A DNA stretch of 63,881 bases, filler included, from Octopus bimaculoides (Eukaryota): the NCBI RefSeq assembly GCF_001194135.2. It is 5 parts of 5 records of this genome, joined end to end, with 100 filler letters (N's around TTAATTAATTAA, not from the genome) between each part and the next. Parts side by side here need not be neighbours in the genome. Positions count along the whole stretch, not along the records: positions 1 to 22,727 come from NC_068997.1; 4 more parts are not named here. One strand, given 5' to 3'. The notes below the pieces were generated by a model. It was not told the DNA's origin. It saw only the letters and a program-made list of their open reading frames with translations, and made no database searches. A program made the position numbers and the translations under genes. Positions 1-63,881 of this stretch are shown here, piece after piece. The stretch's first letter is position 1, and each line of letters starts with the position of its first letter.

Positions 1-329
1 GATTTGCAGCATAGTAGGAGGCCAAGGGAGTTGATTCCATGTGAAAAATCCAAGGGTTTTTTTGTTTTTTTTTTGTGAAAAGCATGGTGGTGAGTTGGTA
101 AAATTTTACAGCAAACTTTACTGAAGCTCACTATGACAAGCTCTCTCTTTTGGCCCCTTCACTACTGCGGCATCTACAGCTCTCAGCTCTTCACAGTATC
201 GGTAGGTCCCCTCAACTCAGCTCACCATAACATCACTCCAACATTACTCCAGCCTTTGTACATCTTGCAATGAATCTCTACCAAAATAAAAACTGTTATA
301 GTTATATTTAGTGAGTGTTCATTCGCCAT

Positions 330-520
330 TTACATGCAGCCTACATCTAGTCATTACATTACCAACCAAACATGAATACATTCAATCTCATTAAATCATT
401 GTATTGTTATTGCACCACTTGGTACTTGCATAACAGCTAATGAATGCAGCAGCTGTGAAAAACAACTGGATACTTAGGTTCTTCATGGTTGGTCTTATGA
501 ATATAACACTAGTTGTTACT
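330..520 (-). pseudogene. Possible decayed third paralogous exon (MKNLSIQLFFTAAAFISCYASTKWC...)
   Basis: Acceptor attctgatttcacttag 34 nt before ATGAAGAAC at 486, MKN-x6-FTA spacing as in gene 1, signal-like leader. Stop at 393-391, then tgtaggctgcatgtaaa resembling TGT GGT TGC TGT AAA (CGCCK) with two insertions. Confidence 0.35.
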
Positions 521-629
521 CTAAGTGAAATCAGAATGATAATTGAGCCATTAAAAATAGGTATACAGTGTATACAGGAGCCTGTGGCAGTTGTATCAGT
601 CAGATGGGGAAAGATCAAGCGGTCTAACT

Positions 630-908
630 CAGGGGTTTTCAAACGTTTTGACTTGCAGACTCCTTTATATTTCAGGCTTTACCTTAGGGACCCCCTTATA
701 AACGTTTATGAAATTTATACATAAATATTTGCTTAAAATAACATATAGTTTTACATTTATTTATTTAATAGTATTTAACAAATAGGTTTATTGTTAATTA
801 AAAGATTTTGATTAAAAAACATATATAAAATCAAATTGCCCATAAAAAGTATTTGCTGTCCACGGACCCCCTGTCTTGTCCTTGCGGACCACAGTTTGAA
901 AACCCCTG
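630..908. mobile_element. hAT-type MITE
   Basis: Perfect 15-bp TIR CAGGGGTTTTCAAAC/GTTTGAAAACCCCTG, with 8-bp TSD GTCTAACT at 622-629 and 909-916. Confidence 0.9.
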
Positions 909-1160
909 GTCTAACTTCTAATCCTTTGAGATGGTACCTGAGTGTCATATGAGAATACACCGTAGTGGATACGATTGCATTTTGGCCAAACAACTCTAAA
1001 TCACCAAATTTGATTAAATAGGGCTACACAATTTAATTGTATTTGATCCAAAACATTCTAGACTTGAGATGCATATGACATAATTGCAGTACAACAATTA
1101 ATGAAATCTGCAGATGACTCGTTAATAAAAAGGCTACTTTTGCAAACCTTTTATTTCTAG

Positions 1161-1196
1161 GACTTCCAGTAGCAATATTTCACTATGTTTGAATTG
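1161..1196 (+). other. Candidate 5'UTR micro-exon of gene 1
   Basis: ccttttatttctag acceptor and TTG|GTATTT donor flank 36 nt upstream of the ATG-bearing exon, which itself begins at an acceptor and so needs an upstream exon. No independent support. Confidence 0.3.
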
Positions 1197-2080
1197 GTAT
1201 TTCATCCTCTTAGGAGCAATAAGTTGTCAAATGAGTATTAGTAATGAACAGTGGTTTAATTCAACTGACTGTGAACTGCAAACTGTAGCATTTGTTGATA
1301 ATCCTTCTACTTGCCCTGTGCATTTAAAAATGAGTGCAATTAACCAGTAAGGGTTAGTAATATGAAGTGCATTGGCTTTAGTAGACAGAAACTGATAGGA
1401 GCCCATCATGCATATATGTGCATATGCACATATATGTGTGCATATGTATGTGAGTGTTGGTGTGTGTATGTTTGCGTCTCCTTATAATTATATAATTATT
1501 GTAAATGAGTGTCACTGTCATAAAAGCAGTGTTGTTCATTTCCAGTATTCTACAAAAACATGTCTGGCCTCATGGAAATATTACTCCTCTTAGAAATAGT
1601 TAAGAGATAGCGACAGAAGGGGCATGTGGGCACAGAATTGAGTGGAATTCTTTGGGGTTTGGATAATTCACCTTTGAAAACATGGGTATTTCGCTTGACA
1701 TCCTCAAACAACCTTTATTCAAGGACCTTTTGAGCGGGATGGGCTACTTGACCTGAAGAAAATTCTAACTGGGCCCCACCTGCAAGGTCATGTGCTGTTT
1801 ATCTTGATATGAGACCACTATGTCATGCACATATGGTTGTGATGCATGTGCTTGATGTACCCTTATCAGACGGGTAGTCATGATGGGTATACTGGGCTTC
1901 GTATATTTTACCCCCGTGTCACTTTGATGGCATGCCCTGCTATCTCACTCAATAATAATAATAATTGTGTATGTTGTCATGAACACCCTCATATTATGCT
2001 TAACTATTCTGCCTTACTTTTAATTTTGTTTCAGTTTCTATATAAGCTGACACCCTAATCAAGAAGACAGTGATATCAAT

Positions 2081-2243
2081 ATGAAGAACATACTATTTAC
2101 CATAGTCTTCACGGCACTGCTTACCTTGGCTGCTGGCTTTGTCTATAAGTGTGACAATCAGGACTGTTCTAGCTGTCCTTCTGTGGAAAATTGTGAGAAA
2201 ACTCTAAAATGTGGTTGCTGTAAAATTTGTGTGAAATTCATTA
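2081..2243 (+). CDS. Gene 1 coding exon 1: signal peptide + N-terminal 8-Cys half of an IGFBP (IB) domain
   Basis: Acceptor ttttgtttcag at 2034 and ATG at 2081. Encodes MKNILFTIVFTALLTLAAG|FVYKCDNQDCSSCPSVENCEKTLKCGCCKICVKFI with a hydrophobic leader and an xCGCCxxC IGFBP-type motif. Donor A|GTAAGT after 2243 (phase 1). Confidence 0.9.
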
Positions 2244-2699
2244 GTAAGTATGAGAGTTTAAATTGCATCATCCATTTAACTTGTAAACCTGATAAATTGT
2301 GTTTATGCTTGTATTCACAAATATGTTGTGCAACGTATAGTCATCATCATTTAACGTCGGCTTTCCTTGCTGGCATGGGTTGGACAGTTTGACAGCACCA
2401 GGCTTCACTGTCAGTTTTGGCAGGGTCTGGCTTATAGTTGGCTGTACTCTAGTCAACACTGAGGTTTGATGTTTATAATATATGTACGCCAGATAACAAT
2501 TGAGTTTGTGGTTAGCTTCACTCCAGTCATGTTTAGAATTTATTCTTTTTTACTCTAGGCACAAAGCCCAAAATTTTGGGGGAGGGGGCCAGTCTATTAG
2601 ATCGACCCCAGTACGCAACTGGTGCTTTTGCCTGTCGTGCTAATATTTCTGCCAGCTCGCCACCTTACGCTTAAAGTTTGTCAAACCTCAGATAAAACT

Positions 2700-3180
2700 A
2701 CAGTTTATATTTCAGATAGAACTTGATGGTATGAGGCCCCTCGTCTGGGATGCCACATGCTGTGATACCTTCTCTAGTGGCAACTTGGTGTGTTCAGCTA
2801 CAAGTCCAGACTCTGCTGCTCATTAGGTTGAGAAAAGCAAACTGCCAAAGCATCAGTCATTCTCTGAAGGTTTATGGTTGAACCAGTAATGGTGGAGATC
2901 TCCAGTGTTCTCGGCCCCAGACCATATCCCTGCTCACCACAATTAGGGTGGAGATGGCTATCTGCAGGTTCAAACCCCATGAATCAGAGTGGCTATTCCA
3001 GCGCATCTCCCTCACCATCTTCCTGGGCAACGTCTTTTCCATTTTATTTGCTGTGACCATAAGGCAGTCTGAATTACAGGAAATCAGGTGAATGCAAGAA
3101 TTTTGTAGCTTACTACATGAACATTAAAATAATGAAGTGCTTCTGTTGCAACAAGAAAAAAAGGAAAAAGAAAAAGAAAA
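2700..3180 (+). mobile_element. 3' remnant of a CRE-like (RLE-type) non-LTR retrotransposon in a gene 1 intron
   Basis: Frameshifted translation PLVWDATCCDTFSSGNLVCSATSPDSAA..K / EPVMVEISSVLGP..LGWR / PHESEWLFQRISLTIFLGNVFSIL matches the WDxTCxDT..AA..K..ET.G..QRIS...GN endonuclease tail. A-rich end at 3155-3180. Confidence 0.75.
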
Positions 3181-3191
3181 ATTACCAAATT

Positions 3192-3580
3192 AAGCGCAGG
3201 AGTGGCTGTGTGGTAAGTAGCTTGCTTACCAACCACATGGTTCCAGGTTAAGTCTCATTGCGTGGCACCTTGGACAAGTGTCTTCTACTATAGCCTCGGG
3301 CCGACCGAAGCCTTGTGAGTGGATTTGATAGACGGAAACTGAAAGAAGCCCGTCGTATATATGTATATATATATGTGTGTTTGTGTGCCTGTGTGTCCCC
3401 CCACCATCGCTTGACAACCGATGCTGGTGTGTTTACGTCCCCATAACTTAGCAGTTTGGCAAAAAGAGACCGATAGAATAAGTCCTAGGCTTACAAAGAA
3501 TAAGTCCTGGTGTCGAATTGCTCAACTGAAGGCGGTGCTCCAGCATGGCCACTGTCAAATGACTGAAACAAGTAAAAGAG
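3192..3580 (+). mobile_element. tRNA-derived SINE family A, near full length
   Basis: GGAGTGGCTGTGTGGTAAG A-box-like head, GGTTCAG B-box region, ccttgggcaagtgtcttctact core, internal (TA/TG)n, tail ...gactgaaacaagtaaaaga. Related copies at about 4470-4815, 6408-6600, 21765-22250 and 33160-33470. Confidence 0.85.
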
Positions 3581-3898
3581 TAAGTGAGTTCAGAATCATG
3601 CTTTCATCTTCTGACCCACAACTCCACAATATATTACAGATATATTGTGAAATCTTTGAATGAGGCAGATAATTCAGTTTTTCTTTCAGTTTAGCGAGGA
3701 GTAAAACAAAAGAACCAGTGCAAGGTATACTTGTTCATTGTCTACTCTGTAATGATAGAGATAGATTTCTCATATTTCTCTGTCAGTTATTTCTCTTCAA
3801 AGAAACCAAAATTTGAACTTTGTCCTTTTTGAATCTTTTAAGTAGATGAAATGGTTCAATTTCTTGTATTAAAGTAAGCTTTTGTACATTTATTCCAG

Positions 3899-4003
3899 AG
3901 GAAGATGAAATCTGCATCTCTACAACCAAAATGCTTCTGCAAACTCATTTGGAATGTGCTACAGGACTTTTGTGTAATCCATATACCAAGAAATGTACTA
4001 AAG
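3899..4003 (+). CDS. Gene 1 coding exon 2: C-terminal 4-Cys half of IGFBP domain
   Basis: Acceptor tttattccag, donor G|GTATGT, 105 nt, phase 1-1. Reads (K)EDEICISTTKMLLQTHLECATGLLCNPYTKKCTK, matching the ExC...C..GLxC...C pattern that completes a 12-Cys IB domain. Confidence 0.88.
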
Positions 4004-4308
4004 GTATGTTTTTGGAGTGTTTATACTTTTGTTGGTTTCAATTTTTGGACAGTGTATCTTTTAGTCAGGAAGGAAGTGGCTACTTGTAGTGGCTATGCAT
4101 GCATGTGTGTAAACAAAAACTGGAAAATGTGATATATTGTAATTCCATGTTACATGTGTTTCCTTAACATCTATATACTCTGGGATCTTGAATAAAAGCA
4201 CCTCACAAATTCACATCAAGAATCTTGTTAATCAAATACAAAAGCTCTATAAGCTTTAGCCTTCCACATTATAAATTAACCAGATTTTATTTATTTATTT
4301 ATTTTCAG

Positions 4309-4381
4309 ATCACAGTTTCCTCAACCAACTGCAAGAGAAAAAGCCTTCATTTAATAATACTGTCATCTGCCACAACGACAT
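4309..4381 (+). CDS. Gene 1 coding exon 3: start of degenerate thyroglobulin type-1 domain
   Basis: Acceptor tttattttcag, donor AT|GTACGT, phase 1-2, open frame (D)HSFLNQLQEKKPSFNNTVICHND(I). Phases join both neighbouring exons. Confidence 0.8.
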
Positions 4382-5231
4382 GTACGTAACATTGAATCTA
4401 TGTACTATTCCAGTTTTGTAGAATTGTCTATTGAACATGTAGTTGTTGATTTCTTATAAGCATATAGACATAAGAGTGGCTGTGTTGTAAGATGCTCACT
4501 TCCTAACCACATGGCTCCAGGTTCAGTCCTACTGCATGGCACCTTGGGCAAGTGTTTCTATTACAACCTTGGGCTGACCAACGCCTTGCAAGTGGATTTG
4601 GCAGACGGAAACTGAAAGAAGCCTGTCATATGTGTCTGTGTGTGTGTGTGTGTTTGTTTGTTTGTTTCCCATAACCTCTTGATTAATGATGTTTGTCTGT
4701 TTATGTCTCTCATGACTTAGCAGTTTGACAAAAGAGTCTAATAGAATAAGTACTGGGTTAAAATTCCTCAAGGCCTGACACAGCAGGAGCGCAGTCTAAT
4801 GATTGAAACAAGTAAAAAAAAAAATGAAAGATAAAACACCCCTGGTTTATATGAGATGAGGCACAATGTAGTGAGATGAAAATGATAAAAACAGCATCCT
4901 GATATTAGTTCTTCACTTGGCTATTTGCATTCTAGAACACTAAATCTTTTACTTGTTCCAGTCATCGGATTGTGGTCGTGTTGTGGCACCACGTTGAAGG
5001 GTTTAGTCATACAGTTCGGCTCCAGTATTTATTTATTTTTTTATTTATTTATTTTTTTCAATCTGATACTTATTCTATTAGTCTCTGTTGCTGAACCAAT
5101 AAATTACAGGGACATAAACAAACCAACACCAGTTGTCAATTGGTTGTGGGAACAAACAGCACAAAAAGGCACCCCCAGTTGCCTACACATATATATGTAT
5201 ATGTTTGTGTGTGTGTGTGTTTGTGTGTGTA

Positions 5232-5572
5232 AGGCACACGGCTCAGTGGTTTGAACATTGGACTCACAATCATGAGATAGTGAGTTCAATTCCAAGACTG
5301 GACTGTAAGTTGTATTCTTGAGCAAGACACTATATTTCACGTTGCTCCAGTTCACTTAGCTGTAGAAATGAGTTGCAACATCACTTGTGCCAAGCTGTAT
5401 CAGCCTTTGCCCTTTCCTTTAATTACTATTAGTGGCATGGGGAGAGGAGGCTGATATGCATAGGCAACTACTGGTCTTCCATAAGCAACCTTGCCCAGAC
5501 TTGTGCCTCGGAGAGTAACTTTCTTGATGCAACCCCATGATCATTCATAATCGAAGTGGGTCTTTACCCTTT
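5232..5572 (+). mobile_element. tRNA-derived SINE family C
   Basis: Head GGCTCAGTGG...GAGTTCAATTCC (A and B boxes). Second copy at 10482-10810, partial minus copy at about 18795-18955. Confidence 0.85.
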
Positions 5573-6061
5573 ACTTTGTTATTTTCTTGTTTGTATTTGT
5601 AATTGTATAACATGTTCTCTGGTTTTCTTTTTTTTTATCTTTGTTGCCATACACATTCGCTTGCTTTCCCTCAAAAAAAATTAAAGCTCTCAGCTTAGAT
5701 TTTTGGGGGCAACCAGATTTGAACAGTCTCAAGTGTAACTGCCCGAAACTGTAAGGATAATTTCGTAACTTGACTGATGAGAGAAACTTGCAAATGATCC
5801 ATCCTTGTTTTTCCCTGTCCATCTTTTTATTATTTTTTCTGTTTGTCTTCACATCATCTATCATTATTGTTGTCTGTTTACGTTCTTACCGCCCCCACCG
5901 CCCAAAAAAAATTGCTGGCCATGTGCCAAAATCTGAAACCAATATTTCTTAAAATTATTTCGTGGCATGGAAGAAGGTGCCCATCAAAACGGACTCACTT
6001 CATTTTTTTTTTTTTGTTTGTTTATTTCTTGTTTTACTTATTTATTTATTTTTCTTTCTAG

Positions 6062-6141
6062 ATGTTACTGCAGCTTTAAGGGACAAATACTTACAGGATA
6101 TACAGCTCTGCATATCAATCATCTTACTCCCTTGTCTTGTA
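6062..6141 (+). CDS. Gene 1 coding exon 4: CYC...C half of first TY domain
   Basis: Long pyrimidine tract + ctag acceptor, donor A|GTAAGT, phase 2-1. Reads CYCSFKGQILTGYTALHINHLTPLSC with the CxC..G motif of TY domains. Confidence 0.85.
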
Positions 6142-6587
6142 GTAAGTAATCTTGCTAACCTATTCTTTCCAACACTCCACTCTTCATTGTTCTTTCCTTG
6201 TTGTCTCCAAGCTGAGATTATTTATAAGACCATTCTTCTATAGAACTGAAATGACAAGAGTAAATAAAAATCAAAACCCTTAGCCTTTCAACATGTAAAC
6301 CAGCCATATCCAGCCCAAATAACTTATCTATTTTATGCTCAAACCAACCAGATTTGGCCTCTCATATCTATCCAATAGTATCATTCTAAAAAATTAAACA
6401 TTCACATCAGGAGTGGCTGTGTGGTAAGTAGCTTGCTTACCAACCACATGGTTCCGGGTTCAGTCCCACTGTGTGGCATCTTGGGCAAGGGCAAGTGTCT
6501 TCTACTATAGCCTCGGGCCGACCAAAGCCTTGAGTGGATTTGGTAGACGGAAACTGAAAGAAGCCCGTCGTATATATGTATATATAT

Positions 6588-6624
<37 letters not shown>

Positions 6625-6796
6625 AGTCAGTAAATAGTGGGGTTGTGTTAACCGCACATGGAGAAATAATAGGAAAATGAAATAAACATTTTCATTCTCC
6701 TTCTTCTTGATAATTTGCTTTTCGCAATGAAAACTGGTTAGAGATCTTTATTAAAATATGCTTCCAGTTTAGCATTCTGCCTTTTTTTCATTTTCC

Positions 6797-6827
<31 letters not shown>

Positions 6828-7211
6828 CTGTGTTTGTCCCCCCCCCCCAACCTCTCACAGTTGCCTTACCTGCTAGAAATAGCAGCACACATGCTCTTAC
6901 ATCAGATCCCAATGCTGGCTGTTCAACAACCAAATGAAGGTCAGATTTTCAATCTCAGGATCATCCTGATTCCAAAAAAGGGTATAGTATGTCTATGTAG
7001 AGCAAACGTAGACTGAGATTCAGGGATCCTGGACAGACAGAGTTTCACTTTTATTTATATAGATGATGGAAGCGTGTCAGTGTCAAACGTGTGTTTAGGG
7101 ATCAAAGGAGGAACCTGTGTTAAGGATCAAAGTTAAAACATATGATTGCAGATCTTTTTATTTGATATTTCTAAAATTTCTTCAAAGAACAATAGCAGCT
7201 TTCCTTTACAT

Positions 7212-7500
7212 CACAGGTTCTCAACCAGGGTCTATATCAAATTTTGGGAGGTCCACGCCCCAAAACAGTAAATTGGGGATCCACAATAGTATTTTAAGGG
7301 CCCCTGAAAAAATTTTGCTTTATATGTATGTATTGCAAGAAAGGGCTAGGTTTCTTTCTTTGGCATTTTACAACAAAATAGGAATTTTGAAAGACATTTC
7401 TATAAGACTAGATTTTAAGCATTAAGTGGCTATGGGGGGTCCACTGGAGTAAAATAGTAATCAAAGGGGTTCATTGATAAAAAATAGTTGAGAAGCCCTG
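7212..7500. mobile_element. Older hAT-type MITE
   Basis: Imperfect TIR (cacaggttctcaacc / agttgagaagccctg); 8-bp TSD CTTTACAT/CTTTAGAT (7/8). Confidence 0.65.
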
Positions 7501-7771
7501 CTTTAGATTAATACACGTCTTTATATGTGAACTGGGGTCAATTCAAAAGTTGTTTCAATGAATTCTATTTACTCAATGAACTTAAATTGCTTCAGTGGAT
7601 AACATCTGCACTTAAGAATAAATTTGGTAAAATGTAACATGTCTGTTGAGGATAGGAGCAGTTCTCTTATTGGAAGCTTTAACTTGTCAGTGTAAAAGAA
7701 TTGTACTAATCTTCTAGATAGATTTCTGTTTTGTTCTCTATAATCATATATTTTATTTCTTAACTTTACAG

Positions 7772-7962
7772 ACTGTGCTAGACACAAAGTTAACTATAAG
7801 AAATCAGGGTTACTTGGGAAACTGTTTCTGTGCACCAAAAAGGGTAGCTACGAGAACATTCAGTGTAGTGGGTCAAGTTGTTATTGTGCTGATGAATCTG
7901 GAAAACAAGTAAAGGATAAAGAAGGATTTCATATAAGTGAGATCGAGAGTTACCAGTGTTAA
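7772..7962 (+). CDS. Gene 1 coding exon 5: complete thyroglobulin type-1 domain + stop
   Basis: Acceptor taactttacag, phase 1. Reads (N)CARHKVNYKKSGLLGKLFLCTKKGSYENIQCSGSSCYCADESGKQVKDKEGFHISEIESYQC*, with six Cys and the G-x-Y...QC...CYC-x-D-x-x-G TY signature. TAA at 7960-7962, donor AAG|GTTTGT after 7967. Total CDS 612 nt = 203 aa. Confidence 0.92.
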
Positions 7963-8145
7963 TTAAGGTTTGTATTGTTTGTATTTTCATCGAGTTTACC
8001 TTTGACTTGCTTCCCCACTGCATCATATATAAACACTCGTACACACATATATAAACACATACACACACTCGTACACACATATAGACACACACACACACAC
8101 ACACTCGTACACACATATATAAACACACACACACACATACATACA

Positions 8146-8380
8146 GTGGGGTGTTGAAAAGTCTCTGGCTTTGGGTAAAAGAAAATACAGGAGGATCAGT
8201 TAATTATGATTTTATTCAACATATTCCCCTCTCAGATTCACACACTTATTGCAGTGGTCCTTCAATTCTTCTAAGCCTTATAAAAGAACTCTGAAGGTTG
8301 GGCCTCCAACCAGGCCTTTTGCAATACCCTTAAAGCCAGGAACTTTGCAGCACCCCCTCGTACATGCATATATGCAAGCA
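8146..8380. mobile_element. Tc1/mariner-type MITE
   Basis: Inverted ends ggggtgttgaaaagtctctggcttt / aaagccaggaactttgcagcaccccc, in TA-repeat context. Confidence 0.7.
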
Positions 8381-9258
8381 TGCATTTGTATGTATGTGTG
8401 TGTTTGTTTCGCTTTGTCTTGACATAGTGTGATTATTGTAAACAAGTGTCACTATCAAACAAGCAATGTCGTTCATTTCCAATATCCTGCAAAAACACAT
8501 CTGGCCATGGAGAAATATTAGCTTGCCTTGAAACAGGTACTTGTTAACAAGAGTTTTTTTTACTTGTTTCAGTCATTTGACTGCAGCCATGCTGAGGCAC
8601 AGCCCTGAAGGGTTTAGTAAAATTGATTCCAGTACTTATTTTGTCTTAAAGCTGATATTCTATCAGTTTTTTTTTTGTTTTTTTTTTGCTGAACCACTAA
8701 ATTATGGGGCCATAGAGACAAATCAATAATTTGGTGGTCACCAGTTGTCAAGTAATGGTGAAAACACACACACACATGGCACAGTTTCTTTTATTCTCTG
8801 TCTACCAAATCCATTTACAAGGCTTTTAATCCTGGAGCTATAACAGAAGACATTTGCCCAAGGGCCTACACTGTGGGACTAAGCCCAGAACCACATTGGG
8901 AAGCAAACTTTTTGCCACACACACCCATACCTGCATCATCATCATCATCATTTAACGCCTGCCTTCCATGCAGGCATGGGTTGGACAGTTTGACAGGGGT
9001 CAGCCAGGTAGAAGACTATCCCAGGCTACTCTGTCTGTTTTGGCAGGGTTTTTATGGCTGGATTCCCTTCCTAACACCAACCACACCATCTAAACCCTGC
9101 ATCTAAATGCAAAAAGAAAAATCCAAATTAATATAAATACATCTATCATCGATATTTAACTGATCCTCTACTGATCAGAAGGTGAATTATGTCCATGTCT
9201 ATAAATTTCAGACTATTTTGCACTGCTTATTTATATAATAATTTTCTGCTTATTTCAG

Positions 9259-9610
9259 ATTATATTTTCCAAAAGGAAGCATTCAGATGATTCTAGTGAT
9301 TCAAACTTCATTGTCTGTAAACTGTATTCAAAATCCTTTTTATATTATTGTTATAGAGATAGTAGTTAATAGTGGAAAGATGTTATCAATAGCCAAGCAA
9401 AAATAACTTTATCACCAACACAATATGATGTTAATGTTTTTCTTGTCACGTTATTTCCACGTTATTTATAATATTTCTTATTGATGAAGGCATTTCAAAT
9501 TTTGTTACGAATCTGTTATGCATTTAAGTGTTTAAGCATATTTTTATTAACTCATGCATTTATTACTTGATGTATTTTACCCAGAAATAAAATATTTTAA
9601 AGCAAGTCAG
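9259..9610 (+). other. Gene 1 probable non-coding 3'UTR exon with polyadenylation signal
   Basis: Acceptor ttttctgcttatttcag at 9258, unique AT-rich sequence, AATAAA at 9586-9591. The 3' end is approximate. Confidence 0.55.
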
Positions 9611-11184
9611 AGAGTGGATGTAGTTTTTATCTTAGCATCATCATTTCTTTTATTTATTTTTTACTTGTTTTAGTCATTGGACTGTGCCCATGCTAGGGCA
9701 TTATCTAGAAGTGTTATTTAATCAGACAAATTGCTCTCAGTACTTATTTTTAAGTCAGGTTTTCCTATGCTATTGGTCTCTTGCTAAACTGACAATGATT
9801 TAAACAAGCTATCACCAGTTGTCAAGTGAGGGCATACACATACACATGTGTGTATGTTTGTGTGTGTGTGATTAAGGAGTTTATTTCCCAATTGTGGTCT
9901 TGGGTTCAGGACCACTGTGTGATACCTTGGGTTATAATTCCTGGCTGACGAAAGATTTGTCAGTGGACACTAGAAAATGCCCATTGTGTGTGTGTGTATG
10001 TGTGTATGCCCTTACCTAGACACCATGTGATGGTTGTAAATGAACATCCTCGTCATACAAGCAAGATTATTCATCTCAAATCTTCTGTGATAAATATGTC
10101 TGAACATGGAGAAATACTACCCTTGCAAGGAAGCAAATGTGGATTGGCAACAGGAAGAGCATCCAGCTGTAGAAAATATCCCTCAACAAGTTCTGTCTGA
10201 CACATGCTAGCATAAAAAAATAGTTGTTAAATGATGATGATCATCATATATATCAGGTAGTTTCCTATCTGGCTGGCTCCTGTCAACTATCCTACCCATG
10301 CATATATGGAAGACAGACGTTAAGTGATGATGATATATATATACGACGGGCTTCTGTCAGTTTTCACCTACCAAATTCACTCACAAGACAATTAGTTGAT
10401 CCAAAGCTATAGGAAAAGACACTTGCAAGGGTGCTGTGCAGTGGGCTTTCAATTTGTTTGTCTTATAAAGTTTACTGAGGAAAGGTGCATGGCTTAGTGA
10501 TTTGAGCTTCAGGCTCACAATCACGAGGTAGTGAGTTCAATTCCTGGACCAAGTTGTGTATTGTGTTCTTGAACAAGACCCTTTATTTCACATTGCTCCA
10601 GTTTATTCATCTGTAGAAATGAGTTGCAACGTCACTGGTGCCAAGCTGTTTCGGCCTTTACCTTTCCCTTGGATAACATCATTGGCATGGAGAGGAGAGG
10701 CTGGTATGCATGGGCAACTGCTGGTCTTTCTTAAACAACCTTGTCTGGATTTGTGCTTCAGAGGGTAACTTTCTAGGTGCAAACCCATGGTCATTCATGA
10801 CCAAAGGGGGATTTCTTCACTGAGGAATTTCTTAAAACTCTTCTCTACTCCTAACCTTGTATAACAACATTGGAAAATATGGGTATTTCTGTAAGCATGA
10901 ATGAACAAATGATTGCATTTAACCCTTTTGCACATAAACCAGATATATCCAGCCCACATTTACTTGTTTTATGTTCAAACCAACCAGATTTGACCTCTCA
11001 CATGTACCTTACATTAAAGTCACATAATCAAAATCTCAAAACCACAAGATAATACCTGATTGATTCAAATCAATATGAATAAATAAGTATTACATTTGAC
11101 AGAGGAATCTGAATGTGAACAGGTTGAACTATAAGGTGAATTTATCTAAAGTCAATATGTAAAAATAAAAACAAAGACCTTTTC

Positions 11185-11312
<128 letters not shown>

Positions 11313-11640
11313 AACATGGTATTTGCTGATATAAAAATACATCCACATTAAGTTGGATACATACATATACATACATACATACACACTCAAATATGAATAT
11401 ACATGTATATACACACATATTTATACAATATGCATATGCAAAATCCAGGGCCAATGCAGAGGAATTAAGATATTATTTCTCTAACTTGAGTGTTTATTTT
11501 GAAATCTCACATTACCTCATGTATTCTCATCCAAAATGGAGATAAATAACAACATTCTCGAATGGATCACTTGAATAATTGTGGAGATCTTTCTCCATGA
11601 AACCACTGGTTGCCTTGTTAATCCACAAATAAAGTATATA

Positions 11641-11685
<45 letters not shown>

Positions 11686-13124
11686 AATACACACACAAAC
11701 ATAGTATAGGTAGAAGCATGGTTAAACTAATGGACATTTAGCATTTCAAGCAGTGTATTTAAATCTTTTGTATAGTGGCATCTAGAAAGACATGGGTTCT
11801 GTGTAAGCTAACTTCACTTTACAAAGAGAAGGTCTTGAGTTGCTTTGCCTTAAAATGGAATGTTAACAGGATTTATAAGATATATAAATTATTACAAACA
11901 AGATATGGAGATTTTAGATGTTATCTATTACAAACAGAGAATTAAGTTTATTTCCTTGATTTATAAAATTTTGTAAATATCAGAACAGATAAAAAACAAA
12001 TTTCATGGATAGTTTTAAGCTCTATTCTTCATTACTAGCAATGCATACAAAATAATTTGAAAACATAAAATGATAGACTTATTATTTAAATGTAATCATT
12101 TGTTTACTTAAAAAATTTCAATGGAAGTATCAAAGACGAGGAGAGGAAGAATATTGTAATTCAACAGTTTCAGATGAGACTAAATTTCTATAAAGTGAAG
12201 ATTATTTTTGTAAAAATGGCCTATATTTTCTACTGGCATTGAACTGGATTAAAGAGTGTTAAAATATTTCTCAGTAAATTTTCTAAAAAGATAAACTAAA
12301 AGATAATTTTTACAGTTGAAACTAACTGAAAGGATAACATGAAAATTAAGTTTGATATGGAAATTTTTCTCACATGTCTGAAACTTAATTAATGGATAAA
12401 ATTATTATTAATAATCATTATTAATAATAATAATAAAATGAATGAAAAGCAAAGTAAAGTGTATAACAGTTTTGTAATGAAAGTTGAATGCTTTCATCAT
12501 TGAAAACTATTTTTGAAAATGTTGGAGTGTCATGACTAGGAAACCAACATTACTATTAGATCATTAGATTGTATCAGTACTCATAAAAATTGTTTTTGCT
12601 AGTCTAATTCTTGACATCTCTGACCATAGATTTCTGCATTCAGTCAGAAAGTTCCTTTCAAAAGCATTGGTCTGGACAAGTTTTTTTTCTTTGTGTGTGT
12701 GTGTGTGTTTGTATGGAAGATTAACACTTGCAGATTGATGAAGGTCTTTTTTTTTCATACATTCCACCAATGATGTCCCAAAGAAAAGCAAGATTGGTAC
12801 AGCTTTGCATCAGCCATAATGTAGGTGCTACCATTTAGAACTTAAAGAGCTGGAACAGAGAATGCAAGACATCCCATTAGAAGCTTTAACAGTTCCAAAG
12901 ACTTGAATTAAATCTTTTTTTTTTTTTTTAAGTGACTGAAATATAAAATTGGTTTAAAGTTGATCTGAGCAAGATTTGAAATCAAAGTGCAGACCATCAG
13001 AACAAATATCACTGCACGTTCTCTCCCGTGTTCTAGTAATTCTGCCAATTTGCTACTTTTGTCCAGCTATACTAACAACATCATCCCACCATTAACTATT
13101 ATTTTCATATAGTAACTTCAGAAA

Positions 13125-13450
13125 TCATTGTACAATATTCCTGTGAGACATGGACACTGACAGCAGAAATCGAAAGACGAATCCAGACTACAGAGATTTC
13201 AGGAGACTTCTAGGAATATCATACAGAGATTGTGTCACGAGTGAGGAAGTGAAAAAAAAAAAAAAAAATAAGGCAGGCAATAGGGCCCTATGCAGAGACA
13301 GAGAGAGAAAGAGGTGGCAAAGCAACACCTGTGAGTGGACAGATCTAAAGATGAGAGATGCAGTGCAAGAGGCAGAAGACAAAGACATTTGTAGGGATCT
13401 GGTTGCAAAGTCATCGGTAGTGCCCCAACGGTTAGCCAGACTACAGGATA
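13125..13450 (+). mobile_element. RTE-like LINE ORF 3' remnant
   Basis: CETWTLTAEIERRIQ...FRRLLGISYRDCVTSEEV matches the conserved post-RT YGCETW...LRRILGI motif. Confidence 0.75.
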
Positions 13451-13789
13451 TGTAGTGTAGTGTAGAGACTCCTATCTTCCATAGTTCTGGAATTAACCTA
13501 CAAATAATGAAGTTATTGAATGAAACCAACCTGAAATAAATAGAAAAATAAATAAATGGCATTATTAATTCAATATTAAGTTTAATTATTAATTAATAAA
13601 CTTATATATAAACAAAGACAGTACATAACAGCATTAGATCAGTTAAATGTACATAAATCATCTTCTACTACTACTACTACTACTATTACTACTACTACCA
13701 CCACCATCTGTCTTCTATGCTTGCATTCATTGGATAGATGGTTCAAAATGATCTGACTGGTTAGCAGACTGCATCATGTTCCAATGATT

Positions 13790-14555
13790 TGACTGAGGAC
13801 TGATGAACCGGATGGCTGCACCAGGCTCCACTCTGATCTGGCAGAGTTTCTACAGCTGGATGCCCTTCCTAACGCCAACCACTCTGAGAGTGTAGTGGGT
13901 GCTTTTATGTGCCACCGGCATGAGGGCCAGTCACACGGTACTGGCAACGGCCATGCTCAAAATGGTGTTTTTTACGTGCCACCTGTACAAGTGCAATAAG
14001 ATGACACTGGTAACGATCATGCTCAAATGGTGCTATTTACGTGCCACTAGCACGGAAGCCGGACACTGCTGTGGCAATAATCACGCTCGGACAGTGCCAG
14101 TAATCGAATATGGTTCAATTACGATTTCGATTTCACTTGCCCCAACAGGTCTTCGCAAGCAGAGTTTAGTGTTCAATGAAGGAGAGGTTGGCATGGGTGC
14201 TAGTCATCGAATTTGGTTCGATTTCAATTTCAAATTCAAATTCACTTGCCTCAACAGGTCTTCGCAAGCAGAGTTTAGTGTCCAATGAAGTAAAGATATG
14301 AATAAGTGAGCTGGCTACACTTCTGGCAGAGGCCACAGATTATGCTCTCTCTTGGCTTGACAGGTCTTCTCACGTACTGCATATCTCCAAAGGTTCCGGT
14401 CACTAGTCATTGCCTCGGCGAGGCCTAAAGTTCGAAGGTTATGCTTCACCACCTCATCTCAGGTCTTCCTGGGTCTACCTCTTCCACAGGTTCCCTCAAC
14501 CACTAGGGTGTGGCACTTTTTCACATAGCTATCCTCATCCATTCTTGCCACATGT
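13790..14555 (-). mobile_element. 5'-truncated RTE LINE (ORF end + 3'UTR)
   Basis: HVARMDEDSYVKKCHTLVVEGTCGRGRPRKT.DEVVKHNLRTLG...DRNLWRYAV, followed by the abundant 3'UTR family ending in (GAT)n. UTR/tail copies at about 2340, 8935, 15550, 20930, 21310, 22830, 24190, 25830, 33535 and 58890. Confidence 0.85.
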
Positions 14556-14571
14556 CTATCCCATATATGAG

Positions 14572-14612
<41 letters not shown>

Positions 14613-14869
14613 GTATGTGTTTATATATATATATATATATATATACATATATATATGTGTGTGTGTGTATATTACTATTTAGTAGAAGTGACAGTGATTC
14701 AAGGTCCAAAAGTTTCGTGCATTAGCATGGACTTCTTATTTCCACTAAATATTAATAAAAATATACATATACTCATATTTTAAGTTCTATTTTTCCTGTT
14801 TGCACCAACATACCAATATATATATATATATATATATATGATAATAATAATAATATAAGTAATATATAT

Positions 14870-14941
<72 letters not shown>

Positions 14942-15070
14942 GCATACATACATATACATGGATACACACATGTATAGATGCATACACACACATATATGCA
15001 CATGCATGCATACAAACACATGTATCATTAATCAACATTTTAACATCCAATTTATCCATGATTGCTCCGG

Positions 15071-15120
15071 TCAGACAATATTGCACCTTCCAGAGATATA
15101 GTCAAACAAAGTCGCAGCCA
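15071..15120 (-). CDS. Candidate terminal coding exon of gene 2 (LAATLFDYISGRCNIV*)
   Basis: Acceptor tatgctttag, phase-1 compatible, 169-nt intron. It would give about 121 aa and an even Cys count of 10. Alternative acceptors exist (13140, ~11611). Confidence 0.4.
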
Positions 15121-15289
15121 CTAAAGCATATTTATAGGTTCAAAAGGTTTAAGATTTTTTCTTTCTTTTTAACATTTAGCTGCTCTCATCTGTTTAGTTC
15201 CATAGAAATAGACCATAAGTAGGATCTAACCTTATAAACAATCTCAGAGAAAATTAGGAGGGTATGTTTTGGGTAAGAATATTACTTAC

Positions 15290-15366
15290 GTTCTGAGGTA
15301 CCAGAAGAATCTGGATTCAAATACACTGGGTTGTTCACATGTAGAACATTCACACTAGGTTGACAT
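15290..15366 (-). CDS. Gene 2 internal exon, counterpart of gene 1 exon 6062-6141
   Basis: tgtttttctag acceptor, starts A|TGT as in gene 1, 77 nt, phase 2-1, donor C|GTAAGT. Reads CQPSVNVLHVNNPVYLNPDSSGTSE. Confidence 0.72.
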
Positions 15367-16028
15367 CTAGAAAAACATTAAACAGGAAATACAAAAAGAG
15401 AAGTGAGTCTATCTTTTTGATTGGTACCTTCTTCCAGATCATGAAATAATCTCAAGAAATATTTGATGCAGTATTGGTTTGAAATTTTGGTACAGGGCCA
15501 ACAATTTTAGGAGGAAGATGCCTAAAATCAATCAAATCAACCCCTGTGCTCATCATCATCGTTTAACATCCACTTTCCATGCTGGCATGGGTTGGACGGT
15601 TTGACATGGAGTTGACCAGACTCCAATTGCCTCTTGTGGCATGGTTTCCACTGTTGGATGCCCTTCCTAAGAGTTTCTTATTTCTTTACTGCTCACAACA
15701 CCAACGTCCTCTCAACGATTAGCCAGAGATGATTTTTAAAATGGGAATATTTGAAATAAACTTGACTGCTCTTACAAACAAGAATACTAAAAATGAACCT
15801 GACTGCTCTCAAAAATTAAGTAAAAAAAAAACATGAAAAATAACCCAGAATCCTTGTGGAATTTAAATACACAATTGAAGAGCTAATATCATGAGCTTGT
15901 TTTGATCCTATTGCATCATATCTCCTGTCAAAGAACTCTGATGGCAGGAGGGGTTGCTTATGCAAAAAATAAAATAATATGTTTAAATGACAATATCATA
16001 TAGATTCAAAGTTATATACCTATCATAC

Positions 16029-16104
16029 TTGTTTGTGACAACAAAAGGAAAGTAAGTAGTTATTTTAAATGGGAAATATTCTTCAAACTTCCAATAACTG
16101 TGAT
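16029..16104 (-). CDS. Gene 2 internal exon, counterpart of gene 1 exon 4309-4381
   Basis: Poly-T + gcag acceptor. Starts ATCACAGT exactly as the gene 1 exon does; 76 nt, phase 1-2, donor AA|GTATGA. Reads (Y)HSYWKFEEYFPFKITTYFPFVVTN(K). Confidence 0.72.
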
Positions 16105-16149
16105 CTGCAAAAAAAAAAAAAAATAAATAATAATATGTGGTTAATTATA

Positions 16150-17070
16150 GGTAACACAGCCATTTCTATTAGATCCTATCTCAATAACAGATGACAGAGA
16201 CCTCATTATGTTGGCTGGGGACCTCATTTAACATGCTAGACAACATCACAATGATTACCCAAATGTCCATGGAAGCTATGCTAACAGTAAAAGAAATGAA
16301 GAGGGTGAAATGCTCTTGGAATTCTGTGATGAAAATGATATGACCGTTTGCAACACATAGTTAACAAGCCAGCCAACCATTTGATCATCTACCAATTAGG
16401 CAAACATGCAAACCAGGGACAGGTAGCTTTGAGAACTAAGTCTTTCCTCAGTGAAGAATGCACCATACAACATGAGACCAGCAACCAGTGACTTCAAGAT
16501 AACATGTATGAATTTAAGCATAGAAGACAAACTGAAGGAATGAATGGAAGCTGAAATGGTCACAATTCCTTATGTAAGTTCAAGAAAGTATCCGGTAATG
16601 TCTATGAGGAGAAACAAGACAACCAATTGAAAGTCACAACCCAGATGGAGCAAGGTTTAAACAAGTAAAGGGGAAACATAATGATGAAATAAAGTAGTAG
16701 GTAGAGCTTAAAAGCTAAGAAGCAGGTCTGGAGGAGTTGCAAGAAGGTGGAATGTAAAGAATTATAGAAGAGAAGCTAGACATCCAGTATACTCAACCTG
16801 GTAAGAAGTACAAAGTTGCTAATGTTTTGCATCTTAAGGATTAGAGGTGTGAAGTGCTCCAAATTGAGAATTAGTGTATCAGTGTTAATCAGGATGTCCT
16901 TGGTGAAAAAGTGCATGTGTGACAGTCAATAATAGTAGGGTACTCACCCTCATTGATGCCAAGAGGAAAGAAACATGGAAATGTTACAAGGGACTGCTGA
17001 ATGATGACAGTGTGTGGAAGAAAGAAGGTTAAGTAAGATACAACAAAGGGTCTAGCAACTACAGCTGACA
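16150..17070 (+). mobile_element. Decayed RTE-like LINE (AP-endonuclease region onward)
   Basis: DRDLIMLAGD...HGSYANSKRNEEGEMLLEFCDENDMTVCNT...NHLIIY with stops and frameshifts. Confidence 0.8.
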
Positions 17071-17502
17071 ACTATAGGATACAAAAAGACCTTTAACCTT
17101 TTAGTATTTAGATTTCTTTGTCAAATGTAAAGCTTATTTATTCAAATTGTTTTGAATTAATCATGGATTATCTTACAGTTTTGAGAATTTGGTGATGTGA
17201 TTGTTTACCTTTAAAAGGCCATAGATGTATGAGATTAGATCTAGCTAGCTTTTTTTTAATATATAAGACAGGGAGAATATTTGAGCAGGATATGGCCAGT
17301 TTAAATGCTAACGAGTTAATGATACATGTGAAGGCAAAGTAAACAGTAGGGCCATTGAGAATAGTTGCTGAGCTGCCAGAAGTATCTGGCATTGTAAGAT
17401 GTATGTTAATCATTTGGTTGTGGTTATTTAGTCACAGGTCAACTCTGATCCAACAAGCTGATAATCAGAGGAATTCCATCTATAACCTTTCTGTCAGTTT
17501 AA

Positions 17503-18125
17503 CCCTTTAGCATTTAAACCAGCTGAAGCTGGCCTAAATATTTTACTGCTTTTATGTTCAAACTGGCCAGATCCAGCCTCTCACACTTGTTCTACAATGT
17601 CATTCTAAAAACAAACAATACCATTGTAGTGACACCTATAGCAGACGACTGTTATATATTCAATGTCCGGAGTTTTATCCACGCATGCGCAGGGACTAGT
17701 TCCGGAAGGAATACAGGAAGAGTCTCATGCGCATGCGTAGAGTTCGACACCCAGCTTTGGCGCCTTTTCTCACTCTCTTCGTTCGCTGATCTCCGTCGAA
17801 CCTAGACGTCCCACAGAGCTCTCTCCAACATTCCAGCACTAGAGCTACACCAATAACCACGAACTTCATTGACGGCGTCTCAGTAACCAAAGACGACGAG
17901 CTACCGAATTCCACAGTAAATAAATATTGTTGTGTTGTTCAGAATCTGCGTTCCGTTGTTTCTTCAAGAAATTTAATGTACGGAAGCGGAGTACACCTAA
18001 TGGTGTATAACCACTTCCCAACACCATCATCAAAATTCTGAAGCTAGAAGATAATGCATGATTAATTCAAAAGAATGTGAATAACTAAGCATTACATTTG
18101 ACAGAATAACATGAATGCTAAAGGG
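17503..18125. mobile_element. piggyBac-type MITE (host of the solo LTR)
   Basis: TTAA|CCCTTTAGCATT ... AATGCTAAAGGG|TCAA. Related copies at about 6275-6410, 10918-11130, 17095-17320 and 28960-29127. Confidence 0.75.
17625..18023. mobile_element. Solo LTR (Gypsy-like, 4-bp TSD)
   Basis: TGT...ACA termini, CCAT duplicated at 17621-17624 and 18024-18027, CpG-rich interior. Removing it restores the MITE sequence seen in other copies. Confidence 0.8.
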
Positions 18126-18292
18126 TCAATGAATAACAGACTTGAAAGAAAAAAAAAAAAGGTACTAAGGTTGATTTGTTCAATTAAAACTATTTTAAGA
18201 TGGTGCTCCAGCATGGTCGTAGTCCAGTGTCTGAAACAAGTGAAGCATAAAAGGAAAAGATAATATGATGCAGTTTAATCTGTGATACTTAC

Positions 18293-18455
18293 ATATAACT
18301 TTAGAACAAAATTCACAACAGTTACATTGACTTTTCTGACAACTTTCTATCATCAAACACCTAGAACAATCCACAGGTTTATGACATGTGAAGCTAAAAC
18401 CAACTACAAAAGTAATCAATGCAGTAAGGACAGCGATGATTAGCATGTTCTTCAT
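18293..18455 (-). CDS. Gene 2 coding exon 1: signal peptide + 8-Cys IGFBP-like half domain (paralogue of 2081-2243)
   Basis: Acceptor ttttaatttacag before 18494, ATG at 18455. Encodes MKNMLIIAVLTALITFVVG|FSFTCHKPVDCSRCLMIESCQKSQCNCCEFCSKVI. Same 163-nt coding length and phase-1 GTAAGT donor as gene 1; about 25/55 aa identical by hand alignment. Confidence 0.88.
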
Positions 18456-21400
18456 GTTAAAGTCACTGTCTGCACACTGAAACTTACTCAATGTCTGTAA
18501 ATTAAAAAGAAAAATTTAAATAATTGCAAATATAAATCTCCTGCTTGATTAGGGTTTCAACAAATGCAAAAATTAAAACGAAATTAAAAGACACAGGAAA
18601 AACACAATATGATTGTGAGCATGAATGAAAACACACAGGAGATGTGTGTGCGTGCGTGCACACGCAAGCATGGCATGTGGTTAAGAAGTTTGCTTTGGAA
18701 CATGTTTAGAGTTTTAATCCCACTGCATGGACTGTCAGTTGTGGTCTTCTACTATAGCTGCATGTTGGCCAATACCTTGCAAACAAAGTTTGTGGGGGCA
18801 TCTGTAGTTACACCAGGGTAAGGGTAAAGACCTCCTTTGGTGATGAATGACCATGGAATTACACCTACAAAGTTATCCTCTGGGCAAGGTTGTTTATGGA
18901 AGACCAGCAGTCGCCCATGCATACCAGCCTCCCCTCTCTGATGTAATCCAGGGACTGGTCGGCAAACCTTTTACCTCCAGCTTCGATGACATCACACCTT
19001 GCTTGCCACCCAAAAATATAACTGGATGTTTAAACCGATATTCTAGAATATTCGTTTTATTAACATTAATGATTTCTGACTTGAACAAAAGACGGTAAGG
19101 GTGTAAACAAATGATACAATCGACTGAATTAAACCATAGCTCTTTGCTGGTACTTAACTGGTGGCCTTTAGCAGGATATAATGCGAAATCAAACACCGAA
19201 ATTTGAAACCAGGAACCATAGAAGACCGGAAGTAAATACTTCCAGGTTTTTAGTTACAGACGCTCTACATTTATTTGAACATTTCTGATGCCGCCGTTGT
19301 TAATTTAATTAAAAAAGTTGACGAACTTGAATAAGTATAACAATTATTTCTACGGTTAATTAACTATAAGTCTTCTTGGGTGAGGTGGATCTGATACAAA
19401 GCAGCAGGGTGGGGAGCAGAAAACCATAGTTTTTAATCCATTATATTTGCTGACATGTACTTAAGAAATCATGGGGTAGACAGACATTGAATCTTGGTGT
19501 TAAGCTACATGGCTATAATTCCATGACATAAATATATAGAGGGGCATGTAAATAGATACAGATATGAGTATGTGTGTGTGTAAAGATAAAAGAAATCATG
19601 TAAAAAATAAAATAAAACAGATATTTAGAAATGGGAATGTACAATATGTATACGTATTTATGTGTGCATGTGCGTGTGTTTTCCCAGTTTCACACTATTT
19701 AATAAGCTAAAAGGATGAATTTTTCAAGAAATCTTTTCAGAAATAAGAATTTTGAAATTATGATAAGAACGTATAGAAAAGTGAAAAATTCCACTCACGA
19801 CGAAATAAACCTTGTTTGTAAACAAACATTTGCAACGACGCGTGTCAAATGGAACGCCTTTAGGTTTTTCCGGCGTTAATGAGAGCAGAATTATCACAAT
19901 CTATTAAAGTGTTACGTAGAATTTTCAAAAAGTGGCAAATTGTGTAAAAAATAGTCCAAAATGAAACTTTTACAATTAAATTTGGATCTAGTTAGTTTCA
20001 TTCGCAAAATAAGCCCCCTTTAATTTTGCTCAGATTGCTTTCAATTTAGATGTATCGATGTAACACTGAATTTTGGTAACGATCAACCAATTACTTTATC
20101 TCGTAAATTAAAGCATCTGATGTTAGGAATTAAAGTTGGAAAATTTTGGGTAATTTTAACCAATCAACAGACAGCGTGGCATTAGCAGCTTGTTACCATG
20201 ACATTCGCTGTGTTGTGTTTCACTTTACCCGTGTCTGTGCCGCACGTTGTTCTGTGTTGATATCGTGGAACAGAGAAACTGTGGGTGATACAGATAAATG
20301 TCACATTGTTTTTGAATTTTGCATGCAAAAACATATAGGATACGAGTATTCTTTTCCTTGGGACAAATTCTTTGTTGACAGGTGTTATTCTTATCATAGT
20401 TTACAAATCCAAGCATGAAAACGTTATTCAACTTTGGTGTTCTGGAGACAGACACCCTCTTTTCACACACAAACACACGCACTTATATATTAATGATGTA
20501 CACACAAATACATGACAAGTATACATAATACTGAAATATGCATAAAGTAAACACAAGCAGACAAATATATTAATATAACAATTTTTTTTTAAATAATAAA
20601 AATATACAATCAATGAAGAGACAAAAGAAACAGTAAAATGATACATGTTGATTTTATTAGGTATTTCTGTTTATTAAGAAACCTACAATGAACAGGTCCC
20701 GCTATCTAGGTGACCAAGTTAGTAGTGGTTATAACTTTTGTTGTTCTCTTTAATATGTCCATAGATTATGCCTCCAAACAAGACAGCTTGCTGTATAGAG
20801 ATAAGTTGTGTTTAACAGAGATGTCTCTGGTGTGTTAGCAGTAAATGAATGAATGCATGAAGACATACATTGGTTGTGCTTAGTGTATGTAGGAAAAGGC
20901 TTGATAGAAGTGTTTCTAGTAAGCATGAGATAACGACATTGAGTTTGGTCTATACTTGGTACAGCTCTGGTCAAACCATCCAACCCATGCCAGCATAGAA
21001 AATGGATGTTAAGGGCTGCTGCTGGTGATGATGATGATGATTATGATGTCTTTTGCTGATGTCCACATCTTGATATTATTTTCTCTGAACCAATTTTTAA
21101 ATTCTAATTCATCTGCAAAAAAAAATTAAAAAACAGGTTTTTTTCACATGTCTGAAACAGCTGTAGTGAACCTTAACCTATTTGTGTGTGTAGCCGAATT
21201 TGAACTCAGAGCATAAAAACAGATGAAATGCCACTAAGTATTTTGTCCGACATGCTGATGGTTCTGCTAGCTCATCACTGCTGCAATGACAAAATAATCC
21301 TTTATTAGGAAGGGCATCCAGCCATAGAAACCATGCCAAATCAGACTGGAACCTGGTGCAGCTCTCTAGTTTACCAGTTCCAGTCAATCTGTCTAACCCA

Positions 21401-22259
21401 TGCCAGCATGGAAAATGGATGCTAAATGATGATAATGATGATGACAATGATGATATAATAGTAGTGTGAAATATATTAAAATACTCACAACACATGCAGA
21501 AAAATCTATTCACAAATGTAGTTCTTTTCTGAGCAACATAATTTCATTCTGATGTCAGTGGCTATAATTTTATATGCCAAATATAAACAGACGTCAAGGT
21601 ACATTGAACAGTGACAGTGACCTAAATAAAAATTTTCCTTCTGGAAATAAAAAAAAAGAAGAGGTAATAAAAAAAGCAATAATAATAATATTAACAGTTG
21701 AAATTTTAATGTAAATAAAATTAGATGAAAACTGAAAGAAACCTGCAGGAATGGCAATAGGCACAGGCATAGCTGTGTGGTTAAGAAGCTTGGTTTGCAA
21801 CCACGTGGTTACAGGTTCAGTTCCTCTGTGTCCTCTACTATAGCTCTGGACCTCCCAATGCTTTGTGTGTGAATTTAGTAGATGAGAACTGTGTGGAAGT
21901 TCATTGTGTAAACACACATACAAGTACATACAACACACATGTATGTGTGTGTGTCTTTGTGTTTGGCTTGCAGCCAGTCCTTGAGAAATGATGTTGGTTT
22001 GTTTACATCCCTGTAACCTAGTGGTTTGGTAAAAGCAACTGATGAAATAAGTACTGAGATTAATTCTTTTACTTGTTTCAGTCATTTGACTGCAGCCATG
22101 CTGGAGCACCATCTTGAAGGGCTTTTGTTGAACAAATCGACCCCTGGGCTTATTTTTAAGTCTAATACTTATTCTATCACTCTCTTTTGCCAAACCATTA
22201 AGATACAAGGATATAAATACACAAAACACTGGTTGTCAAGCAGTGATGGGAGGGACAAA

Positions 22260-22722
<463 letters not shown>

Positions 22723-22771
22723 CTTTTNNNNNNNNNNNNNNNNNNNNNNNNNNNNNNNNNNNNNNNNNNNN

Positions 22772-22783
22772 TTAATTAATTAA
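22772..22783. other. Assembly linker TTAATTAATTAA inside N gap (artefact)
   Basis: The identical 12-mer is embedded in N-runs here and at 33675-33686, 57587-57598 and 62664-62675. It carries stops in all six frames. Confidence 0.9.
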
Positions 22784-23666
22784 NNNNNNNNNNNNNNNNN
22801 NNNNNNNNNNNNNNNNNNNNNNNNNNNTGTGCGGGTGGCACATAAAAGACACCATTTCGAGCGTGGCCGTTTTCGTGCGGGTGACACGTAAAAGCACCCA
22901 CTACACTCTCTGAGTGGTTGGCGTTAGGAAGGGCATCCAGCTGTAGAAACTCTGCCAAATCAGACTGGAGCCTGGTGTTGCCATCCGGTTTCACCAGTCC
23001 TCAGTCAAATCGTCCAACCCATGCTAGCATGGAAAGCGGACGTTAAACGATGATGATGATCATCATCATCATCATTGTTGTTGTTACTGTTATTTTACTT
23101 CTCAGAACGTTCAGTCTTGTTTGTTCTGCCAGCTTCTGTGAGAACGAACAGCAGCCTATTGACAGACGTCTCACAAGGTCTCTTTCCGCACATTATAAGC
23201 TTTAATACTTGGTTGTTAATTATCATGGGAGACATTCAACATCCAAGTACCAATCTCCAAATCCTAGCTGTCCGCAACAGAGCAGTTTTTTGGGGGCTTG
23301 CTCTGCTCTTATGAATGGGTCACCCTTCATTATCAGTGGGTCTACTCAAAAAATAACATTCCATTCATTGTCTTAGTCCATTTAATTCTAGCAGCCATAT
23401 AATGATGACTGGGACTGGGCTGTTCACCCCCAGGACACCTGCCGAGGTCCTCATTTATACCATTGTTTGTGTTAATTCTCTTAATAATTCCTTTCGTGCA
23501 GAGGAAAGTGTTGATGAGGTGTAACAACCACCAGTATTTTTATTGAGACACCATCTCTAGAGGGGTTTGTCTAAAACGATTCAAAGAGGCCCTTTTCCTT
23601 TAGAAGTGTAAGTATGTTATCCTGCATTGGACACTAAACCCAGTATCTAGTGCTCCACAACTGGTG

Positions 23667-23667
<1 letters not shown>

Positions 23668-23707
<40 letters not shown>

Positions 23708-23720
23708 CATTATTATTATT

Positions 23721-23783
<63 letters not shown>
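23668..23783. repeat. (ATT)n-(GTT)n compound trinucleotide repeat
   Basis: Direct read. Confidence 0.95.
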
Positions 23784-24409
23784 ATCAAGGCAGCAAGCTG
23801 GCTGAATTGTTAGCAAGCAGGGCAAAATACCGAGGTGTTTTGTCCATCATCATATTCTGAGTTCACATTCTGCCAAGGTTGACTTTGCCTTTCATCCTTT
23901 CACGGTTGATGAAATAAAAACTAGTTAAGTACTGTAGTCAATGTAACTGACTAGTCCTCTACCCAACAAATTTCAGGCCCTGTGCCTATAGCAGAAAAAA
24001 TTAGTATCATTATTATTATTAAGCCCTCAGCCAGCTGGACACTGATAAGTGGAATGTCCACTTTAGCTTTCTATAGAGGATTAGTGGAGAGAAAGTGCAA
24101 TGACATTCTTGGGGAGACTTTTGGCATTGAAGAAAGTCAGCTAGCTGCTTTTTTCCAGAGAACTTTCAGCTCAGGACCAATGGATTGTCATTCGTCGTTT
24201 AAGTCCGCTTTCCATGCTAGCATTTGTTGGAAGATTTGACTGAGGATTGGCGAACCAGATGGCTGCACCAGGCTCCAATCTGATCTGGCAGAGTTTCTAC
24301 AGCTGGATGCCCTTCCAAACGCCAACCACTCTGAGAGTGTAGTGGGTGCTTTTATGTGCCACCGGCACGAGGGCCAGTCAGGCGGTACTGGCAACAGCCA
24401 CGCTCAAAA

Positions 24410-24840
24410 TGGCATTGTTGACTTGTGGGTTTACGATGTACACTTGCTGTTGCATGTGAGATGGATCTGGCTTTCAACTGAATCCATTGTGAAGACTGCC
24501 TCATTGCATTCCATTAACTGGGAAGAGCAGGCTGTGTTTATATGTCTGATGGCCATGATAAAAGAGATTATGTGGTGGATGAGACTAAAGGGGCTGAAGA
24601 CAAACATTTTTTTTCTTTGGCCAATCCCTGATCAACTTCTTCGAGTTTCACTTGAAGAGGAGAATAAGGGTAGAAAGGGAAGTGTTGCCTTCTATCCAGT
24701 TTGCTGAAAGGTGGGTGAAAGGTTTGAGTGAACAGGCCAGTACTGACCATATACTTGTAATTAGAGAAAAGGAAAGGGAAAAAGGCATCTGCCCCAAAAG
24801 TCAGGGCACCCATGGTTTTTATGAGATTTTTCCATGAGTA
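24410..24840 (+). mobile_element. Tx1/L1-clade LINE ORF2 C-terminal remnant
   Basis: KEIMWWMRLKGLKT / FFGQSLINFFEFHLKRRIRVEREVL..FAERWV; similar to 62290-62620. Confidence 0.6.
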
Positions 24841-26192
24841 GCTCTTGAATGTCTTCTCCCTATTGAGGATTACACAATGTTGAAACTTCTTTTCATTATG
24901 TTAATCATATTTACATGCAAAACCCTCACAGCAACACACACTCACACACATAAACCACACAGATTCTTTGTTTTGTCCTGTATTGTCCATAATATTTTTC
25001 TTAATGTAAACCCTTTGTGGTTAATAAAGAAGTTGTTGTTGTTGTTGTTGTTGTTATCCTGTGATGAGCAGGTAGATTCATTAGCAGCTGGACACAAAAT
25101 GCTTAGTGGCACTTTGTCTGACTTTATGTTCTGAAATCAAATTCCCCTCAAGGTTGACTTTGCTTTAAATCCCTTTGACGTCAATAAAATAAATACCGGT
25201 CAAGCACTGGGGTCGATGTCATTGACTAAACCCTGCCCTACCCCTAAAATTTCAGGTTTTGTGATTATACTGCAAGGATTACTATTGTTGTTGTTGTTGT
25301 TGCTGGCACTATTGTTTCTCATTGTTGTTATTGTTGAATCTGATTCTCTATTACCTCTTTATTTATTTATTTAGTCTGTCAACACACAATAGAACTTCTG
25401 TGTCAGTAGTTCTTAACTCTTTTGAATAGCGATCTAAAGTAGGTTATGTTTTTAAAGACAGCGAACAAGAAACTGAAATTAAATAGGTTTTCATGAAAAA
25501 CAATAGGTTTTCATGAGAAACCTCTATACATTGTATAGAGGTTTGCGTTGTATTTGTGGTGTATTTGAGAGAACAGTTAATGAAATGAGAAGTAATTTAA
25601 TATTTAAGTAAAGAAATAAAGATGATACAATATACTATAAAACGGATTATGGCGGATGACTTAGCTCAACTTTCTCTGTAATTCTGTCAAATTACGATAA
25701 TTATTTTTAAAATTAATAAATACGATTTTGCAATTTCATAAATATATATTACTGAAATCATTTATTTCATAAAAATGTTTAGCATACACTGAATAGATTC
25801 CTTGCTGAGTGCCACAAGGCAGCAATAATAATTAGTGTTGTGATCGTTACCAGCGTCGCCTTACTGGCACTTGTGCCGGTGGCACGTGAAAAAACATTCG
25901 AGCAAGGTCGTTGCCTGTGCCGCTGGACTGGCTCCTGTACAGGTGGCACGTAAAACACCATTTTGAGCGTGGCCGTTGCCAGTACTGCCAGACTGGCCCT
26001 CATGCCAGTGGCACGTAAAAGCACCCACTACACTCTCGGAGTGGTTGGCGTTAGGAAGGGCATCCAGCTGTAGAAACTCTGCCAGATCAGATTGGAGCCT
26101 GGTGCAGCCTTCTGGCTTGCCAGTCCTCAGTCAAATTGTCCAACCCATGCTAGCATGGAAGGCGGACGTTAAATGATGATGATGATGATGAA

Positions 26193-26460
26193 GACTAAGA
26201 CATTGGTCCTCTCAAAGAAGCTTTTCTCAGAGTGCCTTGCATGTTAGTGGAACATTACTGAGACAAATGGAGAAGTTTAAGTATCATGGGGCCATATTTA
26301 AGTGTGATGAGAAGTAGAAGGCTGAACTGGATGATGGTTCAGTAATGCCCCAACATTCAATCTTCAGAAAAAGGAGAAGTTGGCAAAAATATCAAATGCA
26401 CTATCTTTAATATGGTTTTTGAGCCTACCCTCTCCTATGATATCCATGTTGGGTCTTTTA
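26193..26460 (+). mobile_element. RTE-like LINE fragment (end of RT)
   Basis: TKTLVLS...LHVSGTLLRQMEKFKYHGAIFKCD resembles KT.VM...L.QVEKFKYLG. Confidence 0.6.
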
Positions 26461-27061
26461 CAACAGTATCTTACTTATTGTTTTTTATAGTTTTGTCTCT
26501 ATGCACTGGGAAGCTCCAAAGAATTGTTATATTTTCTCCCTCAAGGCGCTGCTTATACCATTTGTCAACAGTTTTGATTGTATAATGCTGACATATTACC
26601 CAGTGTAGATATTGGCCAATTCTGTAATGACTTGATTTATATGCTTTTGGTGCTAAAACTTTTCATAAAGAGATGAAGTAACAGAATTGTTAGCAAGCAG
26701 GGCAAAATACCTAGAAGGTGTTTTGTCCATCACCATGTTCTGAGTTCAAATTCTGCCAAGGTTGACTTTGCCTTTTAGCTTTGGTGAAATATATACCAGT
26801 TAAGTACTGCATCCCTAGAAAATTTCAGGCCCTGTGAAGAATTATTATTATTATTATTATTGAGTCAGAAAGCAGCACGTCGTCAAAGTGACATGGGGGT
26901 ACAAATATATGAAGTCTAATATACCCATCATGACTACCCATGTGCACGACATGGTGATCTCATATCAAGATAAACAGCACATGACCTTGCAGGTGAGACT
27001 CAGAATTTTCTTTGGGCTGAGTAGCCTATCCTGTTCAAAAAGTCCTTGAATAAGGGTTACT

Positions 27062-27465
27062 CTTTTTTACTCTTTTTACTTGTTTCAGTCATTTGACTGC
27101 GGCCATGCTGGAGCACCACCTTTAGTCGAGCAAACCGACCCCAAGACTTATTCTTTGTAAGCCTAGTACTTATTCTATCGGTCTCTTTTTGCCAAACTGC
27201 TAAGTTACGGGGACGTAAACACACCAGCACCGGTTGTCAAGCGATGTTGGGGAGACAAACACAGACACACAAACACACACACACACACATATATATACAT
27301 ATATACGACGGACTTCTTTCAGTTTCCGTCTACCAAATCCACTCACAAGGCTTTAGTCAGCCTCAGGCTATAGTAGAAGACACTTGCCCAAGGTGCCATG
27401 TAGTGGGACTGAACCCGGAACCATGTGGTTGGTGAGCAAGCTACTTACCACACAGCCACTCCTAC
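27062..27465 (-). mobile_element. SINE family A copy
   Basis: Reverse complement of the 3192-3580 element. Confidence 0.85.
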
Positions 27466-27779
27466 ACCTAGGATGTTGAATGAAACACTTTTGTTTCCAG
27501 AGGTGAATTATTCAAACCCCAAAAAATTCTTCTCGACACATGGCTATGATGCTCCCTCATCAGACCAGAGATGCACATATCATCAGCCACCAAGGGACAT
27601 GTTCAAGTGATTAAGTTCAAACAACTGACAAACAAATCTGTGATGAATCATTAGCATGGACAAAATGCTTAGTGGCACTTTGTCTGACTCTATGTTCTAA
27701 AATCAAATTCTCTACATGGTCGACTTTGCCTTTCATCCTTACAAGGTCAATAATATGATTTTGAGCCAATCCCCACCTA

Positions 27780-28060
27780 TGGTCATCAGTGTTGGGTAAT
27801 GGCCAAAAGAGTTTCGGTAGTGAATATAAGAGGCTAAAAATAGGGTTCCTCAGAAACATGTCTGGAATAACTCTACTTGACAGGGTGTGTAGCTTAGTGA
27901 TCAGGGAATCTCTCCAGGTTGAGCCACTAGGGAGGTCACAGCTGCAATACTACAAACATGTGATTAGAAGGTCACAAGAAAGAATTGCAATATGGATTCT
28001 TCAAGCCAAGCCAACCAACAGAACTATGGGTAGGCCAAAAATTAGATTGTGATGGTTGTA
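27780..28060 (+). mobile_element. RTE-like LINE C-terminal fragment
   Basis: GFLRNMSGITLLDRVCSLVIRESLQVEPL..RSQLQYYKHVIR..ERIA.WILQAKP...GRPK. A related fragment lies at about 49130-49420. Confidence 0.8.
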
Positions 28061-28559
28061 TAGCATTGCTTGGAATTCAATATCTTGAAAATGGCCATGA
28101 TTTTACGCTCTGTTCTGACCAATCATATGACAAGTGCATTTGTGTGATCACATGATCTAAATGGAAATTTCTATATAGTTTATTGCCAAAACATGGTTAT
28201 GAATTGACATGCATGGGAACAAGAAAGGTTTGCTTTTATCAGCAAAAGCTCATGACAAGTTGGTTAGAAAATTTTCATCATGATATCTATATAAATAAAC
28301 AGCGACATCTATCTTATATACCAACAACTGGTATATTTCAGAAGCATATGCTTTTGTAATAGAAAAACTAGGAATAACAAAAACTTACCTGACACACAAA
28401 ACAGGTAACAACACAGGTAAAACATAACAGGCTTTGTAGAATTAGCACAGGATGTCACCCATATTGAAGTAGCAACGGTGTCCTGCATATATTTACCCAT
28501 TATTTATTTTATCATTAAGTAAAAAGGTTTAGGTTTTGGTTAATGAAAGTTTATAGGTT

Positions 28560-28835
28560 GATTGTGACATTTATCGACAATATTTGACATTATTTACATT
28601 TCTTCGTCTTCTTATTGATAGCTTCAATGATTCTCCTTGCATGAATTGAATGGTTTCTTACCGGAATTGGATTTGGTGAGGTTATTTGCACCTCTTGAAA
28701 CTTTTTCCACACATCAAAAACAGTTTTTTTTTTCCACCAAACATTCTACTGTTTTATCACCTCACAATTCTTTATTCCAGCCATTTTCAATTCTACTATT
28801 TGTTCATGTTTTGTTTGAGCTTCTATATTTAATGA
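28560..28835 (-). mobile_element. Tc1-like transposase N-terminal (HTH) relic
   Basis: EAQTKHEQIVELKMAGIKNCEVIKQ../KTVFDVWKKFQEVQITSPNPIPVRNHSI, with stop and frameshift. Confidence 0.55.
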
Positions 28836-29346
28836 AGAATAAGCAATAAAATGAAAGAATGTTAGGAAGCATCATACAATATTCAAAACTATTTTTGCAA
28901 ATATAAATGTTTCATATCAACAATGGATAAATTATTATGTTTAATCCTGTTGTATTGTCAAACTGAACAGATCCAGCCTCACAAATCTACCTTACAATGT
29001 CATCCTAAAAATAAGCAATCACATCATAGAAATCTTGAGGCTACAAGTTAATGCATGATTAATTTAAAACAATGTGAATAAATAAGCATTACATTTGACT
29101 GATTAATCTGAATGCTAGAGGGTTAAGTAATGCATAAATGTATTTCACACCTGGTAAAGAATATAACAACCAGCTGCAGTATGTTGTCCACATCTCACAA
29201 CAATGCAGTTAAGACACATACTTGATAGACCTCAACTTTCATTGCTGCTTTCATGTATAATTACAACCAGAACCTTGATTCAGGCTTTCCAAACACATCA
29301 CACACCTTAGAAAGTCAATTACTGACCTCCTCGTCAATTGTATTAA

Positions 29347-29566
29347 CCCTTTCATTACTGTATTTATTTTGAGAGGCTCTGTGTTTCTTTCAATTACTTT
29401 AAATATAATAAAGAATTTAGTAAAATAACTTAGTTATCATTCAGCTAGTGTTAGGAACATAAATGGTGACAAAGATTTGGTGGAAAATTTCAATTCAAAA
29501 CTTATGAAACCAAGACATTTGTACTCAGAGCTAGAGCTGGTTTCGGCCAGGTTGGTAATGAAAGGG
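29347..29566. mobile_element. piggyBac-type MITE, second family
   Basis: Perfect 12-bp TIR CCCTTTCATTAC/GTAATGAAAGGG with TTAA on both sides. Truncated copy at about 58485-58660. Confidence 0.9.
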
Positions 29567-29589
29567 TTAAATCCAGGGAGGGTGCTACT

Positions 29590-29820
29590 AAAATAGACGA
29601 ATGTATCCACAACTTTTAATTTTGTAACATTGATGTAAATCAATGTTGGAATATATAGCATGCTTGTGCTGTATCATGACCACGGTCTTCTTAAGACTGA
29701 TTGTTAGTCTAAAGGCATTGGACACAGCTGAAAAGCAGTTCGTCAGGAGCTGCACTTCTTCCTCAGTACAAGTCATGTGATCACAATCACATGTGTAAAA
29801 GAAATCAAGATGGAGAACCA
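29590..29820 (-). mobile_element. RTE-like reverse transcriptase fragment
   Basis: TEEEVQLLTNCFSAVSNAFRLTISLKKTVVM matches the region following FADD in RT. Confidence 0.75.
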
Positions 29821-29923
29821 TGGAAATTTTATTTATAAGTAAATACACACACACAGACACAGAGACACAAACAGACAGACCCCCCCCCCCNNNNNNNNNN
29901 NNNNNNNNNNNNNNNNNNNNNNN

Positions 29924-29972
<49 letters not shown>

Positions 29973-29974
29973 CG

Positions 29975-30005
<31 letters not shown>

Positions 30006-30029
30006 TCTCTCTCACACACACACACACAC

Positions 30030-30410
30030 ATGGTAATAGTTCCAGCTTCACAGGGTGATTACGATCTCAATATTCTTCCTCGTTAATGATGGCATTTCTG
30101 ACATTCCAGCCATGACCTCTCAGCTAGCTATTCAGTCCCAATGCAGATCTCATTGTCTGAAGTGTAAGTGCTTCCAACTGGTTAAGGCAGCATAAGTCAT
30201 CACTTTTCGGTCGGTAGAATGACGAATAAGATCATCATTGGTATGTCATTGGATTATAGTGATAAGCACTTTGTGGATAATACCTAATGACAAGCTGAAG
30301 TCAGATGATCTTACATCAGATTGTCCCTCACTTAGAAGGATGCTGTGACAAAAGCTTGCAGCCCCTCCCAGTGCTTTTACAGCATTCTCTGACGCCAACC
30401 AAGGGTATTT
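30030..30410 (-). mobile_element. Possible CR1/L2-type endonuclease relic
   Basis: Only SSFYRPKSDD..LNQLE resembles the FYRPP motif; many stops. Confidence 0.3.
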
Positions 30411-30529
30411 CTACATCTCACCATTCAGATGGAATGTCACCATATATGTTTGTAGACCCATACATAAATACATACATGCATACATACATGCATGCATACA
30501 TATATACATACATATATATACATGCATAC

Positions 30530-30707
30530 AGGTGCAGGAGTGGCTGTGTGGTAAGTAGCTTGCTAACCAACCACATGGTTCTGGGTTCAGTCCCACTGCA
30601 TGGCACCTTGGGCAAGTGTCTTCTACTATAGCCTCAGACCAACCAAAGCCTTGTGAGTGGATTTTGTAGACGGAAACTGAAAGAAAACCGTCGTATATAT
30701 GTACATG

Positions 30708-30788
<81 letters not shown>

Positions 30789-30992
30789 ATGTTTGTGTGT
30801 CTGTGTTTGTCCCCCTAGCATTACTTGACAACCGATGGTGGTGTGTTTACGTCCCCGTAACATTAGCGGTTCGGCAAAAGAGACCGATAGAATAAGTACT
30901 AGGCTTACAAAGAATAAGTCCTGGGATTGATTTGCTCGACTAAAGGCGGTGCTCCAGCATGGCCGCAGTCAAATGACTGAAACAAATAAAAG
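30530..30992 (+). mobile_element. SINE family A copy with expanded (TA)n
   Basis: Colinear with 3192-3580. A further copy with an internal deletion lies at 32260-32600. Confidence 0.85.
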
Positions 30993-31446
30993 ACATACAT
31001 GCATATATATACACACACAAATACACATGTATATACATACATACTTAAATACTTTCATACCAATATGTGTTTATCTTAACTTTACATATCGTTGTTTCTC
31101 GCCATCTCTTATACACGTATCAAAGAGATGAATAGCTAATAGAGAGAAAGGGAGGGAGAGAGGAAGAGAGAGAGGAAGAGAGAGATGGAGAGAGAGAGAG
31201 AGAAAAAAAGACAAAAAGGCAGGGTGGAAAAGGAGATGGGGGTGAACAAACAGCAAGTTTTTAGGTAATATTAATTCTTTTTTTCCTCCTTTACTTTTAC
31301 TCATATATGCAAATACATACATATATACACACTTGCATACATGTATGTATGTTTATCTTGTATGTGTGTATATACATATATACACACACATATACATACG
31401 CATATATACACACCCACACACACACATATATATAATTGTACACATG

Positions 31447-31494
<48 letters not shown>

Positions 31495-31659
31495 TACAGG
31501 CATATGTATTCTTTGAATTTTTTGTGGAATTTTTATGAGTATATTTTGTTTCTACTATGGATCTAGGAGGTAAGTTTATCTTGTAACCTTCAAAACAGGA
31601 ATGACTGCTGCCAAATGTACTTTGGAATTGCTGGTGAAAATGTTTTCTTACAGTTGGAA

Positions 31660-31712
31660 TATAGATAGACAGACAGATAGAAACATACAGACAAACAGAC
31701 AGACAGATAGAC

Positions 31713-31771
<59 letters not shown>

Positions 31772-31845
31772 CAGATAGATAGCTAAATAGATAAACAGGA
31801 ATTGAGTAGGAGAGAGAGGGGAAGGATATATATATATATATATAT

Positions 31846-31912
<67 letters not shown>
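31660..31912. repeat. (GATA)n and (GA)n microsatellites
   Basis: Direct read. (TCTA)n also at 48183-48332. Confidence 0.95.
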
Positions 31913-31916
<4 letters not shown>

Positions 31917-32682
31917 GAGTGAGAGACTGAAGAAGAAAATGGAGATAGTCATGTGAAGAGAAAGTGAGATGGAGACAGGGGTGAATCATTTTGCTTCTGA
32001 AAAAGAATCTTGTTCAAATAGTTGTTTTTTAAACAGGTTTTGTTCATTAAACTGCAGCCATGCATGCACACCACCTTGAAGGGTGAACAAATCAACACCA
32101 GAAAAGCTGTACTTATTTTATCAGTCGCTTTTTGCCAAACTACTACATTATGAGTTGATGTAAAGGAGATGTATACAACAAACACAAACATACACAGATA
32201 TATACATTTATATGTATACATATCTTATGTATATATATATATATAAGCATATATACATATAGGTGCAGGAGTGACTGTGTGGTAAGTAGCTTGTTTACCA
32301 ATAACATGGTTCCGGGTTCAGTCCCACTGCGTGGCACCTTGGGCAAGTGTCTTCTACTATAGCCTCAGGTCGACCAAAGCCTTGTGAGTGGATTTGGTAG
32401 ATGGAAACTGAAAGAAGCCCGTCGTATATATGTATATGCTGGTGTGTTTACGTCCCCATCACTTAGCGGTTCGGCAAAAAGAGACCAATAGAATAAGTAC
32501 TAAGCTTACAAAGAATAAGTCCTGGGGTCGATTTGCTCAACTAAAAGGCGGTGCTCCAGCATGGTCGCAGTCAAATGACTGAAACAAGTAAAAGAGTAAA
32601 AGAGTAAAAGAGATACTCATTTTTGAGTTGTATTTTTCCTGTTTGCAACAACATACATACACACATACAAATATACATATTT

Positions 32683-32807
32683 CAGGGAGTTAAAAAGTTT
32701 CTTGCTGGTCATAGAGTGACCATTGATTTTACAACTATACTGTTAAGCACTTTGTAGGTGCAAAACCAATGGTCAATCTATGACCAGCCAGAAACTTTTA
32801 GCTTCCT
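32683..32807. mobile_element. Fold-back MITE (about 50-bp imperfect TIRs, short spacer)
   Basis: agggagttaaaaagtttcttgctggtcatagagtgaccattg is the near reverse complement of caatggtcaatctatgaccagccagaaacttttagcttcct. Confidence 0.7.
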
Positions 32808-33082
32808 AAAAGATAAATAAATGTTCTGTTTGAGAGTGCGCATCTTTTCTAGATCTATGAACTACTGACAATATATATAATATATTTATGGTAGTTTTGA
32901 CTTTAAGAGTCCCTCCTAGCATTTATGTATAGTAATGCCCTTAATATAAATAAATATATTTATAGGGAATAATTAATATATTTTTCCCTTATGAAGTTTT
33001 TCATGCTAACTACTTGATAAATTCTTATAAAGATTTTATTCTATTTTAAAATTGTACATATATGTTTTTATATATGTATATA

Positions 33083-33143
<61 letters not shown>

Positions 33144-33496
33144 ATATACATATATATAAGTTACACTAAGTTACGGGGAGGTAAACACACCAGCATCGGT
33201 TGTCAAGCGATGTTGGGGGGACAAACACAGACACGTAAACACACATGCATATATATATTAGCTTCCTGGTAATTAATCGATATTAATTAATATATGATTT
33301 TTTGCCATTTTTTTAATAATTATATATATATATATACACATATATATGATGGGCTTCTTTCAGTTTCCGTCTACCAAATCCACTCACAAGGTGCCATGCA
33401 GTGGGACTGAACCCAGAACCATGTGGTTGGTAAGCAAGCTACTTACCACACAACCACTCCTGCGTGTATTCGTATGTATATACTTTTACTTATATG

Positions 33497-33530
<34 letters not shown>

Positions 33531-33730
33531 TACATATCATCATCATCATCATCATCGTTTAACATCCGCTTTCCATGCTAGCATAGGTTGGACGATTTGA
33601 CTGAGGACTGGTGAAACCAGATGGCTACACNNNNNNNNNNNNNNNNNNNNNNNNNNNNNNNNNNNNNNNNNNNNTTAATTAATTAANNNNNNNNNNNNNN
33701 NNNNNNNNNNNNNNNNNNNNNNNNNNNNNN

Positions 33731-33808
<78 letters not shown>

Positions 33809-34611
33809 CCTACATGCATTCACACATACACAAACGCACACACACATATGTGTATATATATATATATATATACCTTCATGAATGTTAACATCGTAACTCA
33901 AATTCCACTATGTTATCTATTTTATGCATCATAATAAGAATATGCAAACGTAACATTCAATGAAAAGAATAATTTTTTTTTACATACTATACAATTGAAT
34001 CACAATTGTTCGACAACAGATATTTGACAAAATCAAAATATATTTATTTAAAAGAGATATTATTTCTGAATTCAATAGCATATGATTTCACGACATTTAT
34101 ATAAATCATATAGAAGTTGAACGCGAATAATGAAAATTTTAAAGCGATATAGATTCACAGTGTCATGGTGTCTGCTAAATTTAAGAGGAACCGTTTTGTT
34201 CGAGGACTGCATGAGGTGTCGTTTAGAAAAAGGATTAAATATAGCATGTGAGCTTGGTACAGAGATTATATAGTTTAATATATAGAAATCTATTAAATCT
34301 TTCACAGCTATGCAGATTAAAATATCGGTATAGTGAGGTAGCTGTGTATTTAAATTTAATTTAAATATTTTGTACGAAAAATAAACCCAAATGAATGAAA
34401 GTTATATCAATGAAGGTAAACATACTGCTTCTCTTAACCTGTCTCAGTGACACCCTTTCTTACTCCATATAAGCACGCTCACACACTCGCACAAACACAC
34501 GCCCGCCCGCGTGCACACGCATACACAGACAAACAGGCATACATACGCGCACACAGAGACACACAAACAGCGATAGACAGACACACACACACACACTCGC
34601 GTGCAAAGAGA

Positions 34612-34651
<40 letters not shown>

Positions 34652-35130
34652 NNNNNNNNNNNNNNNNNNNNNNNNNNNNNNNNNNNNNNNNNNNNNNNNN
34701 NNNNNNNNNNNNNNNNNNNNNNNNNNNNNNNNNNNNNNNNNNNNNNNNNNNNNNNNNNNNNNNNNNNNNNNNNNNNNNNNNNNNNNNNNNNNNNNNNNNN
34801 NNNNNNNNNNNNNNNNNNNNNNNNNNNNNNNNNNNNNNNNNNNNNNNNNNNNNNNNNNNNNNNNNNNNNNNNNNNNNNNNNNNNNNNNNNNNNNNNNNNN
34901 NNNNNNNNNNNNNNNNNNNNNNNNNNNNNNNNNNNNNNNNNNNNNNNNNNNNNNNNNNNNNNNNNNNNNNNNNNNNNNNNNNNNNNNNNNNNNNNNNNNN
35001 NNNNNNNNNNNNNNNNNNNNNNNNNNNNNNNNNNNNNNNNNAAAGAGAAAGGCACACACATAGATATTTACACACACACACATACACACACACGCACACA
35101 CGCACACACGCACACACGCGCGCACACACG

Positions 35131-35171
<41 letters not shown>

Positions 35172-37408
35172 AAATACATACGCACACATATTTTCGTCTA
35201 GCAAATCCATTCAAAAGGCTTTGGTCGGCTATAATAGAAAACACGATCTTAATGTTGTGAGTTCAATAACCGGCGGCACATTGCTTGCTTGAGCAAGACA
35301 TTATATTTCACGTTACTTCAGTCCAGTCGGGTGGCAAAATTTAACAGTGTTTATATTAGTAGTACTTATATTTTAAAAGGCAGACCATATCGTATTCTGG
35401 TTCACGCTGAATGCCCACAGGAACTACATTAAGGGTATGTGTGCCTGTGGAGTGCTCAACTACTTCTACGTTTATTTCACAAACCTTAACTTTACGTCAA
35501 TTTCATGATCTGATGAACGTTAATTTTACGTTCATCAGAACAACTGTAACTCCCGTCGTCTAACCGACAGGATGCCAGTGTTTGCGTCTCTGCTTGCTTG
35601 CTTGCTTGAGCGCATGTGTACAATCACTTATATGCGTGTGTTCATCAGTATTAAGAGTTAATAATGAATTTGGTGATTTTAGTGCTGTAAGCCGGAAAAT
35701 TGAAACAATTCATGAATCTATTCTATCGTAAAAGGTTTTTGGTAACAGTAAATACCGACGCTGATGAAAATTGACCTGGCACTCAATAGATGTTAACGGA
35801 AATGGTAACAAGTCCTTTGAAGCCTCATTAGAAACTCATTAGATATTAAGTGGCAATTGTGTGGAGCGGTGTGTATTTCGGAGAGAGATTGGTTTCGTTA
35901 GAAATAAAATATTGAAACCAGGTGACGATCTATACCTTTTAAATGCAGATGAGAATACGAATAAGATATTGGGTTGCATGTGAGCCGAAAGCACAGATGA
36001 TGCACAGAATTTTGATATAGTATATGACCTTCTCACCCTCTTAGTAAATTTTCTATTCAAACATTAATCAAAGCGAGCAGTATTCACGCAAATATTTAAA
36101 AAGTGGCAGACGGGATACTATATGAAAATATGGATAATAAGCTACTGTGCAAAAGTACCTTCTATTTCATTGTCTCTTTTATTCTTACAAAATACGGATT
36201 TTAAAGATCTTTTAACACGCTTTTTGATAAAGGGTCCGCTGAGCTATAAAAGAGTGATGACCAGAAAACCAGTAGCGTGATCGAACGAATTTAAATAGCA
36301 TATGGCGTTTAATAGTGGTTTCAAATTTTGGCACAAAACCTGAAATTATGGTGGGGACGATAATCTATTACATCGACCCCAGTGCTCAACTGTTAATTAT
36401 TTAATCGACAATGAAATGATAAAAGGCTATGTCATCCACATTGGTATTTGAACTCAGGACGAAATGCCGCTAAGCATGTTGCTAGGCGTGCTAACGATTT
36501 TGCCACTCACCGCGTTCGTAAGGCATTTAAAATTGAAAATGATTTAGCGTTTTATAGAAAGATGACAGTAACAATAAAAGTAAAAGTTAAATAAGCCACC
36601 ATAACCAACTTAGCCACATAAAATTCATTAAAATTTTCCCATCTACTGCTATAGATAATAACACATTCATATAACTTCAAATGAAACAATACATAGCGTG
36701 CCACTACGTTCTGCAGGAAAGACGACATTGATAAGAACAGAAATTCTATAAACGCATTCAATAAAATACAACGCAATCCACAATTTATTTGCCTGTTAGG
36801 ACTCATTTTCAGTTATTATTATTCTGTTAAAATGTCTAGAGGCGATATCTTACAAATATCGCCAAAAGACACTAGGAGATAATTATATTTAAATGAATAA
36901 AATTAGCTAATAACCATTTCATAGGGCATTTAAAAAAATGCTACCAATGGTGAGGTAGGGTTAGAGGAAAGAATTAGATGGTTGGCGATGTGGGAGGACT
37001 TCATATTAGGTGTGCAAGGATTATTAATAAAGGAGGATTAAGCGCTGTAGTAGTTGCGAATTCCGGAGTCATTGCTCGAAGGTAGATACGTAGCACGTAT
37101 TAAGAATTTATCCACCCTTGAGGCCGTATAGTTCCACTTGTTCATCGGAAGATCAGATTGATTATAGCGATAAAATAGCAGATAATTAAGAGAATATTAC
37201 CTTTGATTGAATATATTTAATTAAAGAAATATAACAACAACAACAATGATAATAACCATTTATCATCAACGAAGAGAAAATGCGATGAAGATGTTGATAA
37301 TGATGATAATGATGATAAAATTTATGATAATGATAATAAAGATGTTTATAGTAATGGTGATAACGATACTGGCAATTATTTTGTATGTAGTTATCGTAGT
37401 GGTGGATG

Positions 37409-37458
<50 letters not shown>

Positions 37459-38223
37459 CTATTACTACTACGACTTATGCTATTATCGACCACAGCAGTA
37501 ATGTCAATGCTTAATTTCTCCCATAATGACAATGTGGAAACCATATATTATGGTTTATCGCTCATTCAAGTACCGAGTAGCACTTAGACTCTCCATATAA
37601 ATTCATTAAGATAAATCTTTCACGAACATTAACTGTACTAACACATATTAATGACTTATATTAAGAACAATACTTTTCTTTGTTAGCTTATATGATAATG
37701 CATTTAGACGCTTAAAGCATATTTATACGATTAAAACATATATTTATATTCTTCTGTTTTGTTATAGAATGATTTTCTTGGCAATTAACGTGATACAATT
37801 GGTTTTGTGTTCGTTTATTGAATTGATTTATTTGCTGTTTCGATTCTTATGTAAATATTTCTTATTTAGTAATGACACAATTTGATTTCAGTAAATATAA
37901 TCATAGCTAAATGTCAGTAGATGAAAATAAAAACAAAGAAATGCAGACAAAATATAGAAGCTGCGCAGCATATATATTATGCATGTAAAGTTAGATATAT
38001 AAAGCTAATGCATATTTAATGTTCTTATAAAGTACGCTTGGGATCAAAACTTGTAAAGAGTGCGAGCGGAACGGATAATACAAGAATTAAGATTTTGACC
38101 TTATTTTTGGAAAAGCAAATTTCTTTGAATTCTAAGAATTTCTGTGTTTATTTATCGATGTCGCTGGAAGCGTTAAAAATAAGATATCTTTTTCTATATC
38201 TCTCTTCATCTCTTTCACTCTCT

Positions 38224-38368
<145 letters not shown>

Positions 38369-38954
38369 ATATATGCAAATAGACACATACATGACTACCA
38401 TCCTACAGCGTAAAATGGGAATACAGTAATGTTATCTTTGGTTCCTTATTCATGAAGACTTTATTAGAAATGAAGACAAAAGTGATGCTCATGATTTGAC
38501 ATTTTGCAAACCATAATTCTTCTAGTCAAAGCCGAAGTGGATCTAAAATAAGAAAAAAAAAACAAAAAAACAACAACGCAAGAACACCATTTCATTTGCA
38601 CTGAGGTGTTGTGTGTAATTCTGTTCAAATTTACTCACTATAAAATTATCTCTGAAATTAATGTACAAATAGTCATTGATATACGGGATTAAATGTAGAA
38701 ATTGACATATATAATTTCAGGTGAATATATTCTGTGCTCAGTGGAAGCTTGGTTCTTGCTTCTAGTTCATACATATTGATTTCAGATTTGGCACAAGGGC
38801 AGCAAATTCGAGATAGGGCTAGTCGATTACATCGACTCCACTGGCACTTATTTTATCGACCCAGAAAGGATGAAAAGCAAAGTTGACCTCCACGAGATTT
38901 GAAATCAGAACATAAAGACATACAAAATGCTGTGATAACGTTTGTTATTTCCTT

Positions 38955-39185
38955 ACTGCCCACAAGGATCTACACACAGAGGGGACAAACAAGGACAGAT
39001 AAACGGATTAAGCCGATTATATCAACCCCAGTGCGTAACTCGTAACTGGTACTTAATTAATCGACCCCAAAAGGATGAAAGGCAAAGTCGACCTCGGCGG
39101 AATTAGATCTCAGAACGTAGCGGCAGACGAAATACCGCTAAGCGTTTCGCCCGGCGTGTTAACGTTTCTGCCAGCTCACCGCCTA
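38955..39185 (-). mobile_element. tRNA-derived SINE family B (ggcggtgagctggcagaaacgttagcacg...gtcgactttgcctttcatcc)
   Basis: Multiple dispersed copies at about 2545-2660(-), 23785-24005(+), 25060-25270(+), 26680-26840(+), 36313-36518(-), 38780-38930(-) and 54120-54300(-). Confidence 0.85.
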
Positions 39186-40530
39186 CTCATTTGAAAAATA
39201 TCGCCTCCAAAATCGAAACCCCAGATATTTTTCTACAATGTTTTATCAGTTGTAGAAAACAGTGTACATTGAAATAATAACACACGGTCAGTGGGAATAA
39301 ATATCAATTTCAACAGTTTTGTATAACAAAAATTATTATTGCAGTTACTGGAATTCTCGAAAATGTTATTTGAAATATTACTCAAATGTTTTCTAATTAT
39401 TTGATCACCGAATTGTCTGATGTCTACCTGAATTACTAATTTAAGAATGGCAGTACTATACGAGAAAACGTTACTCACTGAATTTCACGAATAAACATTG
39501 AAATTGTTTTCAATAATCTCTATATGGAATAAGCAGTGAAACTTCCAAATAATTGGAGACTTTTAAACCATCTTCACGACAGTATCTTACCATGGAAACA
39601 GTTAAATTTTTCAATGTCTTTGTGCTTTCCTTTGCTATAAACTTAAATTATTTAAAGTTATCACAAAATCTTGCACATATTCCAGAACCAATTTCTTTAA
39701 TGAAATCTGTACACTGATTCAAGGATAGTTAACGAGGTGATACGTATCTTTTTGCCAATAAGGCTCGCGTTTCTTCTTAATTACAGTTCCATACCGCACT
39801 GCAGATGAAGGTTCCAGTAGTATAAGAGATGTTCCACAGAAATAATGTTGACAGTTACTCATTAAACCCTTATCTATGAAGGATATCATCTATTCTACAG
39901 GATGGGGGTTATTACTAGGGCGGAAAAATGACAAGACATTAATGATGAAACAAATTCTATATTAATCATGCAAAAAGCTAATTATTATTCCTAACAAAAA
40001 CGTTTTTGACTATTGATAAGAAATAAAATTTGGTTCACTACGTAGTGCAAGGAACGCTACGAGAGATTTTCATGATTTCGTAATCTCGCACAGGGAAAAT
40101 ACGAATGAGATCTCCACAGAACTTGAACTTAGAATGCAGAGCTCCAGCAAATATACCCAAAGCTACTCGACATCCTGGCTCCGCAACCAATTCGCTGTTT
40201 TGCTAGTGATTAGGAACATAATTATTATCAGTGGTCTCTCTCGTCACTATAATACACTGTCGAAATAGAAAGTATTAAGGATTTCTAAGAGGGATTGCGT
40301 AATGCCTCTAAGAGTAACTAAGTTACATCCGTATAAAAGGCCATCACACTTTATAAGGTCAAGCGTACTTTACCTATCGTAATTTCAATTTTCAAAAAGA
40401 CATTACCCCCTCCCCTCTCTCTCTCTCTCTCTCTCTCTGTATATATATATATATATATATATTATGATTGACCGTTGACTGAACACTATTCAATTTTTTT
40501 TTCTCCGTGTTTTTCTCCTTGTCTCCGTAT

Positions 40531-40567
40531 TCTTTCTGTTGAAGAGCGTAGCTCGAAACGTCAAAGA
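40531..40567 (+). ncRNA. Variant minimal hammerhead-like motif in a Penelope-type terminal repeat
   Basis: TCTTT-CTGTTGA-A-GAGC(gta)GCTC-GAAAC-GTC-AAAGA. Stems I and II are perfect, but the core has CUGUUGA instead of CUGANGA. Confidence 0.4.
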
Positions 40568-41303
40568 CTTTCCGTATTCCCGAGCGTCATACTAATATAT
40601 ACTTTTGTTATTTACACCACCTGTCCTCGTCTGTTGTTATTTTTTGTATATTCTCCCATATATATATATATATATATATGTTTCACATATTTGCTCTATG
40701 ATATAGTCTGTAAATATTAATTTAGAGGGTTCACCTTATAAATACCTTAGTATAATCAACAAAAATTTGCGATAACAGCCGCATCTGTATAATTTCGCAG
40801 AAATTAATATTGATATTTTAAGTTTTAAAATTTTACTCAATATTATTTGTTATTTTAAACGTCTCTCATTTTATACAAATAAATTATTCATTGTCAAACG
40901 TCCCAAATAATTTTTTTTATTTTCTGAATAAAATTGAATATGATGTGTTTCGTCTCGTTAAAAAATATGAAAGTATAAATAAATTATTCAAATAAACTTT
41001 CTTGAGGAAACTCACATATATAAAGGAACCCATTTTGAATACATAAATAAGCACTCACACACATACACGCACAGAGACAGACACACACATACACAAACAT
41101 ATGAACGCATATACATATATATGTGTGTGCTGTATGTTTGCTTACTTACCTATTTATGCATATGTGTGTTTGTGTGGATATATGTGCATGCATATATATC
41201 TGTGTGTATATAAATATATACACACAAATATATATATATATACATATGCATACATATACATATTTATAAACGTACACATATACATACATATATATTTATA
41301 TAC

Positions 41304-41337
<34 letters not shown>

Positions 41338-41402
41338 GAGAATATACAAATAATAACAACAGACGAGGACAGGTGGTGTAAATAACAAAAGGNNNNNNNN
41401 NN

Positions 41403-41434
<32 letters not shown>

Positions 41435-41992
41435 CGTACATAAAAAAGGTCATAAACACACGCACATATATACTTATATCTACAAACACACAAACACACA
41501 CGCACATAAACACACACACACATATTTATACACACGTTTTTGTAACCGTTTCTCATGTGTAAAATGATCTACAACCTGTTTCACATGATGTTTAGTCTCT
41601 GAAGTGAAACCATATGAATGATGTTTAGCATGGAAGTTAAGAAATCTTAAGGCTTATCACCAAAACCATCATCTACGGACGTCTCAAACTAACGTCTTAT
41701 ATATTTGCTACTTCACTTCTACTGTATATGATCTGTAAAGAAAAATGCCTCGGTAAAAAATATTAAGCAAAGTCAAGAAAGTGGGTGGTTGAGAAACTTT
41801 CAGGAATGCAAATAAAAAAGCAAAAAATGAAAAGATGGAAGAATTCAGTGGTTGACTTGCGGCTGAGAATGATAGTTATGACTTATTATTTGTATAAGTA
41901 CCATCACTATACTGTGGATTTTGACTGATTGAACACACAATGTAAACAGACGCACGTGCATACACGTGTATATATACATGTATGTATATATG

Positions 41993-42043
<51 letters not shown>

Positions 42044-43008
42044 NNNNNNNNNNNNNNNNNNNNNNNNNNNNNNNNNNNNNNNNNNNNNNNNNNNNNNNNN
42101 NNNNNNNNNNNNNNNNNNNNNNNNNNNNNNNNNNNNNNNNNNNNNNNNNNNNNNNNNNNNNNNNNNNNNNNNNNNNNNNNNNNNNNNNNNNNNNNNNNNN
42201 NNNNNNNNNNNNNNNNNNNNNNNNNNNNNNNNNNNNNNNNNNNNNNNNNNNNNNNNNNNNNNNNNNNNNNNNNNNNNNNNNNNNNNNNNNNNNNNNNNNN
42301 NNNNNNNNNNNNNNNNNNNNNNNNNNNNNNNNNNNNNNNNNNNNNNNNNNNNNNNNNNNNNNNNNNNNNNNNNNNNNNNNNNNNNNNNNNNNNNNNNNNN
42401 NNNNNNNNNNNNNNNNNNNNNNNNNNNNNNNNNNNNNNNNNNNNNNNNNNNNNNNNNNNNNNNNNNNNNNNNNNNNNNNNNNNNNNNNNNNNNNNNNNNN
42501 NNNNNNNNNNNNNNNNNNNNNNNNNNNNNNNNNNNNNNNNNNNNNNNNNNNNNNNNNNNNNNNNNNNNNNNNNNNNNNNNNNNNNNNNNNNNNNNNNNNN
42601 NNNNNNNNNNNNNNNNNNNNNNNNNNNNNNNNNNNNNNNNNNNNNNNNNNNNNNNNNNNNNNNNNNNNNNNNNNNNNNNNNNNNNNNNNNNNNNNNNNNN
42701 NNNNNNNNNNNNNNNNNNNNNNNNNNNNNNNNNNNNNNNNNNNNNNNNNNNNNNNNNNNNNNNNNNNNNNNNNNNNNNNNNNNNNNNNNNNNNNNNNNNN
42801 NNNNNNNNNNNNNCATATATTCGAAACGTCTAGTTAGAATAGAGGCAGCTGACGAAGGATTTATTCCAAGTGGCTATCTGTTTTCCTGTGTTCGTTCCGT
42901 TGTATGTAGTTCATTTTTCTAACGTCCTGTACCCTGATATGCATCTATATACACATGTAGATGTAAGTATGTACATATATGTGTGTATACATGCATATAT
43001 TTTCTTTG

Positions 43009-43039
<31 letters not shown>

Positions 43040-43269
43040 TACTCACACACGGGTGTACATATACCTACACACACACACATACATATATATGTCTACGCAT
43101 ACACGCACATACACACGCATATATACCCATGCAAGCATCACTACGCTCAGATACACATCTAAAATATATATAAAGCAATAATATATATATAAGAAATATA
43201 TATGTTAAGACATATGAAAGGCTTGTACATGGATATAATATAAAAAGCAGGTTCTATCTGTGATCTTGG

Positions 43270-43830
43270 AGGGGTCCAAAAAGTGTAGCAAATGTTTTGC
43301 TATAAGTGGACATGACCCAAAAAGTTCAGTTCTTGAATGCAGACAGGTAGCATGATCTAAAGAACATTTCTAGATGAGCCATCTTTCCATATCCCAAAGA
43401 CCGCACTTTCCACTGCCGTTGGTGTAAAGCTTACACTTGGCCAAAATCTTCCAGTGAATATTATAGCCGACACCTTTTCTTTTAAGGACCATTTATAACT
43501 AGATAATTTGGTTGTTTTCCTTTTATGTCAGTGTTTGACGCTTAAGGTGTGATTGTTGTAACTGGCTTTAAAGTTTCCTTCTGTGAGACCCACATATTTC
43601 TTTCACGAAACTATGTCCTTAGTGGTTGTAGAGTCTACGGTGATTTCATAAATGATGGCCTCGGTCATACAAGCTCCATTTAGCGGGCACAAATTTTTAA
43701 CTCTGCAGGAACAGCCGGCTTCATTTTGTTGTTTTTGTGTGTTGTGTGCAATTATATTTTTGAAGTTAGTAGTAGAACTAAATCTAATTTTTAAGTTGTG
43801 CCTATTAAAGAGCTCTTTGTTTATACGTCT
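43270..43830 (-). mobile_element. Penelope-like element GIY-YIG endonuclease remnant
   Basis: ELFNRHNLKIRFS..NFKNII.HN..GCSCRVKNLCPLNGACMTEAIIYE...YVGLTEGNFK.SYNNH...TKLSSY.W.LK...LNSRTELF, the PLE CxC..CPL.G.C..IY..YIG pattern. Confidence 0.85.
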
Positions 43831-44540
43831 ATCCGCGTATCTATATGCATGTGTGTATAAACTAAGTTTTTGTATATCCGCGTATGTATGTGTGTGCACG
43901 TGTAGAGATATGTATATGAGCGTAGTGATGCGTGCATGGGTATATATGCGTATGTATGTGCATGTATGCGTAGACATACATACAGTTCTAAACCAAAACT
44001 CTGAACTTATCTCTTCATACAAGCATGAAATCTTAAGAAACCTAGAATATTTCAACTAAATAACTTTTTCCAACGGTTAATCATGTAGATATCTCACTAG
44101 CTTCTCTAATGCCAATCTACAACCATAAACTACTGTCATAATATATATATTAAAAACGTTTCCACAGTTTTGCACTAACTACTGTGAAAATTACTTAAAA
44201 GTTCCCCTGTCTTCAATCAAATTTTCCACAAAAGATTTTCTAATATAAGTGAACAACCCTGCATACACTTAGGTGAATATATATTCGTAAACAAGGAAGC
44301 TGGAAGACCTTCTTTTCTTTATTAATTTTCATTTTAACCAAAAATGTTTTTTAAGAATTAAAATTTTAAATTTTAAAATTAGTTTCCAAATTTTTCTTTT
44401 AAATAAAATTTTTATTCCCATGTTTATACATGTGTATATACACTATTTTATAATGCCCCACTTTCGCATATATCTATCCAAGCAAAAGATAGACAAATTT
44501 TCTACTCTAACAACAACAGTGTTTGTGTGAGTGTGTGTCC

Positions 44541-44572
<32 letters not shown>

Positions 44573-45650
44573 TTATCTATCTTTATATATGTGTACGCGC
44601 GTGTGTATGTGCGCGCGTGTGTGTGTATATGTGTGTGTGTGTGTATATATGTGTGTGTGTGTGTGTGTGTGTAGATAATCTCATTGTAATTATTTTTGGA
44701 AATATACTATCGAGTTCTGAATATGTTGTTTTTCTTTATACTGACCGCTTAGGCTTCACGTTCACTCCGAAGTTTGCAAATGGAGAAGTACTCAGTAAAT
44801 GTAAAATAATGTAAGCTTGTAGGCGTATACACATGGAATTGTGTACATTTGGAAACGCACGTTGAATGTGAAACAATAGTTAACTTGAAATTAACAGATT
44901 TATCGCTCAAAACAAATATGCTTCTAGTTTTATATATATATATATATATGCAGGGTGTGTGTGGGTGTCTATATAATATTCAAAACTAATTATGTGAAAA
45001 TTGAACCAAGATATTTTAGAGCCCAAAAATCAAACCTATAACACATTTGACCAGGCGTTGTACTCTTTCATTTACAGCCAAAGTTTTAAATTGGTATTAA
45101 AATAAATACTTTACGAGACTGATCATTTCTATTCAATTAAAAAATAATTTTAAAAAATCAGAAATAAATAAATGAAAATTCCAATCAACATAATTTAGTG
45201 TTTCAATGGAAAATTGGCAGTTATAAAATGTTATTTGTTGTACAAGATAGGTTTCCGACGTGATCTGGCAACACAAATTTCATTTCCGTTATGTTGCTTG
45301 GACACAAATTTAAATAACTACCGAACACTTCGTTCAGCTTGGGTATTTTGTCACATGCACGAACTTGCAATACACATGGGTAAAAGTGCAAATTTTAAAA
45401 CAACCACCCGCGCATGTACACACACCCACATATACACTCACAACTGTATGTATATATATATATATATATTTATATATGTATTTGTATATGTGGGTGCATA
45501 TGTAAATACATATATACACATACTCACGTGTACATATATACAAAAGCACACGTATACAAACGAACGACGATACACCAATAAATATAATTATATACACATT
45601 GATAAGCGTATAAGGAATCTACGTACATAAAAATAAAACGAACACAAGCA

Positions 45651-45691
<41 letters not shown>

Positions 45692-46269
45692 AGGGCACCA
45701 ATCAGCACAATGGTAAATGACATATACAGCCATCGGCACGAACAAGTGTTGACACACCTATTTCAATAATACATGCACAAATATATATAAGAGCAAACAC
45801 ATGAGCATATACAACAGTATATTCAAGTACCATGCACTCACTCATGCATATGCGCATACACGAACACGCGTACAAGCAAACTTAAAATCTCGTTTTGTGC
45901 ATGTGTGCACAAACCGGTGCTTACACACGTAAAATTTAGTGAAACTGGAATATCAAAGAAAACATTGTGTGTGCAATAAATATAAAACATGTCAAAGTTT
46001 ACCAAATAAATTATGACATAACAGTTTCTATAGCCAGATATGGAGATGTTGACACATTTAGCTTTTGTTAACGTTCAGAATAGGCATTTGAAATAGGAAT
46101 TCAATTGTGTAATAAATATTTTCGCAGATTAACAGCATAAATTTATTTGAGTTATTGCAAGTTGAGCACGTGTGTCCTGCGAGAGTCACGGCCTGACTCT
46201 CGGCTTGTAAGTGAAATTTATTAGCTGAAACCTGTGTGTCTGTCTGTTTGTTTGTTTTCATCTTTATCT

Positions 46270-47465
46270 TTCGGTGCTATGTCTTTTCGTCCGATATCAT
46301 TTCGTCAAACGCCTTTTCTCTCACGTCTTTTGGTCCGATGATTTTTTTGTCGAACGACTTTTTGTCCAATTTTAAATAACCTCTTTAGAAAACAAGTTGA
46401 AATATCTCTAATGATATACTCACCGAACTACAACGAGCCTCGTTAAAGGATTGTTATTATTGTCCCTTCCTGTAAACAGTTTCATTTTCTCTTTTCCTTC
46501 TCTCTCCTAAGTATGGTGCTGTGTATAGGGAGTGCTACAACTTTAGTGTAGACATTTCTAATTTATCCATCCCGAAATCATAGTGTTCATAGTATCGACC
46601 AAGAACGAAAGAAAAGTAGTTGAAAGTAATTACATGTAAGATGTTCATTCAAGCAATACAAAATTAGGAAAAGAATACTAGAAATGTGAGAATATAAGGA
46701 TGTGTTCAGTGCGAATTTACACGGTAACGGAAAACAATGAGCCGAACATTATTTATTTTTCTAGTGAGCACCTTCATCCAGCTGACGTTGATTCGTTACA
46801 TGTTAGAAAAACAGAAATAAAGCATGAAGCGGTGGAAAACATAGCAGCAAGTTCACGTAGCATAATAGCGGCTAAATTCATGCAGCTTTCAGAAAATACA
46901 TGCTCTCAACTTCCTCATTTGCCTGTATTTTCAAGGACTATTGAAAGGTGCCGACAAAAAAATTGTTGATTTCCAGCTAATCCAGGGCTTTGAACTGGTT
47001 TTGAAATACCTGCAGAATATTGTAAACTTGATAATGTCGAACAGTTTCTGAAATACGATTCGGGCATTTGCATCAGAAAGTGCTCTTCATGATATAGCAT
47101 CATATCGTCATTGCGTATGTGATGGAACGCTCAAATGTGTGCCAGAACAGTGGTTTCAACTGTTTAGCATTCATGTACAAGTTTAAGGTAACAGTTTTCC
47201 AGGGCTCTTTGCATAACCGCCGAATAAAACAAAGCAGGTACACGAATTATTTTTCGAGCAATTGAAAATTATGTAACCTAATGCATATCCGCTTGATCTC
47301 ATAGCAGACATCGAAGTTAGTTGCAGTTCATAGGGCATTTAATTCATCATTCCTTAATTCATATATCGTGGCATGTTTGTTTCATTTGAGTCAATCAGTA
47401 TTTCGAAAAACTACAGATTTAAGCCTCAAAGAAAAATACAATAAATACTCTGAATTCTCTCTTAA
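46270..47465 (+). mobile_element. MULE (Mutator-like) transposase relic with FLYWCH-like N-terminus
   Basis: KEY*KCE..MCSVRIYT...EHLHP; DGTLKCVPEQWFQLFSIH; PPNKTK; ADIE; CLFHLSQSVFRK, with stops and frameshifts. Confidence 0.85.
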
Positions 47466-47504
47466 AATTCGATCTTTTTCAACATTAGCCTTCGTACCTG
47501 TTTA

Positions 47505-47815
47505 AGTTCCGGGAATGTAAATAAACCAACGCTGTTGTCAAGCGTTGGTGCGAGATAAACACAGAGACAAATACGCGTGCACGCGCACGCACACAGATGC
47601 ACACACACAGATACACACACACAGATACACACACACAGATGCATACATTTATATACGACGGGATTCTTTCAGTTTCCACCTCGTCTGACATATCCACTCA
47701 CAAGGCTTTGGGCGGCCCGAGGCTATAGTAGAAGGCACTTGCCCAAGGTGCCACGCAGGAGCTGAACCCGTAATCGTGTGGTTGGGAAGCAAATTTCTTA
47801 ACTACACAGCCATGC
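47505..47815 (-). mobile_element. SINE family A copy, decayed
   Basis: Reverse-complement similarity to the family A head and core. Confidence 0.7.
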
Positions 47816-48181
47816 ATGTGCCTGTGTTGGGAAAAACAATCGATATCTTCTGTTATCAATCGTACTATAACAATTCGACAAACAGCATCGATAGGGAGTG
47901 ATTCTATCTCATTGATACTTCAAGAAATAGATTTCGATAAGATAGCAGCTGATACGTTCACTTCGCTACTCCACGTTAGCAAGTACGATGATGCCTGTGT
48001 TTCAATGATGATATCGGATTAATACCGAAACATGGCAGTTCTCATTTCCCTTACACGTAGGATAATTGAAAATGCATTTGTTACTGGATAATATTGTTTT
48101 TGGTCACAACATATTTTCTGTCGGATTTAATGCATGATTTTTTTTCAGGATATTCCTTTTACTACTTTTCTGTATTAAATA

Positions 48182-48252
<71 letters not shown>

Positions 48253-48266
48253 AATCTATCTATCTC

Positions 48267-48333
<67 letters not shown>

Positions 48334-51300
48334 GTTTACCTGCCTCTCTGTCTACCTATTTATCCATCTGTCTGCCTGTCTACTCATCTATATGTCAGTC
48401 TGTCTCTGACTATTTGTCTGTCTCTCCCCTCTCTTTCTGTCTGTCTGTCTCTCCCTCCCCCCTCTCTCTAACTCTCTATCATCTATTTATCTATCTATAT
48501 ATAGTTAGGTAATGGAAAGAAAAGCAAACGTGGCTGTGTTTGTGCATGTTATTAAGTGTTTATGCGTGTGAAACTGTGTGCATATGTGAATTTTGTATGT
48601 ACAGATGTGTGTCTACAGCATATTTATTTCTAGTTAGCTTTTTAATGCTGCATGTATGTCAACAGCTACGTAAATATTGATATTAGCAAAACCAAGTATA
48701 TCAATCGTATGATCGTGCGATGTGGTAGAAACAAGATGACACTATCAACATTTGTATTCCATTTTATGTTCATGCTAGACAATAAATTCAGTAATAAAAA
48801 GGTATTGTAATCTCTTTCATCTTTATTATACACTGCATATATTTTACAGGTAACTGGATTCAAAACACAGCCATCTGATACCTGTAGAAATAGCAGCTAA
48901 GTCTCTCTTAGATAACACAATATTGCAGCAAAGCGGGCCGTTTAAATCATTTGAATCAAGTTGCTATTGAAGTTTTACATGCATACATGTATTTTAGTTT
49001 TAGGAAATAATTATAAAATATGATTTTTATAACGTGATATTTGCAATTCGGTTTTCGTGCTTATGGACGTGAATGTTGTGTAATGATCAAAAGTGTGCCC
49101 CTGAAAAATGGGAATCCTCCGAATGATCTCTGGGTAATGTTATTTTAAAGGGTGCGTAGCTCGGAGATCAGGGAATCTTTCCGACTGTAGCCTCTACGTC
49201 TCGCATTAAGAAGTTACATTTCCAGAACTATGAACACGTTGTTGGAGTGTCGAAGAAAAGAAAGATGGATTCTTAATGTTGAGTCAATCAACAGGAGACC
49301 TAAAGTTAAACCAAGAACGCGATGGTTGAAGACAGTTGAATAGTATCCTTAGACTCATTCGGTAGCGATTGAGAATCCAACCAGAAGGCGGAATGGTGGT
49401 TGCATCTTATAGGATACTATGAAAGAGGGACCTAAGGACTCCGCTCTAGATCTTTCCAAAAATAGCAGTCAGAGAAGAGGGATGGATGGACAATATTTTC
49501 AAGGACATTTTATACAAAGTCCGTCATGTGTCACTTAAATACCAGATATGCATAGAATAAGTTCACTATTACTGCTTTGCTGTCTTTAACAACAGAGTGA
49601 CCATCCTATAAAAATAGGACGGTTGCGACAGGAAATCCTTTGATTATAGTTGACCTCAATTGACACTTACCTGGAACCAATCGACAACAAGTGATTAGCA
49701 GTGGCGCATTTTTTCAATTGGATTGGCCAAAGAAAAATAAATACTTGTTGGTTCAGATAAGACTACAAGCTTTATAGAGCCCACTCTTGTATATATATAT
49801 ATATATATATATATAGATAAAACCCCAGCTACGTGAGTTAAAGAGAGAGTGCGTATACAGACGTTTTGATTCTCTGTAATGGTAATAGCAAATTCTTCTT
49901 TCTAGTAACTACGAAGTTATATGACCATGTACAAACGCTTATGCTCACATCGTATTTAACTGAAGACACCAACTAATAAACATGTACTAGGTTGCTCAGT
50001 TTTCTGGAAGCAGCAGTCAAGTTTTCCCCAGATCACATCATGACGTCTTCAAAGAAGGTCATATAAAGTATCGTAGGCCGGGGTTTACAATGCATGAAAA
50101 AGAAAGATGGGTGAGTCGTGGTTGAGATATAAATCATCGACTAAAAGTTCTGATTGATCAGTGCATATATGGCGCTAATAGCAACATCAGCAACAACGTC
50201 ATAAGAACAATAAAAAAACAAAAACCAAAACAACAATGAAAGCAACAGCAATAACTCCTGACGTTGAAAGAAAACAGAAAAACAGGTGAGGCAAAGATTA
50301 TTGGATTGGAAGAATCGATTGTTTTTAGATTTTATTTATGCGCCCTTTTAAAGCCTAGCCAGGCTCATGGGCTCGATTTCCCGGTTTCTATGGCCTGTGT
50401 GTTCCCCACCCCAGCTGGACGGGACGCCAGTCCATCGCAGCTTTTACTCAAGAAACAGGAAGAAAGAGTGACAGAAAGTTGGGGCGAAAGAGTACAACCG
50501 CTCCGAAACTAAGAAATTCATATAGCAAGTGATAAAGCGAGTCGAAGCTAAGGAATTGGTTGAAGCAGGCACTAGTCATACGTGGTTCTAAAGGCTCTAT
50601 CTGACAGATCTGAATAGATATTCAATGAATAGGGAATAAAGAGGAAACGAAATATTATACAATATATATATTGTTGAGTTTAATTTCAGTTCAGCTCAGA
50701 CAACCTGACTTAAGATGAAGCCGTTTATTTATTCCATCTGTCTTATTCATTCAGAACACTTTTCCCAATCATGTCTTGTTTTTCTCGAACTATTTATCCA
50801 ATCGGTCCTGTTTTTTAGATCATGAGGTGAGGCTTGAAGAAGAAAGTTTGCCCATTATTTTCAGTAGATCAAATGACCACGCATAAAAGCTCCCTCGTTG
50901 TATCATGAAGCAATAAGTTATTCATGCCTGATTCTACACAAAGGCATTCCAGCCATTATCATCGCGTCCTTTTAGGGTAAGAAGACTTAAGCTATCAAAT
51001 GCAGTGGTTCTTAACTTGGACAGTAGTAAACTTATGGAGAGTTGTAACCTGAAATATCAGCAACTATGAATAGAACACTTTAGGGGCATTGGGTGTTTAG
51101 AGATATGATTTTTTTATTCACATAATATATTTGAACCAGGTAGAATAGCTAAAAATGTTTAAACCAGATCTGATAGAAAAAAAAATTATATTTTGAAGGC
51201 ATTTTTCAAATAAACATTGTCAGAATTAAAATATAATGAGAACATTGTGTTATTAGTGGGTACAAACCTAGTTTCCTAATTTCCTTCTTATATAAGTGAT

Positions 51301-51394
51301 CACCTTCAAATAATTTCCATAAGAATTTAAGATAGCTAACACTAGGCCACTTGTACTCGCAAACATTTAAAAAGAAGCTCCAAAATGACGGGAT

Positions 51395-52420
51395 ACAAAT
51401 ATGCAGAGTGGGTGAAAAGTAAGCAGGTATCAACAATTGGTTATAAAACCCATATTTCTTCTACAAATTTATTGAAACAAATGATACATGTTCTTTATTA
51501 CATGGGAAAATGGAAGTAAATCTTTATTTTTCAACTTAAGCTCCGGTGGCATCAACCAGCTTCCTCAAACGGTTAGCGATGGAATGAACAGCATACTGAA
51601 GGACGTCATCTGAAATATCATTCAGTACCTCATGAATCCATGTCACCAACTCCTCCAGTGTGCGAGGTTTTGTCTTAAACACCTCCTCTTTTGTGTAACC
51701 CCATAGGTAAAAATCACATGGAGTGAGGTCTGGAATTCCTGGAGGCCATTTGTGAGATCCGCATCATCCCATCTAAAGTCCTGGAAAATGGTGGTCTAAC
51801 CACGCACTCACGCACGCACGCACGCACGCACGCATGCACGCACGCACGCACGCACGCACGCACAGTAAGAGTAAAATGGAGCGGTGCACTATCCGGTATG
51901 AATATCAGGTCACCAATGTTATCTCAGCCAGACACCGTAGGCCACACATAATTTTCGAACATCTGAAGATAACGGTCCGTATTCATGGTGTCACGCAGAA
52001 GATATGGGCCGACGACTCTTGTTGCCGTCATTCTGCACAAAACGGTCAGTTTTGGTGGTGCTTGCTTCCTCTCAACCGTCATGTTTGTATCCTTATCACA
52101 TGACGCCCAGTAATGGCAGTTGTGACGATTCATGAAAGCACCAACATCGAATACAGCCTCGTCACCCCAGAGGATGTTTTCAAATCATTCAGGCCAATCT
52201 TCATGCCAACTTAGCATCAACTCTCAATATTCCATTCTATGGTCACAGTCTTCAGGTTTTAACTCCAGTACAAAATGAGATTTCCAGGGACGAAAATTCA
52301 ATTCTTAATGCAACACCGTACGTATTGCGTGTCTTGTTAGCACACTTTCACGAGCTGCTTGATGTGTTGATTTTTGCGGGCTATGATTAAACATTTCTGG
52401 TACTGTTGCCTCGTTCCCCG
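51395..52420 (-). mobile_element. IS630/Tc1/mariner transposase relic, DD41D (rosa-like) spacing
   Basis: WGDEAVF..NRHNCHYW; FIPDSAPLH; WPPGIPDLTPCDFYLWG. I count 41 residues between the 2nd and 3rd catalytic D after removing a (CGTG)n expansion at about 51803-51862. Confidence 0.85.
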
Positions 52421-54331
52421 CTGATGGAGATGTGGTTGAGGCCACATCTTCTTGTGTCATTTACAGAGCCCGTGGTCATCAGCTTTGCATGACAACTTTT
52501 TATTGTCTCTGGATGTATTTTTGCTTGCTTACCTTTCCATGCACGCCACCATCTCTAGACCAAAACAATGGAATTCCACATTTCATAACCTACTACTATC
52601 TTAGCTCGCACCTGAAAAGTCAAGCGACCGGCCATCTGGTAAACAAGAAGTAAGAAATAAGACAATAAGAAAATAAAAAAAAATCCCCATTAGTGTAATC
52701 TGATTGAAAACTGCTTTCGTCATGACTTCAGCGATATTAAAAATTTTATAAGCAATTTCTATTGCCTAGTTACTTTCTACTTCCGTTGTAGATAAAAACG
52801 AATGCACAGATTTACTTTTTGGTTGATTAAAATGACGTTTTTTTTTGTTTTTTTGTTTTTTTGCAAAACGTTGGAAGAAATAATTTGCAAAATGCCATTC
52901 AATGAAAGGGATTAATAAACAATAAAGGTAGAACATTATTGATTTAATGTGACCTTTTCTTCTTTTAAAGGCAGTAACGTATGATATTAGAAGATATAGC
53001 AGTTATTTCTGGCACGTCAGACTACTAAACCCTACTTCTTTCGATTGAATCGTAAGTCACGGTTTAATCTGCAGTTTTCCTATTCCGACAGATTCTATAT
53101 AGTGTAACGAAAATGCTAAGAGATTTGAATGTATTTGTAGGTTATAATTCCAACAAGCAAAATGTTTCCTGGAAATTATGTGGTTTTCGTTCCTTTTATT
53201 TTCCATTAATCTTATTTTTGTTTCAGTCTTTTTACATACATTTATCTGGTATTTACAACCTGTGGCTTTTATTTTCTCTGTTTAGTTAGTAAACTATCCC
53301 TTAATTAAAATAAATTACTTCCGACTTGGCTTGATATTTAAAACGAAAACTACACAAGGAGCAAAAGTCAGCAATTGTGAGCAATTTACTGTGCACACCC
53401 TGTCTACCACATGCTCTCTGTCCTCGTGTTTATGCGAGGAAGTTTATTCCTTCTCTCTTTCTCTCTCTCACTCTCTCTCACCTCTCTTTCACACCCTTAT
53501 TGTCTCTCCTCCCTCGCTCGTTTCTCTGGGACATTTTCTCATTTTCTATATTCAATTTCTCACAAATAGCACTCATTCATACAGACAAAATTATTTTCCC
53601 AGCAACGTTAACTACGCTAATAATAAAATCTGCTAAAAGGACACAAAAATTAAATGGAAGCACCGGATCAGTCATTTAATATAACTACATTCACTAGACG
53701 TTTATATATCCATATGCACCGATTCTCCTTGACGCAGCATACTTATAGACTGCTAGAGCTATACATACAACGATGCGCTCATGCAAAATGTAATATGAAT
53801 ATTTCTACACACACTGGGATAATATATCAACATAAACTTCACACAAGTACATTAATGCACAAATGTATATACACACAACACAAGCATCTCAATGCACGTA
53901 TGTATATAAACTCAACACAAGAGCATGAACAAACTATGGTATATATACTTAACACAAGCATATGAACAAACAAATGTATATATACACAACACAAGCACAT
54001 TATACACAAAACAAGTGCATTAACACAAATGTACAAGTGCATCAATACACAAATGTATATATGCGCACAATACAACCGGATTAACACACAAATGTATATA
54101 TACATAAAACAGGCATATTCTTTTCTTTTCTACTCTAGGCACAAGGCCAGAAATTTTGGGGGAGGGGGCCAGTCGATTAGATCGACTCCAGTACGCAGCT
54201 GGTACTTAATTTATCGACCACGAAAGGATGAAAGGCAAAGTCGAGCTCTGCGGAATTTGAACTCAGAACGTAAAGACGGACGAAATACTGCTAAGCATTT
54301 CGTACATTCAACATCAGCAGAGTAATACGCA

Positions 54332-54433
<102 letters not shown>

Positions 54434-54938
54434 GTGTGTGTGTGTGTGTGTGCAATAGAAACAATTCATTATACGTCAATCTATTCTAGTTTCATCACTT
54501 ACTGCATAATCTGACATTCTTTAGAGTTTGGTTGTTTAGTCAACGAGATTTTTAAGTGTAAATATTAAAAAAACAACTTCCGTTATAGCATATATAAATA
54601 ACAAGTAAAGTTAACCACCAAATGAATGTGGCTGTTCCATGTCACTACTAGTTCAACTGCAGACTGATCTCCCCCCAGTCGTTTATCTGTGTGGTGCTCC
54701 ACCCTGTATATACAATATACATTGCTAGGAAGGGGAGCGAATCCCTGTCATTCTCTAGTAGACAACAGGATCGCGATACTGACTCAGTTTCGAGCTGGTT
54801 GGCTTATCTCCAGTCGCGAGTACCTGGTCGCCAGAAGCGATAGCCAGTGTCTGATCCTGCCAGCAATACTTTGTAAACAAAGCGACCATCGGACACTGAT
54901 TCGCAACAAGCAAAATAGTCAGTTGTAAAATCTCAAGA

Positions 54939-54984
<46 letters not shown>

Positions 54985-56409
54985 CGCGAGTGCGTTCGTG
55001 CGTGTATACATATCATGGACACAAGCTTGATTTGAGTACAAGACATCTGACACGATGACGACATCTCACTTTTTGGTGCTGATTTAGCCGACGATATGGT
55101 CGAGTAGATTATGAAATACATTATAGAAATTAGATTTCGGTAACACTTTGAAGAAACTCATTTCTTCTAACAAAAATTATCGCCGTAGAATCCAAAAACG
55201 AAGGTGATTATATACTTATATACTGTAGTATATCAACTTCAGTGCTCTTACAGTTATGCTGATTCTTCGTGCTTGTGAATAAGTATAATTGTCGCAGAAT
55301 ATAACATTGTATATTGTATGTCGTAACAGGTAATGGTAACTAGTTGTTTTTCTTGATGCTTAGACGCTGAAAAAATAGATGGATGATCAAAATTATTTCG
55401 GTAGCCATCTCCGTTTCATCCTTCCGTACATCACTTGATTCACTTTTCTAATAAGACAGCCCATATTAACTAGAGTAGGATGTGGACTGAGGAAGATTTA
55501 TTTCCTATTTTCAACACATCACTCATGCCGTATACGCCAGCGTATAAGAAGCGATTTTATATTCTTAAATATAGGAAAAAGTTGCCATGCTTCTAATGCA
55601 ACCGTATTACGGATGCGATTGCCTGTGTATGACTACACAATGGCCGCATTAACATTTTTTTCTCCACACAATACACAATAGCGTAGTTGAATGCATATCC
55701 TGAAGCATGAAAATTAGGAGAAAGTTATACTACCAAACATCTAGTCCGGCTTATAGTTTTCGGAAATAACCACTGCATCATATCCTGAATATACAGTTTT
55801 GATTTTAGTGATGTCAATTCATATAGCCCACACGACTGTAGTACCGGTAAACAAGTTCATGATACTGGAGAAAATTTTTTAAAAATTAAAGCTTCTTACA
55901 GTTGGATTTGATCCTAATATGTACATAGAAGCAATTGAATAATAGTGTAATAAGTGTCGAACGTTACTTTATCGTTTATGTCATTCCTAAATATATAACG
56001 TCTACTACATTACCAAATACATTATAAAATAATTTCACCTACAAGTTTGCTTCAAACTACTTTCTGCATCATATTTAACAAAGGCAATTAGAACACCAAT
56101 TAATCATGTTTGTCAAAGTGCTTGTCATTCAGTATACTTCAAAGTGTCTTCAAAGTGTCTGATGGAGAACTGTACGCAGGAAATAAACAGAGCCAGGTAA
56201 TGGAGTTATATTTCAACTTATACGCACGGCTGAAGATTAGACTTGCAGATTGATATCACCAGTAGCCGACATTTTGGTTGAAATGTACTTGCTGATGGAA
56301 TAAACATTAATTCAACAGTTTCCAAGATTTCCTACAATTGTCCTTATTTATACAATTTGCACTTATCTCTCTCTCTCTCTCTCTCTCTCTGATTGTTTCT
56401 TTCTTTCTC

Positions 56410-56444
<35 letters not shown>

Positions 56445-57769
56445 NNNNNNNNNNNNNNNNNNNNNNNNNNNNNNNNNNNNNNNNNNNNNNNNNNNNNNNN
56501 NNNNNNNNNNNNNNNNNNNNNNNNNNNNNNNNNNNNNNNNNNNNNNNNNNNNNNNNNNNNNNNNNNNNNNNNNNNNNNNNNNNNNNNNNNNNNNNNNNNN
56601 NNNNNNNNNNNNNNNNNNNNNNNNNNNNNNNNNNNNNNNNNNNNNNNNNNNNNNNNNNNNNNNNNNNNNNNNNNNNNNNNNNNNNNNNNNNNNNNNNNNN
56701 NNNNNNNNNNNNNNNNNNNNNNNNNNNNNNNNNNNNNNNNNNNNNNNNNNNNNNNNNNNNNNNNNNNNNNNNNNNNNNNNNNNNNNNNNNNNNNNNNNNN
56801 NNNNNNNTATATATATATATATATATATATGTATAAGTATAAGTAACATATCTGTGCTATTCTGCGTGTGCACATACTTACCGAATCACACGATACATGC
56901 AAAAAAAACCATAAATAACCTCATATTGTAAATAGGTTTCATGGTTTTATATACGATAACAACAAGCTTCACATGCACATTATAATAAAAAATATATAAG
57001 AGATCATATTTCTCTTAAAATTGGTGTTTGTTGTACATTTGATGAAGCTAAATCTGATAGTACTCTCACTAACTGATGATGAACCTTCATCACTGTAGCT
57101 ACAATGTTCTTCTATTTAGCATGACAAATTATGATTTGAAAGAGATTGACGTTATTTCCATAATATGCGCATTAACTATCTATGCACATATATATTCACC
57201 ACATTCCCTACCAATTTATATTTGTGTCTGACAGTATTATGTTCAAGTCCATCTTTAATCTGATATTCCTTTTATATTTTGTTAAACCGTCCTAATCCCG
57301 CTTTTGCTATACTTACCCCACTTCTAACCCTCACCTATCTTTTTTTCTTGGCCTCTCTCTTTCATACATGCACAAGATTACACACGCACGCAAACACATA
57401 CACATACACACACACATATACACGTACATTCATATATACATGCATACTTACATACTTATATACCTACATATCTATGTATATATATATACGTATGTATGTA
57501 TGTAAGTAGGTATGTAAATATATATATATATATATATATATANNNNNNNNNNNNNNNNNNNNNNNNNNNNNNNNNNNNNNNNNNNNTTAATTAATTAANN
57601 NNNNNNNNNNNNNNNNNNNNNNNNNNNNNNNNNNNNNNNNNNATTTACATAAAAAACTGTCCCTCTGTTGGTCCCAACAATGTATTCCAGTTTGTCTGAT
57701 CAGTGGAACAACCTGCTCATGAGATCAACGTGTAAGTGGCTGAGACTTGCAAAGTTGGTGTTTCCGGAA

Positions 57770-58075
57770 TGTCTGACGGAAACAAGAAAGGAAGCACTAA
57801 ATACTCCGTCACACGTTTGCGACTCATCAAATCCTTCTTACCCGCTATTTCTACTGGTATTCCCACTGTGTCTCTTGTACTCCCATAGTTTGAATTTGCT
57901 CCACCGTACATCCTTTATATTTCTTAGACACCGTTTCTGCTCCAATCAAGTTTCGTCTTGTATTTCCCAGATGACAGAACAGTCCTGTCTTTGCTACGTT
58001 CCCTTTCAGACCCTCAGTTTCTAGATTTTTTTCTCATGCTTGGAATTTCTTCTGTAATTCTTTGTAAGATTCTTT
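57770..58075 (-). mobile_element. RTE-like RT fragment
   Basis: ESYKELQKKFQ / RKNLETEGLKGNVAKT / KLWEYKRHSG motifs. Confidence 0.65.
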
Positions 58076-58659
58076 TGTGAGAAGCAGGTCAGTGGTGTAT
58101 AGAAGTTCTCACGGACAGCCAGTCTTAAACTCCACTGTTATGGCCAGGGGCTGTGTGTGTCTGTGTGTGTGTATGGCCATGCGTATTGTATGTTTGTACA
58201 TCTGTGTCATTATATGTATTAATATATATTTATACGTGTATCTATCTATCTATCTATCTATATATATATACACACATACATATTATATATATATATATAT
58301 ATATATAAAACTGCTCATACACACATATACACAAACACGCACATGCATCTATTCAGAGTGTCTCAAAAAACTGTATACTCACTTTAACAGCTGATAACTC
58401 AATTTTACTTCCGTTTTTAGATTTGACCCCTTAGAAATAATGAAGGGAGCAAGACTAAGCTTTGAACAAAGGAAATTCATTCTTAACCCTTTTCGTTACT
58501 TTATTTCTGTTGAGATGCTCTGTGTTTCTTTCAATTAATTTTAAATATAACAAAGAATTTTGTAAAATAACTTAGTTATCATTCAGCTAGTGTTAGGAAC
58601 ATAAATTGTGACTAAAGTTTGGTGGAAGATTTTAATTCAGAACTTATGAAAACAAGACA

Positions 58660-58830
58660 TCGAAAATAGAAATGCAAAGATCCTATGGGATTTTATGATT
58701 CAGTATGACCATGAGATAGAGAATAGGAAGCCGGACATAGTCTTAACTGAGAAAGAAAGCAAACTATGCTGGATCATAGATATAGCATGCCCAGCTGACA
58801 ATAAGGTATGTGATAAGGAAGAAAGGGCAT
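58660..58830 (+). mobile_element. RLE-domain fragment of R4/Dong-like non-LTR element
   Basis: ENRNAKILWDFMIQYDHEIENRKPDIVL..KLCWIIDIACPADNKV.DKE. Confidence 0.8.
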
Positions 58831-59179
58831 ATATATATAGATAGATAGATAGAGATTTATATATATATGCTGTGCTTTAGAAGACACGTCTAGCCAAGTG
58901 CAATCCTAGTCGTGGCTGATGCTGGTGTCATGTAACAGGCAGCCATGCCTGTTCGAGTGCTGGACCACATGGAAGTAATGTGACCGATGCCAGTGTCATG
59001 CAACTGGCCCCCATGCTAGTGTCACCTAAAAACACCCATTACCCTCTTGGAGTGGTTGGCATTAGTAGAAACCATGCCAAATCAGACTGGAGTCTGGTGC
59101 AACCGCTCAGCTTACCAGCCCTGGTCAAACCGGCCAACCCATGCCAGCATGGACAACAGACATTAAATGCTGCTGCTGA

Positions 59180-59222
<43 letters not shown>

Positions 59223-60396
59223 NNNNNNNNNNNNNNNNNNNNNNNNNNNNNNNNNNNNNNNNNNNNNNNNNNNNNNNNNNNNNNNNNNNNNNNNNNNNNN
59301 NNNNNNNNNNNNNNNNNNNNNNNNNNNNNNNNNNNNNNNNNNNNNNNNNNNNNNNNNNNNNNNNNNNNNNNNNNNNNNNNNNNNNNNNNNNNNNNNNNNN
59401 NNNNNNNNNNNNNNNNNNNNNNNNNNNNNNNNNNNNNNNNNNNNNNNNNNNNNNNNNNNNNNNNNNNNNNNNNNNNNNNNNNNNNNNNNNNNNNNNNNNN
59501 NNNNNNNNNNNNNNNNNNNNNNNNNNNNNNNNNNNNNNNNNNNNNNNNNNNNNNNNNNNNNNNNNNNNNNNNNNNNNNNNNNNNNNNNNNNNNNNNNNNN
59601 NNNNNNNNNNNNNNNNNNNNNNNNNNNNNNNNNNNNNNNNNNNNNNNNNNNNNNNNNNNNNNNNNNNNNNNNNNNNNNNNNNNNNNNNNNNNNNNNNNNN
59701 NNNNNNNNNNNNNNNNNNNNNNNNNNNNNNNNNNNNNNNNNNNNNNNNNNNNNNNNNNNNNNNNNNNNNNNNNNNNNNNNNNNNNNNNNNNNNNNNNNNN
59801 NNNNNNNNNNNNNNNNNNNNNNNNNNNNNNNNNNNNNNNNNNNNNNNNNNNNNNNNNNNNNNNNNNNNNNNNNNNNNNNNNNNNNNNNNNNNNNNNNNNN
59901 NNNNNNNNNNNNNNNNNNNNNNNNNNNNNNNNNNNNNNNNNNNNNNNNNNNNNNNNNNNNNNNNNNNNNNNNNNNNNNNNNNNNNNNNNNNNNNNNNNNN
60001 NNNNNNNNNNNNNNNNNNNNNNNNNNNNNNNNNNNNNNNNNNNNNNNNNNNNNNNNNNNNNNNNNNNNNNNNNNNNNNNNNNNNNNNNNNNNNNNNNNNN
60101 NNNNNNNNNNNNNNNNNNNNNAAAGACTAATTATTAATCGAATATTATTAATAAAAAATAATCGAAAATATATCAACACTATTCAAATCGAAGTTCTAAG
60201 ATTATGTTGAAATGAAACTATAACTTCTAAATAACTTATTTAACACTATTTAGTGTTAAATAAGTTATCTATTAAAAATAATCTTTAAAAAACCAAATGA
60301 ATAATATAAAAAACAACAATACATATTATTTTCAAATAGTAGAAAATCTTTAGCAAAGTAAAAACAGTACTTATCCATATTTTTCCGTAATTCAAA

Positions 60397-61845
60397 CTGA
60401 TTCGGCACAGGTAACTGATTTAGTAGGTATGTAGTCGTTATCTGAACTTTCGACTTGATGCGGGCGCCTAACTCGGCACAGGTAACTGATTCAGTGCGTA
60501 TGTAGTCGTTATCTGAACTTTCGACTTCATGCTGGCGCCTGACTCGGCACAGGTAACTGATTCAGTGGGTATGTAGTCGTTATCTGAACTTTCGACTTGA
60601 TGCCGGCGCCTGACTCGGTACAGGTAACTGATTCAGTGGGTATGTAGTCGTTATCTGAACTTTCGACTCGATGCGTTCGCCTGACTCGGCACAGGTAGGT
60701 GATTCGGTGGGCACGAATCCGTTAGCCGAACTTTCGACTCGATGCGTTCGCCTGACTCGGCACAGGTAGGTGATTCGGTGGGCACGCAGCCGTTAGACGA
60801 ACTATCGACTCGATGCGTTCGCCTGACTCGGCACAGGGAGGTGATTCGGTGGGCACGCAGCCGTCAGCCGAACATTCTACTAGATNNNNNNNNNNNNNNN
60901 NNNNNNNNNNNNNNNNNNNNNNNNNNNNNNNNNNNNNNNNNNNNNNNNNNNNNNNNNNNNNNNNNNNNNNNNNNNNNNNNNNNNNNNNNNNNNNNNNNNN
61001 NNNNNNNNNNNNNNNNNNNNNNNNNNNNNNNNNNNNNNNNNNNNNNNNNNNNNNNNNNNNNNNNNNNNNNNNNNNNNNNNNNNNNNNNNNNNNNNNNNNN
61101 NNNNNNNNNNNNNNNNNNNNNNNNNNNNNNNNNNNNNNNNNNNNNNNNNNNNNNNNNNNNNNNNNNNNNNNNNNNNNNNNNNNNNNNNNNNNNNNNNNNN
61201 NNNNNNNNNNNNNNNNNNNNNNNNNNNNNNNNNNNNNNNNNNNNNNNNNNNNNNNNNNNNNNNNNNNNNNNNNNNNNNNNNNNNNNNNNNNNNNNNNNNN
61301 NNNNNNNNNNNNNNNNNNNNNNNNNNNNNNNNNNNNNNNNNNNNNNNNNNNNNNNNNNNNNNNNNNNNNNNNNNNNNNNNNNNNNNNNNNNNNNNNNNNN
61401 NNNNNNNNNNNNNNNNNNNNNNNNNNNNNNNNNNNNNNNNNNNNNNNNNNNNNNNNNNNNNNNNNNNNNNNNNNNNNNNNNNNNNNNNNNNNNNNNNNNN
61501 NNNNNNNNNNNNNNNNNNNNNNNNNNNNNNNNNNNNNNNNNNNNNNNNNNNNNNNNNNNNNNNNNNNNNNNNNNNNNNNNNNNNNNNNNNNNNNNNNNNN
61601 NNNNNNNNNNCGAACTTTCGACTCGATGCGTTCGCCTGACTCGGCACAGGTAGGTGATTCGGTGGGCAGGCAGCTGTTAGCCGAACCTTCGACTCGATGC
61701 GTTCGCCTGACTCGGCACAGGTAAGTGATTCGGTGGACATGCATCCGTTAGCCGAATTCTCGACTCGATGCGTTCGCCTGACTCGGCATAGGTAGGTGAT
61801 TCGGTGGGCACGCACCCGTTAGCCGAACTTTAGACTCGATGCTGT
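60397..61845. repeat. CpG-rich 71-bp tandem array (725-N gap inside)
   Basis: Unit ctgactcggcacaggtaggtgattcggtgggcacgcagccgttagccgaactttcgactcgatgcgttcgc. Period 71 (starts at 60468, 60539, 60610, 60681, 60752); continues after the gap from 61611. Confidence 0.95.
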
Positions 61846-61949
61846 TTAGCCCGAGGAAGCTGGACCGCTTCCTGTCGGCCTTGACACAATTACTGTGTCC
61901 TTATATTTACGAAGGGGAGACAAGCTCCCCCACCCAGCCTAGCCAGCAT

Positions 61950-61988
61950 CAGGGACACGTTTCTGAGTCTTTGCTCGTCATCAGCCTG
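61950..61988 (-). ncRNA. Minimal type-I hammerhead-ribozyme-like motif
   Basis: Minus strand: CAGG-CTGATGA-cGAG(caaaga)CTCa-GAAAC-gt-GTC-CCTG. It has the core boxes, stem I 4 bp, stem II 3 bp and a vestigial stem III. Confidence 0.55.
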
Positions 61989-62289
61989 TAGGAGCACGAC
62001 CAGCTGGTTGATAAATTGTTATTATGATCACTATGGATCGAATACAAAGATGGGTACAATACAGAACAAACAAATAAACAAAATGTACGAGTTCTATGAT
62101 CATTTAAAAATTAACGATTGTCTTTATATTTACAATTCATATGTTCGTTGACCTTTTTTTTCCCCTTTCAATTATACAGACATACATATGCATACACACA
62201 CACACACACCTATATACATATACACGTATATACATACATACACACACATATACATACACACACACACATACACCTAAACACATGTATAT

Positions 62290-62620
62290 ATATTTTATAA
62301 TAAAAAGATTGGGTTTTTCAACCCGGCAGCCTATAAGGCCCAGCAGCTCGCCTTTTATTTTTTCGATGATTAGTTTAGGTGACTCACACCCACCTTTTTC
62401 ACCACTTCCTTCCATCTCTGTTCATATACTCTAGCTGACAAGGTTCTCTTTTCCAGCCCTATCTTGCTCTTCAGATGGTATTTGAAGTAAGTCAGCAATC
62501 CAGGGCCGGGCATGTAGTACCCTGTCACCAGACCTTCCATTCTTGTCCTCCATATGCACTCTTTCAACACTGCTACCGTACAGAAAAAGCAAGCCTCACC
62601 TTCCTTTGAGAGTCCAGTTN
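62290..62620 (-). mobile_element. Tx1/L1-clade LINE 3' remnant
   Basis: LKECIWRTRMEGL...LLTYFKYHLKSKIGLEKRTLS..YEQRW, paralogous to 24410-24840. Confidence 0.6.
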
Positions 62621-62719
62621 NNNNNNNNNNNNNNNNNNNNNNNNNNNNNNNNNNNNNNNNNNNTTAATTAATTAANNNNNNNNNNNNNNNNNNNNNNNNN
62701 NNNNNNNNNNNNNNNNNNN

Positions 62720-63339
62720 ATTATCTCTGGCTGCCCAGTCCTGGCTACGAAGGAATATATTCACAGACAGGAGAGAGCTGGGTCCTACATACATTAGAAG
62801 CTATGCCAACACTATGGAATAACAACAGAAAACGGCACAGGCCAGAAAGGGTCACAGAAAACGAGAAAGCAACCTTACTCTGGGATATACCAATACACAC
62901 AGATAGACAAATTAAGGCCAATAGGCCAGATATAGTTGTCAGAGATCATGAAGAAAAAAATGCTTTCTAATTGATATATCAATACCAGCAGATGACAACG
63001 TTTCTCTTAAAGAAATGGAGAAACTTTCAAAATACAAAAACCTGGAAATAGAGGTAACTGGAATGTGGAATCTAAAAACAGAAACAATTCGTATCATAGT
63101 GGGTGCATTAGGTATGATAAACACATATTTAGACACATACATAACAAAAACACGAGGACTTGCAAGTATATATTACATACAGAAAATTGCACTACTGGGC
63201 ACTGCACACATCCTACGCAAAACACTTTCAATACAGTAACCATAAGAGCATCACAGCAAACCACAGCACATACCCAAGGCACACAGAGCTGCGCCCGGCA
63301 GTGAAGTGAAAGCACGCTATAAAAATAAAACTACTGAAC

Positions 63340-63371
<32 letters not shown>

Positions 63372-63378
63372 TAATAAT
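62720..63378 (+). mobile_element. R4/Dong-like non-LTR retrotransposon 3' end with (AAT)n tail
   Basis: ISGCPVLATKEYIHR...ENEKATLLWDIPIHTDRQIKANRPDIVV..CFLIDISIPADDNVSLKEMEKLSKYKNLEIE..MW..IIVGALG..QKIALLGTAHILRKTLSI*, then (AAT)n at about 63340-63378. Confidence 0.9.
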
Positions 63379-63379
63379 C

Positions 63380-63881
63380 AGAAAACTGGCATGAGCATGT
63401 ATCAAGTAAAGTTATGCAGGAAGATGGAAAAGTAAGGATACCCTGTGACTATAATTTTCAGACAGATCGTGTAATCGAACACCGTCGGCCGGATATTCTC
63501 GTATTGAATAAGAAGGACAAATACTGTCAGATCATTGATGTTGCCATACCAAATGATAAGAATGTTGTGAGTAAAGAGGTTGAAAAAAATGACCAAGTAT
63601 TTCGAATTGAAGATGGAAACGACAAGACCGTATGGAATGCGAGAGGATAATTTTAAAGTGATACAAGTGGCGATCGCAGCGATGGGCTCGATGCCATTGA
63701 ACTTTCATGACTGGAAATCGCATGCAAGATTGATGTTTTGCAAAAAATAGTCTTATTGGCATAGCGCACATTTTAATGAAAGTGTCATCTGTCTGAGTTC
63801 CTTGTTTCAGACTTGACAGATGACTAAACATTCCGATGCATTTTTACCTACACTTAGTTACGAAGGAATAATAATGATAAT
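63380..63881 (+). mobile_element. Second, different R4/Dong-like 3' remnant
   Basis: DYNFQTDRVIEHRRPDILVLNK...IIDVAIPNDKNVVSKEVEK; frameshifted; ends in aataataatgataat. Confidence 0.8.

Follow-up and report, generated by a model that had tools for sequence, protein, structure and literature searches.

The window (the whole stretch of DNA that was analysed, 63,881 nucleotides with filler included; CM046617.1) contains LOC106877888 of Octopus bimaculoides, annotated by NCBI as an "uncharacterized protein" and 100% identical to the protein translated from a five-exon model. LOC106877888 is a real, expressed gene for a small disulfide-rich protein of 203 aa and ~20.7 kDa. Its coding exons lie at 2081-2243, 3899-4003, 4309-4381, 6062-6141, and 7772-7962, all with AG/GT borders and with start phases of 0, 1, 1, 2, and 1, and they form a single frame with 22 Cys split 12+4+6. 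The one RNA contig with the full ORF found in public data, a Logan contig of 1013 nt (SRR32601320, here L003), carries the ORF uninterrupted, and its alignment breaks exactly at the four predicted junctions. The original prediction, made from the DNA alone, was therefore exact in its five coding exons, 203-aa frame, and Cys count; its junctions at 2243/3899, 4003/4309, 4381/6062, and 6141/7772 are all spliced in this contig, and its start at 2035 is where the contig places the start of the ATG exon.

The locus has at least 7 exons in total, with untranslated sequence extending beyond the coding exons on both sides. The contig reveals a non-coding 5'UTR exon upstream, 3.1 kb outside the window (L002 4616-4791), with a gtaagt donor. 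The ATG exon (2035-2243, plus strand, as are all exons of the gene described here; contig positions 177-385 at 100%) follows an AG acceptor at 2033-2034 and comprises 5'UTR at 2035-2080, the ATG at 2081, and codons for a putative signal peptide (residues 1-19, 2081-2137) and for the N-domain's first subdomain, from C24 to CGCCKIC50, ending in phase 1 at a GT donor at 2244. By inspection, the N-terminus (MKN, a hydrophobic core, and AAG|F) resembles a signal peptide, as had been predicted, which suggests that the protein is secreted; it probably forms 11 disulfides. Exon 2 (3899-4003; contig 386-490 at 100%) encodes the second subdomain of the IB/AmFPI-like domain, with C60, C74, C80, C87, and the motif CATGLLC. 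Exon 3 (4309-4381) supplies a linker, a short helix, an N-glycosylation sequon at N105, and Cys110, the "QC" equivalent of a truncated first thyroglobulin type-1 (TY) unit. Exon 4 (6062-6141) encodes the second half of TY1 (C115-Y-C117-S to C140) and ends within the C140-N-C142 junction codon, and exon 5 (7772-7967) encodes a complete TY2, running from C142 through C161, QC172, and C177-Y-C179-A to C203. The TAA at 7960-7962 is followed by 5 nt of 3'UTR and a GT donor at 7968, where a 3'UTR intron (7968-9258) begins. The last exon (9259-9610) is 3'UTR only; contig positions 831-1013 match 9250-9432, where the contig ends, and with an AATAAA near 9585 a transcript end at 9610 is plausible. The O. 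vulgaris annotation misreads this last exon as coding.

A lone paralogous copy of the ATG exon lies on the minus strand at 18293-18455, encoding a signal peptide and the first 8 Cys; its aa identity is 45%. An AG acceptor precedes the copy, and its GT donor lies in the phase of the original exon. No further family exons were found beside it on the minus strand, and no annotated protein contains it.

The N-terminal 12-Cys domain

The N-domain (C24 to C87) holds 12 Cys, with K-C-G-C-C-K-I-C at residues 43-50 fitting the GCGCCxxC type, and the 12 Cys columns are invariant or nearly so in 30 family N-domains. The octopus protein itself matches neither Pfam amfpi-1 (PF12190) nor, even at E<=10, Pfam IGFBP (PF00219). 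Among full-length relatives, 1 of 11 matches Pfam IGFBP (E=0.042, with 14.9 bits where the cut-off is 28), and scores against Pfam amfpi-1 are 14.6-23.2 bits, under its 25-bit cut-off. When the relatives' N-domains are isolated, 19 of the 30 match Pfam IGFBP at E<=1 (best 9.2e-6) and 21 match amfpi-1 (best 8.9e-7). A profile built from these 30 domains aligns with AmFPI-1 in the PDB (3BT4) along almost the entire domain at E=3.2e-6 and also matches a sawfly PF12190 protein (E=3.7e-9), while no IGFBP or SIBD-1 chain was found in the PDB at E<=10. The best Foldseek matches of the structural model (pLDDT 75.5) are IGFBP-4 N, AmFPI-1, and SIBD-1, the closest being the IGFBP-4 N-domain (2DSQ_B; prob 0.96, TM 0.40-0.47). 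Judged by profile and predicted fold, the domain appears to be IB-like only at the superfamily or fold level (IGFBP-N/SIBD/AmFPI-1), and its nearest solved relative by profile is the silkmoth protease inhibitor AmFPI-1. Where an IGFBP N-domain was originally predicted, the analysis finds the CGCCxxC motif, the 12 Cys, and an IGFBP-like predicted fold, but no Pfam IGFBP match.

These features bear on the reading that the protein is an insulin-like-peptide binder, a protostome counterpart of vertebrate IGFBPs in which IB-like and TY domains clamp the peptide and control its availability. Such a reading draws on the IGFBP-like order of the 12 Cys, KCGCCKIC, and CATGLLC, on the fold match and the Pfam hits of isolated relatives, and on the UniRef name of the O. 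vulgaris orthologue ("IGFBP N-terminal domain-containing protein"). An IB domain followed by TY is also the layout of IGFBP1-6, in one relative (P0087) just a single TY follows the IB domain, and perlustrin, a single-IB protein of abalone, reportedly binds IGFs and insulin. Against it stand the octopus protein's own lack of a Pfam IGFBP match and a family profile that recovers AmFPI-1 rather than any IGFBP chain. In IGFBP-5, Leu70 and Leu74 sit in a long Cys11-Cys12 loop. The octopus loop has only 6 residues (NPYTKK, by inspection), so no counterpart of either leucine is evident. Together with Val49, the two leucines are key contact residues in the hydrophobic cleft by which IGFBP-5 binds IGF (PMC3356058). 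The octopus "IGFBP" of optic-gland physiology is ImpL2, a different protein, and the fast divergence described below, with dN/dS >1 and 40% of the non-Cys positions changed between two species of one genus, is unexpected for the carrier of a conserved ligand. We regard hormone binding as unlikely, and a thyropin or gland protein would seem to fit the evidence better.

The thyroglobulin type-1 module and its family

TY2 passes Pfam Thyroglobulin_1 (PF00086; MEROPS I31 thyropins) with 28.6 bits against a cut-off of 20.6 (residues 161-191) and has the six-Cys type-1A pattern (C140/142, C161, QC172, C177-Y-C179-A, C203), whereas TY1 has 4 Cys only (C110, C115, C117, C140/142) and is missing the first loop with its two Cys. 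The half and full TY units of the original prediction are thus borne out, TY1 keeping its second half alone. The two units meet at S-C140-N-C142-A-R, a Cys-x-Cys junction of the kind found in two-domain thyropins, and the C-x-C-A motif occurs in 131 of 171 retrieved proteins. The family TY-TY profile matches thyroglobulin (8e-35), saxiphilin (5e-14), the p41 thyropin (2e-5), and the IGFBP-3 C-domain (1.6e-4), and weakly an Ir-thyropin fragment (8R6T, E=0.04). Many TY domains are not inhibitors, among them those of thyroglobulin, nidogen, and most IGFBP C-domains. In tick Ir-thyropin, which has a Cys-Lys-Cys junction and crossed inter-domain disulfides, both domains inhibit cathepsins (PMC10889554).

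A CGCCxxC N-domain followed by 1-5 TY domains was found in ~40 of the retrieved cluster representatives and members, from Haliotis, Pomacea, Sinanodonta, Sepia, Argonauta, the nemertean Lineus, and spiders. They are annotated as uncharacterized, equistatin-like, nidogen-2, or U86-liphistoxin, the last being a venom-gland protein of Liphistius that belongs to this IB-like + TY family. The family aligns over its full length with Cys columns invariant or nearly invariant; the Argonauta orthologue, also 203 aa, aligns with its O. bimaculoides counterpart over the entire length, and the Sepia gene has five coding exons structured as in octopus. The IB-like + TY layout is thus common in invertebrates, and the gene is one member of a widespread protostome family. 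This overturns the original view of a non-standard architecture, the layout being shared by gastropods, bivalves, cuttlefish, a nemertean, and spiders; as that prediction had itself foreseen, a shared mollusc architecture removes the novelty and leaves the gene standing.

Only the truncated TY1 seems to be lineage-specific. Most family members have a complete 6-Cys TY1 and 2-5 TY units. The shortened form occurs in octopods (Octopus, Argonauta) and in the relative P0006, with a similar loss in Liphistius. Exon 3 encodes 25 aa in octopus compared to 44 aa in Sepia, where the exon encodes the complete first half of TY1, and because Sepia keeps a full TY1, the half unit can be attributed to a shortening of exon 3 in octopods.

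Rapid evolution and proposed function

The protein changes unusually fast between octopus species. Against a repaired O. vulgaris orthologue, dN is 0.184 and dS 0.100, an overall dN/dS of 1.84 by the simple Nei-Gojobori method for one species pair with few synonymous differences. The ratio is 0.33 in the signal peptide and ~3.6 in residues 21-141 (Fisher p=0.016; p=0.021 for the whole mature protein). Between the mature proteins, 64 of 161 non-Cys residues differ and none of the 22 Cys (P=1.4e-5), the signal peptide and the N105 sequon are conserved, and the pI moves from 8.3 to 6.1. Coding exon 4 is 82.5% identical between the two species, compared to 92-93% in the flanking introns. Exon 5 and its flanking sequence stand out as unusually diverged (77%, 72%, and 64%); gene conversion from a paralogue, instead of selection, could be the cause. 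A dN/dS of ~1.8 with every Cys kept is new here.

Such a ratio, near or above 1, could in principle mark loss of function, with constraint relaxed after duplication and the gene drifting toward a pseudogene; the subdomain lost from TY1, the lone relic exon nearby, and the few public transcripts found are in keeping with this. We consider it highly unlikely. The ORF, all splice sites, and the 22 Cys are intact in both O. bimaculoides and O. vulgaris, Cys retention at that P value is hardly a matter of chance, and the sequon is conserved. Argonauta keeps its orthologue, the family Cys columns hold, dN is higher than dS and than the divergence of the introns instead of equal to them, and the gene yields a correctly spliced transcript.

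Toxins and reproductive proteins classically show the combination found here, a hypervariable surface over a conserved signal peptide and Cys framework, and the Cys-rich scaffold may belong to a secreted effector or structural protein with a task other than inhibiting proteases or binding hormones, for example a ligand of prey receptors in saliva or venom, an antimicrobial, an opsonin, or a recognition protein of the egg coat or of reproduction. The shift in pI, the relatives named from spider venom glands, and the Galleria CP8/AmFPI-1 homologue, which is also bactericidal and an opsonin, favor this possibility. However, the TY protein in the salivary proteome of O. vulgaris is longer and distinct from this one, and the best-characterised homologous modules are inhibitors, so that we rate an effector or structural role as possible but on the doubtful side.

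The best reading, at chances that seem to us roughly even, is that the gene encodes a secreted compound inhibitor or binder of proteases that diversifies rapidly. The analysis shows the structure of the gene, its expression, the homology of its domains, the distribution of the family, and the accelerated evolution; secretion, inhibition, target class, and tissue we infer. Family members in secretory tissues also favor this reading, with U86-liphistoxin in the venom gland of Liphistius, and TY-TY proteins are present in spider venom and octopus salivary proteomes. A 12-Cys IGFBP-N/SIBD/AmFPI-1 domain would be followed by a short glycosylated linker and a tandem TY module joined by Cys-x-Cys, as in short invertebrate two-domain thyropins, and the whole would act extracellularly, inhibiting or binding proteases tightly and without catalysis of its own. 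The intact TY2 would insert like a wedge into the active-site cleft of papain-like cysteine proteases, which is how p41, equistatin, saxiphilin, and Ir-thyropin work. Octopod TY1 has lost the first disulfide loop, from which thyropins build binding loop L1, and therefore the protein may have one canonical thyropin site at most. The AmFPI-1-like N-domain may contribute a further specificity, for serine or metallo-proteases, or serve for docking. Because amino acids turn over rapidly on a fixed Cys scaffold, the targets may co-evolve with the protein, as pathogen, prey, or reproductive proteases might.

A more speculative proposal, which we think quite improbable, holds that the protostome IB-like + TY family and vertebrate IGFBPs are true sisters, with protease inhibition as the ancestral role and octopod recruitment as an effector. 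If true, the IB+TY layout would date to the bilaterian ancestor and hormone carriage would not be ancestral; one octopod copy would have had its TY1 remodelled and been positively selected as a salivary/venom, immune, or reproductive effector.

Comparison with known systems

Vertebrate IGFBP1-6 likewise combine a signal peptide, a 12-Cys N-domain with (G)CGCCxxC, a linker, and a C-terminal TY. The octopus protein differs in having 1.5 TY units where IGFBPs have one, CYCS and CYCA in place of CWCV, a short Cys11-Cys12 loop with no Leu70/Leu74-type contacts, fast evolution, an intron after CGCCxxC that splits the N-domain, and no Pfam IGFBP match.

AmFPI-1 and cationic protein 8 (PF12190), from lepidopteran haemolymph, share with it a domain of ~70-90 aa with 12 Cys and C-x-C-C-x-x-C, and the predicted fold matches; AmFPI-1, however, is a single-domain insect protein, and the octopus sequence alone falls below detection by Pfam amfpi-1. 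These 12-Cys haemolymph proteins inhibit fungal serine proteases, trypsin, and thermolysin, although the Manduca homologue CP8 did not inhibit the proteases tested (PMC9273619, PMC3278429).

Tick Ir-thyropin and the spider proteins U24-ctenitoxin-Pn1a / TT1LP are likewise secreted tandem TY-TY proteins with a Cys-x-Cys junction, and short two-domain thyropins share with octopus the consensus C-x-C-A-R-D...G-L-I-G-K-x-F-x-C...Q-C-x-G-S-x-C-Y-C. Compared to these, the octopus protein adds a 12-Cys N-domain and has a TY1 devoid of the first disulfide loop, and whereas the Ir-thyropin C-domain has a modified disulfide pattern, octopus TY2, as read from its sequence, looks canonical.

Gene structure and public models

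LOC106877888 is encoded on the plus strand by five coding exons (2081-2243, 3899-4003, 4309-4381, 6062-6141 and 7772-7962), as originally predicted, with AG acceptors and GT donors at their borders, start phases of 0, 1, 1, 2 and 1, and a single 203-aa frame. The locus sits on chromosome record CM046617.1. The product is 100% identical to the NCBI entry 'uncharacterized protein LOC106877888 [Octopus bimaculoides]', and its 22 cysteines had been counted correctly, falling at positions 24-87 (12), 110-140 (4) and 142-203 (6). Splicing is borne out by L003, a 1013-nt RNA contig (Logan assembly, run SRR32601320) holding an uninterrupted 612-nt ORF, whose alignment blocks break exactly at all four predicted junctions, the spliced-read check originally proposed. 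This contig also puts the start of the ATG-bearing exon at the proposed position 2035, preceded by AG, and adds a non-coding first exon 3.1 kb upstream of the window (4616-4791 of the genomic stretch L002) with a gtaagt donor; TATAAA lies about 45 nt upstream of this exon. At the other end of the gene, L003 aligns across a plus-strand 3'UTR intron (7968-9258), which begins 5 nt past the stop codon, to a last 3'UTR exon from 9259. Under the usual rule of about 50 nt, such an intron is too near the stop codon to set off nonsense-mediated decay. The proposed 3' end near 9610 is plausible given an AATAAA at about 9585, but it is beyond the reach of the contig. Judged by eye, the N-terminus is a putative signal peptide (MKN, a hydrophobic core and AAG/F).

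P0002, the annotated O. vulgaris orthologue (196 aa), exits exon 5 early and takes the 3'UTR exon as coding, skipping an intact exon for the second thyroglobulin type-1 (TY) domain, TY2, at 22364-22555 of the orthologous locus (L001, on OX597830.1); the repaired orthologue is 203 aa long. The 236-aa model of the Sepia pharaonis relative is mis-spliced at its 3' end, and here an intact TY2 exon at 34807-35025 of the locus (L004) is skipped. A second O. vulgaris paralogue (L005, on OX597830.1) lies about 100 kb from the orthologue, on the opposite strand and convergent, and its public model is a 139-aa 'IGFBP N-terminal domain-containing protein'; because this locus has a TY2-type exon at 24260-24496, the 139-aa model is probably truncated too.

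The window also holds a lone paralogous copy of the ATG-bearing exon (MKNMLIIAVLTALITFVVGFSFTCHKPVDCSRCLMIESCQKSQCNCCEFCSKVI) on the minus strand at 18293-18455, with an AG acceptor upstream, a GT donor and the same phase. No exons 2-5 of this copy were found by tblastn and HMM searches, a database search with its peptide returned nothing, and no annotated protein includes it; the copy either is a duplication relic or belongs to a paralogue that has diverged strongly and lacks annotation. An NCBI 120-aa minus-strand model, which occupies 12842 upward and ends there in FKSLELLKLLMGCLAFSVPAL and a stop, was rejected as the rest of this paralogue because its terminal peptide is unrelated; it has no similarity to TY or IGFBP-type N-domains (IB) and is a weak-looking prediction.

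Two copies of a SINE-like element (ggagtggctgtgtggtaagtagcttgcttaccaacc...), about 91% identical, lie in intron 1 (3197-3380) and intron 4 (6408-6597), and no tRNA gene was called in either by ARAGORN. Another repeat (catcatcatcatttaacg...ggcatgggttggacagtttgac) occurs at about 2340-2440, 8940-9080 and 15560-15650. The plus-strand 101-aa ORF at 13150-13455, with LLGISYRDCVTSEEV, resembles the tail of ORF2 proteins from LINE-type retrotransposons and is probably a transposon fragment. Long TA/CA-type microsatellites with GC down to 0.24 (11000-12000, 14500-15100 and 22370-22727) give spurious Tyr/Ile/Cys-rich ORFs on both strands.

Relationships of the N-terminal domain and its family

The N-domain has 12 cysteines, with the motifs K-C-G-C-C-K-I-C and C-A-T-G-L-L-C. 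Its original assignment as an IGFBP N-domain holds at the level of superfamily and fold, but not as a match of the octopus protein to the IGFBP HMM: at E<=10 this protein matched neither Pfam IGFBP nor amfpi-1 (PF12190), the family of the silkmoth protease inhibitor AmFPI-1. Evidence on the family of the N-domain is mixed. Among 11 full-length relatives, six matched amfpi-1 (14.6-23.2 bits; cut-off 25) and one matched IGFBP (14.9 bits; cut-off 28), and with isolated family N-domains the counts were 21 of 30 for amfpi-1 (best 8.9e-7) and 19 of 30 for IGFBP (best 9.2e-6). A profile of these 30 N-domains, in which all 12 Cys columns are invariant or almost so, matched AmFPI-1 (3BT4) in the PDB over nearly the entire domain (E=3.2e-6) and no IGFBP, SIBD-1 or HTRA1 chain at E<=10. 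A word-indexed search with the profile returned two proteins only, one of them from a sawfly and belonging to PF12190 (3.7e-9). An attempt to map residues onto IGFBP N-domains, by phmmer of PDB sequences with the N-domain of a spider family member, yielded spurious matches only.

AlphaFold models were of moderate confidence (pLDDT 75.7 for the full length and 75.5 for the N-domain alone). The top Foldseek matches of the N-domain model were the IGFBP-4 N-domain (2DSQ_B/A, 1WQJ_B; probability 0.84-0.96, TM 0.40-0.50), AmFPI-1 (3BT4; probability 0.91, TM 0.42-0.48) and spider SIBD-1 (3ZXB; probability 0.80, TM 0.48-0.51), with E-values of only 0.03-0.18, as expected for a disulfide knot of 70 residues. 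Full-length matches to 2DSQ_G/H were rejected as support for the IB domain, these chains being the IGFBP-1 C-domain (TY). Judged by the profile and HMM matches together with the predicted fold, the N-domain is a member of the IGFBP-N/SIBD/AmFPI-1 superfamily, with AmFPI-1 as the solved structure closest to it in sequence.

If LOC106877888 were instead an IGFBP-like hormone binder, a rival reading that we keep, the fold similarity to the IGFBP N-domain, the CGCCxxC motif and the order of IB then TY would all fit, but HMM support is lacking for the octopus protein. The Cys11-Cys12 loop of IGFBP-5 is long. By inspection, the octopus N-domain does not have this long loop, which bears Leu70 and Leu74 in IGFBP-5 (PMC3356058). 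An identity with the octopus optic-gland 'IGFBP' (Wang & Ragsdale) was rejected, since that protein is ImpL2 and unrelated. AmFPI-1 is grouped with other 12-Cys proteins of insect haemolymph, which are inhibitors of fungal serine proteases, trypsin and thermolysin and also opsonins or antimicrobials; one of the group, Manduca CP8, is non-inhibitory (PMC9273619, PMC3278429). A further rival is that LOC106877888 is itself a non-inhibitory effector or a structural protein.

An exhaustive HMMER search returned 220 cluster representatives at E<=1e-3, seven of them at E<=1e-30. Full-length relatives include those of Argonauta hians (203 aa, 48% identity), Octopus vulgaris, Sepia pharaonis, the mussel Sinanodonta and the spider Liphistius (venom-gland 'U86-liphistoxins'), besides several unnamed transcripts. 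A CGCCxxC motif followed by 1-5 TY units was present in about 40 of the cluster representatives and members retrieved, with named carriers in Haliotis, Pomacea, the nemertean Lineus ('equistatin-like') and Caerostris spiders ('nidogen-2'). The architecture, occurring in molluscs, a nemertean and spiders, is thus widespread in protostomes. It had been described as non-standard; since it is common in invertebrates and the gene is publicly annotated, the claimed architectural novelty drops out. Annotation of the family is limited to placeholder names, and we found no characterisation of it in the literature, LOC106877888 and 'liphistoxin' included. The IGFBP-like look is a tempting label, but the sequence places the protein in a widespread, unstudied protostome family, an AmFPI-1/IB-type domain fused to tandem thyropin (TY) domains, whose members occur in spider venom glands and mollusc genomes with names that say little about them.

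Evolutionary rate between two Octopus species

Comparison of O. bimaculoides with the repaired O. vulgaris orthologue by the Nei-Gojobori method, on one species pair with few synonymous sites, gave a dN/dS of 1.84 for the whole protein (dN=0.184, dS=0.100), 0.33 for the signal peptide, 2.4 for the N-domain, 5.7 for the linker and half TY and 1.5 for TY2. In one-sided Fisher tests of non-synonymous versus synonymous differences, p was 0.021 over the mature protein and 0.016 over residues 21-141. The two species differ at 64 of 161 non-Cys mature residues and at none of the 22 Cys (P=1.4e-5 if change were uniform); both keep the N105 sequon, and the mature pI goes from 8.3 to 6.1. Nucleotide identity is 91-96% in UTR exons and most intron flanks, versus 82.5% in coding exon 4 and 77% in exon 5. 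Exon 5 (7772-7967 versus 22364-22561 of the O. vulgaris locus) has diverged along with its intron flanks (72% and 64%) much further than the other exons, introns and UTRs (89-96%), which may stem from gene conversion by a paralogue or from some rearrangement of the region.

By these estimates, the gene evolves in a toxin- or immune-like manner, its Cys scaffold and signal peptide being fixed and its dN/dS above 1, a result that is new for this gene. Such values fit poorly with a hormone binder. Relaxed constraint, another rival, is made less likely by an intact ORF, intact splice sites and Cys framework and by transcription of the gene. These features make LOC106877888 a sensible gene to consider in searches for protease inhibitors of cephalopod saliva, immunity or reproduction. 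A salivary-proteome identity was rejected, the TY protein of the O. vulgaris posterior salivary gland being longer (A0A0L8GGY2, 228-aa alignment), and no peptides of the O. vulgaris orthologue were found in the salivary-proteome supplements.

Thyroglobulin type-1 domains and likely function

The sole significant Pfam match of the octopus protein is Thyroglobulin_1 at residues 161-191 (28.6 bits; cut-off 20.6), in agreement with the predicted TY2, and its phmmer matches among PDB sequences are thyroglobulin and saxiphilin TY repeats. The half-TY reading also holds, as C110-x4-C115-Y-C117 ... C140 aligns to the second TY half (QC ... CxCV ... C) of full-length relatives in which the first TY is complete. 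Sepia shares the five-coding-exon structure, and the exon boundaries fall at homologous positions. Its exon 3 encodes 44 aa, with both first-loop cysteines (C...PRC...QC), versus 25 aa in Octopus. On this comparison the half TY of octopods stems from the shortening of one exon in their lineage, and no exon was missed or lost. When every six-frame piece of the window was searched with a family HMM, no hidden exon for the absent TY1 half came up; the matches were confined to the five exons already known and the solitary exon 1 on the minus strand. In an alignment with p41-type domains, the part lost from TY1 would be the helix-to-Cys2 segment, which forms the first binding loop in thyropins.

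Homology and substitution rates best support reading LOC106877888 as a compound inhibitor or binder of proteases that is secreted. TY2 is a complete thyropin unit, from the subfamily in which a tick protein has been proven to inhibit cathepsins; the nearest characterised relatives of the N-domain are protease inhibitors; and a conserved scaffold with a diversifying surface fits inhibitors or effectors facing co-evolving targets. What the protein does, on which class of target and in which tissue are inferences drawn from homology. The original observation is confirmed and its interpretation supported in part only; the family assignment, the octopod-specific TY1 truncation and the accelerated-evolution signal are still of interest. 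LOC106877888 offers a cheap test case for whether lophotrochozoan IB-type domains have insulin-like peptides or proteases as ligands.

Against PDB sequences, a TY-TY profile matched thyroglobulin (E 8e-35), saxiphilin (5e-14), the p41 invariant-chain thyropin (2e-5), the IGFBP-3 C-domain (1.6e-4) and the Ir-thyropin fragment 8R6T (0.04). At the TY1-TY2 junction, S-C-N-C-A-R, one residue separates the last TY1 Cys from the first TY2 Cys, and a C-x-C-A motif is present in 131 of 171 retrieved proteins. This junction C-x-C corresponds to the central Cys-Lys-Cys of tick Ir-thyropin, in which the junction cysteines bridge the two domains through crossed disulfides, and each domain is an inhibitor of cathepsins L, V and K (PMC10889554).

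What the first reader, a model, noticed from the sequence alone, without database searches (positions are those of the whole stretch)
15071..18494. Convergent paralogue that keeps the exon skeleton but has rewritten its C-terminal half
Seen: same 163-nt first coding exon, same 8 Cys and shared 5'UTR (agacagtga...ATGAAGAACAT). Two downstream exons have the same phases (1-2, 2-1), near-identical sizes (76 vs 73, 77 vs 80 nt) and the same first bases (ATCACAGT; A|TGT). Their products (YWKFEEYFPFKITTYFPF, CQPSVNVLHVNNPVYLNPD) have lost the TY Cys pattern and become aromatic-rich. No counterpart of the 4-Cys IGFBP exon or the full TY exon was found. Known: in IGFBPs the first 8 Cys form a self-contained disulfide ladder and the last 4 form a separate subdomain that contacts IGF. 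Inference: a neofunctionalised mini-protein, a stable Cys scaffold with a new tail, as seen in fast-evolving secreted or toxin families.
Basis: partly seen in the sequence, partly recalled or inferred. Interest (0 to 1): 0.75.

Follow-up and report, generated by a model that had tools for sequence, protein, structure and literature searches.

The report
Truncated octopus paralogue with rewritten tail
This is a real Octopus gene, already annotated but uncharacterised, that arose as an inverted copy of a neighbouring cysteine-rich secreted-protein gene. It kept the signal peptide and the first 8-cysteine module, lost two domain exons and gained a new aromatic tail that selection still maintains.

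Summary
The window is Octopus bimaculoides chromosome CM046617.1. The finding is NCBI gene LOC106877883 on the minus strand (isoforms of 120, 110 and 76 aa). It lies tail-to-tail with LOC106877888, a 203-aa protein with a 12-Cys N-terminal region and a thyroglobulin type-1 (TY) domain.

- Both first coding exons are 163 nt, with 8/8 Cys shared.
- The 5'UTR is homologous.
- Two downstream exons match gene-1 exons 3 and 4 in position and phase.
- No counterpart of the 4-Cys exon or the TY exon was found.

Two details are wrong. The annotated, conserved donor of the second exon is at 16020, not 16029.

O. sinensis has an orthologue (LOC118766694, 120 aa) with identical exon sizes, no indel, no stop and all 9 Cys kept. 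Neutral drift would rarely give this (about 2e-4 combined). An 18-codon stretch around the lone ninth Cys is hypervariable (dN/dS about 5). The rest of the coding sequence has dN/dS about 0.5. Gene 1 itself evolves fast (dN/dS 2.1).

The gene is therefore most likely functional: a small, fast-evolving secreted protein. The IGFBP label is only weakly supported. Function and expression remain untested.

The parts
19799..19829 (-). 3' part of the upstream exon of gene 2. It holds the ATG of isoform X3 (MFVYKQGLFR) and a donor C|gtgagt after 19799. It is probably the 5'UTR exon of the signal-peptide isoforms. Its 5' end was not determined.
   Evidence: The peptide was located and the sequence read. 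The same 10 residues open O. sinensis isoform X2. The exon region is 92% identical between the two species. It shows weak colinear homology to the gene-1 5'UTR exon region (E=0.018).
18293..18494 (-). Gene 2 exon holding 39 nt of 5'UTR (predicted acceptor ag at 18496-18495) and the 163-nt first coding segment 18455-18293. It encodes the signal peptide MKNMLIIAVLTALITFVVG and the 8-Cys module FSFTCHKPVDCSRCLMIESCQKSQCNCCEFCSKVI, and ends in phase 1.
   Evidence: tblastn against gene-1 exon 1 gives 45% identity with 8/8 Cys, E=3e-14. nhmmer gives E=1.5e-16. dN/dS between the paralogues is 0.26. The sequence matches XP_014782411.1 and XP_052830029.1.
17619..18024 (.). A 406-nt insertion in intron 1 of gene 2, specific to O. 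bimaculoides. It is relatively G+C- and CpG-rich and is not part of the coding gene.
   Evidence: It is absent at the orthologous point in O. sinensis. No other copy occurs in the loci held.
16020..16104 (-). Second coding exon of gene 2, 85 nt, phases 1 to 2, encoding (Y)HSYWKFEEYFPFKITTYFPFVVTNKYD(R). It is the positional homologue of gene-1 exon 4309-4381.
Evidence: NCBI proteins. The acceptor tract and ATCACAGTT are shared. nhmmer gives E=0.004, colinear.
15290..15366 (-). Third coding exon of gene 2, 77 nt, phases 2 to 1, encoding CQPSVNVLHVNNPVYLNPDSSGTSE with the lone ninth Cys. It is the homologue of gene-1 exon 6062-6141.
   Evidence: An nhmmer profile of exon plus flanks gives E=2e-19 over 15503-15192. 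The flanking introns align better than the exon body.
16020..16045 (-). First half of the hypervariable segment (codons 75-83).
   Evidence: Across codons 75-92, 16 of 54 nt and 12 of 18 aa differ between O. bimaculoides and O. sinensis. dN is 0.47 and dS 0.094. The scan statistic gives P=0.0017.
15339..15366 (-). Second half of the hypervariable segment (codons 84-92). It includes the conserved unpaired Cys.
13493..13530 (-). Terminal coding exon of isoform X1, encoding (R)WFHSITSLFVG and the stop codon. It has no counterpart in the gene-1 locus.
   Evidence: The same 38-nt exon occurs in O. sinensis. The surrounding 271 nt are 95.2% identical with no indel. No hit in the gene-1 locus.
12842..12849 (-). 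Start of the alternative terminal exon of isoform X2 (..SE-PL-stop).
   Evidence: The coding range reported ends at 12842. The acceptor and coding bases are identical in O. sinensis.
12385..12619 (-). Inverted copy of the gene-1 3'UTR exon segment 9378-9591. It shows that the duplication covered the gene through its 3' end.
   Evidence: blastn gives 65% identity over 239 nt, E=3e-13. nhmmer gives E=2e-6. Only this one extra copy exists in each locus, and it is also present in O. vulgaris.
2035..2243 (+). Gene 1 (LOC106877888) exon holding 5'UTR and coding exon 1 (2081-2243), which encodes the signal peptide and 8 Cys.
   Evidence: cDNA contig L003 (Logan SRR32601320) joins it to an upstream 5'UTR exon outside the window.
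3899..4003 (+). Gene 1 exon 2, the 4-Cys exon. It has no counterpart in gene 2.
   Evidence: No counterpart found.
4309..4381 (+). Gene 1 exon 3 (73 nt).
6062..6141 (+). Gene 1 exon 4 (80 nt).
7772..7970 (+). Gene 1 exon 5. It encodes a complete 6-Cys thyroglobulin type-1 domain. The stop codon is at 7960-7962 and the donor follows 7970. It has no counterpart in gene 2.
   Evidence: Pfam PF00086 gives E=1e-6. PDB thyroglobulin and saxiphilin chains match.
9250..9600 (+). Gene 1 3'UTR exon. The cDNA contig confirms it to 9432, and an AATAAA lies near 9585. The 3' end is approximate.

Best explanation
LOC106877883 is a functional, lineage-restricted gene for a small secreted protein.

Origin (shown): An ancestral gene had a 5'UTR exon, an exon for the signal peptide plus 8 Cys, a 4-Cys exon, two small exons, a TY exon and a 3'UTR exon. 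It was duplicated whole, in inverted orientation, well before O. bimaculoides and O. sinensis split. No trace of the 4-Cys exon or the TY exon remains in the copy. It kept the promoter-proximal region, the signal peptide and the 8-Cys exon. It also kept the splice sites and phases of the two small exons. The content of those exons has diverged beyond protein-level recognition. A new 38-nt terminal coding exon was recruited.

Selection (shown): Selection since the species split has kept the 120-codon reading frame, all 9 Cys and the splice sites. An 18-codon stretch around the unpaired ninth Cys has changed about five times faster at non-synonymous sites than at synonymous or non-coding sites.

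Mechanism (inferred):
1. The signal peptide is probably cut after Gly19.
2. The 8 Cys form a compact four-disulfide module that stabilises the protein.
3. The 66-residue tail is 23% aromatic and has two conserved blocks, YxSYWKFEE(Y/F)FPFKITTYFP and VNNPVYLN.DSS.TSERW.HS.TSLF.G.
4. The tail presents the hypervariable loop and free thiol as a binding surface. The thiol might also form a disulfide cross-link.
5. The partner would be fast-evolving and extracellular. It could be in prey, a pathogen or gametes, or it could be the gene-1 protein.
6. If the module is IGFBP-like, the protein lacks the counterparts of the mini-IGFBP subdomain and the TY domain, which carry the main IGF contacts in IGFBPs. 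It is therefore unlikely to act as a classical carrier of insulin-like peptides.
For: - Identity and annotation.
- Paralogy, colinear over six segments from upstream of exon 1 to the 3'UTR.
- No trace of the exon 2 and exon 5 counterparts.
- Age of the duplication: pS between the paralogues is 0.62, against 0.08-0.12 between the species.
- O. sinensis orthologue: exon sizes 163, 85, 77 and 38 nt are identical, GT/AG sites are kept, 94 of 120 aa are identical, and there is no indel or stop.
- Neutral expectations: P(no stop)=0.16, P(9 Cys kept)=0.073, jointly 0.013. P(no indel)=0.018, given 1.1 gap openings per 100 nt in the surrounding DNA.
- Rate heterogeneity: dN/dS is 5.05 in codons 75-92 and 0.49 elsewhere, with scan P=0.0017.
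- The 8-Cys module has dN/dS of 0.31 between species and 0.20 between paralogues.
- Family context: gene 1 has dN/dS of 2.14, Fisher P=0.022.
- IGFBP subdomain facts: Forbes et al. 2012, PMC3356058.
Against: - I could inspect no transcript or peptide evidence for gene 2. The Logan collection yielded a cDNA contig for gene 1 but none for gene 2.
- Whole-gene dN/dS is 0.89, and the tail alone (1.72) cannot be told from neutral evolution (Fisher P=0.6).
- Only two species were compared, so the numbers are small and the lineages cannot be polarised.
- The non-coding divergence comes from BLAST alignment segments and is probably underestimated.
- There is no Pfam, PDB or usable structure-prediction support for any fold.
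- The proposed mode of action is inference from sequence features only.
Confidence: 0.75

Rival explanations
1. Gene 2 is a transcribed but non-functional remnant. On this view it is a decaying duplicate whose reading frame survives by chance, and the gene models are artefacts of prediction on a relic.
For: - Two of the five coding exons, which encode the recognisable 4-Cys and TY parts, have been lost.
- No domain is detected.
- Whole-gene dN/dS is 0.89, and coding divergence (10.7%) is higher than non-coding divergence (6.8%).
- No Logan cDNA was found.
Against: - The reading frame, the ATG, all 9 Cys, the splice sites and the exon lengths are conserved with no indel between two species. The combined neutral probability is roughly 2e-4.
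- The duplication is several times older than the species split. A dead copy should already be broken.
- Substitutions are clustered (P=0.0017), and dN/dS is 0.49 outside the hotspot.
Confidence: 0.1
2. Gene 2 is a peptide precursor. The Cys module would serve as a carrier or pro-region. The tail would be cleaved at the conserved single Arg (TSER|W). The conserved C-terminal Gly would then be converted to an amide, releasing a roughly 10-residue hydrophobic amidated peptide (WFHSITSLFV-NH2, or WYHSVTSLFI-NH2 in O. sinensis).
For: - The C-terminal Gly and the Arg before Trp are conserved in both species.
- The terminal exon and its surroundings are the best-conserved part of the locus (95.2% identity).
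- The use of C-terminal Gly as amide donor is general knowledge, not a test done here.
Against: - There is only one monobasic site and no dibasic site.
- Isoform X2 replaces this exon altogether.
- No similarity to any known peptide family was found.
- The other conserved block and the hotspot would have no role.
Confidence: 0.07
3. The gene models are incomplete. On this view further exons elsewhere restore a full 12-Cys plus TY protein, so gene 2 is an ordinary paralogue.
For: - Introns are long and rich in repeats.
- The 4-Cys exon is short and fast-evolving, so it could escape detection.
- One local alignment to 13583-13385 scored above background.
Against: - That alignment is not reproduced in any other species pairing (scores 29-37 against a background of 25 +/- 5), and it is not colinear.
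- tblastn and three-species nhmmer profiles find nothing.
- Independent NCBI models in two species both end at 120 aa.
Confidence: 0.03

Closest known systems
Its own parent paralogue LOC106877888 (O. bimaculoides), with orthologues LOC115220918 (O. sinensis) and CAI9735574 (O. vulgaris): a 203-aa secreted protein with a 12-Cys N-terminal region and a TY domain
   Same: They share a homologous promoter-proximal region, 5'UTR and signal peptide. The first coding exon is 163 nt with 8 aligned Cys and a CxCCxxC core. The positions and phases of two small exons match, and a 3'UTR segment is homologous. Both evolve fast between species.
   Different: Gene 2 lacks the 4-Cys exon and the TY exon. Its two small exons encode unrelated sequence, keeping 1 of the 4 Cys. 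It has a new terminal coding exon. It encodes 120 aa against 203, with 9 Cys against 22.
Vertebrate IGFBP-1 to -6 (12-Cys IB domain with a GCGCC motif, a linker, and a TY domain)
   Same: Gene 1 has the same order of a Cys-rich N-terminal region followed by a TY domain. It has a CGCC-x2-C core and a C-x2-GL-x-C element that align with IGFBP-3, -4 and -5. The exon boundary after Cys 8 falls roughly where the IGFBP N-domain divides into its N-terminal subdomain and mini-IGFBP, an interpretation based on PMC3356058.
   Different: Neither gene gives a Pfam PF00219 hit or a PDB sequence hit. hhalign is only marginal. The spacing of Cys 1-4 differs. Gene 2 retains only the counterpart of the N-terminal subdomain. 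It lacks the part that carries Val49, Leu70 and Leu74 in IGFBP-5, and it lacks the TY domain.
Isolated N-terminal subdomain of IGFBP-6 (NN-BP-6, residues 1-45), studied as a stand-alone fragment
   Same: It is a short disulfide-rich N-terminal piece of an IB domain, studied as a separate fragment (cited in PMC3356058).
   Different: NN-BP-6 is a laboratory fragment of a full IGFBP. It has a different disulfide pattern and no aromatic tail. Homology to gene 2 was not shown.
Fast-evolving secreted Cys-rich families with a conserved signal peptide and a variable mature region, such as conotoxin superfamilies (comparison from general knowledge)
   Same: The signal peptide and Cys framework are conserved. 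Non-synonymous change is accelerated in part of the mature peptide, and the exon body is more diverged than the flanking introns.
   Different: There is no evidence of venom or salivary gland expression. The locus holds two genes, not a large expanded family. The hotspot is one loop rather than the whole mature region.

Membership tests
IGFBP N-terminal (IB) domain, Pfam PF00219 / PROSITE IGFBP_N | A significant match to the family profile | tested here: not met
   hmmscan against Pfam at E<=10 returns no PF00219 hit for gene 1, gene 2 or their isolated N-terminal regions. Only UniRef's name for the O. vulgaris gene-1 orthologue says 'IGFBP N-terminal domain-containing protein'.
IGFBP N-terminal (IB) domain, Pfam PF00219 / PROSITE IGFBP_N | 12 Cys forming six disulfides, with a GCGCC-x2-C core | tested here: inconclusive
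   Gene 1 has 12 Cys and KCGCCKIC. hhalign against IGFBP-3, -4 and -5 N-domains taken from PDB hits aligns most Cys columns but gives only E=0.013 with a probability of 3%. Gene 2 has only the first 8 Cys and QCNCCEFC. Disulfide connectivity was not tested.
IGFBP N-terminal (IB) domain, Pfam PF00219 / PROSITE IGFBP_N | The mini-IGFBP subdomain that carries the main hydrophobic IGF contacts | tested here: not met
   In gene 2 the exon encoding Cys 9-12 has no counterpart. This holds for gene 2 only. The role of the subdomain is taken from PMC3356058.
IGFBP N-terminal (IB) domain, Pfam PF00219 / PROSITE IGFBP_N | Binding of insulin-like peptides | not testable with these tools
   This needs a binding assay.
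Thyroglobulin type-1 (TY) domain, Pfam PF00086 | A profile match with 6 Cys and the QC...CWCV core | tested here: not met
   Gene 2 gives no hit and has no TY exon relic. For comparison, gene 1 meets the criterion: PF00086 E=1e-6 above the cut-off, and PDB thyroglobulin E=2e-8.
Paralogue of LOC106877888 (same gene family by descent) | Significant, colinear DNA and protein homology that includes non-coding flanks | tested here: met
   Exon 1: tblastn E=3e-14 and nhmmer E=1.5e-16. Exon 4 with flanks: E=2e-19. Exon 3 with flanks: E=0.004. 3'UTR segment: E=3e-13. All lie in the same order and in inverted orientation.
Protein-coding gene under selection (as opposed to a pseudogene) | Reading frame, splice sites and key residues conserved between species beyond the neutral expectation | tested here: met
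   Only two species were compared.
Protein-coding gene under selection (as opposed to a pseudogene) | Direct evidence of transcription and translation | not testable with these tools
   Only NCBI gene models with several isoforms in two species are available. No Logan cDNA contig encodes the X1 product, and X2 and X3 are not on record as gene products.

The most novel reading that the evidence does not exclude
Gene 2 and gene 1 form an octopus-specific pair of secreted effectors in an arms race. In gene 2 the first disulfide subdomain of an IGFBP-like fold has been freed from its ligand-binding half. It has been joined to a tail produced by overwriting old exons within preserved splice phases. 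The tail carries a positively selected loop around a conserved free Cys. That Cys would form a disulfide bond with a rapidly co-evolving partner, which could be the gene-1 protein, a prey or pathogen target, or a gamete receptor.
Probability: 0.2. Interest if true: 0.6.

Novelty: new variant of a known kind. Interest (0 to 1): 0.42.

Why it matters
It is a clean, datable example of how a new small secreted protein can arise. A whole gene was duplicated and two domain exons are now absent. The exon-intron skeleton and phases survived while the encoded sequence was replaced, and a new terminal exon was recruited. Selection then fixed the product.

The locus also shows that a cephalopod protein with the IGFBP-like order of domains (Cys-rich N-terminus plus TY) evolves with dN/dS above 1. 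That is not how a conserved hormone carrier behaves. It points to an interaction under conflict, such as feeding, immunity or reproduction.

The gene is already in NCBI as 'uncharacterized'. I found no paper that mentions either gene.

Tried and rejected
1. A relic of the 4-Cys exon at 13583-13385 gave a local alignment score of 59, against a background of 27 +/- 5. I rejected it because the other five pairings of O. bimaculoides, O. vulgaris and O. sinensis sequences score 29-37, which is within background. It is also not colinear.

2. The match 'SFNNFIIC' at 13523-13500 to gene-1 exon 3 (E=0.08) is in a different frame from the X1 coding frame and is AT-rich. I treated it as chance.

3. AlphaFold2 on four-sequence alignments gave mean pLDDT of 37 for gene 2 and 48 for gene 1. 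These are too poor to use, so I ran no fold search.

4. Word-indexed protein searches found very little. The first one missed the O. sinensis orthologue, which only the exhaustive HMMER search recovered.

5. The gene-2 region of O. vulgaris could not be reached. Locus L001 stops at the equivalent of window position 13483.

6. Paper searches for the locus and protein identifiers found nothing. A TY protein reported from the O. vulgaris salivary gland (PMC7693380) could not be linked to this locus.

7. Rfam and tRNA scans of the window found nothing.

8. A weak Pfam hit of the O. sinensis gene-1 N-terminus to PF12190 (fungal protease inhibitor, E=0.018) is below the cut-off and was not pursued.

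Full report
**Where the window comes from.** The interspersed repeats looked cephalopod. Protein look-ups then placed the window on Octopus bimaculoides chromosome CM046617.1 (GCA_001194135.2), with window position 1 at record position 19,289,447.

Two annotated genes lie tail-to-tail:
- Gene 1 is LOC106877888 (XP_014782418.1, 203 aa) on the plus strand.
- Gene 2, the finding, is LOC106877883 on the minus strand. It has isoforms X1 (120 aa), X2 (110 aa) and X3 (76 aa).

**Gene 1 structure.** My exon model is 2081-2243, 3899-4003, 4309-4381, 6062-6141 and 7772-7962. It translates to exactly the NCBI protein.

A 1,013-nt transcript contig from a public run (Logan SRR32601320, locus L003) carries the same five coding exons. 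It also carries a 5'UTR exon about 5.3 kb upstream of the ATG, outside the window. A 3'UTR exon starts at 9250, and the stop codon lies 8 nt before the last junction.

The protein has a signal peptide, then 8 Cys (exon 1) and 4 Cys (exon 2). Next comes a 4-Cys stretch split over exons 3 and 4 that loosely resembles half a TY repeat. A complete 6-Cys thyroglobulin type-1 domain (exon 5) follows.

The TY domain is well supported: Pfam PF00086 gives E=1e-6, and PDB thyroglobulin and saxiphilin chains match.

The IGFBP label for the N-terminal region is not well supported:
- No PF00219 hit appears at E<=10, and no PDB IGFBP hit.
- A profile-profile comparison with the N-domains of IGFBP-3, -4 and -5 lines up most Cys columns and the CGCC-x2-C and GL-x-C elements. 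It reaches only E=0.013 with a probability of 3%.
- UniRef calls the O. vulgaris orthologue 'IGFBP N-terminal domain-containing protein'.

I treat the module as IGFBP-like but unproven.

**Checking the observation.**
- Both first coding exons are 163 nt and end in phase 1.
- The proteins they encode are 45% identical, with 8 of 8 Cys aligned through two compensating one-residue indels.
- The 5'UTR motif is shared, and homology continues about 110 nt upstream.
- The exon at 15366-15290 (77 nt) matches gene-1 exon 6062-6141 (80 nt) in phase and first bases. Its flanking introns align strongly (nhmmer E=2e-19 over 15503-15192).
- The exon starting at 16104 matches gene-1 exon 4309-4381 at the acceptor tract, the first nine bases and the intron after the donor (E=0.004, colinear).
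- Neither tblastn nor nhmmer profiles built from three species find a counterpart of the 4-Cys exon or the TY exon between 12000 and 20500.

Two details need correcting.
- The NCBI donor of the second exon is at 16020, giving an 85-nt exon with three extra in-frame codons, not 16029.
- The coding end is not near 15071-15189. It lies at 13530-13493 in X1 or 12849-12842 in X2.

The gene also has an upstream exon with its donor at 19799. In X3 this exon is joined directly to the second coding exon, skipping the signal-peptide exon.

**Extent and age of the duplication.** Six segments are homologous in the same order and in inverted orientation:

| Segment | Gene 2 (minus strand) | Gene 1 (plus strand) |
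|---|---|---|
| 5'UTR-exon region (weak, E=0.018) | 19837-19527 | about 5 kb upstream of the ATG, outside the window |
| Upstream of exon 1 | 18634-18537 | 1967-2069 |
| Exon 1 | 18473-18265 | 2063-2271 |
| Exon 3 region | 16146-15993 | 4274-4410 |
| Exon 4 region | 15517-15132 | 5899-6298 |
| 3'UTR segment | 12619-12385 | 9378-9591 |

The 3'UTR segment has only this one extra copy, and O. vulgaris has the same inverted pair. The whole gene was therefore copied, and the two domain exons were most likely lost afterwards.

The X1 terminal coding exon has no counterpart in the gene-1 locus.

Synonymous divergence between the paralogues' first exons is pS=0.62. The same genes give 0.08-0.12 between O. 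bimaculoides and O. sinensis. The duplication is therefore several times older than that species split.

**Is gene 2 alive?** The exhaustive HMMER search found an O. sinensis orthologue that the word-indexed search had missed. It is LOC118766694, with isoforms of 120 and 76 aa.

I fetched its locus (L006) and rebuilt the coding sequence. The exons are 163, 85, 77 and 38 nt, identical in size to O. bimaculoides, with GT/AG at every junction. There is no indel and no stop. In total, 324 of 363 nt and 94 of 120 aa are identical, and all 9 Cys are kept.

In the surrounding aligned DNA (about 6.5 kb) there are 7% mismatches and 1.1 gap openings per 100 nt.
- About four indels would be expected in 363 neutral bases, so P(none) is 0.018.
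- Simulating 39 random substitutions gives P(no stop, ATG kept)=0.16 and P(all 9 Cys kept)=0.073. Jointly this is 0.013.
- Together these make neutral decay an unlikely explanation, at roughly 2e-4.

Substitutions are not spread evenly.
- Codons 75-92 span the junction of the second and third coding exons and surround the ninth Cys. They differ at 16 of 54 nt and 12 of 18 residues.
- In this stretch dN=0.47 and dS=0.094, so dN/dS is about 5.
- The rest of the coding sequence has dN/dS of 0.49, and the 8-Cys module alone has 0.31.
- A gapped alignment does not reduce the differences.
- A scan statistic gives P=0.0017 for such clustering.

The remaining tail forms two conserved blocks: YxSYWKFEE(Y/F)FPFKITTYFP and VNNPVYLN.DSS.TSERW.HS.TSLF.G. 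The 271 nt around the X1 terminal exon are 95% identical with no indel.

**Family context.** Gene 1 itself has 80 non-synonymous and 10 synonymous differences between the two species. This gives dN/dS of 2.14 (Fisher P=0.022), with every Cys kept.

Between the paralogues, the body of exon 4 is far more diverged than its flanking introns. Both genes therefore behave like fast-evolving secreted proteins with a fixed Cys framework.

**What it most likely is and does.** Four things are shown:
- It is a conserved reading frame.
- It has a hydrophobic N-terminal leader.
- It has an 8-Cys module homologous to that of gene 1.
- It has a 66-residue tail, 23% aromatic, with one conserved unpaired Cys inside a positively selected stretch.

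The rest is inferred. The protein is probably secreted, with cleavage probably after Gly19. The 8 Cys would make a stable four-disulfide module. The tail would present the variable loop and free thiol to a fast-evolving extracellular partner.

In IGFBPs the main IGF contacts lie in residues 40-92 of the N-domain and in the C-domain. The N-terminal subdomain adds a 'thumb' contact (Forbes et al. 2012, PMC3356058). If the module is IGFBP-like, gene 2 keeps only the counterpart of that first subdomain. I do not expect it to act as a classical carrier of insulin-like peptides.

The nuance is that the first subdomain also touches IGF.

**Rivals.**
- A transcribed relic remains possible (about 0.1). 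I could not see reads, and whole-gene dN/dS is near 1.
- A peptide-precursor reading is speculative (about 0.07). It rests on the conserved Arg before Trp and the conserved C-terminal Gly.
- Hidden exons that restore a full domain set are unlikely (about 0.03). The one candidate relic at 13583-13385 failed replication across species pairings.

**Limits.**
- Only two species could be compared for gene 2. The O. vulgaris locus held stops 13 nt short of the X1 stop codon.
- Structure predictions were unusable.
- No paper mentions either gene.
- Expression rests on NCBI models in two species.

**Verdict.** The feature is real and already annotated as an uncharacterised gene. It is a truncated and rewritten paralogue maintained by selection, with a local hotspot of positive selection. 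I rate it a new variant of a known kind and of moderate interest.

Noticed in passing
window 2081-7962 (gene 1, LOC106877888), compared with L005 10001-21775: Gene 1 evolves with dN/dS of 2.14 between O. bimaculoides and O. sinensis (80 non-synonymous against 10 synonymous differences). All 22 Cys are kept. Exon regions 1 and 5 are about 82% identical, whereas the neighbouring introns are about 92% identical.
   Followed up: partly
window 2035-9432 and L002 4616-4791: The cDNA contig L003 shows that gene 1 has a 5'UTR exon 5.3 kb upstream, outside the window. It also has an intron in the 3'UTR, with the donor 8 nt after the stop codon at 7970 and the acceptor at 9250. The O. vulgaris annotation (CAI9735574) mis-joins into that 3'UTR exon and loses most of the TY domain.
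   Followed up: partly
window 17619-18024: A 406-nt insertion in intron 1 of gene 2 is present only in O. bimaculoides. It has 46% G+C and 24 CpG, with two GCGCATGCG-like palindromes. No other copy occurs in the loci held.
   Followed up: partly
window 13350-13620: The area around the X1 terminal exon is 95.2% identical to O. sinensis over 271 nt with no indel. This is clearly above the 85-91% typical of the locus. Only 38 nt of it are coding.
   Followed up: no
window 19799-19829 and L006 10001-10031: Both species' annotations include an isoform that skips the signal-peptide exon. It starts at a conserved upstream ATG (MFVYKQGLFR) and would give a 76-aa product without a signal peptide. Whether this isoform is functional or a splicing by-product is unknown.
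   Followed up: no
window 2338-2397, 8939-8998, 15550-15609; also 4944-5004, 8555-8615, 9656-9716, 22064-22124: Several families of short interspersed repeats populate the introns of both genes, together with long (TA)n and (TG)n tracts at 11100-11700, 14560-15050 and 22250-22727. They produce many spurious self-matches between the two loci.
   Followed up: partly
L001 2490-9965: The O. vulgaris annotation has a 79-aa 'gene' immediately upstream of the gene-1 orthologue, over the region that holds the 5'UTR exon in O. bimaculoides. I did not examine it.
   Followed up: no
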